From contig CBDBGD010000001.1 in the NCBI GenBank assembly GCA_965205235.1, positions 27,504 to 91,503 of the forward strand: a DNA stretch of 64,000 bases. The letters are read 5' to 3'. This document shows positions 1-64,000 of this stretch, one piece after another (position 1 is the stretch's first letter; every line of letters starts with the position of its first letter). Both the position numbers and the translations under genes were made by a program. Source of the stretch: Dehalococcoidia bacterium (GTDB taxonomy: Bacteria > Chloroflexota > Dehalococcoidia > Lucifugimonadales > UBA1127). The notes under the pieces were generated by a model that was given only the letters and a program-made list of their open reading frames with translations, was not told the origin of the DNA and made no database searches.

Positions 1-345
1 GAGATGGCGCGGCTCCAGCGGAGCTGCAGGCGTCTCATCTGGCTCAACCCCGGCGCGGGCAGCGAGGACTACGAGCCGCTGACCCGTGGGATGCAGGCCG
101 CATCGCCGTACATCGACGACCTTCTGCCGGTGCACAACCTCGCGGCGCTGCTGGACCTGGCGCGACACCTGAACCGGCTGGCCGGAGACCGGCCCGTGCG
201 CAGGCAGCAGCCATCCCCTGCGGCGTCGGAGCCCGTGGAGGTTGCGGCGACGACGGCGACGCCCCAGCGTTCCTGGCACGCCGACGCGAACCCCACGTTC
301 CGCCACCCCATGTGGGGACGCGGCGACCGGGGACGAAGTCCGTAG
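1..345 (+). CDS. VWA/CoxE-like protein, C-terminal fragment (gene begins upstream of the window)
   Basis: Open frame runs from base 1. The tail 'LIWLNPGAGSEDYEPLTRGMQAASPYIDDLLPVHNLAALLDL' resembles the conserved C-terminus of CoxE-type VWA proteins. Confidence 0.5.
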   Translation, partial: EMARLQRSCRRLIWLNPGAGSEDYEPLTRGMQAASPYIDDLLPVHNLAALLDLARHLNRLAGDRPVRRQQPSPAASEPVEVAATTATPQRSWHADANPTFRHPMWGRGDRGRSP

Positions 346-379
346 CCGGAACGCGGCTACAAGGCTTGCCAATGTCCCT

Positions 380-385
380 TACAAT
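380..385 (+). promoter_or_regulatory. Candidate -10 box TACAAT upstream of the binding-protein gene
   Basis: TACAAT at 380-385 is followed by GGAGGG (403-408) and ATG at 417. The same TACAAT hexamer recurs upstream of several other genes in the window. Confidence 0.35.
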
Positions 386-416
386 GTTTGACAACATGCA
401 ATGGAGGGCGCGCCTC

Positions 417-1568
417 ATGCGACTGTGGGTTCTCGTCATCGGACTGCTGGCGACCTTGGCGGTCGCCGCTTGCGGCGACGGTGACAGCGACCGTCCGTAC
501 CGCATCGGCGTAATGGAGTCGCTCACCGGCCCCGGCGAGACCTACGGCAACGTGGCCGTGCGCGCCAAGCAAATGGCCGCGGACGAGATCAACGCTGCAG
601 GCGGGATCGACGGGCGCATGCTCGAGCTCATCGTGGAAGACTCCAAGTGCAGCGCGCTGGACGCCATCACCGCCTATCAGAAGCTCACGAACGTTGACGA
701 GAGGAAGATCATCCTCGGCACCTCGTGCAGCGGGGCCATGCTCGGCGTCGCGCCTCTGGCGGAGGACGACGGGGTGATCCTGTTCTCCGGGCTGGCCAGC
801 AACCCGGACATCGCCAATGCGGGCGACTACATCTTCCGGACGCAGATCAGCGACATCGAGGTGGGGATTCGCACGGGCAATGCCCTCTGGGCGGACGGCA
901 TCCGCAAGCTGGCCACCATCACGGAGGAGACCGACTACGCCGAGGGCGTGCGACGTAGCTCCGTGGCGCAGTTCGAAGAGAACGGGGGCGAGGTTGTCGC
1001 CGCGGAGCGCTTCTCGTCAGACATCACGGACTTCAGGTCTCAGCTCACCAAGCTCTTCGCGGCGGAGCCCGACGCGTTACACATAGCGCCCCAGTCCGAG
1101 TTCGCGGCAGGCACCATCATCAAGCAGGCCCGGGAGCTGGGCTACCAGGGCCCGATCTACGGCGAGACCATCACCGTGGGCGCCACGGCCCTCGAAATTG
1201 CCGGAGAGGCCGCGACGGGCGTCAAGGCGATTACCGCCACTCCCGACCCCAACAATGAGAAGGCCCAGGAGGTCCTGGCCAACTTCCGCGAGCGCTACGA
1301 CTACATCACCCTGCCCTGGCACCTGGGCTCCGCCTACGACGACGTCTACATCACCGCAGAGTGCCTCAGCCGGACCAAGGACGACCAGGACGCAGACGGC
1401 TTCCGCGACTGCCTCTACGAGATCACCTGGAGCGGCGCTCTGGGCGACGACTATAGCTTCGACGAAAAGGGCGAGGTGGTCGGCCTCTCCAGGGCCGTCG
1501 TGGAGGTCCTTTCCGTCGCCGATCGAACGGAAGAGAACTACGGCTACAAGGTCGTCAACGGCGGCTAG
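417..1568 (+). CDS. ABC transporter substrate-binding lipoprotein, LivK/PBP1 (branched-chain amino acid type) family
   Basis: The ORF track frame starts at 312 (GTG). ATG 417 is preferred: it has a GGAGGG RBS 8 nt upstream and gives the lipoprotein signal 'MRLWVLVIGLLATLAVAAC'. Body motif 'RIGVMESLTGPGETYGNVAVRAKQMAADEINAAGGIDGRMLELIVEDSKC' is typical of the LivK family. Confidence 0.85.
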   Translation: MRLWVLVIGLLATLAVAACGDGDSDRPYRIGVMESLTGPGETYGNVAVRAKQMAADEINAAGGIDGRMLELIVEDSKCSALDAITAYQKLTNVDERKIILGTSCSGAMLGVAPLAEDDGVILFSGLASNPDIANAGDYIFRTQISDIEVGIRTGNALWADGIRKLATITEETDYAEGVRRSSVAQFEENGGEVVAAERFSSDITDFRSQLTKLFAAEPDALHIAPQSEFAAGTIIKQARELGYQGPIYGETITVGATALEIAGEAATGVKAITATPDPNNEKAQEVLANFRERYDYITLPWHLGSAYDDVYITAECLSRTKDDQDADGFRDCLYEITWSGALGDDYSFDEKGEVVGLSRAVVEVLSVADRTEENYGYKVVNGG

Positions 1569-1631
1569 GGCGCGCGGCGCCATCCAGCGACGGCGGTCGA
1601 GCTTCTCCAAACACCCGACAGAGGCGTGTGC

Positions 1632-1925
1632 ATGACGATCGAGGGAATGCCATCGGGAGTCATTCCTGTCGGCGCTTCGCTTGAATTCACCCGCGACACC
1701 CTGCCGGACGCGCTGCAGCGGGAGCACGCGCTGGGAGATGGCCGTTGGGGCCTCTTGCGCGTCTTCGAGGGGAATCTGGTGTACGTGGACCTCGCCGGCG
1801 GGAACGAACGGCTCGTCGGGGCGCCGGACACGGTTGTCATCGCGCCGCGGCGGCCGCACAAGGTGGTCGTCAGCGGTCCTGTGCGCTGCCGGATTGACTT
1901 CTACCGGGAGCCGGAGGCGTGCTAG
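1632..1925 (+). CDS. DUF1971 (YeaR / TehB C-terminal-like) small protein
   Basis: About 97 aa. The pattern 'LPDALQREHAL..GRWGLLRVFEGNLVYVD....VIAPRRPHKV.....CRIDFY' matches the DUF1971 layout. Start could be GTG 1626 or ATG 1632. Confidence 0.55.
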   Translation: MTIEGMPSGVIPVGASLEFTRDTLPDALQREHALGDGRWGLLRVFEGNLVYVDLAGGNERLVGAPDTVVIAPRRPHKVVVSGPVRCRIDFYREPEAC

Positions 1926-1964
1926 ACGGCCGTCCGGCGGCCAGTACCGACGCCGGTCCGCTTT

Positions 1965-2912
1965 TCACGCGACGCTTCTCCCCCGGCTCTGCTCGTAGAG
2001 CCCGTCGGCCCACGATGTGATGTCAGCTTCCCACGTGAGCTTGCTCCGCCACTCGGCCGGGATGCCCTCGACGCCGTAGTGCGCCCCGGCGAGCTGCCCG
2101 TAGATTGCGGTGGTGGTGTCGGCGTCATCGCCCAGGTTCGCGGCCAGGAGCGCCCCGTGGCGGTAGTCCCGGCTCCTGTGGAAGGCCCACAGCGCCGCCT
2201 CCAGGGAGTCCACCACGTAGCCCGTCCCCCGGATGGCCGGCGGCTCCCGGCGCTTGAATGAGCCGCCCGCAACCTCGGCAATCTTGGCAGCGAGGGGACT
2301 CCGCTCCCACAGACCCTCGACCGGGCAGTAGTGCAGCGAGAGCAGTCGCTCCTTCTCGACGCCACGCAGCGCGCCGACGATCAGCCCGGCGTAGTAGCGG
2401 CACGCGTCGACCGTTTCCTGTGCCCCGTGCGTGGTCCGGGAGCTGTCCGCGCTCCGCTCGATGGCCTCGGTGGCGTCGTGGGCGAAGAACATCGGCACCG
2501 GCGCGAGGCGCATGAGCGAGCCGTTTCCGGCGGAGTTCGGGTCGGTGGAGCCGGCGTACGGCTCGCCGGTCGCCTCGAAACGCCCCAGCGCCCGGCACAC
2601 GGTCCCGCCGATGTCGAAACACCTTCCCGTGGACGAGAGGTAACCGTGCTTCCACCAGCGCACGTAGCGTTGCATCTGGTCCACCGGGTCGAAGCCGCTC
2701 TTCTCGAGCAGGCTCGTGGTCAGGCACAGGGCCATCGACGTGTCGTCGGTCCACTGGCCGGGCTGCAGGTTGAAGCACCCGCCGCCGACCATGTCCTCGA
2801 TGGGCTGGAACGTGCCGGGCTTCTTGAACTCCAGCGTCGTGCCCAGGGCGTCGCCTGCGGCCAGGCCCAGCAGGCAGCCTCGGAAGCGGTCTCGGGGCGC
2901 TATGTCGGCCAG
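1965..2912 (-). CDS. ADP-ribosylglycohydrolase family protein (DraG/ARH-like)
   Basis: 'DRFRGCLLGLAAGDALGTTLEFKKPG...GQWTDDTSMALCL' and C-terminal 'GDDADTTTAIYGQLAGAHYG' are ARH signatures. The start is uncertain. The track start (TTG 3029) overlaps the upstream gene by 113 nt. An in-frame CTG at 2912-2910 lies 7 nt downstream of a GGAGG and just before the conserved N-terminus. Confidence 0.8.
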   Translation of the reverse strand: MADIAPRDRFRGCLLGLAAGDALGTTLEFKKPGTFQPIEDMVGGGCFNLQPGQWTDDTSMALCLTTSLLEKSGFDPVDQMQRYVRWWKHGYLSSTGRCFDIGGTVCRALGRFEATGEPYAGSTDPNSAGNGSLMRLAPVPMFFAHDATEAIERSADSSRTTHGAQETVDACRYYAGLIVGALRGVEKERLLSLHYCPVEGLWERSPLAAKIAEVAGGSFKRREPPAIRGTGYVVDSLEAALWAFHRSRDYRHGALLAANLGDDADTTTAIYGQLAGAHYGVEGIPAEWRSKLTWEADITSWADGLYEQSRGRSVA

Positions 2913-2916
2913 ACGC

Positions 2917-3474
2917 CTACCTCCCCTGCGACGGCTCGGCCCAACGCCGCACGTAGTCGCGCTGCTCGGGCGTCTGCGGCGAGGTGGGTATCCTGTCGGC
3001 CTTCTCGACTGTCTTCCACCACTCCGCAATCTGGCCCAAGGCCTCGTCGCCGGTGCATCCGTGCCGCACGAGCCAGCAGCCCACCACCGTTCCCGTGCGC
3101 CCGACGCCGCCCCAGCAGTGGACGTAGACGCTCCTGCCGCTGCTCATCGCCGCGTCGATGGCGTCCAGGATGGCGGCCATCCGCTGGGGGCTGCTCGGAA
3201 CGTCCAGATCGGTGACGGGGTGCCGCTCAAAACGGGGGCATACACCCAGCGGACGTGCCTCGCTCCTAGCCGTCTCCGCGTATGGTGGCAGTTCCCCCGG
3301 CTGCGTCAGGTCGATGAAGTGGTCGATGCCGGCGCGCAGCAGCGCTCTCACCCGCGCCGCAGCATCGACAGGGTGTGTCGCGCTCGGATACTCCCCCGCT
3401 GCGAAGCGTCCCGGGACTACCCAGTAGCTGTTGGCCAAAGGGCGGTCCGGGCTATTGGTTGCGTTGGATGCCAC
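2917..3474 (-). CDS. Dual-specificity / Cys-based protein phosphatase-like protein
   Basis: HCX5R active-site loop 'VHCWGGVGRTG'. Size is 185 aa. It lies immediately upstream of the ARH gene on the same strand. Confidence 0.75.
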   Translation of the reverse strand: MASNATNSPDRPLANSYWVVPGRFAAGEYPSATHPVDAAARVRALLRAGIDHFIDLTQPGELPPYAETARSEARPLGVCPRFERHPVTDLDVPSSPQRMAAILDAIDAAMSSGRSVYVHCWGGVGRTGTVVGCWLVRHGCTGDEALGQIAEWWKTVEKADRIPTSPQTPEQRDYVRRWAEPSQGR

Positions 3475-3631
3475 GATTCCCTACCTCTGGGGTGTGGTAG
3501 CGGATGAGTCCGCTCGCAATATACACGGTAATTCCATTGTAGCACGCTGCCGGAGGGCGTCCCGGCAGCGCACAGGGAAGGCTGCCCACGCCGACTCTCC
3601 TCTCGGAAGGCAGAATACTTGGCAGGGAGGG

Positions 3632-3637
3632 TACAAT
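3632..3637 (+). promoter_or_regulatory. Candidate -10 box TACAAT upstream of the permease gene
   Basis: TACAAT lies 35 nt upstream of ATG 3672. AAGGAG RBS lies between them. Confidence 0.35.
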
Positions 3638-3671
3638 GGCAAAACCCTCAAGGTCTTCCAAGGAGTGACCG

Positions 3672-5426
3672 ATGGCTGAGACAGTTGTGAACGAGCACGT
3701 CCGATACGAGCCGGATGAGACACCGCCGCCGCTGATAGCGCTCGGTGCGGGCGCGCAGGCGGCGATGCTGATCGTCGCGCCCGTCGTCCTCACCGTGGTC
3801 GTCGTCGTCCGCATCGCAGAGGCCTCGGAGAGCTACCTGGTGTGGGGCGTCTTCGCTGCGATGGTTGTCTGCGGCCTGACCACCGTGTTGCAGGCCGCGC
3901 GATGGGGCCGTTTCGGCTCGGGGCACGTGCTCATCATGGGCACCTCCGGCGCGTTCATCGCCGTGTGCGTGGCCGCCCTGAAGCTCGCCGGCCCGTCGAC
4001 GCTGGCCACCCTCGTCGTGATCTCATCCCTGTTCCAGTTCCTGCTGGCGGCCAGGCTCTCGCTGCTCCGGCGCATCTTCACCCCGGTCGTCACAGGCACG
4101 GTGATCATGCTCATTGCCGCCACCGTGGCACCCGTTCTCTACGACACGCTGGGCAACGTGCCGGACGGCACGGACTCGGCCGCTGCACCGCTGACCGCCG
4201 TGGTCACCTTGGGCGTCGTCGTGGCCATGGTGCTGCGAGCGCCGCCGTCGCTGCGGCTGTGGTCACCGATCGCAGGCATCGCCGCCGGGTGTGCCGTCGG
4301 TGCGCTCTTCGGTCTGTACGACGTCAATGCTGTCGCCGATGCGGCCTGGTTCGGCGTGCCTGTCCGTGACTGGCCCGGCCTCAACTTGACGCCCGACACC
4401 AACTTCTGGGCGCTGCTTCCCGCCTTCATTGTCGTGACCCTTGTGGGCGCGATCGAGACCATCGGCGATGGCGTGGCGATCCAGCGCATCTCCCGTCGCC
4501 GCCCGCGGGCCACGGACTTCCGGGTGGTGCAGGGCGCGCTCAACGCCGACGGTATGGGCAACCTCCTCTCGGGGTTGGGCGGCACCCTGCCGAACACCAC
4601 CTACTCCACCAGCATCTCCCTTGCCGAGGTCACAGGCATCGGCGCGCGGCGGGTGGGAGTCATCCTGGGGGTGATCATCCTTGCGCTGGCCTTCTTCCCC
4701 AAGTTCGCCGCGTTGCTCATCGCCATCCCGGGCCCAGTGGCCGCCGCGTACCTTCTCGTCCTCATTTCACTGCTCTTCGTCCAGGGCATGAAGATCGTCA
4801 TCCAGGACGGCGTCGACCACCGCAAGGCCACCGTTGCCGGCATCGCCTTCTGGGTCGGCGTCGGATTCCAGAACGGCTGGATTTTCGCCGACCAGTTGGG
4901 CGACGGCTTCCTCGGCGTTCTCCTGGGCAACGGTATGACCTCCGGAGCAATCGTCGCCGTCCTCATGATGGTCTTCCTGGAGATCACCGGCCCCCGGCGA
5001 GTGCGGCTGCGCGTGGGCGTGGACAAGGAGACGTTGCCCAAGCTCGCCGACTTCCTGCGGGGCTTCGCGAAGAAAGCCGGCTGGAGCGATGCCTCGGCCG
5101 AGCGGCTGGTCTTGGTCGGCGAGGAAACGATGCACAGCATGGCCTCCGACGACACCTCCGAGCCGGCGACGGGAAGACGCCTCGTGGTGACCGCCCGTTC
5201 CGTGGGCGGCGGCGCGGAGCTGGAGTTTGTCTCCGCAACGGATGAGGACAACCTGGAGGACCGGCTCGCCTACATGGGCGAGAACCCGGACATCTCAGAC
5301 GGCCGCGACATCTCCTTCCGCCTGCTGCGGCGCCTCTCCTCGTCCGTCGCGCACCAGAAGTACCACGGTGTCGACATCGTCTCCGTCAACGTCGCCAACC
5401 CCCGAAGCGGCGGCGAGGACACGTAG
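3672..5426 (+). CDS. NCS2 (xanthine/uracil-type nucleobase) permease with an extra C-terminal cytosolic domain
   Basis: Multi-TM protein with the NCS2-like segment 'NADGMGNLLSGLGGTLPNTTYSTSISLAEVTGIGARRVG'. The last ~145 aa are hydrophilic and not part of the transporter core. Confidence 0.8.
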   Translation: MAETVVNEHVRYEPDETPPPLIALGAGAQAAMLIVAPVVLTVVVVVRIAEASESYLVWGVFAAMVVCGLTTVLQAARWGRFGSGHVLIMGTSGAFIAVCVAALKLAGPSTLATLVVISSLFQFLLAARLSLLRRIFTPVVTGTVIMLIAATVAPVLYDTLGNVPDGTDSAAAPLTAVVTLGVVVAMVLRAPPSLRLWSPIAGIAAGCAVGALFGLYDVNAVADAAWFGVPVRDWPGLNLTPDTNFWALLPAFIVVTLVGAIETIGDGVAIQRISRRRPRATDFRVVQGALNADGMGNLLSGLGGTLPNTTYSTSISLAEVTGIGARRVGVILGVIILALAFFPKFAALLIAIPGPVAAAYLLVLISLLFVQGMKIVIQDGVDHRKATVAGIAFWVGVGFQNGWIFADQLGDGFLGVLLGNGMTSGAIVAVLMMVFLEITGPRRVRLRVGVDKETLPKLADFLRGFAKKAGWSDASAERLVLVGEETMHSMASDDTSEPATGRRLVVTARSVGGGAELEFVSATDEDNLEDRLAYMGENPDISDGRDISFRLLRRLSSSVAHQKYHGVDIVSVNVANPRSGGEDT

Positions 5427-5432
5427 GCGGCG

Positions 5433-7160
5433 ATGCTCAGACTGCTTAGCATCACCAACTTCGCCACCATCGAGCGGCTCGAGCTGGAGCTGACGCCCGG
5501 CTTCAACGTGCTGACCGGCGAGACCGGCGCGGGCAAGTCGATCATCGTCGATGCGCTGGTCCTCCTGCTGGGAGGCCGCGCCGATGGCGGCATGGTCCGT
5601 TCCGGGGCGCGCCAGTCCAGGGTGGAGGGCGTCTTCGTGCTCGACGGCGACCTCGCCCAGCGCATGGACCGCGCCCTCGATGGCTACGGCATCGTCAGCG
5701 GCGAGGAGGAGATCATCCTGGCCCGCGAGGTCAACCTGGATGGCCGCAACACGTGCCGCGTGAACGGCCGCATCGTGCCGCTCCGGCTGCTGAGCGCGCT
5801 GGCCGAGCACCTGGTGGACATCCACGGCCAGAACCAGCACCTGTCGCTGTTCCGCGTGCGCGAGCACGTCGACATCCTCGACAGGTACGGCGGGCTGTGG
5901 CCGCTTCGCGGGCGCGTGTCGGAGCGCATTGGCGAGCTTCGGGACGTGCGCCGGGAGCTGGACCAGCTTCGGACGGAGGAGCGCGAGCACGCCCAGCGCG
6001 TGGACTTTCTCCGGTACCAGGTGGACGAGGTCCGCGCCGCCGACCTGCGTCCCGGCGAGGAGGAGGGCCTGGTCCTCGAGCGCGACCGCGTCGCCAACGC
6101 CGAGCGAATCCTGACGCTCTCCGAGAACGCCTACCGGACACTGTACGACAGCTTCGACCGGCAGTCGTCCGTCACGGAGCTTGTTGGCCAGGTGGCCCAG
6201 GACCTGGCGCAGCTGGAGCGGCTGGACCCGTCGTTGCGCGAGGTCCTGGGGTCCGCGGATGCCCTGGCCCACCAGGTCGACGAGCTGGCGCGCACGCTGC
6301 GCACCTACCAGGACGGCATCGCGTACAGCCCGGAGCGGCTCCAGGAGCTCGAAGGGCGCCTGGACCTGATCCGCGGCCTCAAGCGGAAGTACGGCAGCAC
6401 CATCGAGGAGATTCTCGCTTTCGCCGAGCGGGCCGCGACGGACCTCAACAGGCTGTCCCACAGCGAAGAGCGCGCCGACAAACTGACGTCGCGAGAAGCG
6501 GAGCTTCGGGCGGAGGTTGGTGTGCTGGCGGGGGAGCTGTCGGCGGCCCGCCGCGATGCGGCGTCGCGCCTCGCCGGGGCTGTCGAGGGTGAGGTGGCCG
6601 ACCTCGCCGCGGAGCACGTGCAGATGCACGTGGACGTTCGGCAGACGGGCGCGGAGGATGGCGTCGCGGTCGAAGCTGAGGAGCGCTTCGCCTTCAACGA
6701 TACGGGCATAGACACCGTCGAGTTCCTGATTTCGTTGAACCTCGGCGAGCCGCCGCGGCCCCTGGCCAGGATCGCTTCGGGAGGTGAGGCCGCCCGGCTC
6801 ATGCTCGCCATCAAGACCATCCTCTCCGCCGCCGACCGGATTCCAATCCTCGTGTTCGACGAGATTGACGCGGGCATCGGCGGCCGAATCGGGAGCATCC
6901 TGGGGCAGAAGCTCTGGGGCCTCGCGAGGGGGCACCAGGTGCTGTGCGTGACGCATCTGCCGCAGTTGGCCTGCTACGCCGACCGCCACGTCCGGGTCGT
7001 GAAGGAGACGTCGGACGGTAGGACCGTGACCTCGGTGGGGGCCCTGGCAGGTGAGGCCCGGGTGACGGAGCTGAGCGAGATGCTCGGCTCCGACGGGCGC
7101 GTGACCCGCGACAACGCCGCCGAGATGCTGGCGCAGGCGACGAGGTGGAAGGCGGGCTAG
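5433..7160 (+). CDS. recN: DNA repair protein RecN
   Basis: N-terminus 'MLRLLSITNFATIERLELELTPGFNVLTGETGAGKSIIVDAL'. Long coiled-coil middle. C-terminal 'SGGEAARLMLAIK...ILVFDEIDAGIGG'. Confidence 0.95.
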   Translation: MLRLLSITNFATIERLELELTPGFNVLTGETGAGKSIIVDALVLLLGGRADGGMVRSGARQSRVEGVFVLDGDLAQRMDRALDGYGIVSGEEEIILAREVNLDGRNTCRVNGRIVPLRLLSALAEHLVDIHGQNQHLSLFRVREHVDILDRYGGLWPLRGRVSERIGELRDVRRELDQLRTEEREHAQRVDFLRYQVDEVRAADLRPGEEEGLVLERDRVANAERILTLSENAYRTLYDSFDRQSSVTELVGQVAQDLAQLERLDPSLREVLGSADALAHQVDELARTLRTYQDGIAYSPERLQELEGRLDLIRGLKRKYGSTIEEILAFAERAATDLNRLSHSEERADKLTSREAELRAEVGVLAGELSAARRDAASRLAGAVEGEVADLAAEHVQMHVDVRQTGAEDGVAVEAEERFAFNDTGIDTVEFLISLNLGEPPRPLARIASGGEAARLMLAIKTILSAADRIPILVFDEIDAGIGGRIGSILGQKLWGLARGHQVLCVTHLPQLACYADRHVRVVKETSDGRTVTSVGALAGEARVTELSEMLGSDGRVTRDNAAEMLAQATRWKAG

Positions 7161-7627
7161 AACCCCGGCCAGCCGGGCAGAGCGGCCGCCTGCCGGACCC
7201 AGCTAGCGACCTGCTCTTCGTCGATGTGGCCGTCCTCATAGATATGGAAGTAGCGCGCGTCCTTGTCCTTGGAATCGACCGGCGGCAGAGGGGTCAGCGA
7301 CTTGCCGAAGACAAACACCACCTTGACGTACCTGTTGAAGCAGTGGTAGCTCATGAACCACCCCTGGCCCTCGACGCCGTACCACGGCGAGTTCCAACGC
7401 ACGGCCTTCCGCACGTTGGGCACGGCGCGCACGATGAGCGCGTCGAGGCGGCGGCCCGCATCGCTTTTCCACCCCGGCATCGCCGCGATGTACGCCTGCA
7501 CCGGCGCGTCGCCGTCCGCCTTTGCGATCTGCGGGTTGCCGCCGGAGAGCAGGACGACGCCGTCAGCGCTCCGGTGCAGCGCCTTCATCGCGCCCTTGGC
7601 CGTCTTGTTGGTCGTCTTGCCGGGCAT
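7157..7627 (-). CDS. DUF1801 (YdhG-like) domain protein
   Basis: 'APVQAYIAAMPGWKSDAGRRLDALIVRAVPNVRKAVRWNSPWYG' matches the DUF1801 pattern. Start is taken at the internal ATG (MPGKTT); the track ORF extends to 7678. Its stop overlaps the recN stop in a shared CTAG. Confidence 0.65.
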   Translation of the reverse strand: MPGKTTNKTAKGAMKALHRSADGVVLLSGGNPQIAKADGDAPVQAYIAAMPGWKSDAGRRLDALIVRAVPNVRKAVRWNSPWYGVEGQGWFMSYHCFNRYVKVVFVFGKSLTPLPPVDSKDKDARYFHIYEDGHIDEEQVASWVRQAAALPGWPGF

Positions 7628-7659
7628 GGCGATGTTCGAGCTCCCGCGGCGCCTCGACG

Positions 7660-8157
7660 TTACTGCCTCAGGCGCCACCAGACGCCGTCCGAGTCGCGCC
7701 GGCAGACGCTGGCCTGGATGTCGGCAGGCAGCGCGTTGCAGAGGTCGTTCACGGTGGTATCGTAGTAGAGCTTTGCGCGGTCCTCCACGAACTGCCTCAG
7801 CTGCTCTTCCAGCCTTGCGATGTCGTCTCCCATCCCTTCCAGGTCATCCCGTAGGCGATTGATGACGCTGTTGGTCCTTGCCTCGTAGTCCGCAAGGGCC
7901 AGGCGCTGCTGCTCCAACCGCTGGGCCAGGTCCTCCTCGCTCCTCCTCGCGTTGAGCAGCCGGGTCTCCAGCACGTCGATGCGTTGAGACAGAGGCGCCA
8001 CCTGGGCTTCCAGATCGCCAATGCCTTCACCCAGGCTGGTGGTGTCCTCCTTGAGACTGCTCAGCTCCGCGTTCACTTCCTCGCTGCCGGCGTCAGAGGA
8101 GCACGCTGTGAGAACGAGAGCTATCGAGAGCATGGCCACCATCAGGAATCGCCTCAT
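7660..8157 (-). CDS. Coiled-coil lipoprotein, function unknown
   Basis: ATG at 8157 is preceded by AGGAGG. Signal 'MRRFLMVAMLSIALVLTAC' is followed by heptad-rich Glu/Leu/Arg sequence. The track ORF (to 8634) overlaps the LicD gene and is rejected upstream of 8157. Confidence 0.6.
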   Translation of the reverse strand: MRRFLMVAMLSIALVLTACSSDAGSEEVNAELSSLKEDTTSLGEGIGDLEAQVAPLSQRIDVLETRLLNARRSEEDLAQRLEQQRLALADYEARTNSVINRLRDDLEGMGDDIARLEEQLRQFVEDRAKLYYDTTVNDLCNALPADIQASVCRRDSDGVWWRLRQ

Positions 8158-8222
8158 GGTTATCCTCCTGCAATTCGTCGATGCTTGCTCGGACGCCGAC
8201 CAACTCTCCGTGCGAGAAGGGC

Positions 8223-9152
8223 CTATTCCTTGACCAGCGCCAGCGCGCGCACACCCGCCTTGTAGTGCTCCTCCGGCGTCACGATGGGGCCGGGGCGGTA
8301 GGTGTAGCCGGCCCCCGGAGTGAGCACCTCCTCGTAGAGGACCTCCCTGTGGCCGGGGTACGCGACGATCACGGCGTAGTAGGCCTCGTACGGCACGAAG
8401 AACCTGGCCCGGCCCTGGGCGTCGGTCCTCGTGCGGCCTACTCCTGCGACGATGACCTCGGCGCCGCTGACCGCCTTCCCCGCACGATCGAAGACCCGCA
8501 AGCGATTGGTGGGGCGCGGCAGCCGGCCCATCGTGAGGGCGCGCTGAATTCTCTGGCCCCGGCTGAGCAGCGTGCCGTCCTCGATCTTCATGACCACGTC
8601 CGCCTCGAAGCCGGGCCCTTTCGGCGTTCTCCACTCGGGCCCGTATTTCAGCCGCAGGTACTCCTCGGGCGGGTTCGGGATGCGGAACGTCTCGCCGATG
8701 AACTCGATCTCCGTCGGGTGCTCGAAGAGGCTCAGGGGCAACTCGACGCCCGGGAACTCGTACGCCTTGCCGTCGACGATGTGGTGGCAGGTCCAGTCCA
8801 CCCTGACGCCGTCCTTGATGAAGTTGACGGTGGAGTAGCGGTTGTTGTGCTTGATGGGGCAGTAGAAGCCGCGTGCTCTGAACGCCTCGGCGACTCTGTC
8901 GAGCGTCTCGAGGGTGAGGCCGTGCATTCCGATGACCCCGGCCGTGTCCATCTCGTCATCCCAGGGGATGAAGCGGCCCTCGCGGACGGCGCCCAGGCAC
9001 GTGCCGGACCCCAGCCAGAAGAAGACTCCCAGCTCGTCGAAGACGTTCTTGACCTCTTTCAGTCGCTCCGCGGCAAAGGCCGGGTCCAGGGGCGTTGGGT
9101 CCTTGATCGTCTTCTCGTACGTTGCCCAGCCTGCATCGTCGCGCTGCGCCAT
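8223..9152 (-). CDS. LicD-family nucleotidyl/phosphotransferase-like protein with a C-terminal beta-sandwich-like domain
   Basis: 'FFWLGSGTCLGAVREGRFIPWDDEMD' matches the LicD motif. The C-terminal ~90 aa ('RLRVFDRAGKAVSGAEVIVAGVGRTRTDAQGRARFFVPYEAYYAVIVAYPGH') looks like a carboxypeptidase-regulatory-like fold. Confidence 0.65.
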   Translation of the reverse strand: MAQRDDAGWATYEKTIKDPTPLDPAFAAERLKEVKNVFDELGVFFWLGSGTCLGAVREGRFIPWDDEMDTAGVIGMHGLTLETLDRVAEAFRARGFYCPIKHNNRYSTVNFIKDGVRVDWTCHHIVDGKAYEFPGVELPLSLFEHPTEIEFIGETFRIPNPPEEYLRLKYGPEWRTPKGPGFEADVVMKIEDGTLLSRGQRIQRALTMGRLPRPTNRLRVFDRAGKAVSGAEVIVAGVGRTRTDAQGRARFFVPYEAYYAVIVAYPGHREVLYEEVLTPGAGYTYRPGPIVTPEEHYKAGVRALALVKE

Positions 9153-9274
9153 GATGTCCTCCCAGAGGGCCGACCTGCTCAGATATTACCACTCCCTTGG
9201 GGGGCTCTCCACCAAGCGCCTGGACCGGCTGGACTGTACCCGCGTCACAGAGACGGCGGTCTGGTCGATCGTAG

Positions 9275-9658
9275 CTACGTCTGCATCATTTGGATCAGGT
9301 TGCCGCAGGTGTCGTCAAAGACCGCGATAGTGACGTTGGGCAATTCTGTAGGCCCCATGGTGAAAGCTACGCCCAGTGACTTCAGTTTCTCATACTCGGC
9401 GCGGATGTCCGTGACGCTAAAGGCCGTCGCTGGGATGCCCTGGTCAAATATCCCCTTCTGGTACTCCTGTGCTACCGGGTTGTCATTTGGTTCAAGCAGA
9501 AGCTCGGTTCCCTCCGGGTCTTCCGGCGAGACGACGGTAAGCCACTTGAATTCCCCCACAGGCACGTCATGCTTCTTCACAAAGCCCAGGGTCTCCGTGT
9601 AGAACCTCAGAGCTTTGTCCTGGTCACTTACGAAAACGCTGGTGTGTGAAATGCGCAC
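9275..9658 (-). CDS. VOC/glyoxalase-bleomycin resistance family protein
   Basis: 127 aa. 'MRISHTSVFVSDQDKALRFYTETLGFVKKHD' is a typical VOC N-terminus. G+C is visibly lower than in the flanking DNA. Confidence 0.85.
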   Translation of the reverse strand: MRISHTSVFVSDQDKALRFYTETLGFVKKHDVPVGEFKWLTVVSPEDPEGTELLLEPNDNPVAQEYQKGIFDQGIPATAFSVTDIRAEYEKLKSLGVAFTMGPTELPNVTIAVFDDTCGNLIQMMQT

Positions 9659-9685
9659 ATCCGGCCTCCTTTTCTCTTCATAGTG

Positions 9686-9958
9686 TCACTTGAGCCATCG
9701 GTCCATGACAGCCCTGAGGGGTCCATCGTTGAAGACAAGCATCCGATACTTGCCGCGCTTCTCTGAGCTTACGAGCCCGGCCTCTTGTAGGAGATCAATG
9801 TGCTTGGCCAGGGCCTGTCGCGAGATGGCGACTTCATGCCGCATGATCAGGCGCGCTGTGAGCTCGTAGAGCGTCTGTTCGTTGCGCTCAGAGAGCTCGT
9901 CCAGCATCAATCTCCGTGTTGGGTCCGCGAGCGCCCTGAAGACTAGGTCCACATGCAT
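9686..9958 (-). CDS. ArsR/SmtB-family HTH transcriptional regulator
   Basis: 'FRALADPTRRLMLDELSERNEQTLYELTARL' is a winged-HTH ArsR signature. Start is taken at MHVDLVF; the track ORF starts at 9991. Confidence 0.8.
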   Translation of the reverse strand: MHVDLVFRALADPTRRLMLDELSERNEQTLYELTARLIMRHEVAISRQALAKHIDLLQEAGLVSSEKRGKYRMLVFNDGPLRAVMDRWLK

Positions 9959-10285
9959 GCACGCCAATGATACGCAACCATTAGATTGCATGTCAAGGGG
10001 GATTCCCCGGCCGGGTTGCCCTATTCGGTTGCGGAGCTGGTGGACCCCCCTGACGACTGCGTGAGGGGCACCGTCCTAGGCGGCTAGTAGGAGCGAGTTC
10101 CCTCTGCGCCGCGCCCTCACCGTACGTTCGCCCTCAGCCTAGTAATCACGGTCTAGTCAGTCTCAGACTGGCTTGTTGGGCGTGCTCAACCCGACCACGT
10201 CGTAGCTCAGGCCCACCAGTCTCCTGGCGGTCTCCATGTTCTTGGCGTTCGGGCCCTGTCCGCTGGGCGGCGTCAACTATAGATC

Positions 10286-10360
10286 TGGTGGGCCCGCCAG
10301 GGTTCGAACCTGGGACCAACCGGTTATGAGCCGGCCGCTCTGCCACTGAGCTACGGGCCC
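10286..10360 (-). tRNA. tRNA-Met (anticodon CAU), CCA encoded
   Basis: The reverse complement GGGCCCGTAGCTCAGTGGCAGAGCGGCCGGCTCATAACCGGTTGGTCCCAGGTTCGAACCCTGGCGGGCCCACCA folds as a cloverleaf. Acceptor is GGGCCCG/CGGGCCC and the anticodon loop is CTCATAA. An Ile2 (lysidine) identity cannot be excluded. Confidence 0.9.
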
Positions 10361-10376
10361 GCGTACACCTGAGTCG

Positions 10377-11147
10377 CTAGGGCGCTCCGCTCTCCTCGCG
10401 CTCTCGGAGCGCCCGTATCCGCTCCTCCAGCACCAGGAGGCTGTCGTTGTCCTTGTCGGTCAGCTTATAGCACCGTTCCAGGTAGAGCTGCGCCAGCTCC
10501 CCGCCGAGCCGCGTGGGGTCCTTGGCGGCGGCCAGCAACGCTCCCACGTCGTAGTCCGCAGGCAGGTACTTGGCCAGTGTGCGCACCTCCGACTCCGCCT
10601 CGTCGATCTGCGCCCGGTCGTCGCCCTCCACCGCGAAACGCAGCTTGGCCACCAGCCGGGCCAGGTCCGCCAGCCGGTCCCGGTCGCCCATGAGCTCGTA
10701 CAGGACCTCCGTGACGCCCAGCTCGGAGGGGCCCTCCGGGGCCCACGGCGGCGTCTCGCTCGCCAGCGACTGCGCGTAGGCCAGGTACGCCTGCGCGTAC
10801 GCCTGCACGATGGCGTTCACGTTGCTCAGCAGGTCCGGCACGCGGCTGGCGTCCGCATCGCCGCCGAAGAGCAGGTCGTCGCCTCGGGCCGCCACCAGCG
10901 CCTGCATGCGCCCCACGTCCTCCAGCGGCTCCGGCACGGGCGGAAAGGCGAACGCCGACAGCTCTCCCGTGTTCATCCCTGACAGATGCGGGGCCAGGAA
11001 CGGCGGCATGTATTTCAGCAGGTCGAGGGGAATGGGGAGGACGACGACGTACGTGGCCAGCAGCGATGCGCTTCCCGCCTGCTGGAAGTAGAGCACAGCG
11101 TGCCCCCGCGGCGCCGTGGTGTCGCCCTGTTCGTACACAAGCTCCAT
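10377..11147 (-). CDS. Hypothetical protein (256 aa)
   Basis: Start is taken at ATG 11147 (MELVYEQ...); upstream of that the track ORF overlaps the divergent dppA-like gene. No family recognised. C-terminal half is helical and acidic. Confidence 0.45.
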   Translation of the reverse strand: MELVYEQGDTTAPRGHAVLYFQQAGSASLLATYVVVLPIPLDLLKYMPPFLAPHLSGMNTGELSAFAFPPVPEPLEDVGRMQALVAARGDDLLFGGDADASRVPDLLSNVNAIVQAYAQAYLAYAQSLASETPPWAPEGPSELGVTEVLYELMGDRDRLADLARLVAKLRFAVEGDDRAQIDEAESEVRTLAKYLPADYDVGALLAAAKDPTRLGGELAQLYLERCYKLTDKDNDSLLVLEERIRALREREESGAP

Positions 11148-11244
11148 GGTCGAATTATAGTGCACTCGACGGATGCGGGCACAGCCCCGCGCGGAAGCGC
11201 CGCACCCTGTAGAATGGGGCCGACGCACCGGCGAAGGAGGAGTC

Positions 11245-12075
11245 ATGGCACTGCGAGTGTTCATTTCCGTCGACATGGAGGGGGTCAGCGGCGTCGTCCA
11301 CAACCAGCAGACGAGCGCGGGAGGGCAGGACTACGACATCGCCCGACGCCTGATGACGCTTGAGGCCAACGCCGCGGTCGAGGGCGCGATGGAGGCCGGC
11401 GCCGACGACGTGGTGGTCAACGACAGCCACGGCTCGCAGCGCAACCTCCTCCCGGAGCTCCTGGACCAGCGCGCTCGGTTTATCACCGGCTCGCCCAAGC
11501 CGCTGACCATGATGGCCGGCCTGGACCCCACCTACGACGCCGCCATCTGCATCGGCTACCACTCCCGGGCAGGCACCACGGGCATCCTGGACCACACGAT
11601 CATGGGCAGCGTGGTCTACGACGTGCGCGTCAACGGCGAGCCCCAGGGCGAGCTTGGCCTCAACGCCGGCATCGCGGGCTACTTCGGCGTGCCCATCGTC
11701 CTCGTCTCCGGCGACACGAATGCCACGGCGCAGGCATCGGCGCGCATTCCGGGCGTCGAGGTCGCGGCGGTCAAGGAGACGCTGTCGAGGTACGCCGCCC
11801 GCAATCTCTCGCCGACCAACGCCCAGACGCTCATCCGCGACCGGGCGAAGCGGGCCGTGGAGCGCCGGGCGGAGATCGCGCCCGTCCGCTATCCGGCGCC
11901 GGTGCACGTCAGCCTGCAGTTCATGAACTCGGCCATGGCTGAGGTGTCGACGCTGATCCCCGGCGTCCGACAGACCTCCGCCGTGACTGTCGAGTACACA
12001 CTGGACGACTTCCTGGAGGTCTTCAACTGCCTGCGAGCGTTGATCTACCTGGGAGCATCGACGATCTCCCGCTGA
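11245..12075 (+). CDS. M55-family D-aminopeptidase (DppA-like)
   Basis: 'MALRVFISVDMEGVSGV...VVVNDSHGSQRNL...ICIGYHSRAGT...IVLVSGD' matches DppA/M55. GAAGGAGG RBS lies upstream of ATG 11245. Confidence 0.85.
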   Translation: MALRVFISVDMEGVSGVVHNQQTSAGGQDYDIARRLMTLEANAAVEGAMEAGADDVVVNDSHGSQRNLLPELLDQRARFITGSPKPLTMMAGLDPTYDAAICIGYHSRAGTTGILDHTIMGSVVYDVRVNGEPQGELGLNAGIAGYFGVPIVLVSGDTNATAQASARIPGVEVAAVKETLSRYAARNLSPTNAQTLIRDRAKRAVERRAEIAPVRYPAPVHVSLQFMNSAMAEVSTLIPGVRQTSAVTVEYTLDDFLEVFNCLRALIYLGASTISR

Positions 12076-12118
12076 GGCCGCGGCGGCAGTCTCGCGCCTA
12101 CGCCGCTATGCTGAAAGC

Positions 12119-12127
12119 TGGTATCAT
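12119..12127 (+). promoter_or_regulatory. Candidate extended -10 (TGgTATCAT) for tRNA-Gly
   Basis: TGGTATCAT ends 14 nt before the tRNA 5' end. The same 9-mer occurs at 34198-34206. Confidence 0.35.
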
Positions 12128-12141
12128 GAGCAGGTTGGCGA

Positions 12142-12216
12142 GCGGGAGTAGCTCAGTGGTAGAGCCCCTGCCTTCCAAGCAGGTTGTCGGCGGTTCAAGT
12201 CCGCTCTCCCGCTCCA
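12142..12216 (+). tRNA. tRNA-Gly (anticodon UCC), CCA encoded
   Basis: GCGGGAGTAGCTCAGTGGTAGAGCCCCTGCCTTCCAAGCAGGTTGTCGGCGGTTCAAGTCCGCTCTCCCGCTCCA. Acceptor is GCGGGAG/CTCCCGC and the anticodon loop is CTTCCAA. Confidence 0.9.
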
Positions 12217-12228
12217 CGCCGCACCACC

Positions 12229-13623
12229 ATGCGAGATAGCCCGCGACCGCTCCATCTCATCCTCGCAGCCCTCGCCCTGGCGATTCTGTCGCTCGTGGCG
12301 TGCCATCCGCCGGAGGAGGCCACCCCTGGGGCCGCGGGCTTGGGCGACCCGCTGTATCCGGGCCTGGGTAACGGCGGATACGACGTCTCGCATTACAGCA
12401 TCGAGCTGGACGTCGACGTCGACGCGAACTTCATCCGCGGCCAGGCCGCCATCGAGGCGACGGCGACACAGGCCCTCTCCGCCTTCAACCTCGACCTGCG
12501 CGGCCTGGAGGTCCTCGACGTGCGCGTGTCCGACCGGCCCGCGACCCACACGCGCAGCGGCAACGAGCTCACAGTGACGCCCGAGGAGGCCATTCGGCGA
12601 GGCTCAACCTTCACCGTCGACGTGGCGTTCCAAGGCCAACCTCAGACCGAGTTCCTTCCCGGCTTCGACATCCGGATGGGGTGGGTGAAGTACGACACGG
12701 GCATCTTGGTCGCAGGTGAGCCGTGGGGCTCGTCGACGTGGCATCCGCTCAACGAACACCCCTCGGATAAGGCCATCTACACCCTCGTCGTCACGGTCCC
12801 GGCCCCGTACGAGGTCGCTGCCATAGGCGAGCTCGTCGACATCGTTGATCATAACGACAGCAGCACCTACACGTGGGAAGTGCGTGACGAGGTGGCAAGC
12901 TACCTGGTCGGCATGGCGATCGCGCAGTTCCACAGCACGACCACCGAGGGTCCGGACGGCCTGCCGATAGTCGACTACATCGAGTCCACCCTGGAACCGT
13001 CGATGCTATTCGGCCTGAGCGAGACGCACGCGATGCTGGAGTTCTTCAGCGACACTCTCGGCGAGTATCCCTTCGAGGCGTACGGAGCGATCGTCATCGA
13101 CGCCGAATTCCCCGCTCTGGAGACGCAGACGCGGCCGGTGTACGGCGCAGGCATCCTCTCCGGCCCCTTTGGCGAGATCGTCGTTGCCCACGAGCTGGCC
13201 CACCACTGGTTCGGTAACCTGGTGTCGCCCGCCACGTGGGAAGACCTGTGGCTCAACGAGGGGTTCGCAACGTACTCGGAGTGGCTGTGGTACGCCCACA
13301 AGCACGACGGCCGGGCCTTCGACCGCTTCTGGGACGAGATGTGGACGGACGAGATGGGGCCACCCGGGAAGCCCTTGCCGGAAAACCCGTTCGCCTGGGT
13401 CTACGACAGAGGCGCCCTGGTCGTCCACGCCCTGCGGGAGGAGGTGGGCGACGAGGTCTTCTTCCGCATCCTCCGCGAGTTCCTGTCCCGCCACGCAGGC
13501 GGCCACGCATCGACCAACGACTTCATCGACGCGGCGGAAGAGGTGTCAGGCTTGCAGCTCGATGATCTCTTCGACGCCTGGCTCTACTCGGAGACTCCCC
13601 CTCCGCCGCCGCAACGGCGATAA
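12229..13623 (+). CDS. M1-family zinc metallopeptidase (aminopeptidase N-like) lipoprotein
   Basis: Gluzincin motif 'HELAHHWFGNLVSPATWEDLWLNEGFATYSEW' (HEXXH-x18-E). Lipoprotein signal 'LAILSLVAC'. ATG 12229 lies 13 nt after tRNA-Gly. Confidence 0.85.
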   Translation: MRDSPRPLHLILAALALAILSLVACHPPEEATPGAAGLGDPLYPGLGNGGYDVSHYSIELDVDVDANFIRGQAAIEATATQALSAFNLDLRGLEVLDVRVSDRPATHTRSGNELTVTPEEAIRRGSTFTVDVAFQGQPQTEFLPGFDIRMGWVKYDTGILVAGEPWGSSTWHPLNEHPSDKAIYTLVVTVPAPYEVAAIGELVDIVDHNDSSTYTWEVRDEVASYLVGMAIAQFHSTTTEGPDGLPIVDYIESTLEPSMLFGLSETHAMLEFFSDTLGEYPFEAYGAIVIDAEFPALETQTRPVYGAGILSGPFGEIVVAHELAHHWFGNLVSPATWEDLWLNEGFATYSEWLWYAHKHDGRAFDRFWDEMWTDEMGPPGKPLPENPFAWVYDRGALVVHALREEVGDEVFFRILREFLSRHAGGHASTNDFIDAAEEVSGLQLDDLFDAWLYSETPPPPPQRR

Positions 13624-13648
13624 TGTCCTCCGTGGAGGGCATTCCAAC

Positions 13649-14896
13649 GTGAAGAACGTGCTGGCCAGGTCCCGTGCCGCCTTGATCGTTGCCGCCATCG
13701 GTCTGCTCGCCGTCGCCGCAGCGTGCTCCGACGGCGAAACGGAGCAGCAGCCCGCGACGCCGCTGAAGCTCGGCCTGCTGCTCAACTTCACCGGCTCCCC
13801 CGAGGCCTCCGCCGACCGGCAGCGGGCCTTCGAGCTCGCCATACGGCACGTCAACGAGGCCGGAGGCGTGCTCGGCGTGCCCGTCGAGGGCGTCGTCGCC
13901 GATGCTACCGGCGATCCTGCCGTCGCCGCCGACGTGGCGCGGCGTCTCGTGGAGGTCGACGGCGTCCATGCGATAGTCGGCCCCAACGCCAGCTCTGCTG
14001 CATTGCCCATTGCGCAGAGCGTATCCGGGGCGCTTGGCGTCCCCACCATCAGCCCCTCCGCCACCTCGCCGCAGCTCACCGCCGTGCAGGACGACGGCTA
14101 TTTCTTTCGCACGGCCCTCTCCGATGCCGCCCAGGGACCGGTCCTCGCACGCGTGACCAGCGAACGCGGCTTCACGAACGTGGGGCTGGTCTTCCAGGAC
14201 GACGCCTGGGGCCGCGGCCTCGCCGACGCATTCCAGGCGGCCTGGAACGGCGCCCTTCAGTCTGTCGCGATAGATGGGGAGCAGACCAGCTACCTCTCGG
14301 CGCTGGAGCAGAGTGCGAGCGCCGGCGCGGAGGCCCTCGTCGTTATCGCCTTCGAGGCTCAGGCTCTGGGCATCGTGCGAGAGGCGCTGGACGGCGGCCT
14401 CTACGACCAGTTCGTCTTTGGCGACGCGGCCAAGCGGGTCAGTCTCGTGAAGGAGCTTGGCGGAGAGGGGCTGGGCGGCATGTACGGCACGGCGGGCGCG
14501 TCCGCCCCCGACAACGCCGCGACCGCCGACTGGGAAGCAGCCTTCATCGCCGTGTATGGCGAGCTTCCCGTCCTCGCCTACGTCAAGGAGACCTACGATG
14601 CCACCGTCGCCCTCGCGCTCGCAGCACAAGCTGCGGGCAGTGTCGACGGCGCCGCCATCCGCGACCACCTACGGTTCGTCGCGGGCCCGCCCGGCCGGAC
14701 CGTCCTTAGCACGCCCACGGGGGTTGCGCAGGGCCTGTCCCTCCTCGCCGAAGGGCAGGAGATCGACCTCGATGGCGCCGCGAACACGCTGGACTGGAAC
14801 GACAACGGCGACCTCCGCCGCGGTCACATCGGGACGTGGCGCTTCACCTCGGACGAACGCATCGAGGAGCTTGAGGCGGTGGTTTACGAGGAATAG
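13649..14896 (+). CDS. ABC transporter substrate-binding lipoprotein, LivK/PBP1 family
   Basis: GTG 13649 follows GGAGGG. Signal is 'AAIGLLAVAAAC'. 'LKLGLLLNFTGSPEASADRQRAFELAIRHVNEAGGVLGVPVEGVVADATGDP' is LivK-like. The 5' 480 nt of the track ORF overlap the M1 peptidase and are rejected. Confidence 0.85.
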   Translation: MKNVLARSRAALIVAAIGLLAVAAACSDGETEQQPATPLKLGLLLNFTGSPEASADRQRAFELAIRHVNEAGGVLGVPVEGVVADATGDPAVAADVARRLVEVDGVHAIVGPNASSAALPIAQSVSGALGVPTISPSATSPQLTAVQDDGYFFRTALSDAAQGPVLARVTSERGFTNVGLVFQDDAWGRGLADAFQAAWNGALQSVAIDGEQTSYLSALEQSASAGAEALVVIAFEAQALGIVREALDGGLYDQFVFGDAAKRVSLVKELGGEGLGGMYGTAGASAPDNAATADWEAAFIAVYGELPVLAYVKETYDATVALALAAQAAGSVDGAAIRDHLRFVAGPPGRTVLSTPTGVAQGLSLLAEGQEIDLDGAANTLDWNDNGDLRRGHIGTWRFTSDERIEELEAVVYEE

Positions 14897-14907
14897 GGAG
14901 GGCACCC

Positions 14908-15309
14908 TCACCCGAACCAGATGCCCAGGTACTTGGTGAACCAGAAGAGCCCGGCGTACGTCGCCGCTCCCGACGCCACCAGAACCAGCAGCATGCGGCG
15001 GTAGCGGTATGCGCCGCGTACGTTGCAGACGCCCCGACCTCGCAGGAACAGCACGACGGCCAACGCCGCCACGACCAGTCCGGCCGCTCGGAAGTACCAG
15101 CCGTAGTCGTAGTAGAGGGTGTCGCCGAGCGTTACAGCCTCGGCGGCGGTGGCGACGCCCAGCAGCACCAGTACCACCGGTGATACGCAGCAGGTGATGG
15201 CCACTAGGCCCGAGCCCAAGCCCATGAGGACCCCGCGCTTCAGAGACCTGTTCGCTTCCTGTGGCGCCATATCGTCGGACCTCGTCCGTCTCCAGCCTCT
15301 GAGGACCAC
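14908..15309 (-). CDS. Small integral membrane protein with a CC motif in TM1
   Basis: About 3-4 predicted TM helices. 'GLVAITCCVSPVVLVLLGV' is reminiscent of the MerT/MerF-type vicinal cysteine pair. Start is uncertain (internal Met candidates). Confidence 0.45.
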   Translation of the reverse strand: MVLRGWRRTRSDDMAPQEANRSLKRGVLMGLGSGLVAITCCVSPVVLVLLGVATAAEAVTLGDTLYYDYGWYFRAAGLVVAALAVVLFLRGRGVCNVRGAYRYRRMLLVLVASGAATYAGLFWFTKYLGIWFG

Positions 15310-15462
15310 CCTCGCCGGTCTCCATTGTAGCCCGCCAACACGAGGCGGCGGCTACCCCGCGTCGGGCGGTTCTGGTAGTATGGCCTCGCGGAGGGATGGG
15401 GCGACCGCATCCCTGCGCCGGACCTGATTCAACCAGCCTCCTGGAGTCGACAGAGGTGAGCC

Positions 15463-16287
15463 ATGACGAACCATAGCAATGCAGGCTTCCCCATGGGCCT
15501 CCGGTACGGCAGCCACCCCTACGATGGCGAGTATCCCGGCCGTCTGATCATCGTGGAGGGGATTGACGGCTCCGGCAAGAGCACGCAGATTGACCTTCTG
15601 GGCAAGTGGCTGATCAGCCAGGGCTACGTCACCGTCTTCACCGAGTGGAACTCCTCGCCCATCGTGAAGCGCACGACCAAGCGAGGCAAGCAGGAGCGGC
15701 TCCTCACTCCCATGTCCTTCAGCCTCATCCACGCCGCCGACTTCGCCAACCGCGTCTTCACGCAGATCCTGCCTGCACTCAAGGCCGGCACCATCGTCCT
15801 GGCGGACCGCTACGTGTACACCGCCTTTGCCCGAGACAGCGCCCGCGGCGTCAACAGGGATTGGCTGCGGCGCCTCTACGCCTTCGCCCTCCGGCCCTCG
15901 CTAGCGCTGTACTTCAAGGTGCCGTTGGAGCAGTCCATCAACCGCATCGTCACGGGACGCAGCGAGATTGGCTACTACGAGTCCGGACAGGATGTGAAGC
16001 CGACCTCCAGCCGGAAGAAGGCTTTCCGCCAGTTCCAGGGCGCTATCCTGGAGGAGTACGACAGCATGGTCGAGGAGTTCGGCCTAGTCACCGTCGACGC
16101 CACCCTGCCCATTCACGTCCAGCAGGAGATGGTGCGGGACCTGGTGCAGCCCCTCTTGGGAGGCGTGATGCGGACGCCCGGTCACAGCGTGACGGAGGCG
16201 TTGATGCAGTCCGGCCTTTCCGGGCGATACCTGGAGGAGGCCGAGTCTCGCCGCTCCGCGGAGCTTGTCCCCGCCGACATGACCTAG
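15463..16287 (+). CDS. Thymidylate kinase (dTMP kinase)-like protein 1, canonical P-loop
   Basis: 'LIIVEGIDGSGKSTQIDLL' P-loop and 'LADRYVYTAFA' DRY motif. 274 aa, with N- and C-terminal extensions relative to a typical Tmk. Confidence 0.75.
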   Translation: MTNHSNAGFPMGLRYGSHPYDGEYPGRLIIVEGIDGSGKSTQIDLLGKWLISQGYVTVFTEWNSSPIVKRTTKRGKQERLLTPMSFSLIHAADFANRVFTQILPALKAGTIVLADRYVYTAFARDSARGVNRDWLRRLYAFALRPSLALYFKVPLEQSINRIVTGRSEIGYYESGQDVKPTSSRKKAFRQFQGAILEEYDSMVEEFGLVTVDATLPIHVQQEMVRDLVQPLLGGVMRTPGHSVTEALMQSGLSGRYLEEAESRRSAELVPADMT

Positions 16288-16317
16288 CCGTCGGGCACCC
16301 CATCAGGAGACGGACAC

Positions 16318-17010
16318 ATGAGCATACTCAAGTTCTACGGCCACACCCCCCTGGACCTCGGCGAGAAGACGATGCCCGGGCATCTCATTGTCATCGAGGG
16401 CACGGACGGCGTCGGTCGGTCAACCCAAATCGCTCTCCTCAAGGAGTGGTTGGAGAACCAGGGTCGCGCCGTGACGGACACTGGCTTCCGTCGCTCCGAG
16501 CTCTCCGGCAGGGGCATCGACAGGGCCAAGCGAGGCCACACGCTGGACCATTTCACCCTCAACCTGTTCTATGCCACCGACTTCTGGGACCGGATGGAAA
16601 AGGGCATCGTTCCCGCCCTGCAGTCGGGCATGGTGGTGCTCGCCGACCGCTACATCTACTCCATCATGGCGCGGGCGCGGGTCCGCGGCGTCCCGCCTCG
16701 CTGGCTCGACGATATGCTGGAATTCGCCATCGTGCCGCATCAGGTCTTCTACCTGGACATAGACGTCGACCACCTCCTGCCCAGGGTCCTTGCCTACAGG
16801 GAGCTGGACCACTGGGAGTCGGGGGAGGACTTCCTGCGGGAGACGGACCGCTACGCCAGCTTCGTCAAGTACCAGGGAGCGCTGCTGAGGGAGTTCCACA
16901 GCCTTGCGGACCAGTACCAGTTTGAGACGATAGACGCCCGCCTGGGCGTAGCAGAGGTCTTCGAGCAACTGCGGCAGGGCATCACCGAGACCATCGAAAG
17001 ATCGAGTTGA
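16318..17010 (+). CDS. Thymidylate kinase-like protein 2, P-loop Lys replaced by Arg
   Basis: 'LIVIEGTDGVGRSTQIALL' (Arg codon CGG at 16417-16419 where Lys is expected) and 'LADRYIYSIMA'. Lies 30 nt downstream of paralog 1. Confidence 0.7.
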   Translation: MSILKFYGHTPLDLGEKTMPGHLIVIEGTDGVGRSTQIALLKEWLENQGRAVTDTGFRRSELSGRGIDRAKRGHTLDHFTLNLFYATDFWDRMEKGIVPALQSGMVVLADRYIYSIMARARVRGVPPRWLDDMLEFAIVPHQVFYLDIDVDHLLPRVLAYRELDHWESGEDFLRETDRYASFVKYQGALLREFHSLADQYQFETIDARLGVAEVFEQLRQGITETIERSS

Positions 17011-17089
17011 CGCCTCGCAAACAGCGGTCTACCCCCTGCCTCGCCCGCTCCCGACCGCTGCAATCCCCCAGCATTGTAGGAGCCACGCC

Positions 17090-17740
17090 GTGACGCAGCA
17101 GACCTCCGCCGTCGGCGACATGTACCCGATTTTCAGCACTTTCCATCGGATGGTGGCGGAGGAGATCGAGGGCCTCACCGACGCGCAGATGGACTGGGAC
17201 AGCGACCAGTGGGAGTGGGCCGTGTGGAGTATCCGCCGCGACATCAGCCACATCGCCTCCCATCTCTTTCGACAGTACCTCCTGCCCAAGTACTGGGGCG
17301 ACGTCCTCTTCCCAGTCGACAAGCCCTTCCAGCAGGACCTGCACGACCTCGCCGCGCTCCCCACGCGTCGCCTGCACGAGGACCGCTGGTGGTCCACCGA
17401 GGCGATCATGGAGAAGCTCGACCAGGGCCTCGCGCTGGTGCGCAGCATCATGGCGCGGGAGACGGTCGACTCCATCCGCCGGAAGACCATCGTCTACGAC
17501 AACGAGCCGGGCTACAACCACCTCGCGCACTGGTACCCCGGCACCTGCTGGCCGCATCCCGAGCTGCCCGGCCACTGGGTGATGACCCTTGAGGGCTCCC
17601 TCCACCACAGCGAGGGCGAGCTGATCACCCACCTCTACAACATCCAGCGCCACAAGCGCGCGCAGGGCATCCTGGCCCGCGTCCCGCTGCCGCCCATCGG
17701 CTACTGGACGCTGAAGGACTGGGACCGCAGCGAACCCTAG
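17090..17740 (+). CDS. DinB-superfamily-like protein
   Basis: Helical protein. 'FHRMVAEEIEGLTDAQMDW...WSIRRDISHIASHL' fits the DinB/DinB_2 four-helix-bundle pattern with conserved His residues. Confidence 0.5.
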   Translation: MTQQTSAVGDMYPIFSTFHRMVAEEIEGLTDAQMDWDSDQWEWAVWSIRRDISHIASHLFRQYLLPKYWGDVLFPVDKPFQQDLHDLAALPTRRLHEDRWWSTEAIMEKLDQGLALVRSIMARETVDSIRRKTIVYDNEPGYNHLAHWYPGTCWPHPELPGHWVMTLEGSLHHSEGELITHLYNIQRHKRAQGILARVPLPPIGYWTLKDWDRSEP

Positions 17741-17838
17741 CCCCCCGAGAAGCGCACCACCCCCGCCGCCCCTCCACGCCTTGACGCGTTTGCCGCGCCT
17801 CCGCTACGCTACCTCCAGCACCACCGAGAGGAGCAGCT

Positions 17839-19032
17839 ATGTACCAGGGCTACAAGGTCATTGACGCAGACGCGCACATCACCGAACCCAACGACCTCTG
17901 GAGCGAGTTCATGGAGGCCGAGTTCTACGACCGCCGCCCCATCGTCGGCGATCCGGAGGACGACCGGCCCGGCGCACGCAGGACATTCGGCCCCTGCGAG
18001 CTCTTCCCGGAGGGCAACAAGCCCAAGGGCACGCTCATGGGCGGCGGCCACCAGCGCCGCGCCCAGCGCAGCCTGAACGACTTCATGCCCCAGAAGTACG
18101 GCGAGGCCTGGGACGTGGCCTTCACCCCGGAGAGTCGCGTCAAGGACATGGAGCGCCTCGGCTGGGACAAGATGGTCTGCATCGACAACTTCCCCGGCCC
18201 CATCCGCGCCATCCAGGAGGGCGCTGACCAGGCCCTCCTCTGGGCTTGCGCTCGGGCCTACAACAACTACTCCCGCGCCTTCTGCGACACCGACGCCTCC
18301 AAGCTCAAGATGGTCGCCGTCGTCCCCGACCAGCACGACGCCGAAGGGCTCATCGTCGAGACCCGCCGCGCCGTCGCCGAGCTTGGCGCCGTTACCGTTA
18401 TCGTCCCCCGGCCGACCAAGGGCAAGGGCTGGCATGACCCGCAGTACTACCCCTTCTGGGCGCTGGCGGAGGAGCTGGACTTCCCCATGTCCTTCCACGG
18501 CGTCCAGTCCGGTGCTCCCAGGGTCGGCGCACGCTACCAGCCTCGACACCTCGTCTCCGGCCCGGAGGTCGCGCTGGAGCACGCCATGAGCTTCTCCTTT
18601 GAGAACATGGTCTCCATGGGCCACGTCATCCTCTTGGGCCTGCTGGAGAAGTTCCCCAACATGCGCTGCAGCTTCCTGGAGGGCAACGCCGGCTGGGTGC
18701 CCTTCTGGCTGGGCCGTCTGGACGACCACAGCATCCAGGACCGGCGCCAGGGGATGTGGTTCGACACGGACCCGCTTCCCCTGAAGGCCAGCGAGTACTT
18801 CCAGCGCCAGTGCTTCGTCGCCTGCGACCCTGATGAGGCCGCGTTGAAGGGCGCCGTTATGCACCTGGGCGAGGACAACATCGTCTGGAACACCGACTAC
18901 TCCCACCCCGACGCGCCCGACCCCGACAAGGCCGTCCCCATGCTGCTGGCCCAGGACATCTCCGACTCGGCCAAGCACAAGATCCTGTGGGACAACAGCG
19001 TCCGGCTCTACGGGGAGCGCATCCTGAGCTAG
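17839..19032 (+). CDS. Amidohydrolase-2 family metal-dependent hydrolase/decarboxylase (ACMSD-like)
   Basis: 'YKVIDADAHITEP' N-terminus and 'NIVWNTDYSHPD' near the C-terminus. Confidence 0.85.
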   Translation: MYQGYKVIDADAHITEPNDLWSEFMEAEFYDRRPIVGDPEDDRPGARRTFGPCELFPEGNKPKGTLMGGGHQRRAQRSLNDFMPQKYGEAWDVAFTPESRVKDMERLGWDKMVCIDNFPGPIRAIQEGADQALLWACARAYNNYSRAFCDTDASKLKMVAVVPDQHDAEGLIVETRRAVAELGAVTVIVPRPTKGKGWHDPQYYPFWALAEELDFPMSFHGVQSGAPRVGARYQPRHLVSGPEVALEHAMSFSFENMVSMGHVILLGLLEKFPNMRCSFLEGNAGWVPFWLGRLDDHSIQDRRQGMWFDTDPLPLKASEYFQRQCFVACDPDEAALKGAVMHLGEDNIVWNTDYSHPDAPDPDKAVPMLLAQDISDSAKHKILWDNSVRLYGERILS

Positions 19033-19041
19033 AGGAAGTCT

Positions 19042-19159
19042 TCGTCGTTCCTGCGAAGGCAGGAACCTCGACGCTGTGAGACACCGTAGGGGCGGTTCGC
19101 GAACCGCCCCTACCCGCGTGTGGCGCCGCGTCCTGCAGGGGCAACCCTTGTGGTTGCCC
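19042..19159. terminator. Cluster of three strong hairpins between convergent genes (possible bidirectional terminator; also members of dispersed repeat families)
   Basis: GTTCCTGC-gaag-GCAGGAAC (19048-19067). Perfect 28-bp palindrome GTAGGGGCGGTTCGCGAACCGCCCCTAC (19086-19113). GGGCAACC-cttgt-GGTTGCCC (19139-19159). There are no U-tracts, so terminator function is inferred only from position. Confidence 0.35.
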
Positions 19160-19166
19160 GCCGCCC

Positions 19167-20018
19167 TTAGGCGAGTCCCTGCAGGAAGTCCCCGATCGTC
19201 GTGTACAGCACCTGCTCGCGCCCCACGTACCCGTGGTTCGCCCCCTCGATGGTCTCGACGCGCACGTGGGCGTAGCCCGCCTCCGTCAGCCCCTTTCGCG
19301 CCGCGCCGCACACCGGCAGCACCTGCGGCCCCGCGCACTCCTCCGCACCGAAGATAAACAGCATCGGGCAGGCGATGTTCGCGGCGTGGCGTCGCACGCT
19401 GTAGCGGTTGTCCGGGTTGAAGCAGTCCACGTACGCTCGCGCCGACCACATCGACCCCCACGGCACGCCAGGCCGCAGGAAGACGTCCGGCCGTCCCGCC
19501 GACAGGTGCGCCTGCGCCTCCTGGAACGGCGACGTGAACGCCGCCTTGTGCAGGCTGATGATACCCTCGTGGTCGTACTCGCCGGGCGACACGGGCACCA
19601 CGGCGACCACGTCCTCGAAGCCCTCCGTCGCCTGCGCGTAGACCGACCGCACCGCGCCGCCGCTGTGCCCCCCGATGGCGATGCGACGATGCCCGCGCTC
19701 CCGCAGCATCGCCAGCCACGCCGCGTAGTCCATCGGCGATTCGCTCACGGACTCGAACGCATAGCCCTTGAGCGGCCCGTTGGCCGCGCCCGATGCCACG
19801 GCGTCGTGGCCCCGCCGGTTCGCCGTCACAACGCCGATGCCCTGCGCGGCCAGGTGCTGTCCCAGCCCCAGGTACATCGGCCGGTAGAAGTGGCCGCCGT
19901 CGCCGTGGAAGAAGACCAGCGCGTCCACGCCCGCCGGCGGCGGTCCCTGCGGCGCGAAGTACGCCCCGGACAGGGAGATGCCGTCGGAAGTGATTACCTC
20001 AACCAGGTCAGTCAGCAT
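19167..20018 (-). CDS. Alpha/beta-fold hydrolase
   Basis: Nucleophile elbow 'IGGHSGGA' (GxSxG). 283 aa. Overall layout is dienelactone-hydrolase/esterase-like. Confidence 0.7.
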   Translation of the reverse strand: MLTDLVEVITSDGISLSGAYFAPQGPPPAGVDALVFFHGDGGHFYRPMYLGLGQHLAAQGIGVVTANRRGHDAVASGAANGPLKGYAFESVSESPMDYAAWLAMLRERGHRRIAIGGHSGGAVRSVYAQATEGFEDVVAVVPVSPGEYDHEGIISLHKAAFTSPFQEAQAHLSAGRPDVFLRPGVPWGSMWSARAYVDCFNPDNRYSVRRHAANIACPMLFIFGAEECAGPQVLPVCGAARKGLTEAGYAHVRVETIEGANHGYVGREQVLYTTIGDFLQGLA

Positions 20019-20191
20019 GTCTCAACCTCCATCCGCTTCTGGGTTGGCTGCGGCCATTATCGCCTTCGGAGGGGCGCGGTCAAGGCCGCGGCTGCCACCT
20101 GGGATGCCGGTTCGAGTCGATTCGTTTCGTTTTCGCGAGTTTTTTCCGGGCCTTCCGTGCCTGGGGGCTCGCTGTCGAGCGCCGAAACAGG

Positions 20192-20415
20192 TTTGAGGTT
20201 GTTCCGCGATTGTTCCGCGTCGGGTTGGGGCGCAGCTTGGACTCGAGTTTTTGTTCCGGCCGTTGGGAGAGGGTCGCAGGTTGGAGGTTGTTTCGCGAGG
20301 GAGGGTTGGAACCGCGCGGCGCAGATAGGAGACGAATGCCCCGAGAAACAACCGCGGAACAACCTCCAGGTAGGGAACAGGGCTCGGGCGAAGGGGGCGC
20401 GAAACAACCTCCAGG
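20192..20415. repeat. Four copies of a 17-19-bp motif CGCG(A/G)AACAACCTC(C/A)A(G) in alternating orientation
   Basis: Copies at 20192-20208 and 20278-20298 are in one orientation. Copies at 20353-20370 and 20398-20415 are the reverse complement. Confidence 0.7.
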
Positions 20416-20492
20416 CACGGCGTGTAGAGGTACGCGGTTCGACAGGCTCACCACGAACGGGGCGGGGGTCACCACGAAAGGGAGGGAGGATC

Positions 20493-20550
20493 GGATAGCG
20501 AGGTTCCCCTGCCTTCGCAGGGGCAGGCTCTGCTTTCGCAGGAACGACGA
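20493..20550. repeat. Composite double-hairpin repeat (copy 1)
   Basis: GGATAGCGAGGTTCCCCTGCCTTCGCAGGGGCAGGCTCTGCTTTCGCAGGAACGACGA. A near-identical copy lies at 24152-24208. The terminal TCGTCGTTCCTGCG(A/T)A(G/A)GCAG module also occurs at 19042-19070 and 39221-39247. Confidence 0.8.
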
Positions 20551-20803
20551 ATGTGGCCGGGCGCGGCGGCGGCTTGGAGATTCAATAGTGGCCGATGAAT
20601 GGCCTACGAATGGTCGCTGTAGGCGTAGTGGATATTCGACTTGGTTTTCCAATCCGTGCCTGGGAAGGGCCTCTCCAGGCACGGGAAACGAATGGAAAAA
20701 AATTTCGCTATGTCGAATCCCGTTTTGCATGGAGAGAGGATAGCGGAGCGCGGGCGTTGGGGCGAGGGGCGTATGTCAGCTCCTGGCGGGCGGGCAGGGC
20801 GAA

Positions 20804-20920
20804 CCCTGCACCCTCATCGTGCGTCGCTGGACCACGGTGGAGGTTGGGGGCGGAAAGCGTGGTGGTTCCTGGGCGACCGACCCCCTCACCCTAACCCTCT
20901 CCCTGCAGGGAGAGGGGATG
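20804..20920. repeat. Dispersed ~120-bp repeat, copy 1 (core GACCGACCCCCTCACCCTAACCCTCTCCCTGCAGGGAGAGGGGATG)
   Basis: Aligns by eye with 23970-24122 and 43476-43596. Contains the hairpin CTCTCCCT-gc-AGGGAGAG. Confidence 0.85.
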
Positions 20921-20937
20921 ATCGCGCCCCCGCCGCC

Positions 20938-21096
20938 GTTCATGGTTCGAGAGCCTCACCACGAACGGCTACACCCCTCCGTTCATGGTTCGAGAGCCTC
21001 ACCACGAACGACTACACCCCTCCGTTCATGGTTCGAGGGCCTCACCACGAACCGCCACCACCCACCCGTTCATGGTTCGAGGGGCTCACCACGAAC
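20938..21096. repeat. Tandem array: 4 units of 43-44 bp, each with an imperfect hairpin GTTCATGGT-n11-ACCACGAAC
   Basis: Units start at 20938, 20981, 21024 and 21068. The period is not a multiple of 3. A solitary related copy (GGTTCGACAGGCTCACCACGAAC) lies at 20434-20458. Confidence 0.85.
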
Positions 21097-21185
21097 AGGG
21101 GAGGGGAAACACAAGGGTTGCCCCTGCGGCGATGTGGCGTACAATGGATAGCGCCGCACTGGACATAACTACGGAGGAGGAGGCC

Positions 21186-22151
21186 ATGGGAGAGACCACA
21201 CTGTACATCGGCACCCACGACGGGGTGTGCATCGTCACCCGCTCCAACGGGAGCTGGATTCGAGGCCCCGTGACGCCGCTGAGCCACGCGGCCGCGCGCC
21301 TCGCGCTGGGCCCCGGCCGCGCCTACCTCGCCGCCTACGAGTCGGGCGTGTGGCGCAGCGACAACGGCGGTCGCACGTGGACTCCCCTCGACAGCTACCC
21401 CTCGTCGTACGCTCACAGCGTCGCCGTCCACCCGAACGACCCGGACCTCGTCTACGTTGGCAGCGAGCCGGCAGCCCTGTACCGCTCAAGCGACGGGGGG
21501 ATGACCTGGGAGGAGTGCGGCAGCTTCCGCAACCACCCCGGCGCGCATCACTGGCACTTCCACGGCGGACGGGGCTCTCACGTCCGCGACCTCCACTTCG
21601 CCGAGGCCGACTCGGACCGGATGTACGCCGGCATCGAGGTGGGCGGTGTCGTTCGCTCCCTCGACGGGGGCGACACGTGGCAACAGCTTGTCGGCATGCA
21701 CCCGGACGTTCACTCGCTCCACGTGTGCAGCAGTGAACCGGAGACGGTCTACGCCGCCACCGCCGGCGGCCCCTACCGCAGCGACGACGGCGGTGAAACG
21801 TGGACTGCTCTGCTTCAGGGGCTGGAGCGCCACTATTCCGTGCCCATTTCGGCTGCCCCGGACGACCCGGAGACCGTGCTCGTCGCCGTCGCAACCGGCC
21901 CGCAGCGCAAGGGCGCACTGGCCTACCGCTCGGTCGACGGCGGTCGAAGCTGGCTGCGGCTCCCTCTCGGCGACGACGACGACATGGTCGTGGCCTATGC
22001 CTGGGACCCGGCGGTCGCCGGCACGGTCTACGCCGGGACCGACAGCGGCCTGATCTACGTCAGCCCTGACGCGGGCGGGAGCTGGGAGCAGTTGGACGTG
22101 GACCTGCCGGCCCTTGCCGTGGGGGCGCTGCGGGTCGCACCTGCAGCCTGA
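21186..22151 (+). CDS. BNR/Asp-box repeat beta-propeller protein (sialidase / Ycf48-like fold)
   Basis: Six SxDxGxTW-type boxes: 'SDNGGRTW', 'SSDGGMTW', 'SLDGGDTW', 'SDDGGETW', 'SVDGGRSW', 'SPDAGGSW'. ATG 21186 follows GGAGGAGG. The track ORF upstream of that lies inside the repeat array and is rejected. Confidence 0.75.
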   Translation: MGETTLYIGTHDGVCIVTRSNGSWIRGPVTPLSHAAARLALGPGRAYLAAYESGVWRSDNGGRTWTPLDSYPSSYAHSVAVHPNDPDLVYVGSEPAALYRSSDGGMTWEECGSFRNHPGAHHWHFHGGRGSHVRDLHFAEADSDRMYAGIEVGGVVRSLDGGDTWQQLVGMHPDVHSLHVCSSEPETVYAATAGGPYRSDDGGETWTALLQGLERHYSVPISAAPDDPETVLVAVATGPQRKGALAYRSVDGGRSWLRLPLGDDDDMVVAYAWDPAVAGTVYAGTDSGLIYVSPDAGGSWEQLDVDLPALAVGALRVAPAA

Positions 22152-22183
22152 AGCCGACCTACACCTAAACGGGAGGCCTCCTC

Positions 22184-23935
22184 ATGCCCAAGCCTTACGC
22201 CGTCACCTTTGAACCGAACATTCGAGTACCCCTCCGGGACGGGACGGTCACCTACGCCGACGTCTTTCGTCCCCGGGCGCGAGGGAGCTTCCCCGCCCTG
22301 CTCCAGCGCACCCCCTACGACAAGAGCTCGCCGCAGAGCCGCACCGGCACCCTGGACGCGGTGCAGGCCGCCACGAACGGCTACGCCGTGGTCATCCAGG
22401 ACGTGCGCGGCCGCTACTCCTCCCAGGGCGAGTTCTACACCTTCGTCAACGAGATGAACGACGGCCACGACTCCGTGGAGTGGGTGGCGAGCCGGCCCTG
22501 GTGCACGGGCCGCGTCGGCATGTACGGCGTCTCGTACGTCGGCGCCACGCAGTGGCTCGCGGCCAAGGCGGGTGCGCCGTCGCTGGGCGGCATCGCGCCC
22601 GGCGTCACCGCCTCCAACTACCACGAGGGTTGGGCATGGCAGGGCGGCGCATTCGAGCTCGGCTTCAACCTCTCCTGGGCCGTCGGCCCGCTGACCTGGG
22701 GCAACTGGGCCGCGCTCGCCCGGCGTCTGGGCCTCTCCTCCGATCGACAGGAGCAGCTCCTCAGCACCAAGGACGGCCTCACGGCCCGCTACAACCACCT
22801 GCCCCTCCAGGACCTCCCCGACCTCGGCGACGGTCTGGCGCCCTACTACTACGACTGGCTCGCCCACCCCGAGTACGACGACTACTGGAAGAGCCTCAGC
22901 ATCGAAGAGTCGCACCCGGACATCCGCGTTCCAGCCTTCAACTTCGGCGGCTGGTACGACATCTTCCTCGCCGGCACCATTCGCAACTTCGCCCTCATGC
23001 GACAGCTCGGCGCCACGGAGGACGCCCGCCGCGGCCAGCGGCTCGTGCTCGGTCCGTGGATACACGGCGGCGCGCCCAGCCACGTCACCGGCGAGTACAA
23101 CTTCGGCACCCGTGCCGCCGCCGACGCGATGGACCTGCGCGGCCAGACCTTGCGCTTCTACGACCACTGGCTCCGCGGCGAGGACAACGGCGTCATGGAT
23201 GAGCAGCCCGTCCTCCTCTTTGTCATGGGCGAGAACGTCTGGCGGCGGGAGAGCGAGTGGCCCCTGGCCCGCGCCGAGAACACCAGGTTCTTCTTGCGAA
23301 GCCTTGGGGCCGCCAACACCCTGAACGGCGACGGCTGGCTCACGCCCGACTCTCCCGGCGACGAGCCTCCCGACATGTATCGATACAACCCCCTGGACCC
23401 GGTGCCCACCCGCGGCGGCGGTCTCTGCTGCGACCCCGCCTTCATGGCCTCGGGCGCCTACGACCACCGCGCCATCGAGGCCCGCCCCGACGTCCTGGTC
23501 TACTCGACACAGCCCCTGGCCGAGGACGTGGAGGTCACCGGCCCGGTCACCCTTACCCTGTACGCCTCCACCTCCGCCGTCGACACCGACTTCACGGCCA
23601 AGCTGCTCGACGTCGAGCCGTGCGGCTACGCTCGCAACCTGACCGACGGCATCCTCCGCGCGCGCTACCGCTCCTCCCGTACGGAGCCCAGCTTCCTCGA
23701 CCCCGGCGCGGTCTACCGATTCGAGGTTGACCTTGTAGCCACCAGCAACCTCTTCAAGAAGGGGCACCGCATCCGGCTGGAGGTCTCCAGCAGCAACTTC
23801 CCTCGCTTCGACCGGAATGCGAACACCGGCGGGCCCATCGGCGCCGACACCCACGTGGTGTCCGCCCTGCAGACGGTCTACCACACCCGCGAGTACCCGT
23901 CGCACGTCACGCTGCCGGTGGTGCCGCGGCGCTGA
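22184..23935 (+). CDS. CocE/NonD-family (S15 X-Pro dipeptidyl-peptidase-like) hydrolase
   Basis: 'RDGTVTYADVFRP...PALLQRTPYDKS', 'GMYGVSYVGATQ' nucleophile region, and a C-terminal jelly-roll domain 'FKKGHRIRLEVSSSNFPRFDRN'. Confidence 0.85.
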   Translation: MPKPYAVTFEPNIRVPLRDGTVTYADVFRPRARGSFPALLQRTPYDKSSPQSRTGTLDAVQAATNGYAVVIQDVRGRYSSQGEFYTFVNEMNDGHDSVEWVASRPWCTGRVGMYGVSYVGATQWLAAKAGAPSLGGIAPGVTASNYHEGWAWQGGAFELGFNLSWAVGPLTWGNWAALARRLGLSSDRQEQLLSTKDGLTARYNHLPLQDLPDLGDGLAPYYYDWLAHPEYDDYWKSLSIEESHPDIRVPAFNFGGWYDIFLAGTIRNFALMRQLGATEDARRGQRLVLGPWIHGGAPSHVTGEYNFGTRAAADAMDLRGQTLRFYDHWLRGEDNGVMDEQPVLLFVMGENVWRRESEWPLARAENTRFFLRSLGAANTLNGDGWLTPDSPGDEPPDMYRYNPLDPVPTRGGGLCCDPAFMASGAYDHRAIEARPDVLVYSTQPLAEDVEVTGPVTLTLYASTSAVDTDFTAKLLDVEPCGYARNLTDGILRARYRSSRTEPSFLDPGAVYRFEVDLVATSNLFKKGHRIRLEVSSSNFPRFDRNANTGGPIGADTHVVSALQTVYHTREYPSHVTLPVVPRR

Positions 23936-23969
23936 GTCGGCGGGCCATTGACCCGTGGAAGGGCCTGCG

Positions 23970-24122
23970 CCCTGCACGCTCATCTTGCGTCGTTGGACCA
24001 CAGCGGAGGTTGGAGGGGGGAAAGCGTGGTGGTTCCTGCGCGACCGACCCCCTCACCCTAACCCTCTCCCTGCAGGGAGAGGGGATGCGCGGGAGGCCCT
24101 TCGAGAGCCTCAGGGCGAGCGG
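23970..24122. repeat. Dispersed repeat, copy 2 (longest copy)
   Basis: Same core as 20804-20920, plus the 3' extension CGCGGGAGGCCCTTCGAGAGCCTCAGGGCGAGCGG that is shared with copy 3. Confidence 0.85.
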
Positions 24123-24151
24123 ATAGCGGGGTTCCCCCGCCGACGAGATGT

Positions 24152-24208
24152 GATAGCGAGGTTCCCCCGCCTTCGCGGGGGCAGGCTCTGCTTTCGCAGG
24201 AACGACGA
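24152..24208. repeat. Composite double-hairpin repeat (copy 2)
   Basis: GATAGCGAGGTTCCCCCGCCTTCGCGGGGGCAGGCTCTGCTTTCGCAGGAACGACGA. A partial extra head copy lies at 24121-24141. Confidence 0.8.
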
Positions 24209-24297
24209 GGTTGGGAGGGGCCATTGACCCGTGGAAGGGCGTCACGATAGACTGCGCCCGACTTGCTACGAAAGCAGACTCACTTAGGAGGCCAGCT

Positions 24298-24774
24298 ATG
24301 GCACACCATGCGGGACACGTAGAGGAGAAGCTCAAGAGCATGGGCTACACCCTCCCGGAGCCGCCGCCGCCGGCCGGCAGCTACGTCCCCTACGTCAGGA
24401 CGGGCAACCTGGTCTACCTGGCGGGGGTGGGGCCCCGCGACGCCGACGGCAACACCACCAAGGGCAAGGTGGGCAGTGACCTCACCGTCGAAGAGGGGTA
24501 CGCGGCGGCGCGCCTCTGCGCCCTGAACTCCCTGGCGAACCTCAAGGCCGGCCTCGGCGACCTGGACAAGGTCACCCGTGTCGTGAAGGTCCTAGGCATG
24601 GTCAACGGCGCCCCGGACTTCAACGCCCATCCCGCCGTCATCAACGGCTACTCGGACCTCATGGTCGAGCTGTTCGGCGAGAACGGCAGGCACGCCCGAT
24701 CGGCCGTCGGCATGGGCGGCCTCCCCGGCGGCATGGCCGTCGAGGTCGAGGTCATCTTCGAGGTCCACGACTAG
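24298..24774 (+). CDS. RidA/YjgF/L-PSP family protein
   Basis: 'GNLVYLAGVGPRD...GKVG.DLTVEEGYAAARLCALN' and C-terminal 'HARSAVGMGGLPGGMAVEVEVIFEV'. TAGGAGG RBS lies before ATG 24298. Confidence 0.85.
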   Translation: MAHHAGHVEEKLKSMGYTLPEPPPPAGSYVPYVRTGNLVYLAGVGPRDADGNTTKGKVGSDLTVEEGYAAARLCALNSLANLKAGLGDLDKVTRVVKVLGMVNGAPDFNAHPAVINGYSDLMVELFGENGRHARSAVGMGGLPGGMAVEVEVIFEVHD

Positions 24775-24812
24775 AGGCGGGCCCTCCACCCTCCTAGCGA
24801 CGACAGGAGGAG

Positions 24813-26153
24813 TTGCCTGTGCAACGTCCCAAGCGGCTGGGCATCCTCGTGGGCGGCGGCCCGGCCCCAGGCATCAACAGCGTCATCAGCGCCGCGACCA
24901 TCGAGGCCGTGAACTCCGGCCTTGAGGTCGTCGGCATCTACGATGGTTTCCAGCACCTGATGGAGGGGCGCACGGACATGGTGCGCCCCCTCGCCATCGC
25001 CGACGTCTCCCGCGTCCACTTCCAGGGCGGCTCGATCCTGCGCACGTCCCGTGCCGTCGTAACCAAGAGCCGCGAGAGCCTGGAGCGGACGGCTGCCACC
25101 CTCCGCGACCTGGAGCTGGACTACCTGCTGACTATCGGCGGCGACGGCATGGCCTCCGCCTCCACCCAGCTCGCACAGGCGACGGACGGCGCCGTCCGCG
25201 TCATCCAGGCGCCAAAGACCATCGACAACGACATCCCCCTGCCGGGGGACATGCCCACCTTCGGCTATGAGACCGCCCGCCACGTGGGCACTGAGCTCGT
25301 GCTGAACCTGATGGAGGACGCCCGCACGACCGCTCGCTGGTTCTTCGTCGTCGTCATGGGACGGGTGGCCGGCCACCTGGCGTTGGGCATCGGCAAGGCC
25401 GCCGGGGCCACCACCACCGTCATCCCGGAGGAGTTCCCCGGGGGAAACATCGGCCTGGACGACCTGTGCCTGCTCCTGGAAGGCTCGATCATCAAACGCA
25501 TGGCCACCGGGCGGGGGTACGGCGTCGCCGTCATCGCCGAGGGTGTGGGCGACCGCATCGACCCCCAGGAGCTTGCCGGCATTCCTGGCGTCGCCGTCGA
25601 GTACGACCCCCACGGCCAGCTCCGGCTCGGCGAGATCCCGCTGGCGACGGTCCTGCGCCGCGAGGTGCAGCGCCGCCTCGCCGAGCGCGGCGTTCGCATC
25701 ACCATCAGCGAGGCGGCCAGCCTCGGGTACACCCTGCGCAGCGCCCGCCCCATCCCCTTCGACCTCGACTACACCCGGTCCTTGGGCCACGGCGCCGTGC
25801 GCTTGCTCACATCCCCGGACCATCAGGAGAAGCTGCGCTACGGCGGCCTGGTCTGCCTGCAGTCCGGCAACCTCCACCCCGTCCCCTACGCCGACCTGCT
25901 CGACGCCAAGACCGGCCGCACTCGAATGCGCCTGGTCGACCTCGGCTCCCAGACGTACCGGGTGGCGCGGGACTACATGATCCGCCTGGAGGTCCATGAC
26001 TTGGAGGACGAGCGCAGCGCGGAGCTGACCGCCGCCGCGGCGGGCATGACCGTTGACAAGCTTCGGGCCGTGTACGGACCGTCAGTGTACGCCCGGGCCC
26101 AGGCGGGGGGTCGTGCGCGGGTGGCCCCGGCGTGGGGACCCGCGACGCGCTAG
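24813..26153 (+). CDS. pfk: 6-phosphofructokinase (ATP- or PPi-dependent, group not resolved)
   Basis: 'KRLGILVGGGPAPGINSVISA', 'LTIGGDG', 'PKTIDNDI', 'MGRVAGHLAL'. TTG start at 24813 follows AGGAGG. Confidence 0.85.
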   Translation: MPVQRPKRLGILVGGGPAPGINSVISAATIEAVNSGLEVVGIYDGFQHLMEGRTDMVRPLAIADVSRVHFQGGSILRTSRAVVTKSRESLERTAATLRDLELDYLLTIGGDGMASASTQLAQATDGAVRVIQAPKTIDNDIPLPGDMPTFGYETARHVGTELVLNLMEDARTTARWFFVVVMGRVAGHLALGIGKAAGATTTVIPEEFPGGNIGLDDLCLLLEGSIIKRMATGRGYGVAVIAEGVGDRIDPQELAGIPGVAVEYDPHGQLRLGEIPLATVLRREVQRRLAERGVRITISEAASLGYTLRSARPIPFDLDYTRSLGHGAVRLLTSPDHQEKLRYGGLVCLQSGNLHPVPYADLLDAKTGRTRMRLVDLGSQTYRVARDYMIRLEVHDLEDERSAELTAAAAGMTVDKLRAVYGPSVYARAQAGGRARVAPAWGPATR

Positions 26154-26776
26154 TCTCGGACCACCCGCATGTTGCGCCCATGGGGGGCGCGTGGCGTGAC
26201 GCCCAACTCCTGCTGCAGGCTCCCGAGAATCTCCTCCAGCGTGCGGGTCTGCCATCGCACTCGCTGGCCGATGGGGAGGTTCTCCACCTCCGGCACGATC
26301 TTCAGCGCCACGAAGACCGGCCCCGGCTCCTCGAGTATGCGCCCCACGCTGCTGGCGAAGTCCTCCAGGTTGTCGAACGAGTACGCGGACGGATAGCCTG
26401 AACCCCTGGCGATGAGGTCGTACTGGATGCTGCGCGCATTGGGCACCGGCTGGCCGCCGGTGGTCGCGTAGCACTCGTTGTCGAGGACGAAGTGGTAGAA
26501 GTTGCGGGGCGCCTTCTCGGCGATGGTGGGCAGGGCGCCGAGGTTCATGAGCAGGTCGCCCTCGGAGTCGAACAGGACCACCTTGACGTCGGGCTGTGCC
26601 AGCGCGAGGCCGAAGGCGAAGGAGGCGTGGCCGCCCATGGCCGGGTCGCCCAGCGGCACGTCGCGGCCGGGTTTGCCGCTGATCTCCTGCCAGTGGCGGC
26701 TGGCGCGCCCCGGCACGACGACGGCGTCGCCGCGATAGGGGAGAAAGGCTTGCACGAGTTGGGTTGTGTCGATCAC
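26150..26776 (-). CDS. TPP-dependent decarboxylase beta subunit (sulfopyruvate/phosphonopyruvate decarboxylase ComE-like)
   Basis: TPP-binding C-terminal module 'GDPAMGGHASFAFGLALA...VVLFDSEGDLLMNLGALPT...VLDNECYATTGGQ'. It pairs with the upstream alpha subunit. Confidence 0.7.
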   Translation of the reverse strand: MIDTTQLVQAFLPYRGDAVVVPGRASRHWQEISGKPGRDVPLGDPAMGGHASFAFGLALAQPDVKVVLFDSEGDLLMNLGALPTIAEKAPRNFYHFVLDNECYATTGGQPVPNARSIQYDLIARGSGYPSAYSFDNLEDFASSVGRILEEPGPVFVALKIVPEVENLPIGQRVRWQTRTLEEILGSLQQELGVTPRAPHGRNMRVVRD

Positions 26777-26798
26777 CGTTCGTCCTCCGTGCCTGCGG

Positions 26799-27320
26799 CT
26801 AGTGTACGAAGCCGTGGTACTCGTCGCCGACCAGCACCGCCACGGGGCGGCCCAGGCGCTCCGCGTCCTTGAACGCCACGTTGATGCGGTCGGCGTCGGC
26901 GTCGGTCTCGACGAGGTAGTAGCGGATGCCCATCGCGGTCAGTATCGGCTCCGTGAAGTTGGCCACCTCCGCCTCGCTGCGGACGCCGCGGCGGTTCCAG
27001 CCCCGGTAGCCGACCATCACCACCAGCGGCACGTTCAGCCCGATGCCCCATCCGCGGAGCGAGTCCGAAGACTCCAGCAGGCCGGTGTTCTGGATGAGCA
27101 CCACGGGCCGCTTGCCGCCAACGGTCAGGCCGGCGGCGGTGGAGAAGGCCTGCCCCTCCCGGCTGACCGTGATCAGGTCGATGTTGGGGTCGGCGTCCAG
27201 GAGGAGGTAGAGGAAGTTGGTCTCGCTGTCAGGCAGCCAGACCACGTGGGTGACGCCGTTGTTTCGCAGCTCCGCCACGATGGTCTCCGCGCTCAGACCG
27301 CCCTGCTGCTCCTCCGCCAT
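26799..27320 (-). CDS. TPP-dependent decarboxylase alpha subunit (ComD-like)
   Basis: Start is at ATG 27320 (MAEEQQ). 'GVTHVVWLPDSETNFL...VSREGQAFSTAAGLTVGGKRPVVLIQNTGLLES' is the Pyr-domain of split sulfopyruvate decarboxylases. Confidence 0.7.
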   Translation of the reverse strand: MAEEQQGGLSAETIVAELRNNGVTHVVWLPDSETNFLYLLLDADPNIDLITVSREGQAFSTAAGLTVGGKRPVVLIQNTGLLESSDSLRGWGIGLNVPLVVMVGYRGWNRRGVRSEAEVANFTEPILTAMGIRYYLVETDADADRINVAFKDAERLGRPVAVLVGDEYHGFVH

Positions 27321-27448
27321 GGCACGGGCCTCCCTCTGCGTTGTCGTGGGCTGATTGTATAATGCGGGTGTGCAACGCCACAACTCGCCGCTGCGAAGGG
27401 TTGGGTGAGGATGCAGGCAAGAGCGGCGATGCCGCCAAAGGAGGAGCC

Positions 27449-27799
27449 ATGGTACAGCTTGTCGAGCAGAAGTGCGTCGCATGCCGCCGCGACGCCCCGC
27501 GGGTAACCGACGAGGAGGTCGCCGAGCTCCACCCGCAGGTCGCAGACTGGGCGCTGGAGACCGAGGACGATATTCCGAAGCTGTTTCGGACGTTCCGCTT
27601 CGGCAACTTCGGCGAGGCGCTGGCCTTCACGATGGCCGTCGGCGAACTGGCGGAGGAGGAGGGCCACCACCCGCGCATCGTCACCGAGTGGGGGCGCGTG
27701 GCGGTGACGTGGTGGACGCACAAGATCCGCGGCCTGCACCGCAACGACTTCATCATGGCCGCGAAGACGGACCGGCTGTTCGGGGGCGGGCAGGGGTAG
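27449..27799 (+). CDS. Pterin-4a-carbinolamine dehydratase
   Basis: 'FRFGNFGEALAFTMAVGELAEEEGHHPRI....WGRVAVTWWTH' is the PCD signature. GGAGGAG RBS lies before ATG 27449. Confidence 0.85.
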   Translation: MVQLVEQKCVACRRDAPRVTDEEVAELHPQVADWALETEDDIPKLFRTFRFGNFGEALAFTMAVGELAEEEGHHPRIVTEWGRVAVTWWTHKIRGLHRNDFIMAAKTDRLFGGGQG

Positions 27800-27828
27800 G
27801 AGTCAGCTACAAGCGCGCCCCTTGACGA

Positions 27829-28122
27829 ATGGCAAATTGTCCATACAATATAGGGTTAGAGTACGAGTGGGACGCTGAGAAGAACGAGGCCAACCTCGCG
27901 GCAGGGCGACCCGGCTTCCAGGTTGTTGAACAGTTCGATTGGGAGACAGCCATGGTGGTTTCCAGCCACCGAGGCAGTGAGATGCGATGGGCAGCAATCG
28001 GTTTCGTGGGCGAGCGGCTGTATCACATCGTATTCACCGAACGTGGGAGCACGACGCGCATCATCAGCGTGCGCTTGGCAAGCAGAAGGGAGAGGAGGAA
28101 CTATGCTCTCCAATGGGCGTGA
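27829..28122 (+). CDS. brnT: BrnT-family (DUF497) type II toxin
   Basis: 'YEWDAEKNEANL' N-terminal motif and 'RIISVRLASRRERRNY' C-terminus. 97 aa. G+C is lower than in the surroundings. Confidence 0.7.
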   Translation: MANCPYNIGLEYEWDAEKNEANLAAGRPGFQVVEQFDWETAMVVSSHRGSEMRWAAIGFVGERLYHIVFTERGSTTRIISVRLASRRERRNYALQWA

Positions 28123-28414
28123 GATACACCTCCCCACAGACGAGGAAGAGGCGGCCATCCAGCGGCACATCGCCGAGGACCCGGATGCTGCGGAGTGGAC
28201 GGACCAAGACTGGGCCCGCGCTCGCCCTGCCGTAGAGGTTGTTCCGCAGATCGTGGAGCGCTATCGTCGCTCGCGAGGCAGGCAGAAGGCGCCGACGAAA
28301 GCGAAGGTCACGGTTCGGCTCGACGCGGATATCGTGGACTACTTCCGCGGGACTGGCCGAGGATGGCAGACAAGGCTCAACGAGGCGCTGCGGAAGGTCG
28401 CCGACGGATCGTAG
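28103..28414 (+). CDS. brnA: BrnA-family antitoxin (RHH/CopG-like C-terminus)
   Basis: ATG 28103 overlaps the brnT 3' end by 20 nt. C-terminal 'KVTVRLDADIVDYFRGTGRGWQTRLNEALRKV' is the BrnA signature. Confidence 0.7.
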   Translation: MLSNGREIHLPTDEEEAAIQRHIAEDPDAAEWTDQDWARARPAVEVVPQIVERYRRSRGRQKAPTKAKVTVRLDADIVDYFRGTGRGWQTRLNEALRKVADGS

Positions 28415-28456
28415 GAGCGGGGCCGCTGTTGCGCCGATGGTGTCGGCTGCGGTTTC

Positions 28457-28533
28457 TGGGGTGAGCGAAGGGATTCGAACCCTCGATCTCCTGGGCCACA
28501 GCCAGGCGCCTTAACCACTTGGCCACGCTCACC
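28457..28533 (-). tRNA. tRNA-His (anticodon GUG) with encoded G-1 and CCA
   Basis: The reverse complement GGTGAGCGTGGCCAAGTGGTTAAGGCGCCTGGCTGTGGCCCAGGAGATCGAGGGTTCGAATCCCTTCGCTCACCCCA has anticodon loop CTGTGGC. The extra 5' G pairs with C73. Confidence 0.9.
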
Positions 28534-28566
28534 ATCGCACGGCTGTGCAGTCTACCACGCCCATGT

Positions 28567-28630
28567 AGTCGCTCACAACCGCGGGCCTGTGGCCGGCGCC
28601 CGTATGCGCTACAATGCCGCGTATGTTGAC
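28567..28630 (+). repeat. Shared 5' module, copy 1 (promoter-like region plus start of a lipoprotein gene)
   Basis: AGTCGCTCACAACCGCGGGCCTGTGGCCGG...GCTACAATGCCGCGTATGTTGA recurs at 31285-31348. Includes TACAAT at 28610-28615. Confidence 0.8.
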
Positions 28631-30863
28631 CGTGTTGCGCCGTATCGTGATGCTTGGCGCCGTTTCCCTCGCCGCTGCCGCCTCATCGATGGCCTGCGGA
28701 CCTCCGCCGGACCTGTCTGCGCTCACCCCCACTCCGGCCCCCACCGCGACACCGACGGCTGCACCCACGCCGACCGCCGCTGTCATACCGACTCCCACTC
28801 CCGTTCCCGATGCCGTACCCACACCTAATCTCGGCGCCACACCTCCGCCGCGCCCTGATACGGTCCCTACACCTATTGCTGGGGCCACCGCCACTGTCGT
28901 CGTCACTCCTACCCCGGAGGTCGTGTCCACAGCCATCCCCAATGCCACCCCTACACCCGGAGAGCAGAGGGCGCTTTCCCGGGACTGGCTTGCCCTGGTG
29001 GCGCTCTACAACGCCACCGACGGCGTGAACTGGAACAACGATGCGAACTGGCTCAGTGACGAGCCCTTCGACACGTGGTACGGAGTCACAGCGGACGACA
29101 ACGAACGAGTTACGGGACTGGGGCTGGGCGAGAATGGCCTGAGCGGACACATACCACCAGAAATCGGTGACCTGTCGAACCTGGTGACACTGGAACTCAA
29201 CGCCAACCACCTGGCCGGCGAGATACCACCCGAACTCACCACACTTTCCAAGCTGACGCACCTGGACCTCAGCGGCAACCAGCTGAGCGGCGACTTGCCC
29301 GCCGGACTCGGCGCCCTGCCCGATCTGGCCCACCTGTCGTTAGATTCCAACCAGCTTAGCGGCGAGATACCCGCCGAGTTGGGCGGCCTCTCAAAGCTGA
29401 CCTACCTGGACATAGGCGGCAACCGGCTGAGCGGCGAAATGCCCGGTGATCTGGGTGGCCTCTCCAGCCTGATCCATCTGGACCTGTCCGGTAATCGACT
29501 GAACGGGGAGATCCCGCCGCAGATCGGCAATCTGTCCAACCTGACCCTTCTGGACTTGGGCGGCAACTACTTCACCGGCGGCATACCCGCCGAGCTGGAC
29601 AACCTGTTCAACCTGGTTCGCCTCTCGCTCGGCTCCAACCGGCTGGGCGGCGAGATATCGTCCGGACTGGCTGGCCTCTCCGGGCTGACCCATCTTGACT
29701 TAAGCCACAATGTGCTGAGGGGCCGGATACCCTCCCAACTGGGCAGTCTGTCCAACCTGGTTCTCCTGTCGCTCGGCTCCAATCAGCTTAGCGGTGAGAT
29801 ACCTTCCGGACTGGCTGACCTCTCCCAGGTGACCCATCTGGATCTGAGTGAAAACAGACTGAGGGGCGGCGTACCCACGGAACTCGGTAGACTGTCTAGC
29901 CTGGAATGGCTATTGCTGGACCGCAATCAGTTGAGCGGTCCGATACCCACCGAACTGGGCAATCTGTCAAACCTCGCCCATCTGTCGCTCGGCTTCAACC
30001 GGTTGAACGGGCGGATACCGATGGAGCTCGGAAGGTTGTCCAAATTGCAGTGGTTGTATCTGCAGGGGAACCGGCTCGATGGGGACATCCCTGCTGAACT
30101 TGGCAGCCTATCCAGCTTGGAATACCTCTGGCTGAACGACAACCGGCTAACCGGGCACATACCGGCCCAGCTTGGCGGTCTGTCCAACTTGGTCGTCCTC
30201 TGGCTCGACGTCAACCTGCTGACGGGTGACATACCAGCCGAGCTCGGCAATCTGAACAGGCTGACGGAGCTGAACCTCACCAGCAATCAATTGAGCGGCC
30301 GGATACCCCCGCAGCTCGGCAACCTGTCCCGGCTCCATTGGCTGCTGCTGAAAGACAACCAGTTGAGTGGGGCGATACCCCCGCAGATCGGCGCATTGTC
30401 GAGCTTGACGGTCCTGGACCTCAAGGATAACCGCTTGAGCGGGGAGATACCGTCACAGATCGGTAACTTGTCGAGCTTGGGTACTCTCGATATCACCAAC
30501 AATCAGTTGAGCGGCCGGATACCCTCGCACCTCGGCGACCTGTCCCGGCTCCATTGGCTGCTGCTGGCAGACAACCAGTTGAGTGGGGCAATACCCCCGC
30601 AGATCGGCGCATTGTCAAGCCTGATAGTCCTGGATCTCTCGAACAACCGGTTGAGCGGGGGGATACCGGCGGAGTTTGGCGCACTATCCAGTCTTGAGTC
30701 GCTGCTGGTGTACCGTAACAGATTGTCCGGCCAGCTTCCTCGCACCCTGACTGGACTTTCGGCTCTAACGCAGTTCAGTTACGGCGATAACGCCGGCCTC
30801 TGCGCGCCTGACGACGAAACATTCCAAGAGTGGCTGCTCGACAGAGGGTGGGGCGACTGTTAG
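28614..30863 (+). CDS. Lipoprotein with Pro/Thr-rich linker and ~23 plant-type (24-residue) leucine-rich repeats
   Basis: Signal 'LGAVSLAAAASSMAC', then a PT-rich linker. An LRRNT-like cap follows ('LVALYNATDGVNWNNDANWLSDEPFDTWYGVT'). Then come repeats of 'LxxLxxLxLxxNxLSGxIPxxLGxLS'. An alternative leaderless start is ATG 28623. Confidence 0.85.
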   Translation: MPRMLTVLRRIVMLGAVSLAAAASSMACGPPPDLSALTPTPAPTATPTAAPTPTAAVIPTPTPVPDAVPTPNLGATPPPRPDTVPTPIAGATATVVVTPTPEVVSTAIPNATPTPGEQRALSRDWLALVALYNATDGVNWNNDANWLSDEPFDTWYGVTADDNERVTGLGLGENGLSGHIPPEIGDLSNLVTLELNANHLAGEIPPELTTLSKLTHLDLSGNQLSGDLPAGLGALPDLAHLSLDSNQLSGEIPAELGGLSKLTYLDIGGNRLSGEMPGDLGGLSSLIHLDLSGNRLNGEIPPQIGNLSNLTLLDLGGNYFTGGIPAELDNLFNLVRLSLGSNRLGGEISSGLAGLSGLTHLDLSHNVLRGRIPSQLGSLSNLVLLSLGSNQLSGEIPSGLADLSQVTHLDLSENRLRGGVPTELGRLSSLEWLLLDRNQLSGPIPTELGNLSNLAHLSLGFNRLNGRIPMELGRLSKLQWLYLQGNRLDGDIPAELGSLSSLEYLWLNDNRLTGHIPAQLGGLSNLVVLWLDVNLLTGDIPAELGNLNRLTELNLTSNQLSGRIPPQLGNLSRLHWLLLKDNQLSGAIPPQIGALSSLTVLDLKDNRLSGEIPSQIGNLSSLGTLDITNNQLSGRIPSHLGDLSRLHWLLLADNQLSGAIPPQIGALSSLIVLDLSNNRLSGGIPAEFGALSSLESLLVYRNRLSGQLPRTLTGLSALTQFSYGDNAGLCAPDDETFQEWLLDRGWGDC

Positions 30864-30983
30864 CAGCACAACTGATCGGCGACAAGCGGGCCTAACATCT
30901 CGTAGGGCGTCAGCGGGCATTGCCGTGAACGCGTTGGTGGGCCCGTCAAGCCTCTACCCGCAGTGGGGTGACGCCTCACCCCC

Positions 30984-31286
30984 CTACCCCAAGAAACCGT
31001 AGAGCTTGCCGGCGTTGTCGCGGATGATCTTGCGGCGACGCCGCTCGTCGAGGCGGCCCAGGTCCTGCTCGATGGTCGCCTGGGAGTCGGGCCAGACGCC
31101 GTCGGGGTGGGGGTAGTCGGAGCCCCAGATCGCGTTGTCCTCGCCCACCAGGTCCACCATGTCGGCCAGGATGCTGTCGGTCTGGTACGTGGAGTGGCCC
31201 TGCCGTCGCCAGTACTCGCTGGGCAGCATGGGCAGGTCGACGGCGTGGCGCTCGTCCTCGCGATGGGCGTCCATGCGGGCGAGCAG
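30984..31286 (-). pseudogene. Truncated duplicate of the 3' end (last ~100 codons) of the amidohydrolase gene at 32855-33991
   Basis: About 303 bp align with 32855-33157 at roughly 90%+ identity by eye. Peptide '...ARMDAHREDERHAVDLPMLPSEYWRRQGHSTYQTDSILADMVDLVGEDNAIWGSDYPHPDGVWPDSQATIEQDLGRLDERRRRKIIRDNAGKLYGFLG'. Homology ends abruptly at the shared 5' module. Confidence 0.8.
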
Positions 31287-31348
31287 TCGCTCACAACCGC
31301 GGGCCTGTGGCCGGGCGGTCGCATGGGCTACAATGCCGCGTATGTTGA
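31285..31348 (+). repeat. Shared 5' module, copy 2
   Basis: Same sequence as 28567-28630. TACAAT at 31329-31334. Confidence 0.8.
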
Positions 31349-32778
31349 ACGCAATGCGCATCGTGGTGACGCTGGGAGCGGCCTCCCTTGCCGCCGCACT
31401 GCCACTAGGGTGTGGACCGCCACTTGACACGGCTACGCTCGCCGCAACTCCGACGAGCGTACCCACACCCACCCCTACCCCCACTCCCGCTCCAACCCCC
31501 ACCCCAACGCTCACCCCGGCGCCTACTTCCACATCCGAGCCGACTCCTCCTATGCCCGTGGCGGCACCTGCACCATCACCTACGCCAATGGCCGCAACGT
31601 CAGCGCCCGTGTCGACCCCCACCCCTGTATCGACGTTCCCAGTATCGGAAAGTAGCGCAGAGGACCTTTGTGCAGCTATGACTTGGTTCAGTGCTCCACC
31701 GGACCGGCAGCATGCCGTGGCTAGGAACCATCTGTTGGCCCTCAGCAACCTCGATGCAGCCATGGGGGATACCTTGGAGTGCCTGTGGTGGACCGCCGAC
31801 GGGATCGACGATCACGAGGCCTCTGCAATCGCGAGTCTGTACGCCATTGCAAAGCTGGACCTCGAGCTTGCCAGGCGAATGGTGGAATACTCCTGGCTCG
31901 TGGACGGCATGACTCTGCGTGAGCAGCAGACGCTTGGCAACCTGGCAGGTATGGCAGCCATGGACCTGGCGTTGGCAAAGATGGCCATGGAATACCCCGG
32001 GCTGACCGATGGCTTTACCGTCTCGCATGGCGAGTGGGCCGTGTTCGCAACGTTGCATGGAATAGCGGAGATAGATGTAGTCACAGCGCATGAGGTGGCC
32101 GCCTTCCCCTGGCTGGCGGACGGCGTGGACGATGCGGAATGGAGGGCTCTCCTACAGATGCTCCAGATCGCCGGCAAATCGCTGGCCACAGTGCAACTGG
32201 TCATCGCTTTTCCCTGGTTGGGCGACAACGTGGACGGCCCAGCAAGCTGGGGGTTTGACAAAAGGCAGGCGCTCAAAGACATAGCGGAAATTGCCAATCA
32301 TGATCCGCTAACCGCTGAACTCGTCGCATCTCTGCCCTGGGTTGTCGACGGTTCGGACACGGCAGACGATGGTTTCAATCTTCATTCACTTCTCCAAATG
32401 ACGGTAGCAGACCCAGCTACTGCCCGGGTCGTGGTCGCATTTCCGTGGGTCGTCGACGGCCTTAGCGATGTTGAACGGAGGGCGGTTGGCTCAATGGCAC
32501 GACTTGCAGCACTAGATGCAGCGAGCGCACAGATAGTGATCACCTTCCCATGGGTCGCCGATGGCTTCAATGACATCGAGTCGTGGGCGCTTGGATCCCT
32601 GGGGTGGCTGGCGTCCCAAGATCCAGCGACCGCCCAACGGCTAGTAGCTCTCCCGTGGGTCCGGGACAGCATAACCGATGCTGAGCGGTGGGAACTCTTT
32701 AAGTTGGCACAACTTGCCTCCGATGACCCCGAACAGGCAAGGGAGCGATTGGAAAAACTGAACGAGCAGTTCGGATAG
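31333..32778 (+). CDS. Lipoprotein with Pro/Thr-rich linker and ~9 novel ~36-40-aa '(F/L)PW(V/L)xDG' repeats
   Basis: Signal 'LGAASLAAALPLGC' and a PT-rich linker. Repeats are anchored by 'LWWTADG','YSWLVDG','YPGLTDG','FPWLADG','FPWLGDN','LPWVVDG','FPWVVDG','FPWVADG','LPWVRDS'. An alternative leaderless start is ATG 31342. The track ORF start (31135) lies inside the pseudogene and is rejected. Confidence 0.7.
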   Translation: MPRMLNAMRIVVTLGAASLAAALPLGCGPPLDTATLAATPTSVPTPTPTPTPAPTPTPTLTPAPTSTSEPTPPMPVAAPAPSPTPMAATSAPVSTPTPVSTFPVSESSAEDLCAAMTWFSAPPDRQHAVARNHLLALSNLDAAMGDTLECLWWTADGIDDHEASAIASLYAIAKLDLELARRMVEYSWLVDGMTLREQQTLGNLAGMAAMDLALAKMAMEYPGLTDGFTVSHGEWAVFATLHGIAEIDVVTAHEVAAFPWLADGVDDAEWRALLQMLQIAGKSLATVQLVIAFPWLGDNVDGPASWGFDKRQALKDIAEIANHDPLTAELVASLPWVVDGSDTADDGFNLHSLLQMTVADPATARVVVAFPWVVDGLSDVERRAVGSMARLAALDAASAQIVITFPWVADGFNDIESWALGSLGWLASQDPATAQRLVALPWVRDSITDAERWELFKLAQLASDDPEQARERLEKLNEQFG

Positions 32779-32854
32779 CATCGGCGGTATCGAGCGCGGC
32801 GCGTCCCTGCCCGGATGGCTCCGAGCCATCGTGGAGTGCGCCGGGGAGCGCTGC

Positions 32855-33991
32855 CTAGGGGAGGAAGCCGTAGAGCTTGCCGGCGTTGTCGCGGATGATC
32901 TTCCGGCGCCGCCGCTCGTCGAGGCGGCCCAGGTCCGACTCGATGGTCGCCTGGGAGTCGGGCCAGACGCCGTCGGGGTGGGGGTAGTCCGAGCCCCAGA
33001 TCGCGTTGTCCTCGCCCACCAGGTCCACCATGTCGGCCAGGATGCTGTCGGTCTGGTACGTCGAGTGCCCCTGCCGTCGCCAGTACTCGCTGGGGAGCAT
33101 GGGCAAGTCGGCTTGGTGCCGCTCGTCCTGCCGGTGCGCGTCCATACGGGCGAGGAGGAAGGGCACCCACGTGACGCCGCTCTCGCCCAGCACCCACTTG
33201 AAGTCCGGGTAGCGCTCGCAGGCGCCGGAGTAGATGATGCTGGTCAGGTGCAGGGCGCCCTCAAGCTGCGAGCACGCGTCGCTGACCAGGCTCAGCTTGG
33301 TCTTGTAGGCCGGCAGGTCCTCCGGGTCCGGCTGCCGGATGGAGGGCCGCATGCCCACCGTGAAGTGGAAGGAGACCGGCATGTTGCACTCGCTGGCTGC
33401 CTCCCAGAGCACGTCCCACTCCTGCTGGTAGAGCGGCTTCACCGCGATCGACACGGCGAAGTCCGCGCCCTTCAGGCCCAGCTTTGCCGCCCGGCGCAGG
33501 TCCTCTGCGGCCGTCTGCGGGTCGTGGCTGGCGAGGGGCGCCAGCGCCGCCCACCTGCCGGGGTTGGTGGCGCAGAACTCGGCGGCCCAGTCGTAGTAGA
33601 CGTTGTAGACATAACGGGTCAGCTCCGGGTCGTCGAAGCGCATGCCGACGCCCAGGATGCCGTACAGCACTTCGGCGTCCACGCCGTCCATCTCCATGTC
33701 CTTGAGCCGAAGCTCCGGTGTCGTCGGCCGCGGCGGGCCCTCGTAGAAGCCCTCGGCGAACATGGAGTCGATGCGCTTGGAAGCGCCGCGCTCGGCCTTG
33801 CCGAAGCCGAAGCTCGAACCGCCGAAGACGCCCAGGGTCTTGCCCTCCGCGGTCCACTTCAGCCCCTCGTCCGTTTCGACGACGTGCGGGGCCACCGCTT
33901 GGAACTTGGCCGGCGCCTGGCTCACCCACAGGTCGCCCGGCATCCAGGTCATGTCGACGTGAGAGTCGCCGGAGATGACGTTGTACTGCAC
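32855..33991 (-). CDS. Amidohydrolase-2 family metal-dependent hydrolase
   Basis: 'MQYNVISGDSHVDM' N-terminus and 'NAIWGSDYPHPD' near the C-terminus. 378 aa. Confidence 0.85.
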   Translation of the reverse strand: MQYNVISGDSHVDMTWMPGDLWVSQAPAKFQAVAPHVVETDEGLKWTAEGKTLGVFGGSSFGFGKAERGASKRIDSMFAEGFYEGPPRPTTPELRLKDMEMDGVDAEVLYGILGVGMRFDDPELTRYVYNVYYDWAAEFCATNPGRWAALAPLASHDPQTAAEDLRRAAKLGLKGADFAVSIAVKPLYQQEWDVLWEAASECNMPVSFHFTVGMRPSIRQPDPEDLPAYKTKLSLVSDACSQLEGALHLTSIIYSGACERYPDFKWVLGESGVTWVPFLLARMDAHRQDERHQADLPMLPSEYWRRQGHSTYQTDSILADMVDLVGEDNAIWGSDYPHPDGVWPDSQATIESDLGRLDERRRRKIIRDNAGKLYGFLP

Positions 33992-34197
33992 GGGTCTACC
34001 TCCACTCGCTCGGTCCTGCTGCGTGGCGCTATCCTAGCCGTACCGCAACGGGGGCGTCAATGGCCGCAGAAGCGAGCTCGCCGTAGAGCCAGTGGGAAGA
34101 GCCTCCGATGCAGCGTCCGCGCTCGTCCTGAGGCCGTGTCCCTTGTGGGCGCCTGCCGCTCTGGGCCGCCCCGCCAATTGCTCGCATACCACCCCCG

Positions 34198-34206
34198 TGG
34201 TATCAT
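34198..34206 (+). promoter_or_regulatory. Candidate extended -10 (TGgTATCAT) upstream of the NuoE-like gene
   Basis: Same 9-mer as upstream of tRNA-Gly. It overlaps ATG 34205, which argues for the downstream TTG 34241 (AGGGAG RBS) as the true start. Confidence 0.3.
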
Positions 34207-34747
34207 GCCGCTAGTGCCGAATTTCACGAAAGGGAGCCCTTTGGCGGCCCAGCAGACCGGGCTACGAGAGCAGTTGCGGCGGACGCTGGCCGACCAGCGG
34301 CAGGCCAACGTCACAGTCCTCTCCTCCCTTCTCGCCGTCGAGGACGCCTTGGGCTACATTCCCCCGGAGGCCGTCGAGGAAGTGGCCCAATTCACCGGCG
34401 CCACCTCCAACGACGTCTGGGCTGTCGCCTCCTTCTACACCAACTTCCGGTTCACGCCTCCCGGCCGGCACATCCTGGAGGTCTGCTGGGGCCCCACGTG
34501 CCACCTCCGCGGCGCGCAGGAGGTCCTGCGCAGCGTCCAGGACGCCCTGGGCCTCACCCACGAGGGCGATACCCCGGACGGTCACGCCACCCTCAAGTAC
34601 AACACCTGCCTTGGGGCCTGCGCCCAAGCGCCGGTGATCATGGTCGACCACCAGTTGGTGGGGCGCGTTGGGCCGGAGCAGGCGCAAGGCCTGGTGCGAG
34701 GACTGGATTCCCCCAACGGCACTGCTCAGGAGACCGACGGTGACTGA
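34205..34747 (+). CDS. NuoE/HoxE-like [2Fe-2S] thioredoxin-fold subunit
   Basis: 'LLAVEDALGYIPPEAVEEVAQFTGATSNDVWAVASFYTNFRF...CWGPTCHLRGA...NTCLGACAQAPV' carries the four NuoE cysteines. Start is ATG 34205 or TTG 34241. Confidence 0.8.
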   Translation: MPLVPNFTKGSPLAAQQTGLREQLRRTLADQRQANVTVLSSLLAVEDALGYIPPEAVEEVAQFTGATSNDVWAVASFYTNFRFTPPGRHILEVCWGPTCHLRGAQEVLRSVQDALGLTHEGDTPDGHATLKYNTCLGACAQAPVIMVDHQLVGRVGPEQAQGLVRGLDSPNGTAQETDGD

Positions 34748-36491
34748 GACCTTCGCTGCGCTGGAGCAGCAGGCCCAGGCGACGTGGAGCGCTCTGGAGA
34801 GCCGAACGCGCGTCCGCGTTGGTACGGACCTCAACGGGCTGGCCGCCGGCGCCGGCCAGGTCCTCGACGCGCTCCGGCGTGAGATCGAGCGTCGCGGCCT
34901 CGACGTCGCAGTCCACGCCGTCGGCTCCCTCGGCCTGTGCTACGCCGAACCCCTGGTCGACATCCAGAAGCCCGGCGGAGCGCGCGTGTTCTATCGCAAC
35001 GTGACGCCGGAGATGGTCCCGCAGCTAGTCGAGGACTGCATCGTCGGCGATGACGTGCGACCGGACCTCGCCCTCGGCGCCCTCGGTGACGACCCTCCGC
35101 CCGACGTGACACCGCTCGAAGATCTCGACGCGTGGCGCTACCAGGTCCGCATCGCCACTCGCAACTGCGGCACGATCGACCCCGGCGAGGTGTCCCACTA
35201 CATCGCCAACGGTGGCTATGCTGCCTTGGCAAAAGCCCTGGCCGAGATGACCCCTCAGCAGGTGCTGGACGAGGTCTCCAAGGCGGGCCTCCGCGGCAGG
35301 GGCGGCGCAGCCTTTCCCACCGCCGTCAAGTGGGGCTTCCTGGTGCGCACTCCGGGCGACGTCAAGTACATCCTGGTCAACTGTGAGGAGGGCGACCCCG
35401 GCGCCTTCAACGACAAAGGCATCCTGGAGAGCGACCCACACACTCTCATCGAAGGGGCGGTCCTGGCCGGTTACACCACCGGAGCGACCTTCGGCTACGT
35501 CTTCATCCGACACGGCCACAACGGCCCCATCGAGCGCACCCAGCGAGCCATCGAGCAGGCGCGCGAGGTCGGTCTGCTCGGCGAGAACATCCTGGGCTCC
35601 GACTTCTCCTTCGACATGGAGGTCTCCCTGGTCGGCGAGTCCTACGTCTCCGGCGAGGAGACGGCCCTCATGGAGGCCATCGAGGGCAAGCGTGCCATGC
35701 CCCGGTTCCGCCCGCCGTTCCCGGCGCAGTTCGGCGTCTGGGGCAAGCCCAGCAACATCAACAACGTCAAGACCCTCTCCTACGTCCCGGAGATCGTGCG
35801 CAGGGGCGGCGAGTGGTTCGCGGGCATCGGCCACGGCCGTAGCACCGGCACGGCCATCCTCTGCCTCAGCGGCGAGGTCGTCCGCCCCGGCATGTACGAG
35901 GTGCCCTTCGGGCTGACGCTGGGGCAGGTGATCCGGGACATCGCAGGCGGCGTCCTCGACGGCCGCAGCGTGAAGCTGCTGCAGACCGGCGGCCCGCTCG
36001 GCGGCGTCCTGGGCCCGGCCAGCATGGACATCGTCCTCGACTTCGAGGCGATGGCCCAGGCCGGCGCCATCCTCGGCTCCGGCGGCATCATCGTCGGCAG
36101 CGAGGACGTGTGCGCAGTCGACCTCGTCCGCAACCTGGTGGCCTTCTGCCAGTTCGAGTCCTGCGGCAAGTGCTTCCCCTGCCGACTTGGCATGACTCAC
36201 CTCGTCGAGGTCCTCGATCGCATCGCCGAAGGCCAGGGACGCCCCGGCGACCAGCAGCTCATGGAGTCCATGGGCCGCTCGATGGCCATGGGTTCCCTCT
36301 GCGGCCACGGCCAGCTCGGCTTCAACCCCGTCAGCTCGGCCTTCCGCTACTTCGCGGAAGACTTCCGCGTGCACATCGACGAGCAACGGTGCCCCGCGCG
36401 CCGCTGCGAGACCTTCTTCTTCAAACCCACCCGGACCCGGCCCATGGCAACAGGGGGATGGTATGCCCAACGAGATTACGCTCACCATTGA
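34740..36491 (+). CDS. NuoF/HoxF-like NAD(H)- and FMN-binding flavoprotein subunit with N-terminal extension
   Basis: GTG 34740 overlaps the nuoE-like stop (GTGACTGA). 'GLRGRGGAAFPTAVKW', 'YILVNCEEGDPGAFNDK', 'ESCGKCFPCRLG' (N3 cluster). Confidence 0.85.
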   Translation: MTETFAALEQQAQATWSALESRTRVRVGTDLNGLAAGAGQVLDALRREIERRGLDVAVHAVGSLGLCYAEPLVDIQKPGGARVFYRNVTPEMVPQLVEDCIVGDDVRPDLALGALGDDPPPDVTPLEDLDAWRYQVRIATRNCGTIDPGEVSHYIANGGYAALAKALAEMTPQQVLDEVSKAGLRGRGGAAFPTAVKWGFLVRTPGDVKYILVNCEEGDPGAFNDKGILESDPHTLIEGAVLAGYTTGATFGYVFIRHGHNGPIERTQRAIEQAREVGLLGENILGSDFSFDMEVSLVGESYVSGEETALMEAIEGKRAMPRFRPPFPAQFGVWGKPSNINNVKTLSYVPEIVRRGGEWFAGIGHGRSTGTAILCLSGEVVRPGMYEVPFGLTLGQVIRDIAGGVLDGRSVKLLQTGGPLGGVLGPASMDIVLDFEAMAQAGAILGSGGIIVGSEDVCAVDLVRNLVAFCQFESCGKCFPCRLGMTHLVEVLDRIAEGQGRPGDQQLMESMGRSMAMGSLCGHGQLGFNPVSSAFRYFAEDFRVHIDEQRCPARRCETFFFKPTRTRPMATGGWYAQRDYAHH

Positions 36492-39210
36492 CGGGGTGAC
36501 CGTCACGGCCAAGCCGGGCCAGACGGTCATCCAAGCCGCCATGGACGCGGGGATATACGTCCCCTACCTCTGCTACTGGCCCGGCATGAAGCCCTACGGC
36601 GCGTGCCGCATGTGCGTCGTCGAGGTCGAGGGCCAGCGCGGCACCCCCGCCTCCTGCACCCTGCCCGCAGCCCCCGGCATGGTCGTGAAGAGCACGACGC
36701 CGCAGGTCAACGAGCTGCGCCAGGGCATCCTGGAACTGCTGCTCTCGGAGCACCCGCACGGCTGCCTCACCTGCCACCGCATCGAGCTCTGCGGGCCCCA
36801 GGACATCTGCCTGCGCCACGTTCGCGTCACCGACCGATGCGTCGTCTGCCCCAAGAACGAGCGCTGCGAGCTCAAGGACACCGTCCGCTACGTCAACATG
36901 AACCTGGAGACGCCCCTGGCCTACAACTACCGCAACCTCCCCGTTGAGACGAGCGACCCCTTCTACGACCGCGACTACAACCTCTGCATCGTCTGCGCCC
37001 GCTGCGTCCGCGTCTGTGAGGAGATCCGCGCCGACGACGCCATCGGCATGGTCGACCGCTCCGGTACGGCCCTCGTCGGCACCTCGCGCGGTACGTCGCT
37101 CCTCGAGTCCGGCTGCGAGTTCTGCGGCGCCTGCGTCGACGTCTGTCCCGTGGGCGCCCTCGTCGAGCGGCGCTACAAGTGGGAGAAGGCGGTCAAGACC
37201 GTCACCTCCACCTGCACCCACTGCCCCGTCGGCTGCCAGGTGAAGCTGGAGGTCGACGTCCGCGGCCGCGTCATCCGCTCCGTCGGCGACTGGTCCGCCC
37301 CCGCCAACCAGGGCCAGCTCTGCTTCAAGGGCAAGTTCGGGATGGACTTCGTCAACCACCGGGAGCGCCTCACTACCCCCCTCGTGCGACGTCACGGCGT
37401 CCTGGAAGAGGCAACGTGGGCCGAGGCGCTCGACCTCCTCGCCGCTCGCCTCCCCGACTACCGAGGCGGGGCGTACGCCATGCTCGTCAGCCCCCGCACG
37501 ACGAACGAGGACGCCTACCTCGCGCAGCGGTTCGCCCGCACGGTCATGGACACCAACAACGTCGATGTCGCCTCCAACGCCCGTCCTGAGATGCTCCTCT
37601 CCCTCCGCGACACCCTCGGTACGATGGCGGCGACCGGCACGGTCCAGGACCTCGAACAGGCCCGCTCCGTCCTCGTCGTCAACAGCAACACCACGGAGGA
37701 CCACAATGTCGCGGCCGTGCCCCTGAAGAAGGCGGCCAAGGCGGGCACGCTGAGGCTCGTCGTCGTCGACGCCCGCGAGGTCGAGCTCACCCGCTACGCC
37801 GACGTCTGGCTCCGCCCCTACCCCGGCGCCGAGGCCACCCTCGTCGCTGGTCTCCTTCGCGTCATCGTCGACGAGGGGCTGCACGACGCCGACTTCATCG
37901 CGTCGCAGACCGAGGGCTGGGACGACCTGGTCCGGTCGCTGCAGGCCTTCCCGCTGTCGGTCGTCGAAGAGACGACCGGTGTCCCTGCCGAGCAGGTGCA
38001 GCAGGCCGCACGGCTCCTGGCCTCCAACCGTCCCGGCGGTATCATGTACGCCCTCGACAACGTCCCCGCCGACCAGCGCACGAGCCTGCTGCAGGGCCTG
38101 ATCGACCTCGCCCTGGCCACCGGCAACCTCGGCGCTCCCGGCGCCGGCCTCTTCCCCCTCCTGTCCGGCACCAACGAGCAGGGCGCGTGGGACGTTGGCT
38201 GCGTCCCCGGCTTCCTTCCAGGCCACCTCCCCGTCGGCGACGTCGACGGCCGCGCCCTGTTCGAGGGCGCGTGGACCAACGATTTGCCGCAGACCCCCGG
38301 CGTCGGCGTGAACGACCTCTTCCAGGCAATCCTCGACGGTCGCGTGAAGGCCGTCCAGGTCGTTGGCGACAGCCCCGCCGTTGACGAGGCAGCCCTCCAC
38401 GCGCTGTCGAAAGCCGAGCTTCTGGTCGTCCACGACCTCTTCCTGAGCGACGCGGCACTGCACGCCGACCTCGTGCTGCCCCTCGTGGCCTTCGCCGAGC
38501 AGGAGGGGACCTACACCAGCCTCGACCGCCGGGTGCAGCTCCTCCGACGAGCGGTGCTCCCCAAGGGCGAGTCACAGTCGCTGACCTGGGTCCTGCGCGA
38601 GGTGACCGAGCGTATGGGCGCGTGGGGCTTCTCCTTCGAGCACGCATCCGAGGTCTTCGACCAGGTCGCAGCGCTGGTGCCCTCCTACGGCGGCATCAGC
38701 CACCAGCGCCTCGACGGCCTCGCCGGCGGCCTCCAGTGGCCCTGCCCGACGTCCGACCACCCCGGCACTCCCCACCTCCACGCCGCCGACAGCGACTACG
38801 TGCAGAAGATGCGGTTCGCGCCTCTCCACGCCCAGCAGCGCCCTACTCCTCCTCGAGAGTTCCCCCTCCTCTACGCGCCGGGGCGCGTCCTGGCCCAGCC
38901 CGACGAGGACGTGGCGGTCGTCCAGGTCAACGGCCACAACGAGCTGAAGCGCGAGCAGGTGGTCGAGCTCAGCGCCGCCGACGCCCAGGCCTTCGGCGTC
39001 TCCGACGGCGATTTGCTCGATGTCGTGACGCCGCTGAGCCGCGTCCGCGGCCGGGCGCGCGTCAACGGCATGCTTCCCGGTGTCGTCGCTACCACGACCC
39101 TCTTCGGCGAACTCGCCACGGACCTCCAGAACAGCGATGCGCCCGACCCCGCCCTCCGCGTCCCCGGCCTCGACGTCATGCCCGCACGCCTGGAGAAAGC
39201 CTCCGGCTAG
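36463..39210 (+). CDS. NuoG / formate-dehydrogenase-alpha-like Fe-S molybdopterin-oxidoreductase-fold subunit, lacking the Sec/Cys Mo ligand
   Basis: N-terminal 2Fe-2S 'LCYWPGMKPYGACRMCVVEV' and 4Fe-4S motifs. MopB 'CTHCPVGCQV'. At the position of the FdhF 'NNVDCCARVUHGPS' motif it reads 'NNVDVASNARPEMLLS'. There is no in-frame TGA. Confidence 0.8.
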   Translation: MPNEITLTIDGVTVTAKPGQTVIQAAMDAGIYVPYLCYWPGMKPYGACRMCVVEVEGQRGTPASCTLPAAPGMVVKSTTPQVNELRQGILELLLSEHPHGCLTCHRIELCGPQDICLRHVRVTDRCVVCPKNERCELKDTVRYVNMNLETPLAYNYRNLPVETSDPFYDRDYNLCIVCARCVRVCEEIRADDAIGMVDRSGTALVGTSRGTSLLESGCEFCGACVDVCPVGALVERRYKWEKAVKTVTSTCTHCPVGCQVKLEVDVRGRVIRSVGDWSAPANQGQLCFKGKFGMDFVNHRERLTTPLVRRHGVLEEATWAEALDLLAARLPDYRGGAYAMLVSPRTTNEDAYLAQRFARTVMDTNNVDVASNARPEMLLSLRDTLGTMAATGTVQDLEQARSVLVVNSNTTEDHNVAAVPLKKAAKAGTLRLVVVDAREVELTRYADVWLRPYPGAEATLVAGLLRVIVDEGLHDADFIASQTEGWDDLVRSLQAFPLSVVEETTGVPAEQVQQAARLLASNRPGGIMYALDNVPADQRTSLLQGLIDLALATGNLGAPGAGLFPLLSGTNEQGAWDVGCVPGFLPGHLPVGDVDGRALFEGAWTNDLPQTPGVGVNDLFQAILDGRVKAVQVVGDSPAVDEAALHALSKAELLVVHDLFLSDAALHADLVLPLVAFAEQEGTYTSLDRRVQLLRRAVLPKGESQSLTWVLREVTERMGAWGFSFEHASEVFDQVAALVPSYGGISHQRLDGLAGGLQWPCPTSDHPGTPHLHAADSDYVQKMRFAPLHAQQRPTPPREFPLLYAPGRVLAQPDEDVAVVQVNGHNELKREQVVELSAADAQAFGVSDGDLLDVVTPLSRVRGRARVNGMLPGVVATTTLFGELATDLQNSDAPDPALRVPGLDVMPARLEKASG

Positions 39211-39220
39211 ACCCCACGTA

Positions 39221-39247
39221 GTCGTTCCTGCGTAGGCAGGAACCTCG
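39221..39247. repeat. Hairpin repeat GTCGTTCCTGCGTAGGCAGGAACCTCG (family shared with 19042-19070, 20522-20550, 24180-24208)
   Basis: Stem GTTCCTGC/GCAGGAAC. Lies 11 nt after the stop of the NuoG-like gene, so it may also terminate transcription. Confidence 0.7.
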
Positions 39248-39385
39248 TCCCGGCCTCTCCTGGGGGATAGGCCGACGCGCAGCGGCGGGTGAGGGCGCGG
39301 GGTCTGGGGGGCGCAGCCCCCCAAGGAACGTCCAAGGGCGGGCGGGTGGGCCCACCCAAGGTCGCACCGCAGGGACGCCCCCGCC

Positions 39386-39414
39386 TTGTCTCCCCCACGC
39401 ACAGCGGGTACAAT
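39386..39414 (+). promoter_or_regulatory. Candidate sigma-70-type promoter for rplS (-35 TTGTCT, 17-nt spacer, -10 TACAAT)
   Basis: TTGTCT at 39386-39391 and TACAAT at 39409-39414, 38 nt upstream of ATG 39453. Confidence 0.45.
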
Positions 39415-39452
39415 ACCCACAGCACGATTACGAAATCCATCACGGGGCCGAC

Positions 39453-39875
39453 ATGGACGCACACGCGCTTTCGACGATCAAGCCCAACCCCAACATGCCC
39501 GAGTTCCGGCCCGGCGACACCGTGCGGGTGGGCTTCCGTATCCGGGAGGGCACCCGTGAGCGTGTCCAGAACTTCCAGGGCGTCGTCATCAGGAAGACCG
39601 GCGGGACCAGTCCCGTCGCCGCCTTCACCGTGCGTGCCATCTTCCGAGGCTTCGGCGTGGAGCGCATCTTCCCCCTCCACTCGCCGCGCATCGACTCCGT
39701 CGAGGTTCTACGAGGCGGCAAGGTGAGGCGCGCCCGCCTCTACTACCTCCGTGAGCGTTTCGGTCGCGCCGCCCGCATCAAGGAGCGCCCGTTGCGCCGG
39801 CCCGCCGCCAAGGCTCCCGCGCCCAAGCCTGCGCCGGCACCGGTCGAAGAGGAAGAGGCCGCGGACGCCTCCTAG
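39453..39875 (+). CDS. rplS: 50S ribosomal protein L19 (with Ala/Pro-rich C-terminal tail)
   Basis: '[34 protein letters not shown]...FTVR....[18 protein letters not shown]' is the L19 signature. Confidence 0.95.
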
Positions 39876-39915
39876 CCCCCGGGCCGCGACGGCCGGAGGC
39901 GCCATATTGGGATCA

Positions 39916-42759
39916 ATGATGGCCGCCAGGTACGCCGAGGTGGCGGTCGACGCTTCCCTCCCCCCAGACCGCACGCTCACCTACGCTATCCCGCCCGGCA
40001 TATCCGTGGCCCCCGGCCATGTCGTGTGGGCGCCCCTGCAGTCCCGCCGCGTCTCCGGCGTCGTCTTCGCTCTCTCCGACCACACCGAGGTCGGCGGCGT
40101 CCGGCCCCTGGGCGGCCTGCAGGACCCCTCGTTCGCACTTGCGCCGGCGCAGCTCGAGCTGGCGCGCTGGTTGAGCCGCGAGACTCTCTGCTCGCTGTAC
40201 GAGGCCGCTGCCCTGATGCTCCCCTGGGACTTCCGGCGGCGCCTGCTCTCCCTGCTCTGGACCACCGAGAAGGTCGAAGGGGAAGATCCCTCACAGCGCG
40301 GCGACGAGGAGCGGCGGATGCTCGCAGCGCTTCAACGTACAACGCCCACGGACGAGCGACGCGTCGTCCGCACCTCCGCCTCTCGAACGGCGCTGCGACG
40401 GCTGCTGCGAGAGGGTCTGGTCTTGCAGGAGTGGCGGTGGGATCCCCCACGGGCGACACCGCAGTACCGGGAGACGCTGCATCTGGCTGTGCCAGCGGAA
40501 GAGGTCCAGCAACACGCTGTCGAGCTTCTTGACAGGCTCCATCGCCTCAAGACTTTGCTGCAAATCCTGGAGGACACTCCCTTTGTCGACCTCACAACGG
40601 CCCGCAAGGAGTTCGGCTCGTCCGCGGTGACAACGTTGCAGCGGCAGGACCTTGTGGCCATCGACCGCCCCTGTCTCCGCCTGGCAGTATCGGTAGAAGA
40701 GGCGCGTCAACACGCGGCAACCCTTCCTGACAGGTCACATCGTCTGAAAGCCTTGCTCCGAAGCCTGGCAGCAACCCCCTCCATGGACCTGACAGCCTCC
40801 CGAAAGGAGTTCGGTTCGTCGGCGGCGGCGACGCTGCAACGGCGGAATCTCGTGACCGTCGATCACGGCCGCCGCCTCCGTCTGGCTGCATCTGTCAAGG
40901 AGGCGCGGCAATACACGGCTGGTTTACCCGACACAGCCGATCGAGCACGGGCCCTGCTGGAGTACCTCGCGGACACGCCGTCGGTCGACATAACGGCGGC
41001 TCGGAAGGAGTTCGGAGCGTCCGTCGTCAAGAGGCTCGTGGAGCGCGGCCTCGTGACCGTTGAGCAGCACCGCCGCCTCCGTGACCCACTGGCGGCGCAC
41101 ACGACGCGTCGCCAGGCGCCACTGCAGCCGACGCCCGACCAGTCGAGCGCTATCGACGCCATCGCGTCGTCGGTGCAGCGCGCCGACGGCGGCACGTTCC
41201 TCCTCCTGGGCGTCACCGGCAGCGGCAAGACAGAGGTCTACCTGCAGGCGCTGGCCCGCTGCATCTCCCAGGGCCGCCGCGGCCTCTACCTCGTCCCCGA
41301 AATCGCCCTGACGCCGCAGCTAACGGCGCGCCTGCTTGCACGCTTCCCCGGCCGGGTGGGCCTCCTCCACAGCGGGCTGTCCGACGGCCAGCAGTACGAT
41401 GCGTGGTGGCGCATCCACCGCGGCGACTTCGACGTCGTCCTGGGGTCTCGCAGCGCGATATTCGCCCCCGTGCCGGACATCGGCCTCGTCATCCTCGACG
41501 AGGAGCATGAGTGGACGTACAAGCAGCAGGACCTCGCCCCCCGCTACCACGCGCGGGACGTGGCCCTCAAGCTCGCCGAGCTCACCGGCGCGACCGTCGT
41601 GCTGGGCAGCGCCACGCCCGACCTCGTCTCGCACCATCACGCCCGGCAGGGGGTACATCGCCTGCTGGAGCTGCCTCAACGCCTCGCGCCGGGCGACGAC
41701 GGCCGACCCCGCACCGTCCCGCTGCCGAAGGCCCAAGTCGTCGACATGCGAAAGGAACTCAAGGCCGGCGTCCGCAGCATCTTCAGCCGCAGCCTCCACG
41801 AGGCCCTCACCCGCACGCTGGAACGCGGCGAGCAGGCCATCCTCTTCCTCAACCGGCGGGGTGCGTCGGGCATCGTCCAGTGCCGCGACTGCGGCCACGT
41901 CCTCCGCTGCCGGAGCTGCGACGCGCCCCTGACGTACCACGCCGTCGGCGAGCGCATGGTCTGCCATCACTGCGGGCGTCGCAGGCCGCAGGCGACGCGC
42001 TGTCCCGACTGCAGGGGTTCTCGCATCCGGCACCTGGGCATCGGCACGCAGCGCGTCGTCCAGGAGGTCGAGCAAACCTTCGGCGCGCGGGTGCTGCGCT
42101 GGGACCAGGACGCAGCCCGCGACCGTGCAGCCCACGAGGCGCTGATGGACAGCTTCGCACGCGGCGAGGCCGACGTCCTGGTGGGCACGCAGATGGTCGC
42201 CAAGGGCCTCGACCTACCCCGGGTCAGCCTCGTCGGCGCGATCCTGGCCGACCTCGGCCTGCACCTGCCTGACTTCCGCTCCGCCGAGCGCACCTTCCAG
42301 CTTCTCTGCCAGGTGGCCGGGCGCGCTGGGCGGCTCGGCGGGCCGGGACAGGCCGTCATCCAGACCTACTCGCCCGAGCACTACGCCGTGCGCCTCGCCG
42401 CCGCCCAGGACTACGGCGCATTCGCCGCCGCCGAGCTTGACTTCCGGCGCACGCACGCCTACCCGCCCTACAGCCGTCTCGCCCGCCTTCTCTTCCAGCA
42501 CACCAACCCGGCGTACGCGCAGCGAGAGGCCGACGCCGTCGCGGCCCGCATCCGCGCCTACTGCGCTCGCGAGGGCCTCGGTGAGGTTGACGTCATCGGC
42601 CCCGCGCCGGCGTACCCCCCGCGACTGCGGGGCCGCTACCGGTGGCACCTCGTCGTGCGCGTCCCCGTCGGCGCCCCAGTCGACCTCCCCGCGCTGCTCG
42701 CCTCCCTCGGCCCGCTCCCCGGCTGGCGCCTAGACGTGGACCCTGTGAGTCTGGTCTAA
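39916..42759 (+). CDS. priA: Primosomal protein N' (PriA helicase) with a triplicated internal module
   Basis: 'RYAEVAVDASL...LTYAIP' N-terminus. Walker A 'GVTGSGKTEVY'. 'ILDEEHE'. Cys-rich region 'CRDCGHVLRCRSCDAPLTYH....CHHCG.....CPDCRG'. About 947 aa from ATG 39916. The track ORF start (39751) overlaps rplS and is rejected. Confidence 0.9.
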   Translation: MMAARYAEVAVDASLPPDRTLTYAIPPGISVAPGHVVWAPLQSRRVSGVVFALSDHTEVGGVRPLGGLQDPSFALAPAQLELARWLSRETLCSLYEAAALMLPWDFRRRLLSLLWTTEKVEGEDPSQRGDEERRMLAALQRTTPTDERRVVRTSASRTALRRLLREGLVLQEWRWDPPRATPQYRETLHLAVPAEEVQQHAVELLDRLHRLKTLLQILEDTPFVDLTTARKEFGSSAVTTLQRQDLVAIDRPCLRLAVSVEEARQHAATLPDRSHRLKALLRSLAATPSMDLTASRKEFGSSAAATLQRRNLVTVDHGRRLRLAASVKEARQYTAGLPDTADRARALLEYLADTPSVDITAARKEFGASVVKRLVERGLVTVEQHRRLRDPLAAHTTRRQAPLQPTPDQSSAIDAIASSVQRADGGTFLLLGVTGSGKTEVYLQALARCISQGRRGLYLVPEIALTPQLTARLLARFPGRVGLLHSGLSDGQQYDAWWRIHRGDFDVVLGSRSAIFAPVPDIGLVILDEEHEWTYKQQDLAPRYHARDVALKLAELTGATVVLGSATPDLVSHHHARQGVHRLLELPQRLAPGDDGRPRTVPLPKAQVVDMRKELKAGVRSIFSRSLHEALTRTLERGEQAILFLNRRGASGIVQCRDCGHVLRCRSCDAPLTYHAVGERMVCHHCGRRRPQATRCPDCRGSRIRHLGIGTQRVVQEVEQTFGARVLRWDQDAARDRAAHEALMDSFARGEADVLVGTQMVAKGLDLPRVSLVGAILADLGLHLPDFRSAERTFQLLCQVAGRAGRLGGPGQAVIQTYSPEHYAVRLAAAQDYGAFAAAELDFRRTHAYPPYSRLARLLFQHTNPAYAQREADAVAARIRAYCAREGLGEVDVIGPAPAYPPRLRGRYRWHLVVRVPVGAPVDLPALLASLGPLPGWRLDVDPVSLV

Positions 42760-42797
42760 CGCCCTCGCAGACCGTCCAAGGCCCGCTCTCGCGCCCC

Positions 42798-43415
42798 TCA
42801 CTCCCAGGTGGGGCGCACCATTGAGAAGCGGCTGTCGACCTCGACGAAATCGAGGTACCCCAGCCTGCCGATGGGCCTCAGCTTCAGCGAGTCTATGCGG
42901 CCGTCCGTCAGGACGCGCTCGTCGATGTGGACTCCGATCACCTGCCCGAACACGACCGTGTTCGGAGTGTCCGGGTCGTTCGTCAGCATCTCCACCGACC
43001 GGGTGTATCTGCACTCCAGGTGCACCGGGCTCTCCGCCACGCGCGGGCATCGCACCAGCCTGCTTTCGGCCTTGGTCAGCCCGGCGTACTCGAACTCGTC
43101 GACCTCTCGAGGCGCGGGGACGGAGGAGGCGTTCATCCGCTCCCGCAGGTCCCACGTTGCGACGTTGACGACGAACTCCCCCGTCGTCTGCGCGTCCAGC
43201 ACGGCGTCCTTGAGTCCGCCGAAGCCGTGGCTGCCCGTGGCGGCGAACATCACCTGCGGCGGGCTGTATGCGACGGCGTTGAAGAAGGAGTAGGGCGCGA
43301 GGTTGGGGACGCCCTCTGCGCTGAGCGTGGATATCCAGCCGATCGGCCTGGGCACGACGATGGCGTTCAGTGTGCTGTAGTGGCCGGTGGTGTCCGTGCC
43401 GATGCGGTGGAACAT
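42798..43415 (-). CDS. Flavin reductase-like (FMN-binding split-barrel) protein
   Basis: 'VVPRPIGWISTLSAEGVPNLAPYSFFNAVAYSPPQVMF' signature. ATG 43415 is preceded by AGGAG. Confidence 0.8.
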   Translation of the reverse strand: MFHRIGTDTTGHYSTLNAIVVPRPIGWISTLSAEGVPNLAPYSFFNAVAYSPPQVMFAATGSHGFGGLKDAVLDAQTTGEFVVNVATWDLRERMNASSVPAPREVDEFEYAGLTKAESRLVRCPRVAESPVHLECRYTRSVEMLTNDPDTPNTVVFGQVIGVHIDERVLTDGRIDSLKLRPIGRLGYLDFVEVDSRFSMVRPTWE

Positions 43416-43475
43416 GGGGCGTCTCCTGTCGCGTGGTGGGCAGCAGGTAACGATACCATGAGAAGGGCGGTCTCC

Positions 43476-43596
43476 GTTGTGGTCGAGGGCGGGGGTGGGG
43501 ATTCGTGGTTCCTGCGCAACCGACCCCCTCACCCTAACCCTCTCCCTCCAGGGAGAGGGGATGCGGGGCGCCCTTCGAAGGTTTCAGGGCGAGCGG
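43476..43596. repeat. Dispersed repeat, copy 3
   Basis: ...GTGGTTCCTGCGCAACCGACCCCCTCACCCTAACCCTCTCCCTCCAGGGAGAGGGGATGCGGGGCGCCCTTCGAAGGTTTCAGGGCGAGCGG aligns with copies 1 and 2. Confidence 0.85.
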
Positions 43597-43657
43597 GTTC
43601 CTTCCACGGCCCACCCTGCTCTGGTATGCTTTTTCGCAGCCCCCTTCAGGCGAGAAG

Positions 43658-45529
43658 ATGTACGTCGTCGGTACCGCCGGACACGTTGACCACGGCAAGT
43701 CGAGCCTCGTGCGCGCGCTGACGGGCATCGACCCCGACCGGCTCCAGGAGGAGAAGCGTCGGGAGATGACCATCGACCTGGGCTTTGCGTGGCTGACGCT
43801 CCCCAGCGGACGCGAGGTCAGCATCGTCGACGTGCCCGGCCACGAGCGGTTCATCAAAAACATGCTGGCCGGTGTGGGCGGCGTCGACCTCGCCCTCCTC
43901 GTCGTCGCCGCCGACGAGTCGGTCATGCCGCAGACCCGGGAGCACCTGGCCATCCTGGACCTCATCGAGGTCACCAAGGGTGTCGTCGCCCTGACCAAGG
44001 CCGACCTGGTGGAGGAGGAGTGGCTTCAAATTGCCGCCGAGGAGGTGGCCGAGACGCTGGAAGGGAGCGCGCTTGAGGGCGTCGGCATCCTGCCCGTCTC
44101 CGCCTTCACCGGCCAGGGCCTCGACGAGCTCAAGGGAGAGCTCGACCGGCTGCTGGAGGAGACGCCCCCGCCGCGCGACGTTGGCCGCCCGCGCCTCTCC
44201 GTCGACCGGGCCTTCGCCATGGCAGGCTTCGGGGCCGTGGTCACCGGGACGCTACTCGACGGCGCGCTGGCCGTGGGGCAGGAGGTGGAGCTGGCGCCCT
44301 CGGGCCGGCGGGGCCGCGTGCGCGGCCTCCAGACGCACCAGCGCCGCATCGACAGCGCCGAGCCCGGCAGCCGCGTGGCCGTCAACCTGTCCGGCGTGAG
44401 CCACACGCAGGTGCAGCGCGGCGAGGTGCTCACGCTGCCCGGGTGGCTGCGCTCCACCCGGCAGGTGGACGTCTTCCTGCGCTCGCCCCGATGGGCCCCG
44501 CACCCGCTGAAGCACAACGCCGGGGTGACGTTCCACGCCGGCGCAAGCGAGACCGCCGCCCGTGTCCGCCTGCTGGAGGCCCCGGTACTAAAGCCGGGCG
44601 AGGAGGGTTGGGCGCAGGTGCACCTGGAGCAGCGTCTGCCGCTGGTGAAGGGCGACACCTTCGTCGTGCGATCTCCGCTGGGCACGCTGGGCGGCGGCCG
44701 CATCGTCGATCCGGCCCCCCGGCGGCACCGACGCGGCCAGCCCGCCGTCCTCCAACGCCTGGAAGCCCTGGAGCGCGGCTCACCCCGCGAGGCCCTGCTG
44801 CAGGCGCTGCCGCCCCGCGAACCGCTCGACCTGCGCACGCTCGTCGAGCGCGTCGGACTCACGGAAGAGCAGGTCCGCGGCGAGTTGGCGCCTCTGCTGG
44901 AAGAGGGACTGGTATTGGCCATCGGGAGCAACGCCCTGGACCGAGGCACGGCGCTCTACTCGGCGGCGGCCTGGAGGCACCTCAGTGACAGGGCTGCACA
45001 GGCCCTGCGGGAGCACCATCGCGACCACCCTCTCCGGCCGGGCCTTCCGCGGGAGGAGCTGCGGAGCAGGCTGGGGTTGCCGTCCGCGGCGTTCGCCCAC
45101 GTCCTCGCCGAGCTCGCGGCGCAGGGCGTCCTGGTCGAGGATGGCGCGCTGGTGCGAGCGCCCGACCACGAAGTCCGCTTGGCCCCGGAGCAGGAGCGAG
45201 CGGCGTCGGCATACCTCCGGGCGCTGGAGACGCAGCCCTACTCGCCGCCCACGGACAGCAAGCCCGACTCGGAGCTTCTGTCGGTCCTGGCCTCGCAGGG
45301 CAAGGTCGTGCGGGTCAGCGCCGACATCGTCTTCGCCAGCGGCGCATACGCGCAGATGGTAGAGCGCATCGTCGAGCGCCTCGACGACTCCGGGCGAATC
45401 ACCGTTGCCGACGTCCGGGACATGTTCGGCGCGTCCCGCAAGTACGCCCTCCCGCTGCTCGAATACCTCGACCAGCAGCGCATCACCCGCCGCGTCGGCG
45501 ACGAGCGGGTGCTGGTGAAGCGACCGTGA
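43658..45529 (+). CDS. selB: Selenocysteine-specific translation elongation factor SelB
   Basis: 'VVGTAGHVDHGKSSLVRALTG', 'DVPGHERFIKNMLAG', 'ALTKADL'. Long C-terminal winged-helix region ending '...RKYALPLLEYLDQQRITRRVGDERV', typical of SelB. Confidence 0.85.
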   Translation: MYVVGTAGHVDHGKSSLVRALTGIDPDRLQEEKRREMTIDLGFAWLTLPSGREVSIVDVPGHERFIKNMLAGVGGVDLALLVVAADESVMPQTREHLAILDLIEVTKGVVALTKADLVEEEWLQIAAEEVAETLEGSALEGVGILPVSAFTGQGLDELKGELDRLLEETPPPRDVGRPRLSVDRAFAMAGFGAVVTGTLLDGALAVGQEVELAPSGRRGRVRGLQTHQRRIDSAEPGSRVAVNLSGVSHTQVQRGEVLTLPGWLRSTRQVDVFLRSPRWAPHPLKHNAGVTFHAGASETAARVRLLEAPVLKPGEEGWAQVHLEQRLPLVKGDTFVVRSPLGTLGGGRIVDPAPRRHRRGQPAVLQRLEALERGSPREALLQALPPREPLDLRTLVERVGLTEEQVRGELAPLLEEGLVLAIGSNALDRGTALYSAAAWRHLSDRAAQALREHHRDHPLRPGLPREELRSRLGLPSAAFAHVLAELAAQGVLVEDGALVRAPDHEVRLAPEQERAASAYLRALETQPYSPPTDSKPDSELLSVLASQGKVVRVSADIVFASGAYAQMVERIVERLDDSGRITVADVRDMFGASRKYALPLLEYLDQQRITRRVGDERVLVKRP

Positions 45530-46758
45530 GCCTCGACCTCGTCGCGGCGATGGCGCAGATCGAGGCGCTGGCGGACCGCATGCGTGTCGCGCAGGCCGAC
45601 CGCGCGGCGCGACTGGCCGAGGCCAGGGCCGCTCTGCGACGGTCGACAGCGTACACGCTGAAGGAGCGCGCCGGCGAGTCGCAGGGCCGCTTCGTGTTCC
45701 CCTACGCCGACCCTCTGGAGGACCCGCACGAACGCCACGCCCGTCCCGACGTTCCGACCGACTACAGCGTCATCGCCGCCGACGGCTCGCATATCGACGT
45801 GGACCGCCACCTTCCCGTGCGCTGCTTCCTCATCAACATCGGCCTGTGCCGGCTGGTCTACGGCGCCGAGCCCGGCGCAAACCTCGACCACAGCGCCCGC
45901 CTGTACACGGAGCCGCAGGAGCTATCCATCACCGACCCGGAGTCGCCCCTGAACAGCTATGCACTGGAGGGGCCGTTGCTGGGCATCAAGCGCACCGTCG
46001 ACGAGGTCGCCGCGCTGGCCGACGCCGTCGAGAAGGCGCCGTCGGACCTCCCGCTCCTGCTGCTGGTCGATGGATCGCTGGTGCTGTGGCCGCTGGGCGG
46101 TGAGGGCCCACCGCCCGGCCGCTTCCCCGACTACGTTCGCAGGGCGCTGCTGGACGAGGGCTTCCTGCGGTCGATGGAAAGGCTGCGGCAGGCCGCCATG
46201 CGGCGTACGATTGCTGTGGCAGCGTACATCAGCCTGCCCGGCAGCCGGGAGGTGGCCGGGGGCCTGCGGCTGGCGCTGTGCCCCCACGATCCCGTCGGCG
46301 ACTGCGGGCGTCACTGCCGGGTCATCGCAGCGGGGCAGCGGGGGTGTGACACCGTGCACGGCTTCGCCGACCGCGATCTCTACGCCGACACCCTCGCGCC
46401 GGGCGAGCGCACCGCTGTCTTCGGCTCCCGGGCCGCCGTCGTCCGCGACCACTACGGCGACCACCATCGGATACGCTTCTTCTACATCAACGTCGGAGAG
46501 GAGATCGGCAGGGTGGAGGTCCCGGCGTGGGTCGCCGACGACCCACAGATGGTCGACCTGGCCCACGCCCTGGTCTGGGAGCAGTGCCGCCTGGGCGACG
46601 GCTACCCCGTCGCCCTCCAGGAGGCCCACGAGCAGGCGGTCCTCAGCGGCGCCGACCGCGAGGGTTTCCGCCACGTGCTGGAGCTGGCCCTGGAGGGCCA
46701 ACGCCTGCCCGTGTTCACGTCAGAGAAGCAGCGCTCGAAGCGGCTGCGGGGGGTGTAG
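45526..46758 (+). CDS. NurA-domain nuclease-like protein
   Basis: GTG 45526 overlaps the selB stop (GTGA). 'YSVIAADGSHIDVD', 'LLLLVDGSLVLW', 'AVAAYISLPGS' and C-terminal 'GDGYPVALQEAHEQAVLSGADRE' match the NurA catalytic-core layout. Confidence 0.7.
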   Translation: MSLDLVAAMAQIEALADRMRVAQADRAARLAEARAALRRSTAYTLKERAGESQGRFVFPYADPLEDPHERHARPDVPTDYSVIAADGSHIDVDRHLPVRCFLINIGLCRLVYGAEPGANLDHSARLYTEPQELSITDPESPLNSYALEGPLLGIKRTVDEVAALADAVEKAPSDLPLLLLVDGSLVLWPLGGEGPPPGRFPDYVRRALLDEGFLRSMERLRQAAMRRTIAVAAYISLPGSREVAGGLRLALCPHDPVGDCGRHCRVIAAGQRGCDTVHGFADRDLYADTLAPGERTAVFGSRAAVVRDHYGDHHRIRFFYINVGEEIGRVEVPAWVADDPQMVDLAHALVWEQCRLGDGYPVALQEAHEQAVLSGADREGFRHVLELALEGQRLPVFTSEKQRSKRLRGV

Positions 46759-47352
46759 ATGTCGATGGTCGAACGAGGCGAGCGCGTCGCCGAGGTCGTG
46801 GAAGCGGCGTCGGCGGCGTTCGTCGCCCAGTGCTACGCGCTGGACGGGGCGCCGCCGCTGGGCGCGCTGGTGCGCACGGGCGACCCGCCGACCTACGGCG
46901 TGGTCTGCAACGTCGAGAGCGGCCCGCTGGACGCCGGTCGGCGCGTGACAGCCCGCGGCCACGGCGAGGAGAGCGAGGAGGCCCTGTACCGCAGCAACCC
47001 TCAGCTCGAGCGGCTGCTGGTGACGCGGCTGGAGGCGCGCATCGTCGGCTACGACCGCGAGGGCGACACGCGCCAGGGTTTGCCGTCGCTGCCGCCGCGA
47101 CTGCACGCTTTCGTCTATCTCTGCACGCCGGGCGAGGTCCGGGCCTTCACCCGCTCGTTCGACTTCCTCCACCTGCTGGCCGCCGCACCCTCCGCCGCGG
47201 GCGACGAGGTCGTAACGGCCTGCCTCCGCAGCGCCGCCGCCGTCCACCCCGACCCGGAGGCGTTCCTGGTCGCGGCGGGGCAGGCGCTGGCGGCGGAGAT
47301 GGCCGACGACGTGGGCCGTCTCAACATCCTCCTGCGAGGGTTGCGGCCATGA
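46759..47352 (+). CDS. Hypothetical 197-aa protein; N-terminus resembles a HerA HAS-barrel without an ATPase domain
   Basis: ATG abuts the NurA stop (TAGATG). Its stop overlaps the HerA start (ATGA). 'VAEVVEAASAAFVAQCYALDGAPPLGALVRTGDPPTYGVVCNVES' parallels the HerA N-terminus of the next gene. Confidence 0.5.
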   Translation: MSMVERGERVAEVVEAASAAFVAQCYALDGAPPLGALVRTGDPPTYGVVCNVESGPLDAGRRVTARGHGEESEEALYRSNPQLERLLVTRLEARIVGYDREGDTRQGLPSLPPRLHAFVYLCTPGEVRAFTRSFDFLHLLAAAPSAAGDEVVTACLRSAAAVHPDPEAFLVAAGQALAAEMADDVGRLNILLRGLRP

Positions 47353-49073
47353 CGTCGTTCGGGGAGCAGCAGGGGCTCTCGCAGGTGCGTCCGCTCGGTA
47401 TTGTCGTCGGCGGGTCGCTGTCGGGCGGCGTCGACGTCAAGCTGGACGCGGGCGCGTCCGTCGAGGAGCTGCAGGCGGGCGCATTCGTCACGATCCAGGG
47501 AGCGCAGCATCGCTTCTTCGGCATGATCAGCGACATCTCGCTCGGCGCGACGGACGCTCGGCTGCGCACCGCACCGCCCGACGTGTCGGACCCGTTCATC
47601 GCCCGAGTGCTGTCGGGCACGGCGGCGTTCGGCGAGTTCAAGGTGAAGCCGCGCCTGCTGCTGCCCGCCGTCGCGGGCGACGACGGGGAGATCGCGCCGG
47701 CGCGCACCGTGCCGCCGCACTTCGCCCGCGCGATTCGAGCGTCGGAGGCCGACGTCGCGACGGTGTTCGGCAGCGAGGACGGCAGCCACTTCTGGGTGGG
47801 CAGCCCGCTGGACATGGAGACGCGGGTGTGCTTGGACATGGAGACGTTCGTGCAGCGCAGCAACGGCGTGTTCGGCAAGAGCGGCACGGGGAAGAGCTTC
47901 CTCACACGGCTGCTGCTCGCGGGCATCCTGCAGAAGACCAACGCCGTGAGCCTGATATTCGACATGCACAACGACCACGGGTGGGAGGGCCGCGACCCGG
48001 AGCGGGGCCGCACGCCCAAGGGGCTCAAGCAGCTCTTCCCGTCCCGCGTCTCGATCTTCACGCTCGACCCGGCTAGCTCCCGGTCCCGCCGGGTGCCGTT
48101 GGACGGCGAGGTGCGCATCCCGTACAGCGACGTCGAGCCCGAGGACATCGAGTTGCTGGCCTCCACGCTGCGCATCACGCCGCTGGGCGTCCAGGCCGCG
48201 TACCGGCTGCCGCGCTTCCTTGGCGCGAACTGGCTGCAGAGGTTCCTGGCGCTGGAGGAGGACGACGCTTGGGGAGACTCGAACGGGGCCACGGAGAAGG
48301 CGGCGGGAGGTGAGAACGGCGGCGCGCCGTCACCGCAGCAGCGCCTGACGGAGCTTGCCGAGCGCATGAACGAGGCGCCAAGCACCATCATGGCCCTCCA
48401 CCGCCGCCTGGAGCGACTGTCGAGGACACCGTACCTCGTGCCGCAGGCGCCGGAGGACCCGCTCAAACGCATGCTCGAATGCCTGGAGCGGGGTGTCCAC
48501 GTGGTGCTGGAGTTCGGCGCGCACCGGTCGCTGGCCGACTACGTCCTGGTCGCCAACCTGCTGACGCGGCGCATCCACCAGCGCTACGTGCGCGACGTGG
48601 AGCGGGCCATGGGCGGAGGCGGCGCCGAACCCCGGCCGCTGGTCATCTGCATCGAAGAGGCCCACGCCTTCCTGGACCCGGCGCTGGCGTCGCAGACCAT
48701 CTTCGGGGCCATCGCGCGGGAGATGCGCAAGTACAACGTCACGCTGCTGGTCATCGACCAGCGGCCCAGCGGGATCGACTCGAACGTCATGAGCCAGATC
48801 GGGACGCGTGTTGTGTACCCGCTCGACGACGACCGCGACATCTCCGCGGTGCTGTCAGGCGCGGCGGAAAGCTCGGAGCTACGCGGCGTGCTCGCGGGGC
48901 TGGAGTCGCGGCAGCAGGCGCTGCTGTTCGGCCATGCGCTGCCGATACCCGTGGTCGTGCGCGTGCGGGAGTACGGCAGCGCCGACTCGTACCGGGAGCT
49001 GACCGGCGTCGGGGCGGGGCAGGGTGCGGCGGACGGGGACGACGAGGAGGACGACCTGTTCGGGCCGGTGTAG
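47349..49073 (+). CDS. herA: HerA/DUF87-family (FtsK-HerA superfamily) ATPase
   Basis: Walker A 'GVFGKSGTGKSFL'. Walker B 'PLVICIEEAHAFL'. 'NVTLLVIDQRPSGID'. N-terminal barrel 'LGIVVGGSLSGGVDVKLD...GAFVTIQGAQHRFFGMISDI'. The 5' 822 nt of the track ORF are rejected. Confidence 0.8.
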   Translation: MTSFGEQQGLSQVRPLGIVVGGSLSGGVDVKLDAGASVEELQAGAFVTIQGAQHRFFGMISDISLGATDARLRTAPPDVSDPFIARVLSGTAAFGEFKVKPRLLLPAVAGDDGEIAPARTVPPHFARAIRASEADVATVFGSEDGSHFWVGSPLDMETRVCLDMETFVQRSNGVFGKSGTGKSFLTRLLLAGILQKTNAVSLIFDMHNDHGWEGRDPERGRTPKGLKQLFPSRVSIFTLDPASSRSRRVPLDGEVRIPYSDVEPEDIELLASTLRITPLGVQAAYRLPRFLGANWLQRFLALEEDDAWGDSNGATEKAAGGENGGAPSPQQRLTELAERMNEAPSTIMALHRRLERLSRTPYLVPQAPEDPLKRMLECLERGVHVVLEFGAHRSLADYVLVANLLTRRIHQRYVRDVERAMGGGGAEPRPLVICIEEAHAFLDPALASQTIFGAIAREMRKYNVTLLVIDQRPSGIDSNVMSQIGTRVVYPLDDDRDISAVLSGAAESSELRGVLAGLESRQQALLFGHALPIPVVVRVREYGSADSYRELTGVGAGQGAADGDDEEDDLFGPV

Positions 49074-49080
49074 GGGGGGC

Positions 49081-49458
49081 CTACCGGCCTTCGATGCGGT
49101 CCAGGTCTTCGTCGCTCCAGCCCACGTGGTGCGCGATCTCGTGGATGATCGTGGCGCGCACCTCCTCGGCCAGCTCCTCGACGCTGTCGCAGACCGCCTC
49201 CAGCGGATGGTGGAATAGGGAGATGCGGTCGGGCAGGACCATGTTGTAGTAGTCGCGGTCGGTCAGGGGGATGCCCTCGTACAGGCCCAGGAGGCCGTAT
49301 CGATTGGGCGTGCCGGTGCTTTCGAGCTGCTCCCGCGACGGCCACGGCTCGACGAACACCTCCACGTTCTCCATCATGTGCTGAACGGCCGCGGGGAGGT
49401 CTTGCATGGCCTCCGCCACCAGCTTGTGGAACTCGCGGCTCGACAGCCGTAGGGGCAT
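49081..49458 (-). CDS. Zincin-like metallopeptidase family protein (minimal HExxH protein)
   Basis: 'ATIIHEIAHHVGWSDEDLDRIE' at the C-terminus. 125 aa from ATG 49458 (GGAGG RBS). Confidence 0.7.
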   Translation of the reverse strand: MPLRLSSREFHKLVAEAMQDLPAAVQHMMENVEVFVEPWPSREQLESTGTPNRYGLLGLYEGIPLTDRDYYNMVLPDRISLFHHPLEAVCDSVEELAEEVRATIIHEIAHHVGWSDEDLDRIEGR

Positions 49459-49579
49459 CGGAACCTCCCCGCCTCGCAGCGGCACAAGTATAGCACCGCG
49501 CGCCGCGCACCCGTGCCTTGACGGGCGCAAGCGGCGAGCCTATGCTGAGCCCACCAACGGCTACGCTCGGAGGACGGCT

Positions 49580-50407
49580 ATGGCACGTCTGGTCTTCGGC
49601 ACCGGCGCCCACACGTACGACATCCACCCCAGCTTCGGCGAGCTGCCCGCCGGGTGGGAGTGGGGCAACGTGAGCAACGTGGCCTGCGACTCCAAGGACC
49701 GCGTCTATGCCTTCCAGCGCAAGGACCCGCCCATCGTCATCTTCGACAGCGAAGGGCGCTACCTCGACAGCTGGGGCAACGGTGAGATGCTGGACGCGCA
49801 CGGCATCTTCATCGGCGAGGAGGACAACGTCTACCTGCTGGACCGCGACGCTCACGAGATGCTCAAGTACACGAGCGACGGCAAGCTGCTCCTTCGCATC
49901 GGCACCAGGGGGCGGGCGCACCTGCAGGGCCCGTTCAACCACCCCGCGGACGTGGCGGTTGCGCCCAACGGCGACATCTTCATCGCCGACGGCTACGGCA
50001 ACTCGTCCGTTCACCGCTACACGGCCGACGGGACGCACCTCTTCTCGTGGGGCATCCCCGGCGAGAACGACGGCGAGTTCTCGACACCGCACGGGATGTG
50101 GGTCGACGCCCGTAGCCGTGTCTACGTCTGCGACCGCGAGAACAACTGCATCCAGATCTTCGACGCCGAAGGTGGGTACATCACCTCCTGGCCAGGCCTG
50201 TACCACCCCATGGACATGTGGGAAGACAGCGAGGGCGCCTTCTACGTGAGCGACCAGACCTCGCGGGTCACCGTCTTCGATCCGGAGGGGAACATCATCG
50301 CCCGCAGCCGTGCGCCGGACGCCGGCCACGGCATCTACGGCGACTCGAAGGGCAACCTCTACCTTGCGGCGGCGTGGCGCGGGATCGCCAAGATGGCGCG
50401 GCGGTAG
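49580..50407 (+). CDS. NHL-repeat six-bladed beta-propeller protein (peptidyl-alpha-hydroxyglycine lyase-like)
   Basis: Repeats of the type 'FNHPADVAVAPNGDIFIADGYGNSSVHRY', 'FSTPHGMWVDARSRVYVCDRENNCIQIF', 'YHPMDMWEDSEGAFYVSDQ'. Confidence 0.75.
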   Translation: MARLVFGTGAHTYDIHPSFGELPAGWEWGNVSNVACDSKDRVYAFQRKDPPIVIFDSEGRYLDSWGNGEMLDAHGIFIGEEDNVYLLDRDAHEMLKYTSDGKLLLRIGTRGRAHLQGPFNHPADVAVAPNGDIFIADGYGNSSVHRYTADGTHLFSWGIPGENDGEFSTPHGMWVDARSRVYVCDRENNCIQIFDAEGGYITSWPGLYHPMDMWEDSEGAFYVSDQTSRVTVFDPEGNIIARSRAPDAGHGIYGDSKGNLYLAAAWRGIAKMARR

Positions 50408-50424
50408 GGGGCGCGGGCTAGTCC

Positions 50425-51279
50425 CTAACCGCCCGTCACCCGTTCGCGGATCTCCTTGAGGCGCTGCACGTTGGGGACGTCCGGGCCTTTGCGCTCGTCT
50501 CCGGGCACTTCCAGGAGGAAGGGCACGTCCCGGAAGGCGGGGTGCGCCATGATCAGCTCGAAGCCCTCCAAGCCGATGTTGCCCTGGCCGATGTTCTCGT
50601 GGCGGTCCACGCCGCCGCCGAAGGGGATTTTCGAGTCGTTGGCGTGGACGGCGACCAGGTGCTCGAAGCCGATCTCCCGGTCGAACTCGTCCATGGTGCG
50701 CTCCAGCCCCTCGCGGGAGGCAACGTCGTAGCCGGCGGCGTACGAATGTTGGGTGTCGAGGCAGACCTTGACGCGCGGGCTGGCCAGCGCCGCCATGATT
50801 CGACCGATATCGCCGAAGCTCGCCCCGATCTGGTTGCCCATGCCGGCGCAGTTCTCGATGATGAGCTGCGTGTCCTCCGGGCTCTCCGCCAGGACCTGGG
50901 CAAGGCGCGCCACCGTCTCGTCGAAGACGGCCTCCAGCCCGGCGCCCTTGTGGCTGCCGGAGTGGAAGATGACGCCCTGTGCACCGATCATCGAGGCGAC
51001 GTTGAGGTAGTTGACAAGGGCGGCGCGGGAGCGGTCCAGGTTCTCCGGCTGCGGGCTTCCCAGGTTCACCAGGTAGATGCCGTGGAGAAAGTTCGGGCCC
51101 ACGTCCGCCTTCTCCGCCTTCTCTCGGAAGGCGAGGACGTTGTCCTCCGGCGGCGGCTTGAAGCGCCAGCTCTGCGGGCCGGAGGCGAAGATCTGGACGC
51201 ACTCGGCGCCGATCTCCACGGCGCGGTCGATGGCCTTTTCGATGCCCCCGGATGCGGAGACGTGGGCCCCGATTCGCAT
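50425..51279 (-). CDS. nfo: Endonuclease IV (AP endonuclease, TIM-barrel)
   Basis: 'MRIGAHVSASGGIEKAIDRAVEIGAECVQIF', 'VIFHSGSH', 'IENCAGMGNQIG', 'VCLDTQHSYAAGYD', 'HANDSK...G.GVDRHENIGQGNIG'. Confidence 0.9.
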   Translation of the reverse strand: MRIGAHVSASGGIEKAIDRAVEIGAECVQIFASGPQSWRFKPPPEDNVLAFREKAEKADVGPNFLHGIYLVNLGSPQPENLDRSRAALVNYLNVASMIGAQGVIFHSGSHKGAGLEAVFDETVARLAQVLAESPEDTQLIIENCAGMGNQIGASFGDIGRIMAALASPRVKVCLDTQHSYAAGYDVASREGLERTMDEFDREIGFEHLVAVHANDSKIPFGGGVDRHENIGQGNIGLEGFELIMAHPAFRDVPFLLEVPGDERKGPDVPNVQRLKEIRERVTGG

Positions 51280-51301
51280 GACGCTCCCTTCCCGGCCGGC
51301 G

Positions 51302-51772
51302 CTAGCTCCCGCCAACCCCAAGCCGAACGACGATGTCCCACTCGGTCTCGGTTACGGGCTGGATGGACAGGCGGGATCCGCGGCGCAGCAGCATCATGTC
51401 CTCCAGGCCCGGCGTGTCCCTCAGCGTCTCTCGGGTCACGGGGTCGGGAAACTGCTGGTCGGGCTTGATGTCGACCATGTACCAGATGGGGCTGTCCGGC
51501 GTGCTCTTGGGGTCGGGGTGGTCGGAGGCGGGGTCCCAGGCCGTGTGGTCGGGGTAGCCCGCCCGGACGACCACCGCCGTCCCCATGACTGCCAGTGGCG
51601 TGGTGCTGCTGTGGTAGAAGAGGACGCCATCGCCCTCCTGTATCTGGTCGCGGAGGAAGTTCCGGGCCTGGAAGTTACGAACGCCGTCCCACTCGGCCAC
51701 CTGATCGCGGAGCAGGTCGGCGTAGGAGTAGGCGCCGGGCTCCGACTTGAACAGCCAGTATCGACGCGACAT
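51302..51772 (-). CDS. EVE-domain (PUA-like) protein
   Basis: 'RYWLFKSEPGAYSYADL......WDGVRNFQARNFLRDQIQEGDGVLFYHS' is the EVE/THYN1 signature. AAGGAGG RBS. Lies 22 nt upstream of nfo on the same strand. Confidence 0.8.
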   Translation of the reverse strand: MSRRYWLFKSEPGAYSYADLLRDQVAEWDGVRNFQARNFLRDQIQEGDGVLFYHSSTTPLAVMGTAVVVRAGYPDHTAWDPASDHPDPKSTPDSPIWYMVDIKPDQQFPDPVTRETLRDTPGLEDMMLLRRGSRLSIQPVTETEWDIVVRLGVGGS

Positions 51773-51871
51773 GGCTCCTCCTTCGGTCTGACTAGCCGGG
51801 GTAAGGCGCTCCAATTATAGTGGACGCGCGCCCAGGAGGACATTGCCGGTGAAACAGCCTGGAGAAGTACC

Positions 51872-52930
51872 GTGAAAGCCCTGGTGCTGGAGCAGCCCGG
51901 CGACCCGCCGCGACTGGCCGTCCGAGAGGTCCCGGTCCCGGAGTTGAGCCCCCACGGCGTCCTGGTCCGTGTGTCGGTCTGCGGCTTCTGCCACCACGAC
52001 TACCTGGTCATGCGCGGCGTCCTCCGCCGAGGCGTGAAGCGTCAGGTGGTCCTGGGCCACGAGATCGCGGGCCAGGTGGAGGCGTGCGGCCCGTCGGTCA
52101 CCGGGCTGTCGCCGGGAGACCGGGTTGCATCCATTCTCACGAACGCCTGCGGCGAGTGTTCGATGTGCGCTCGCGGCCGCGAGCACCGATGCCTGCAGGG
52201 CCATGGCATCGGCCATTCGATCGACGGCGGTTTCGCCGAGTACGTGGCCGTGAGCGAGCACAGCCTGGTCAGGCTGCCTCCGAACGCTGACCCTGCCACC
52301 GCCTGCCTCTACGGCTGCCCGATAGGCGTGGCGCTGCACGCGCTGCGAGACGTCGGCGGACTGCAGTCGGGCGAGACCGTCGTGGTCACGGGCGCGGGAG
52401 GCGGCCTCGGGGCCCACGCCGTGCAGGTCGCCCGGGCCTGTGGCGCCAACGTCATCGCCGTGACGACATCCGCCGACAAGGAGGAGCGGCTGTCGGCGCT
52501 GGGCGCCGACCCGGTGCTGCACGCGCCGGACCTCGACTTCGGCGAGGTGGTGCAGGCGCTGACCGACGACCGGGGCGCAGACGTCGTCATGGACACCCTC
52601 GGCGCAGTCGCCTTTCGGGCCTCCTGGGACGCCCTTGGGCAGTACGGGCGAATGCTGATGGTGGGCGACGTCACCGGCGAGAAGGTGGCGTTCAGACCGG
52701 CCGAGCTGCTGTTCAAGGACCTGCGCATCGCCGGCGTGTCGGGCGTCTCCCGGCGCCAGGTGGAGGACGCGGCCCGCATGGCGGCCCAGGGCCTCGTGCG
52801 ACCGGTGGTATCGCACGTCCTGCCACTGGAAGAGGCCATGGACGCCTACCGACTGGTCGCTGAACGCCGGAGTTTCGGGCGCATCGTGCTCACGCCCGGC
52901 GCACAACCGCGGGCGGGTGGCGCGGGCTGA
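51872..52930 (+). CDS. Zinc-binding medium-chain dehydrogenase/reductase (alcohol dehydrogenase-like)
   Basis: 'CGFCHHDYL....GHEIAGQVEACG', structural-zinc 'CGECSMCARGREHRC', Rossmann 'VVVTGAGGGLG'. GTG start. Confidence 0.8.
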   Translation: MKALVLEQPGDPPRLAVREVPVPELSPHGVLVRVSVCGFCHHDYLVMRGVLRRGVKRQVVLGHEIAGQVEACGPSVTGLSPGDRVASILTNACGECSMCARGREHRCLQGHGIGHSIDGGFAEYVAVSEHSLVRLPPNADPATACLYGCPIGVALHALRDVGGLQSGETVVVTGAGGGLGAHAVQVARACGANVIAVTTSADKEERLSALGADPVLHAPDLDFGEVVQALTDDRGADVVMDTLGAVAFRASWDALGQYGRMLMVGDVTGEKVAFRPAELLFKDLRIAGVSGVSRRQVEDAARMAAQGLVRPVVSHVLPLEEAMDAYRLVAERRSFGRIVLTPGAQPRAGGAG

Positions 52931-52955
52931 GGGTGGTTTGGACGGTGCGGCATGG

Positions 52956-52961
52956 GTATAA
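52956..52961 (+). promoter_or_regulatory. Candidate -10 box TATAAT upstream of the 2-oxoacid dehydrogenase operon
   Basis: TATAAT lies 63 nt upstream of GTG 53025. GAGGAGGGA RBS lies directly before the start. Confidence 0.4.
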
Positions 52962-53024
52962 TGGGGCTGCGACACGGGTTGTGGAGGGGAGTGGAACGCG
53001 CGACTGGGAGAGAGGAGGGACCTC

Positions 53025-54038
53025 GTGAGCACGAAAGTGAAGAGTCGGCTTAAGACCCCGGGGCTCACCGACGAAGATCTCCTCACGATGTACGAGCAGA
53101 TGGTGGTGAGCCGCTTCCTGAGCGAGCGGTGGATCATGCTGAACCGCCAGGGGAAGGCAGCCATCGGCATCGCCAGCGAGGGGCATGAGGCGGCGTCCAT
53201 CGGCTCCGTGTGGGCCATGGACCCCAAGCAGGACATCTTCTACCTCTACTATCGAGACCTACCGGGCCAACTCGCCCTCGGCGTCACGCCGCACGAGGCC
53301 CTGTTGGGCTTCATGGCCAAGCAGGGCGAGCCGTTCAGTGGCGGCCGCCAGTTCCCCTTCCACGGCGCCTACCCCAGCAAGCGCATCTACAACACCTCCA
53401 ACGTGGTTGGGGCCAACCTGACGCACGCCGTCGGCGCCGCCCTGGCCGCCAGCATTCGCAAGGAGCCCACGGTGGTCCTCTGCTCCTTCGGCGACGGCGG
53501 CACCAGCGAGGGAGAGTGGCACGAGTCGCTGAACTTCGCCGGCATCCACCGCCTGCCCATCATCTTCCTGTGCGAAAACAACAAGTTCGCCATCTCCGTG
53601 CCTCAAAAGAAACAGATGGCGGTGGAGAGCGTCGCCATCCGGGCCGAGGGGTACGGCTTCCCCGGCGTCTCCGTCGACGGCTCCGACGTGCTGGCGATGT
53701 ACAAAGCGACGCGGGAGGCGCACGAGCGGGCGAGGAGCGGCGGAGGCCCGACGCTCCTCGAGGCGCGCGTGGAGCGCTTGAAGCCCCACACCACGGACGA
53801 CGACGACCGCCGCTACCGCACGCCGGAGGAGATCGAGGCGGCGTTCAAGAAGGACCCGCTGCCGCTCTTCCGCGACGAGCTCATGGAGCGCGGCCTCCTG
53901 ACCGAGGAGATGGCCCAGCAGTACGACGACGCCGCCAAGCGCGTGGTGAACGAGGCCACCGACGCGGCGGAGGCAACGCCCTTCCCGGACCCCTCCACCC
54001 TGCTCGACCACCTCTTCGCAACATCGGAGGGCAGCTGA
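53025..54038 (+). CDS. 2-oxoacid (pyruvate/branched-chain) dehydrogenase E1 component, alpha subunit
   Basis: TPP motif 'CSFGDGGTSEGEWHESLNFAGIHRLPIIFLCENNKFAIS'. 337 aa. Confidence 0.9.
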   Translation: MSTKVKSRLKTPGLTDEDLLTMYEQMVVSRFLSERWIMLNRQGKAAIGIASEGHEAASIGSVWAMDPKQDIFYLYYRDLPGQLALGVTPHEALLGFMAKQGEPFSGGRQFPFHGAYPSKRIYNTSNVVGANLTHAVGAALAASIRKEPTVVLCSFGDGGTSEGEWHESLNFAGIHRLPIIFLCENNKFAISVPQKKQMAVESVAIRAEGYGFPGVSVDGSDVLAMYKATREAHERARSGGGPTLLEARVERLKPHTTDDDDRRYRTPEEIEAAFKKDPLPLFRDELMERGLLTEEMAQQYDDAAKRVVNEATDAAEATPFPDPSTLLDHLFATSEGS

Positions 54039-54039
54039 C

Positions 54040-55023
54040 ATGGCTGAGAAGCTGGTCATCCAGGCCGTCCGCGAGGCGATGCTGGAGGAGATGCGGCGGG
54101 ACAGCAGCATCTTCGTCATGGGCGAGGACGTGGGCGCCAGGGGCGGCGTCTTCCTGGCCACCGAAGGCTTCATGGACGAGTTCGGCGAGGAGCGCGTCAT
54201 CGACGCCCCCCTGGCGGAGGCGTCAATCGTCGGCATCGCCGTGGGAGCGGCGCTGAACGGCATGCGGCCCATTGCGGAGATCCAGTTCAGCGACTTCATC
54301 TGGCCCATCGTCAACCAGCTCACGGGGGAGGCCGCCCGCATCTACTACGGCACCAACGGCCAGGTATCCTGCCCCATGGTGGTGAGGGCACCCTACGGCG
54401 GCGGCGTCCGCGGCGGCCTGTACCACTCGCAGAGCCCGGAGGGCTTCTTCTACCACACCCCAGGGCTCAAGGTGATCTGCCCGGCCACGCCCTACGACGC
54501 CAAGGGCCTCCTGAAGGCCGCCATCCGCGACGACAACCCCTGCCTCTTCCTGGAGCACAAGCGCACCTACCGGCAGGCCCGGGGCGAGGTGCCCGACGAG
54601 GACTACACCCTGCCCATCGGCGTTGCCGACGTCAAACGCGAGGGCGACCTGGTCACGGTGATCAGCTACGGGCTGATGCTCCACTTCTGCCTCATGGCGG
54701 CGGAGCAGCTGGCGCAGGAAGGCCTCTCCGTCGAGGTTCTCGACCTACGAACGGTGAAGCCCCTGGACCGCCAGGCCATCGTCTCCTCCGTGCAGAAGAC
54801 GGGCAAGGCCCTCATCGTCCACGAGGACAACCTGACCGGGGGTGTGGGCGCCGAGGTCGCGGCCATCATCGCCGAGGACGCCTTCGACTCGCTGGACGCG
54901 CCGGTCATGCGTCTCTGCGGCCCGGACGTGCCGGCAATGGGCTTTGCGCCCACCCTGGAGGACGAGTTCCTGCCCAACCCAGAGAAGATAGCCAACGCTC
55001 TTCGCAGACTGGCCGCATACTAG
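54040..55023 (+). CDS. 2-oxoacid dehydrogenase E1 component, beta subunit
   Basis: 'VFVMGEDVG..GGVF..T.GF...FGEERVIDAPLAEASIVG'. Lies 1 nt after the alpha-subunit stop. Confidence 0.9.
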   Translation: MAEKLVIQAVREAMLEEMRRDSSIFVMGEDVGARGGVFLATEGFMDEFGEERVIDAPLAEASIVGIAVGAALNGMRPIAEIQFSDFIWPIVNQLTGEAARIYYGTNGQVSCPMVVRAPYGGGVRGGLYHSQSPEGFFYHTPGLKVICPATPYDAKGLLKAAIRDDNPCLFLEHKRTYRQARGEVPDEDYTLPIGVADVKREGDLVTVISYGLMLHFCLMAAEQLAQEGLSVEVLDLRTVKPLDRQAIVSSVQKTGKALIVHEDNLTGGVGAEVAAIIAEDAFDSLDAPVMRLCGPDVPAMGFAPTLEDEFLPNPEKIANALRRLAAY

Positions 55024-55043
55024 GACGAGGGAGAGAGTTCGTC

Positions 55044-56441
55044 ATGACCACGACCACCATCGACCTCCCACAGGTGGGAGAGTCCGTCACCGAGGGGACC
55101 ATCCAGAAGTGGCTGAAGAAGCCGGGAGACAAGATCTCCAAGTACGATCCCCTGGTGGAGGTGGAGACGGACAAGGTCACCATGGAGGTGCCATCCCCCG
55201 TCAACGGCGTCATGGGGACCATCATCGCCCAGGAGGGCTCCACGATCCCCATGGGCGCGCCGATCTGCGAAATGGAGACCGACGAGGCAGTGCCGTCTGC
55301 GGCCCCCGCATCGCCTGAGCCGGCCCCAGCGCCCGCGTCGGCTGCACCCGCGGCGCAGAGCACCCCGAGCACCGTGGGGGGCCTCATCGAGTTCAAGGGC
55401 GTCATGGGTCCCTCCGGCGTCCTGGACGTGGGCAGCGACGGGGGCGCTCCGGCCCAGGCCGTGGCTGCGCCTGCTCCCGCACCGGCTCCGGCTCCCGCGC
55501 CCGCTCCCGCAGCGCCGCCGTCGGACGGCCGCCCGGCCGGAGAGCGGCCCAGGCTGTCGCCGGTGGTGCAGAAGCTGGCATCGGAGCACAACGTCTCGCT
55601 CGACGAGGCGGCGCGCATCGCCGGGACGGGTGTCGGCGGTCGGGTCACGAAGCAGGACATCCTGAAGTACATCGAAACTCGAAGCGCAGCGCCGGCGGCG
55701 CCCGCTGCTGCTGCGCCCGCGGCCGCCCCCGAGTTCGAGCCCGGCGCCGACGAGAAGGTCGTGCCGCTGACCGCGGTGCGCAAGCGCATCGCCGAGAACA
55801 TGACGCGGGCGCTGGAGATCCCCGTGGCATGGGGCCTCACCGAAGTTGACGTAACCGGCCTGGTCAGGGCCCGGGCGCGTCTGAAGGACGAGTTCCTCCG
55901 CAACGAGGGCGTGGGCCTCACCTACCTGCCCTTCGTGCTGCAGGCCGTTGCGCAGGCAATCAAGGAGAACCCGCTGGTCAACTCGCGCTGGGGCGGCGAC
56001 CACGTCAGGCTGCTACGCCGGGTGAACATCGGCGTCGCCGTGGCGGCGTCGCAGGGCTTGGTCGTGCCCGTCCTCCACGACGCCGACCAGTACTCCGTCG
56101 CCGGCCTCGCCAAGGCTATCGCCCAGCTTGTGCAGCGCGCACGAGACAACACGCTGCGTCTCGAAGACGTGCAGGGCGGGACGTTCACGCTCAACAACAC
56201 CGGCGTGCTGGGGACCGTCTCCTCGCAGCCGATCATCAACCACCCCCAGGTGGCCATTCTCACGACGGAGGCCATTGTGAAGCGCCCCGTCGTGGTCGGC
56301 GACGCCATTGCCATCCGCAGCATGATGAACATCTGCCTCAGCTTCGACCACCGGGTCATGGACGGCAACGACTCGGTCTCGTTCATGCAGAGCGTCAAGA
56401 GCCGCCTGGAGGCCATCGGCGACAACGTCGTTGTCTACTAG
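55044..56441 (+). CDS. Dihydrolipoamide acyltransferase E2 component
   Basis: Lipoyl domain 'VEVETDKVTMEVPSP', an Ala/Pro linker, and the catalytic 'LSFDHRVMDG'. Confidence 0.9.
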   Translation: MTTTTIDLPQVGESVTEGTIQKWLKKPGDKISKYDPLVEVETDKVTMEVPSPVNGVMGTIIAQEGSTIPMGAPICEMETDEAVPSAAPASPEPAPAPASAAPAAQSTPSTVGGLIEFKGVMGPSGVLDVGSDGGAPAQAVAAPAPAPAPAPAPAPAAPPSDGRPAGERPRLSPVVQKLASEHNVSLDEAARIAGTGVGGRVTKQDILKYIETRSAAPAAPAAAAPAAAPEFEPGADEKVVPLTAVRKRIAENMTRALEIPVAWGLTEVDVTGLVRARARLKDEFLRNEGVGLTYLPFVLQAVAQAIKENPLVNSRWGGDHVRLLRRVNIGVAVAASQGLVVPVLHDADQYSVAGLAKAIAQLVQRARDNTLRLEDVQGGTFTLNNTGVLGTVSSQPIINHPQVAILTTEAIVKRPVVVGDAIAIRSMMNICLSFDHRVMDGNDSVSFMQSVKSRLEAIGDNVVVY

Positions 56442-57192
56442 CCTCCTCCACGTCCAGGCGCCTCCGCCTCCCGGACGGCAGGGTCGCTGCCTCGTCGTCC
56501 CCCTGGGACGCGTCGACTACCTGGCCGCGTGGGACCTGCAGAAGGAGTTGGTCCAGCGTCGCGCCCAGGGCGAGATTCCCGACCTGCTCGTGCTCCTCGA
56601 ACACCCGCACGTCTACACCATCGGACGGCGTGGGAGCCGTGGCGACGTCCTGACATCGGCCGAGGAGCTGGAACGCCTGGGCATCCCCGTCTACGAGGTC
56701 GACCGCGGCGGCGAGGTCACCTACCACGGCCCCGGCCAGCTGGTCGGATACCCGATCATCGGCCTGCGCGGCCTGGGGCCCCTGCGCTACGTGCGCGCCT
56801 TGGAGTCGGCGCTCATCGACGCGCTGGGCGAGTACGGTCTGCCGGCGTACGCCGTGCCGGGACGCACCGGCGTGTGGGTGGGGGAGCAGGGGGAGGAGCG
56901 GAAGATCGCCGCCATTGGGCTGCGGGTCAGCCGGGGCGTGGCCAGCCACGGCTTCGCACTCAACGTCAGCACCGACCTGCGCTACTTCGACGGCATCGTA
57001 CCCTGCGGCGTCGACGATCGGCAGGCGACGTCCATGGAACGGGAGACGGGGAATCGGGTTGACATAACAGGCGTCCAGGGTGTGGTCGCCCGAGCCTTCG
57101 CGGAGCGCCTGGGCCTCGTCATCGAGGAGGGTCCGCAGGCGCTTTCGGAGCTACGCGCGTTGTTGGCCGTCGGCGCTGTCTCGACGTCGTAG
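56431..57192 (+). CDS. lipB: Lipoyl(octanoyl) transferase LipB
   Basis: 'LLVLEHPHVYTIGRRG', 'VDRGGEVTYHGPGQLVGYPI', 'KIAAIGLRVSRGVASHGFALNV'. The TTG start overlaps the E2 stop; the exact start is uncertain. Confidence 0.85.
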   Translation: MSTSLLHVQAPPPPGRQGRCLVVPLGRVDYLAAWDLQKELVQRRAQGEIPDLLVLLEHPHVYTIGRRGSRGDVLTSAEELERLGIPVYEVDRGGEVTYHGPGQLVGYPIIGLRGLGPLRYVRALESALIDALGEYGLPAYAVPGRTGVWVGEQGEERKIAAIGLRVSRGVASHGFALNVSTDLRYFDGIVPCGVDDRQATSMERETGNRVDITGVQGVVARAFAERLGLVIEEGPQALSELRALLAVGAVSTS

Positions 57193-57201
57193 CGCGATCG
57201 G

Positions 57202-58215
57202 CTAACCCGTGGGAACGTCGATGGGTTCCAGCGGCTCCAGTACCGAGAAGCGAAGGGTGTCGGCCAGCCTCTGCCAGACGCGAATACTCATCCGCTGCGT
57301 TTCGAACTGACGCCACAGCTCGGGCGCCCAGTCCACGGCGCTATCGAGCTGGTCCATCGCCTCATCGATCTCGGCCTCCGCAGCGAGGAGCCAGGTCTTC
57401 CAGCGTTGTGCCTGCTCCGAGCTGGGGTCACCCTCCAGGGGCGCCCACTCCTCCAGGATTCGGAACAGGTTGGCCGCTGCCCGGGACTCTGCGGCCTGGG
57501 CCGTGACCATGTGAGCGGTCGCCTCCGCATGGCGGCGGGTCCGTGCAAAGCTCTCCCGGCTCTCCTCGGGGACCAGGGCGGACAGCTCCTCGCTCTTGGT
57601 CACCACCTCTTTCGCCTGGCCTTCGGCCTCGTCGTAGACCAGGGCCGCATTGGCGAAGAAGGCCACGCTGTTGCCCCAGTTCTGGTTCTCCGCGGCAATG
57701 GTCCCGCGCTCCACCAGCAGGGCGCCGTCGGCCAGCGCCGGGCTTATCTTCTCGTCCAGAATGCTCAGTATCTCGGCCTGAAGCCCTATGGCGGATTCCA
57801 GGTCGCCGCGCCCGTCCATCAGCTGGGCAACCTGGCCCTCCAGGTCTCCGACTCTACTCTGGGCTACGGTCAGAAGGCTATCTCTTTCGATGAGGTCTGA
57901 TCGGAGGGTGCGGACGTTGGTCTCGGCCTCCTCCAACTGCGGACGAAGCGTGGCAAGTGCCGCCTCCCGGTCTACAAGGTCGCGCTCGAGGCGTCCCTGC
58001 TCCGTCTGCTGTGACTGCACCTGGCGGCGAAGCTCGTCCAGTTGGCTGCTCTGTGATGCGACCCGGTCGCGGGTACTCTCCAGCAGGTCCGCCCGCTCGT
58101 CGGCGGTGCCCTGCAGGGAGTTGATTTCGGGCTGGAACACCAGGTAACCTGCACCGTAGCCCAGACCAACGGCCAAGAGGATCGCCAGTGCCGTTACGGT
58201 CACCCACCATTTCAT
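57202..58215 (-). CDS. Membrane-anchored coiled-coil protein, function unknown
   Basis: Single N-terminal TM 'WWVTVTALAILLAVGLGYGAGYLV' followed by ~150 aa of heptad-like Glu/Leu/Arg/Gln sequence. Confidence 0.55.
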   Translation of the reverse strand: MKWWVTVTALAILLAVGLGYGAGYLVFQPEINSLQGTADERADLLESTRDRVASQSSQLDELRRQVQSQQTEQGRLERDLVDREAALATLRPQLEEAETNVRTLRSDLIERDSLLTVAQSRVGDLEGQVAQLMDGRGDLESAIGLQAEILSILDEKISPALADGALLVERGTIAAENQNWGNSVAFFANAALVYDEAEGQAKEVVTKSEELSALVPEESRESFARTRRHAEATAHMVTAQAAESRAAANLFRILEEWAPLEGDPSSEQAQRWKTWLLAAEAEIDEAMDQLDSAVDWAPELWRQFETQRMSIRVWQRLADTLRFSVLEPLEPIDVPTG

Positions 58216-58385
58216 CAGGCGTTCACCTCTCGTGCTGGAGTCCCACTAGACTATACGTGCTTTGGGGCCCCACGGGTCTCAGTCCATTGTAGCATCCAGC
58301 GCACCGGTACGGGTGAGCGCGCCCTTGCATTCCCAATATCCGCGGGGTATCTTCCCCCTGTTCAGTCACGGCTGAGAGAGAGTGC

Positions 58386-59417
58386 ATGGAGTCTCTGGTC
58401 AAGCTGGAGGAGGTCCGGGTCCACTTTGCGGTGCGGAAGATGCTGTTCCGCTCCGCGACCGTTGCCGCCGTCGAGGACGTATCGCTCGACATCAGGCCCG
58501 GCGAGACGCTGGCCCTGGTGGGCGAGTCCGGCAGCGGCAAAACCACGCTGGGGAGAGCGGCCCTGCGACTGCTGCCGGTGACCGGCGGCCGAGTCCTCTT
58601 TGACGGTCAGGACATCACACACGCGCCCGAATCGCGCCTGAAGTGGTTCCGGCGGCGCGCCCAGGCCGTCTTCCAGGACCCCTACTCCAGCATCGACCCC
58701 TTCATGAGCGTCTACCAGGTCCTGGAGGAGCCCATGGTCATCCATGGCGAATCCGACCGGAGGGACAGGATCGAAAGCGCCCTCCGGGACGTCCGACTCA
58801 CACCGCCGGAGGAGTACGCGCCCAAGTACCCCCACATGCTCTCCGGCGGCCAGAGGCAGCGGGTGGGCATCGCTCGCGCGTTGATGCTCCGACCCCAGTT
58901 CATCGTCGCCGACGAGCCCGTCTCCATGATCGACGCATCGAGTCGAGCGGAGATCCTGTTGCTGCTTCGGGACTTGCAGCAGCAGTACGGCATGGCCTTC
59001 CTCTACGTCACGCACGACATTGCCACCGTACGGTATTTTGCCCATCGCCTGGCCGTCATGTACCTAGGTGTGGTGGTGGAGGTTGGGACCCCCGCCGAGG
59101 TCATCGACAACCCCTTCCATCCGTACACGCAGGCACTCATAGCCGCCGTTCCCGCGCCGGACCCGGCCAACCGCCTCCGTGAGCGTGACGTGGTGCCCGG
59201 CGAGCCGCCCAGCCCCGCCAACGCGCCCACGGGGTGCCGGTTCCATCCCCGCTGCCCCCACGCAATGCCCGGACTCTGCGACGTGGTGGCGCCCCCGTTG
59301 CTGGAGGAGCAGCCACAGCACGGCGTCGCATGTCACCTGTACACGCCCCAGGGCCGAAGCTGGACCTCTACCAAGGGGACGCAGCGGGCGCCTACCCCAG
59401 ACCGAGGTGCACAGTGA
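58386..59417 (+). CDS. ABC transporter ATP-binding protein, oligopeptide/dipeptide (OppF/DppF) type; orphan
   Basis: Walker A 'GESGSGKTT', signature 'LSGGQRQRVGIARAL', Walker B 'IVADEPVSMID', and the C-terminal oligopeptide-type extension 'PTGCRFHPRCPHAM'. Confidence 0.85.
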   Translation: MESLVKLEEVRVHFAVRKMLFRSATVAAVEDVSLDIRPGETLALVGESGSGKTTLGRAALRLLPVTGGRVLFDGQDITHAPESRLKWFRRRAQAVFQDPYSSIDPFMSVYQVLEEPMVIHGESDRRDRIESALRDVRLTPPEEYAPKYPHMLSGGQRQRVGIARALMLRPQFIVADEPVSMIDASSRAEILLLLRDLQQQYGMAFLYVTHDIATVRYFAHRLAVMYLGVVVEVGTPAEVIDNPFHPYTQALIAAVPAPDPANRLRERDVVPGEPPSPANAPTGCRFHPRCPHAMPGLCDVVAPPLLEEQPQHGVACHLYTPQGRSWTSTKGTQRAPTPDRGAQ

Positions 59418-59926
59418 ACCTGGAGAAGCACATCGCAGAGGTGCCCGACTTTCCCCAGAAGGGCATCGCCTTCAAGGACATAACGCCGCTCCTCCGAGAC
59501 CGCCACGCCTTCTCCCTAGCAGTGCACGCACTGAAGGACCGCTGCGCCGACTTGGACGTGGATGCCGTCGTCGGCATCGAGGCGCGCGGGTACCTTCTCG
59601 GCGCGCCGCTGGCCCTGCTGTGGGGCGTCGGCTTCGTCCCGGTGCGCAAGGTCGGCAAGCTGCCCAGGGAGACGTACCAGGCCGACTACGAGCTGGAGTA
59701 CGGCCTGAGCACGATCGAGATGCATCGGGACGGCCTGCAGGCCGGGGAGCGGGCCCTCATCATCGACGACGTGCTGGCGACGGGCGGGACGATGGAAGGC
59801 ACGATCCGCCTGGTGGAGCAGTCCGGGGCGACCGTGGCAGGCCTGGGCGTGCTCCTGGAGCTGGCCGCCCTGAGAGGCCGGGACCGCCTAGAGGGCTATC
59901 GGCTGGAGTCACTCCTGGTCGTGTAG
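59414..59926 (+). CDS. apt: Adenine phosphoribosyltransferase
   Basis: GTG 59414 overlaps the upstream stop (GTGA). 'DFPQKGIAFKDITPLL', 'ALIIDDVLATGGT' PRPP loop. Confidence 0.9.
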   Translation: MNLEKHIAEVPDFPQKGIAFKDITPLLRDRHAFSLAVHALKDRCADLDVDAVVGIEARGYLLGAPLALLWGVGFVPVRKVGKLPRETYQADYELEYGLSTIEMHRDGLQAGERALIIDDVLATGGTMEGTIRLVEQSGATVAGLGVLLELAALRGRDRLEGYRLESLLVV

Positions 59927-59975
59927 AGGACCGCAGTCCAGGCCTCGATCCGGCCCCCCAAAGGAGGAGCGAGAC

Positions 59976-60704
59976 GTGACCGCACGGGACAGCGTCCGCT
60001 TCGAGGACACCACCATCGAGTACGAGGTGCGTCGCTCGTGGCGACGCAGGAAGACGGTCCAGATCACGGTGGACGGCAGCGGCGTGGTTGTTGCTGCGCC
60101 CGCCAGGACGCCGTACCGGGAGCTGCGGGACATTGTTCGGAAGCGAGCGCGCTGGATCCTCCGCCACGCAGCGGAGGCGATGCTCGAGCCCGCACCGTTG
60201 CGCTTCGTCAGCGGGGAAACCCTCCCCTACCTGGGCCGAAACCTCCGCATGGCCGTGACCTCTGCCGACGTTCCCCAGCCTGAGGTCCGCTTTGACCACT
60301 GGCGCTTCCGCGTCGCCGCGCCTCACAGCATGGACGACAATGGTCGCCACGAAGCAATCCGCCGCGCCTTTGTGCGATGGTACTGGGCTCGCGCCGCCGA
60401 GCGTTTGGAGGCCGGTGTCGAGCGTTGGTGGCCCAGGCTCGGTCGGGGAGCGAGGTCGCGGGTGCTGGTGCGCGATCAGCGTCGGCGCTGGGGCAGCTGC
60501 TCCTTCGACGGCACGCTGCGCTTCAACTGGCGGGTGATGATGCTGGCGCCGGACCTCATCGACTACATCGTCGCCCACGAGCTCGCCCATCTGACGCGCC
60601 GGGACCATTCGGTCGACTTCTGGGCGTTGCTGTCCAGGGAGATTCCCGACGTACAGGAGCGTCGAAAGCGCCTTCGGGAGGCTGGGCGAAGGCTTCCCCT
60701 CTGA
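59976..60704 (+). CDS. M48/YgjP-like (DUF45) metallopeptidase-fold protein
   Basis: 'RRWGSCSFDGTLRFNWRVMMLAPDLIDYIVAHELAHLTRRDHSVDFW' signature. Confidence 0.8.
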   Translation: MTARDSVRFEDTTIEYEVRRSWRRRKTVQITVDGSGVVVAAPARTPYRELRDIVRKRARWILRHAAEAMLEPAPLRFVSGETLPYLGRNLRMAVTSADVPQPEVRFDHWRFRVAAPHSMDDNGRHEAIRRAFVRWYWARAAERLEAGVERWWPRLGRGARSRVLVRDQRRRWGSCSFDGTLRFNWRVMMLAPDLIDYIVAHELAHLTRRDHSVDFWALLSREIPDVQERRKRLREAGRRLPL

Positions 60705-60712
60705 CGCCGGTG

Positions 60713-61063
60713 CTAGCGGCTCTGACCTTCGACAGCGGCCATTGCCGCGGCAACGTCCGCCTCGATGGGGATGATCTGGTCGAAGCCGATCATATCGAAG
60801 ACCTGACGGATATACGGCTTGAGAGAGCACACGTGAAGGGACCGCTTCCTGCTCTTGAGGTGCCGCCACAAACGCAGAAAGGCACGGAGGCCCGCGGAGC
60901 TGACATAGGTCACTTCAGAGGCGTCTAGGATGACGTCGCGGTCGCCGTCCGCCAGGGCGCGTCTGACCTCAAGCTCGAACAGGTCGGCGCTGAGTACGTT
61001 GATACGTCCGCGAGCCTGCAGAAGAAGCACGGCTCCGTTGGACGCCACAACATCAATCATCAT
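60713..61063 (-). CDS. STAS-domain protein (anti-sigma-factor antagonist-like)
   Basis: 'VILDASEVTYVSSAGLRAFL' with the conserved Ser, and 'LKPYIRQVFDMIGFDQIIPI'. Confidence 0.75.
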   Translation of the reverse strand: MMIDVVASNGAVLLLQARGRINVLSADLFELEVRRALADGDRDVILDASEVTYVSSAGLRAFLRLWRHLKSRKRSLHVCSLKPYIRQVFDMIGFDQIIPIEADVAAAMAAVEGQSR

Positions 61064-61335
61064 GGTGCGCTTCTCACCAAAGGCATCTGGCTTCCCCTCA
61101 CGTTCAAGACTATACCAGCGCGCGCTGGTTTAGCCAACGGCCTTTAGCGTCATTGCAGAGGATGCTCTACTTCCAGGGGCCTCCCGCTGCGCCGGCGGCC
61201 GGTCTTTCCCGGAAAAGCGCCATTTGAACGATGGTGTATACTTGCCGAACGACGCCGGCTTTCGACAATCCGGGCGCGCTCTCCACCTGTCTGAGACTGC
61301 CATACCGAGTCCCTTGCTGAGGAGGACGTTGAAGC

Positions 61336-62982
61336 TTGGAAATCGATGAGGCCCTCTTTGCCATCGGTCTCCTCATTGTCGGCGCCAAGCTGCTGGAAGG
61401 CGTATTCAAGCGCTTTGGCCTGAACGCGATCATCGCCTACGCCACCGCCGGGGTCATCCTCGGCCCTGTAACCGGCTTGGTGGAGGCAGCTTCCGAGGTC
61501 GAGATCATCCTGGGCATCGGCATCTTCATGTTCTTCTTCCTCATCGGCCTGGAGGAGTTGGACATACGAGGATTCCTTGCGGCCATACGCGGCCGCCTTT
61601 TCCTTGCCTCCGTTCTCTCCGTGACCATATCCCTGTTGGTGTCCCTGGCCGTTACCACGGACGTCTTCTTTGACCTGGGCCTGGGCCTGAACTTCACCCA
61701 GGCCCTGGGACTTGCCGGCGTGCTCTCGCTGTCCAGCCTTGGCTTGGTTGCCAAGGTGCTCATTGACGAAGGGCGTCTGAGGGAGCCCGTGGGAGTCCAG
61801 ATATTCACCGCGGTCGTCATCGCCGAGCTGATCGCTCTCTTCGTGGTGGGGTTTGCCATAAGCGAGCACTTCTCCTCCGGCGAAGAGGGCCACGCCCCGG
61901 ACGTGGTCAGCGTGTTGACGCTCATCGGACAGATCCTCGGCTTCACGTTGATCACGTGGCTCGTTTCGACCAAGGTGCTTCCAAGGCTCATTGTGCTCCT
62001 GCACCGCTTTCTGCGGGTGCCGCAGCTCTCGTTCGGTGTGCTGCTGGGCGGACTCTTCCTCGTGGTCGTAGGCGCCGAACGGGCGGGGCTTCACGGCTCC
62101 CTGGGGGCGCTGCTCTTCGGCGCCGCGCTTTCCACGCTCCCCTACCAGGTCCGACGCGACATCATGCCCGGCATGAGGGGCGCCGCCGAGGGCTTCTTTG
62201 TCCCTCTGTTCTTCGCATCGGCGGGCCTGCATCTGAGCCTGGAGTTCCTGGACCTGCCCCCAGGCACGATACTTGCGCTGGTCCTGGTGCCTCTGGCCGG
62301 CAAGTTCCTCGCAGCGTTCCTGAGCGCCTACATCACCCGGCTTGAGGCCCCCATCGCCATAGCGGCGGGGTTGATGGCCAAGGGCGTGGCGGAGATTGCG
62401 CTGCTGCTGGTGCTATTCCACACCCACGCCATCGACACGGGCGTGTTCTCCCTGCTGGTGCTCATCATGTTCGGCTACATCCTGTTCACGCCCATGGGCA
62501 TCAACCTTGCGCTCAGAAGGCTGAAGCACTCGGAGGAGCTTATCGCTCAGGAAGACGTGCCCCCATCCCTGGTCCGCTTTGCGCTGGACGGGATCAGGCT
62601 GCGGGACGTGCTGGACCGGTCACGACGCCATCCCGAACAGTCGCTGACAGTGAAGGCCTTCACCGAGAACTGGCTGCTCCCTGAACAGCACGACTATGTG
62701 GTCGTCGACCATGGCGGCCTGGCGGGCATAGTGTCGATAGGGATGCTCCGCTACCTGCCTCGCGGCCAGTGGGAGCACACCACTTTGGCTGTAGTGCTCC
62801 GCCACAACACGCCCCATGCCTACTCGGACGAGTTGGTCGAGGATGCGTTGCAGCGCATGACCGAGAATTCGCTCACGGTGCTGCCTGTCGAGGACAGAGA
62901 CACGGGGAGCTTCGTCGGCTCCATTTCCAGCCACGAAGTCCTGGGGCTGATCGTCTCGACGGCACGCGGGCACGAGGTCTAG
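61336..62982 (+). CDS. Cation:proton antiporter (CPA-type) fused to a C-terminal CBS pair
   Basis: About 12 TM segments ('AYATAGVILGP', 'FFFLIGLEE'). The C-terminal ~140 aa have the CBS pattern ('YVVVDHGGLAGIVS', 'LTVLPVEDRDTGSFVGSISSHEVL'). TTG start. Confidence 0.8.
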   Translation: MEIDEALFAIGLLIVGAKLLEGVFKRFGLNAIIAYATAGVILGPVTGLVEAASEVEIILGIGIFMFFFLIGLEELDIRGFLAAIRGRLFLASVLSVTISLLVSLAVTTDVFFDLGLGLNFTQALGLAGVLSLSSLGLVAKVLIDEGRLREPVGVQIFTAVVIAELIALFVVGFAISEHFSSGEEGHAPDVVSVLTLIGQILGFTLITWLVSTKVLPRLIVLLHRFLRVPQLSFGVLLGGLFLVVVGAERAGLHGSLGALLFGAALSTLPYQVRRDIMPGMRGAAEGFFVPLFFASAGLHLSLEFLDLPPGTILALVLVPLAGKFLAAFLSAYITRLEAPIAIAAGLMAKGVAEIALLLVLFHTHAIDTGVFSLLVLIMFGYILFTPMGINLALRRLKHSEELIAQEDVPPSLVRFALDGIRLRDVLDRSRRHPEQSLTVKAFTENWLLPEQHDYVVVDHGGLAGIVSIGMLRYLPRGQWEHTTLAVVLRHNTPHAYSDELVEDALQRMTENSLTVLPVEDRDTGSFVGSISSHEVLGLIVSTARGHEV

Positions 62983-63081
62983 GCGCCGCGTTCGGCCGCG
63001 GGGCGAGCGATGCTCCTGCCATCCTCTTGACCGCGTAGACGCAGGTCGGACGGCCGTCAGGGCCTTGGAGTCGAGACGGCG

Positions 63082-64000
63082 CTACGGGGTGGGAGCGGGA
63101 CCGAGCACCTCGTAGCCCAGGTTGTCCTCGGTCCGCTCTGCGACGGGCAGGACCCGGACGACGACGTTGGACAGCCCAACCACGTCGCCATTCTCGTCGA
63201 AGCTGTAGTTGTCGCCGATAGCACCGCTCCACGTGAGACCGTACAGGCAGTCCCGGAAGCCGTCGGCGTCTTGGTCGTCGCCTGTCTCCTTCAAGCACTC
63301 GGCGGCGATGTACACGTCGTCGTAGGCGGAGCCCTGGAACCACGGCAGCGACGCAGGGACGCCGTAGCGCTCCCTGAACTTCGACAGGAACTCCACGCCC
63401 GCCGTGGTGGTCAGCTCAGGGTTGGGGATCACGGCCTTGAGTCCGGTGGCGGCCTCCCCGGCGATGCTCAGCGCCTCCGGGGCCGTCGGCACGATTTCCG
63501 AGTAGATCGGGCCGTCGTAGCCGAGCTCGCGGGCCTGCTTGATGATGGTGCCGCCGGAGGCTTCGCCCTGGGCGGCCAGGAGTAGAGCGTCGGGGCCTTG
63601 CTCGAACAGCTTTGTCAGCTGGGTCCGAAAGTCGAGGACCTCGGACGAAAAGCTCTCCGCCGCCACGACGGTCCCGCCCAGCTCCTCGAATCGGGCAACG
63701 GCGGTGCGGCGGGCGCCCTCGGCGTAGTCCGTCGACTCGGTGATGGTGGCGATGCTGCGCACACCGTCGGCCCACAGCGTGTTGCCGATGTCGATGCCAA
63801 GCTGCAGGTCGTTGATGGCGGTGCGGAAGATGTAGTCGCCCGCCGTGGCGATGTCGGGGCTGGTCGCGGAGGCGGACAGGAGAACGACACCGTCGGCCTC
63901 GGCCCTGGGCGCCGCGCCGAGCATGGCGCCGCTGCACGTGGCGCCGAGGATGATCTTGACGCCGTCAACGTCGGTCAGCTTGTTGTACGCGGTGATGGCG
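63082..64000 (-). CDS. ABC transporter substrate-binding protein, LivK/PBP1 family, paralog of 417-1568 (5' end beyond the window)
   Basis: Roughly two-thirds of residues are identical by eye to the first binding protein (e.g. 'GDYIFRT...LWADG....ATITE.TDYAEG.RR', 'GTIIKQARELGY.GPIY', 'DDQDADGFRDCLY..TWSGA.GD.YSFDE.G.VVGLS'). The frame stays open to 64000. Confidence 0.8.
   Translation of the reverse strand, partial: AITAYNKLTDVDGVKIILGATCSGAMLGAAPRAEADGVVLLSASATSPDIATAGDYIFRTAINDLQLGIDIGNTLWADGVRSIATITESTDYAEGARRTAVARFEELGGTVVAAESFSSEVLDFRTQLTKLFEQGPDALLLAAQGEASGGTIIKQARELGYDGPIYSEIVPTAPEALSIAGEAATGLKAVIPNPELTTTAGVEFLSKFRERYGVPASLPWFQGSAYDDVYIAAECLKETGDDQDADGFRDCLYGLTWSGAIGDNYSFDENGDVVGLSNVVVRVLPVAERTEDNLGYEVLGPAPTP

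Follow-up and report, generated by a model that had tools for sequence, protein, structure and literature searches.

A conserved gene between nurA and herA of Dehalococcoidia encodes a predicted stand-alone HAS-barrel protein, a probable third subunit of a HerA-NurA-type machine

Structural and biochemical work has treated HerA and NurA as a machine of two proteins, and the 6:2 HerA:NurA assembly known from archaea and Deinococcus is taken as general. The two-component end-resection complex has been described in Sulfolobus solfataricus, Thermococcus kodakarensis and Deinococcus radiodurans, and as HepA-NurA in Thermus. In a 64,000-nucleotide stretch of the chromosome of a Dehalococcoidia bacterium (contig CBDBGD010000001.1; hereafter the window), a third ORF, here named X, lies between nurA and herA. 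This arrangement raises the questions of what X is, whether it belongs to the machine, and whether the cassette serves repair or defence. The genes and overlapping junctions concerned are as follows:

43658-45529, + strand: selB, selenocysteine-specific elongation factor, the upstream operon neighbour (Pfam GTP_EFTU, SelB-wing_2/3, Beta-barrel_SelB)
45526-45529, + strand: GTGA overlap of the selB TGA stop and the nurA GTG start, seen in the sequence
45526-46758, + strand: nurA, 410-aa NurA-family nuclease (Pfam NurA 1.1e-21, 78 bits, residues 81-372)
46759-47352, + strand: X, predicted 197-aa stand-alone HAS-barrel protein with a C-terminal helical domain (homologues, AF2 model, Foldseek, dN/dS)
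47349-47352, + strand: ATGA overlap of the X TGA stop (47350-47352) and the herA ATG start (47349)
47349-49073, + strand: herA, 574-aa HerA-family hexameric DNA translocase ATPase (Pfam DUF87 1.8e-29; fold match; AF2 pLDDT 80.6)

The gene order selB, nurA, X, herA leaves no intergenic space, with GTGA, TAGATG and ATGA read at the successive junctions; the TAG stop of nurA (46756-46758) is followed immediately by the ATG of X at 46759, and herA ends at 49073. Re-reading of the sequence reproduced every coordinate and junction that a preliminary description of this DNA had given for the three ORFs, and the NurA and HerA Walker motifs quoted there were all found in their places. All three genes have a third-position GC of 0.91-0.93, compared with 0.68 for the window, and dN/dS values of 0.19 for X, 0.14 for NurA and 0.08 for HerA were obtained against an 85-89% identical relative. 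Together with the conserved start sites described below, these values indicate that the packing of the ORFs is more than chance. In composition the cassette matches the host genome, and the genes around it have housekeeping functions (PriA, selB and an AP endonuclease).

The cassette had been regarded as fused to selB at its 5' end. Translational coupling to selB was indeed found to be common in Dehalococcoidia, where 37 genome loci have selB upstream of nurA and the gap between the two genes is 15 nucleotides or less in 27 of 60 loci, but no such linkage was found in the other lineages that possess nurA-X-herA, and selB-nurA pairs without X-herA also occur. The selB linkage is a lineage-specific feature. 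A likeness can be seen in Thermus, whose nurA-hepA pair is likewise translationally coupled to an unrelated upstream gene, of metabolic function, and in which the stop of nurA itself overlaps the start of hepA, according to PMC5448004.

The first gene encodes a NurA-family protein, as had been proposed: a search with the Pfam profile PF09376 gave 78 bits against a cut-off of 21 and covered profile positions 2-253 of 254. Among 14 homologues (42-86% identity), D86-G87-S88, D182-G183 and E366-A367-H368-E369-Q370 are invariant, and, in view of published NurA structures, the motifs containing D86, D182 and E366-A367-H368 are assigned to the putative active site. No solved NurA structure was detectable from the sequence of this NurA, even by profile search. 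The N-terminus reads MSLDL, and M-x-L-D-L is invariant in the same 14 homologues, in support of the GTG start assigned to nurA. At the other end of the protein, the last 25 residues carry a net charge of +2.8. The following elements were located in nurA:

45772-45798, + strand: motif IAADGSHID with invariant D86 (sequence; homologue alignment)
46057-46080, + strand: motif LLLVDGSL with invariant D182 (sequence; homologue alignment)
46600-46641, + strand: motif GYPVALQEAHEQAV with invariant E366 and H368 (sequence; homologue alignment)
46708-46755, + strand: conserved basic C-terminal tail LPVFTSEKQRSKRLRGV (P395, S399, K401, R403 and K405 invariant)

The identification of the third gene as herA was likewise upheld by a DUF87 (PF01935) score of 103.9 bits against a cut-off of 23.2 and by intact Walker A and B motifs. 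By sequence, solved HerA proteins were matched over the C-terminal core only, whereas the AF2 model aligns over its full length with all solved HerA structures, in 540-620 columns with those of Sulfolobus, Thermococcus and Deinococcus, and the model and fold comparison together point to a HAS-barrel, a RecA-like core and an inserted helical bundle. The HAS-barrel (PF09378) is the N-terminal barrel common to HerA and F1/V1-ATPase subunits. It was matched here at residues 17-67 with 22.5 bits, under the cut-off of 25.2, and most orthologues carry PF09378; the strands of the modelled barrel comprise residues 17-23, 27-32, 46-50, 55-67, 93-105 and 127-130. This HerA falls outside the curated equivalogs tested (NF040819 and NF040937 for repair, NF042943 and NF042944 for anti-phage defence), with 48-86 bits against cut-offs of 800-970. 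At the C-terminus, 45 HerA orthologues share [DE][DE]LF, followed optionally by G/P, and residues 554-574 have a pLDDT below 50. The elements of herA are:

47397-47768, + strand: predicted N-terminal HAS-barrel, residues 17-140 (partial Pfam HAS-barrel match; AF2 strands)
47874-47900, + strand: Walker A GKSGTGKSF (G176, K177, G179, G181 and K182 invariant)
48639-48665, + strand: Walker B LVICIEEAH (E436, E437, A438 and H439 invariant)
49011-49070, + strand: low-confidence linker and conserved acidic tail ending DDLFGPV (orthologue C-termini; AF2)

The middle ORF, X, is a real gene and not a spurious ORF, because it is under purifying selection, belongs to a large family and has conserved synteny; both the conserved homologues and the conserved neighbourhood on which this point had been made to depend were found. 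At least 197 homologues were detected at E <= 1e-3, the 120 matches listed spanning 47-95% identity, and at the same threshold the family comprises 1049 clusters at 50% identity. An alignment of 32 homologues (49-89% identity to X) contains 17 invariant columns. X matches no family in Pfam, NCBIfam, PADLOC or PHROGs, and neither a three-component version of HerA-NurA nor a stand-alone HAS-barrel was found described in the literature searched, in agreement with the earlier impression that the arrangement belongs to no described system.

As to its fold, X gave an AF2 model with a pLDDT of 91.5, in which two domains can be recognised:

46783-47121, + strand: predicted beta-barrel domain, residues 9-121, with a two-helix insertion (AF2 secondary structure; element order; hhalign)
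47128-47343, + strand: predicted C-terminal helical domain, residues 124-195, about 75 aa (AF2 model)

The modelled fold of the first domain is that of the HerA N-terminal HAS-barrel: its order of strands and helices, the two-helix insertion included, is the same as in the model of the neighbouring HerA. In a Foldseek search of the PDB, each of the best 50 matches of X is a chain of the HerA family (TdpA is counted among them), with E values between 2e-6 and 1e-3 and X-normalised TM scores of 0.37-0.49, and the best fold matches all fall in HerA N-terminal regions. At the sequence level, hhalign aligned X 4-63 with HerA 10-74 at E 0.008 and a probability of about 5%, a weak homology, and no X-HerA similarity was detected by BLASTP. 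The X of the window does not match the Pfam HAS-barrel PF09378 even at E <= 1; matches at E <= 0.1 were found in 8 of 32 family members, the X of Aquicultorales scores above the cut-off (26.9 vs 25.2 bits), and one homologue carries the NCBI name "HAS-barrel domain-containing protein". The preliminary description had called the 197-aa protein barrel-only. The barrel part of this claim is borne out by the matches to the HerA N-terminal fold, but the protein is not barrel-only, because the AF2 model shows the helical domain following the barrel, with helices at 124-130, 137-141, 146-161, 166-180 and 185-195. X is probably a diverged version of the N-terminal HAS-barrel of HerA that stands on its own and to which a helical domain has been added, and it differs from described HAS-barrels, which are N-terminal domains of ATPases, in having no ATPase domain.

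X is strictly coupled to herA. In all 85 related loci with downstream sequence, herA lies directly downstream of X, and in 74 of 82 the two genes overlap by 4 nucleotides (ATGA in 58, GTGA in 14 and TTGA in 2), which supports the ATG start assigned to herA. This overlap was seen across 36-95% identity, and together with the position of X it is kept in two phyla, in genomes from 41% to 69% GC. One lineage carries an X-like gene, 30% identical to the SAR202 X homologue that served as query, which does not adjoin herA. The association with nurA is looser: among 38 Dehalococcoidia loci with at least 3 kb of upstream sequence, nurA adjoins X-herA in only about half, and an overlap between nurA and X was observed in about 12 of 42 loci. 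Of the three-gene cassette that had been proposed as a unit, the part that stands is X before herA; the invariant unit is X-herA and not the nurA-X-herA triplet. The cassette genes occur throughout the class, their sequence identities run parallel to those of selB, and their inheritance looks vertical.

The explanation that we consider probable is that the cassette is a vertically inherited housekeeping machine of the HerA-NurA type for resection of double-strand break ends, residing on the high-GC Dehalococcoidia chromosome and provided with a third subunit, X. On the model of the complexes solved from archaea and from Deinococcus, HerA would be a hexameric ATP-driven DNA translocase, and a NurA dimer on its N-terminal HAS-barrel face would degrade the DNA that it feeds; docking of NurA on this face in Deinococcus is described in PMC9960219. 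X would be synthesised in step with HerA by termination-reinitiation coupling and would co-assemble with it at or beside the barrel face, where, as an adaptor or gate, it would govern the way in which the nuclease, and possibly also Mre11-Rad50, engages the motor; the physical binding of X to HerA, its site and its effect on activity are what we infer. More tentatively, X may be an obligatory third subunit in at least two phyla (Chloroflexota and Actinomycetota), added to the HerA hexamer either as another collar of barrels or as adaptors at the periphery, with the nuclease-docking face reshaped and the 6:2 HerA:NurA stoichiometry not applicable. In this reading X might also bridge to Mre11-Rad50.

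The same predicted resemblance could be read in another way, namely that X is not a structural adaptor but a decoy or safety inhibitor, which mimics the HerA barrel face and, either by sequestering NurA or by capping HerA, keeps the nuclease away from DNA before a break is engaged. In its favour, the predicted fold of X copies the very domain to which NurA binds (models of this study; PMC9960219), both X and the HerA N-domain are acidic (pI 5.1 and 5.05) while the NurA tail is conserved and basic, and in one lineage X lies near nurA without herA. Nevertheless, we consider this role unlikely: the translational coupling of X is far stricter to herA than to nurA, and X keeps to herA in the roughly half of the loci where nurA is not adjacent.

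It had been left open whether the cassette acts in repair or in defence, and the evidence narrows this choice towards repair. In Aquicultorales (Actinomycetota) relatives, an overlapping operon joins nurA, X, herA, an mre11-like and a rad50-like gene; it was found in two Aquicultorales-type lineages (L166/L167 and L172/L173), with a Metallophos (Mre11-like) protein and a Rad50/SbcC-like ATPase that has a Zn hook. In one Dehalococcoidia locus (L070), herA is followed by genes for a Metallophos protein and an AAA_27 ATPase. The linkage extends to these two related lineages and this single locus, and no mre11 or rad50 homologue is present within the 64-kb window, in which respect the window differs from the archaeal herA-mre11-rad50-nurA operon (Constantinesco et al. 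2004, as cited in PMC5448004). The Aquicultorales-type operons share all four gene kinds with the archaeal one, in the order nurA-X-herA-mre11-rad50 and with X added. X has no relatives among plasmids, phages or viral contigs, no PADLOC model matches NurA or X, only generic HerA models being matched, and the cassette shows no tie to defence islands, plasmids or phages; because of these results and the mre11/rad50-like operons, end resection is favoured over anti-phage defence.

The case for defence comes from the HerA chassis. SIR2-HerA/Nezha, DUF4297-HerA and TdpAB are two-component systems with swapped effectors that lie in defence islands; they likewise combine a HerA hexamer with a partner protein, their HerA folds match our HerA model, and their N-terminal parts match X. 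In published structures of defence HerAs, too, effectors dock on the N-terminal side, which counts for a reading in which NurA is the effector and X a sensor or regulator. Moreover, the HerA model finds its best structural match in TdpA, HerA matches PADLOC HerA models moderately (best 1.1e-28), and it scores 86 bits with NCBIfam HerA_antiphage (cut-off 800); nor does the HerA fold tell repair from defence HerAs apart. However, these PADLOC and NCBIfam matches fall mostly in the C-terminal ATPase core and far under the family cut-offs, and repair-type HerA models score about equally (72 and 69 bits). The partners in the window are a canonical NurA and a predicted barrel paralogue, and the genes sit in housekeeping operons instead of variable islands and span the whole class by apparently vertical descent; with the distant mre11-rad50 operons added, an anti-phage system appears improbable. 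A passenger role for X, either as a functionless remnant of partial herA duplication or as an unrelated small gene placed there by chance, might be suggested by its want of a curated family or known motif and by compact operons that couple unrelated genes (selB-nurA; Cys/Met enzyme-X-herA-arginase), but is scarcely credible given the purifying selection, the invariant columns, the confident, well-folded AF2 model and the conserved position and overlap across two phyla.

Compared with the two-component HerA-NurA systems, the resection machine that we favour has the same nurA upstream of herA in one operon, with the catalytic motifs of both intact, and its HerA likewise appears to combine a HAS-barrel, a RecA-like core and a helical insertion. 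It differs in the third conserved gene between nurA and herA, coupled to herA, in the strong sequence divergence of both NurA and HerA, and in that nurA is often unlinked from herA.

What is already known here is the NurA-HerA pair; what is new is the conserved third component, X. A co-translated, predicted paralogue of the domain on which NurA docks suggests that a level of assembly or control in this machine has gone unrecognised. The arrangement spans the large and environmentally abundant Dehalococcoidia (SAR202 included) and some Actinomycetota, and about 1,000 clusters of "hypothetical proteins" would gain a name. If the predicted fold is correct, HAS-barrels can exist as subunits in their own right, a point of relevance to the way in which ring ATPases come by accessory crowns.

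In the window, selB, nurA, X (the 197-aa middle ORF) and herA follow one another without spacers, all on one strand:

43658-45529, + strand, selB
45526-46758, + strand, nurA (410 aa), GTG start within GTGA, overlapping the selB stop
46759-47352, + strand, X (197 aa), ATG immediately 3' of a TAG stop
47349-49073, + strand, herA (574 aa), ATG within ATGA, overlapping the X stop

Every sequence motif quoted in the preliminary description is present. The coding signal of the cassette is strong, with a third-position GC content of 0.91-0.93 in nurA, X and herA compared with a window mean of 0.68, and the dN/dS values against a relative that is 85-89% identical (L006) are 0.14 for NurA, 0.19 for X and 0.08 for HerA. 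The unusual GTG start of nurA is correct, because the N-terminal sequence M-S/A/G-L-D-L is invariant in 14 homologues. The herA reading frame stays open upstream as far as 46527 in the window; a frameshift fusion of X and HerA through this open frame was rejected, since relatives of 41-55% GC have an in-frame stop only 3-24 nt ahead of the point where herA begins, and the upstream extension is a high-GC artefact.

The assignment of the outer genes to NurA and HerA was borne out by profile searches, in which the first protein matched Pfam NurA with 78 bits (cut-off 21) and the third matched DUF87, the HerA central domain, with 104 bits (cut-off 23.2). Residues 17-67 of HerA gave a Pfam HAS-barrel match below threshold. 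In NurA, D86-G87-S88, D182-G183 and E366-A367-H368-E369-Q370 are invariant among homologues at 42-86% identity, and so are both Walker motifs, A and B, among the homologues of HerA. NCBIfam equivalogs give HerA 48-86 bits against cut-offs of 800-970, and no solved NurA was found among the PDB sequences with the NurA of the window, used either as a single sequence or as a profile. Both proteins are distant from everything that has been curated. The AF2 model of HerA (pLDDT 80.6) aligned over its full length to every solved HerA, repair-type and defence-type alike, and was rejected as a discriminator between repair and defence; the fold confirms the family and is silent on which biology is involved.

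Some further features of the two proteins should be mentioned. HerA residues 555-574 (window 49011-49070) form, after a variable low-confidence linker, an acidic tail [DE][DE]LF with or without G/P that is conserved in the orthologues of the related loci L001-L085 and is reminiscent of the tails with which SSB-type proteins dock their partners. The HerA C-terminus is different, DDQIEY, in the Aquicultorales, Actinomycetota relatives in which the cassette is followed by mre11-like and rad50-like genes. NurA residues 395-410 (window 46708-46755) form a strongly conserved basic tail, LPVYTSEKQRSKRLRWV, with P395, S399, K401, R403 and K405 invariant; HerA or X might offer an acidic surface or tail as its counterpart. 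Additionally, a cysteine cluster is located at NurA residues 252-274 (window 46279-46347), C252 and C274 being invariant and C262 and C266 present in most homologues; the cluster may be a small metal-binding insertion, of a kind not known from described NurAs.

X has no match in Pfam, NCBIfam, PADLOC or PHROGs, its profile matched none of the PDB sequences, and BLASTP of X against the neighbouring HerA returned nothing. A word-indexed search with X found at least 197 homologues, and the 120 that were listed are 47-95% identical to X; most of these have no source name, and the few with named sources are all "hypothetical proteins" of Chloroflexota/Dehalococcoidia. An exhaustive profile search found 1049 clusters (50% identity) at E <= 1e-3, and 729 at E <= 1e-10; the best 150 of the 1049 are all stand-alone proteins, mostly of 190-220 aa. 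X thus belongs to a large conserved family. A group of 245-250-aa proteins has distant similarity to X (27-29% identity); in the one locus of this group that was examined (L168, 7001-7750), the context is unrelated, with no herA or nurA nearby, and the X-like gene adjoins those of a 246-aa protein without a family match and a dienelactone-hydrolase-like protein.

The AF2 model of X is confident (pLDDT 91.5, pTM 0.87). Residues 9-121 form a beta-barrel into which two helices are inserted, and five helices follow within residues 124-195. When it was compared with PDB folds, the best 50 matches were all HerA-family chains, TdpA included, with 127-158 aligned columns; among them are Sulfolobus 4d2i (E 2e-6), Thermococcus HerA-NurA 9x1m, DUF4297-HerA, TdpA and Deinococcus 7wrw. 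In the AF2 models, strands and helices follow one another in identical order in X and in the barrel at the N-terminus of its neighbour HerA:

X: strands 9-16, 20-25, 37-40, 45-56; helices 73-79, 83-86; strands 87-100, 118-121; helix 124-130
HerA barrel: strands 17-23, 27-32, 46-50, 55-67; helices 70-74, 82-88; strands 93-105, 127-130; helix 133-140

With hhalign, residues 4-63 of X aligned to residues 10-74 of HerA (E 0.008), a weak sequence-level link but in register. Moreover, Pfam HAS-barrel was matched at E <= 0.1 by 8 of 32 members of the X family, and the Aquicultorales X reached 26.9 bits, above the curated cut-off of 25.2. By the fold matches, the order of elements, the weak alignment and the HAS-barrel matches, X is a diverged HAS-barrel that stands alone and carries an additional helical domain. 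The "barrel-only" ORF of the preliminary description is therefore a barrel, but not only a barrel, given the modelled helical domain at 124-195. As HerA retains its own barrel, X is an extra one and not a piece split off HerA.

The gene neighbourhood of X was surveyed in 85 loci, of which 80 came from scanning genomes that each represent a species with a 9-sequence alignment and five from exact look-ups; the scanned loci are labelled Dehalococcoidia, Chloroflexota or SAR202, with the exception of two that bear no label beyond unclassified bacteria. In every locus with downstream sequence, herA lies directly 3' of X, and the stop of X shares a 4-nt overlap with the start of herA in 74 of 82 loci (ATGA 58, GTGA 14, TTGA 2). 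The nurA gene was found upstream of X in 42 of 83 loci, and 38 further loci lack nurA although their upstream sequence extends over 3 kb or more. Since herA always follows X and nurA is only often present, the invariant module is X-herA, and nurA is its frequent yet separable partner; of the position between nurA and herA, X homologues thus keep the herA side throughout and the nurA side in about half of the loci. Clustering of all neighbouring ORFs revealed no recurrent partner besides X, HerA, NurA and selB, which rules out another nuclease in the place of NurA at the nurA-less loci. In a second survey, which started from nurA and covered 80 metagenome loci, every combination was seen, including selB-nurA-X-herA, selB-nurA without X-herA inside 7 kb (at least 8 loci), and nurA followed by an insert of 0-3.7 kb and then X-herA, with no selB. 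The inserts are heterogeneous, on which ground the idea that nurA and X flank yet another conserved component, a fourth one, was rejected, and it seems that the nurA-X junction tolerates insertions whereas the X-herA junction does not. Judged by eye, the inserts (L059, L067, L070, L076 at ~5185-5925, and other loci) include sequences resembling an IS200-type transposase, nucleotidyltransferase/HEPN toxin-antitoxin pairs, GNAT acetyltransferases and LOG proteins. An X-like protein with ~30% identity to a SAR202 X and no herA after it is encoded in L170 (7001-7591) and L169 (7001-7624), where its gene is convergent to dnaN and lies behind GH71-like and peptidase M23 genes; in L170, selB, a Zincin_2 gene and nurA are located 3.5-7 kb upstream of it.

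In 60 loci, many of them from Dehalococcoidia, selB precedes nurA on the same strand; the two genes are <= 15 nt apart in 27 of the 60, and this link is absent from other lineages. The fusion of the cassette to selB in the preliminary description is this translational coupling. In Thermus, a similar coupling of nurA to a malic-enzyme gene has been reported (PMC5448004), and in another Chloroflexota locus X and herA lie between the genes of a Cys/Met-metabolism enzyme and an arginase, all of them overlapping. There is no support for a functional tie of the cassette to selB, the linkage being lineage-specific and paralleled by that in Thermus; selB is an operon neighbour specific to the lineage. 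A pair of genes resembling NAD-dependent formate dehydrogenase subunits, one Nuo51/FdsB-like (34668-36491) and one an FdsA-like molybdopterin oxidoreductase (36463-39210, 915 aa), lies 4.4 kb upstream of selB; the ORF of 915 aa is free of in-frame TGA codons, and a search of the 64-kb window found no tRNA-Sec.

Homologues outside Chloroflexota, one of them NCBI-named and belonging to the phylum Actinomycetota, were reached by a search with a divergent SAR202 X. Two such lineages (L166/L167 and L172/L173) have a single overlapping operon with the following products:

NurA, 396-403 aa
X, 196-199 aa
HerA, 553-556 aa
Mre11/SbcD-like calcineurin-like phosphoesterase, 413-419 aa
Rad50/SbcC-like ATPase (SMC_N/AAA_23/SbcC_Walker_B) with a CPLC zinc hook, ~856 aa

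Identity of the window proteins to these counterparts is 35% for NurA, 34% for X and 40% for HerA. In one Dehalococcoidia locus (L070), two genes follow herA, one encoding a Metallophos protein and the other an AAA_27/AAA_23 ATPase. The operon of the relatives has the same gene set as the archaeal double-strand-break operon (nurA, herA, mre11 and rad50), with X as the addition.

HerA is known to form a hexameric dsDNA translocase, with a NurA dimer docked on the HAS-barrel face (PMC3326311; PMC9960219), and by homology the cassette proteins would do the same. Three points on X are established: it copies the docking domain of HerA, its production is firmly coupled to that of HerA, and it stays with HerA even at loci that nurA has left. 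On the simplest reading, X would be a stoichiometric partner of HerA, at or beside the barrel face, where it would adapt or gate the engagement of the nuclease and possibly also that of Mre11-Rad50. A live variant is that X is a decoy or inhibitor of NurA, with which the acidic character of both X (pI 5.1) and the HerA N-domain (pI 5.05), the conserved basic tail of NurA, and the one lineage with an X-like gene near nurA and no herA are consistent. We consider it probable that this is a NurA-HerA system of the repair type whose third subunit is real; that X serves specifically to adapt or gate at the barrel face is a more tentative proposal, somewhat short of an even chance.

Between repair and defence, both of which had been left open, the mre11/rad50-like operons of the relatives favour repair. 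A defence system is improbable, as NurA and X have no PADLOC match, tblastn with X found no relatives in 72,556 plasmids or 50,697 phages, a scan of IMG/VR viral contigs found none either, the composition of the cassette is that of the host genome, its divergence follows that of selB, and its neighbours in the window are housekeeping genes (formate-dehydrogenase-like subunits, PriA, flavin reductase, zincin, an AP endonuclease from the xylose-isomerase-like TIM-barrel family, and a protein with an EVE domain). DNA-maintenance genes lie on both flanks of the cassette: upstream, priA (39751-42759), a 1002-aa frame with a long Arg/Pro-rich N-terminal extension whose start may be over-called, and downstream on the minus strand (50425-51814), the AP-endonuclease-type gene, which overlaps the EVE-domain gene. 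The window also encodes a 749-aa protein consisting almost entirely of leucine-rich repeats (28614-30863; Pfam LRR_1 1.2e-74, LRR_8 8.4e-56).

The HAS-barrel was reportedly defined by Iyer et al. in 2004. In the literature we found no account of a stand-alone HAS-barrel partner of HerA, an early mention in the paper defining the domain being possible, and none of a three-gene nurA-X-herA unit, in agreement with the initial view, which could place a three-component version in no described system. The published bacterial HerA-NurA systems, of Deinococcus (PMC9960219) and Thermus (PMC5448004), are two-gene systems; the Thermus pair has the stop of nurA in direct overlap with the start of hepA (PMC5448004), whereas here X sits between nurA and herA. 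The nurA-X-herA cassette is not a new category of system, and the three-gene unit would be a moderate surprise for specialists, one that is easily testable.
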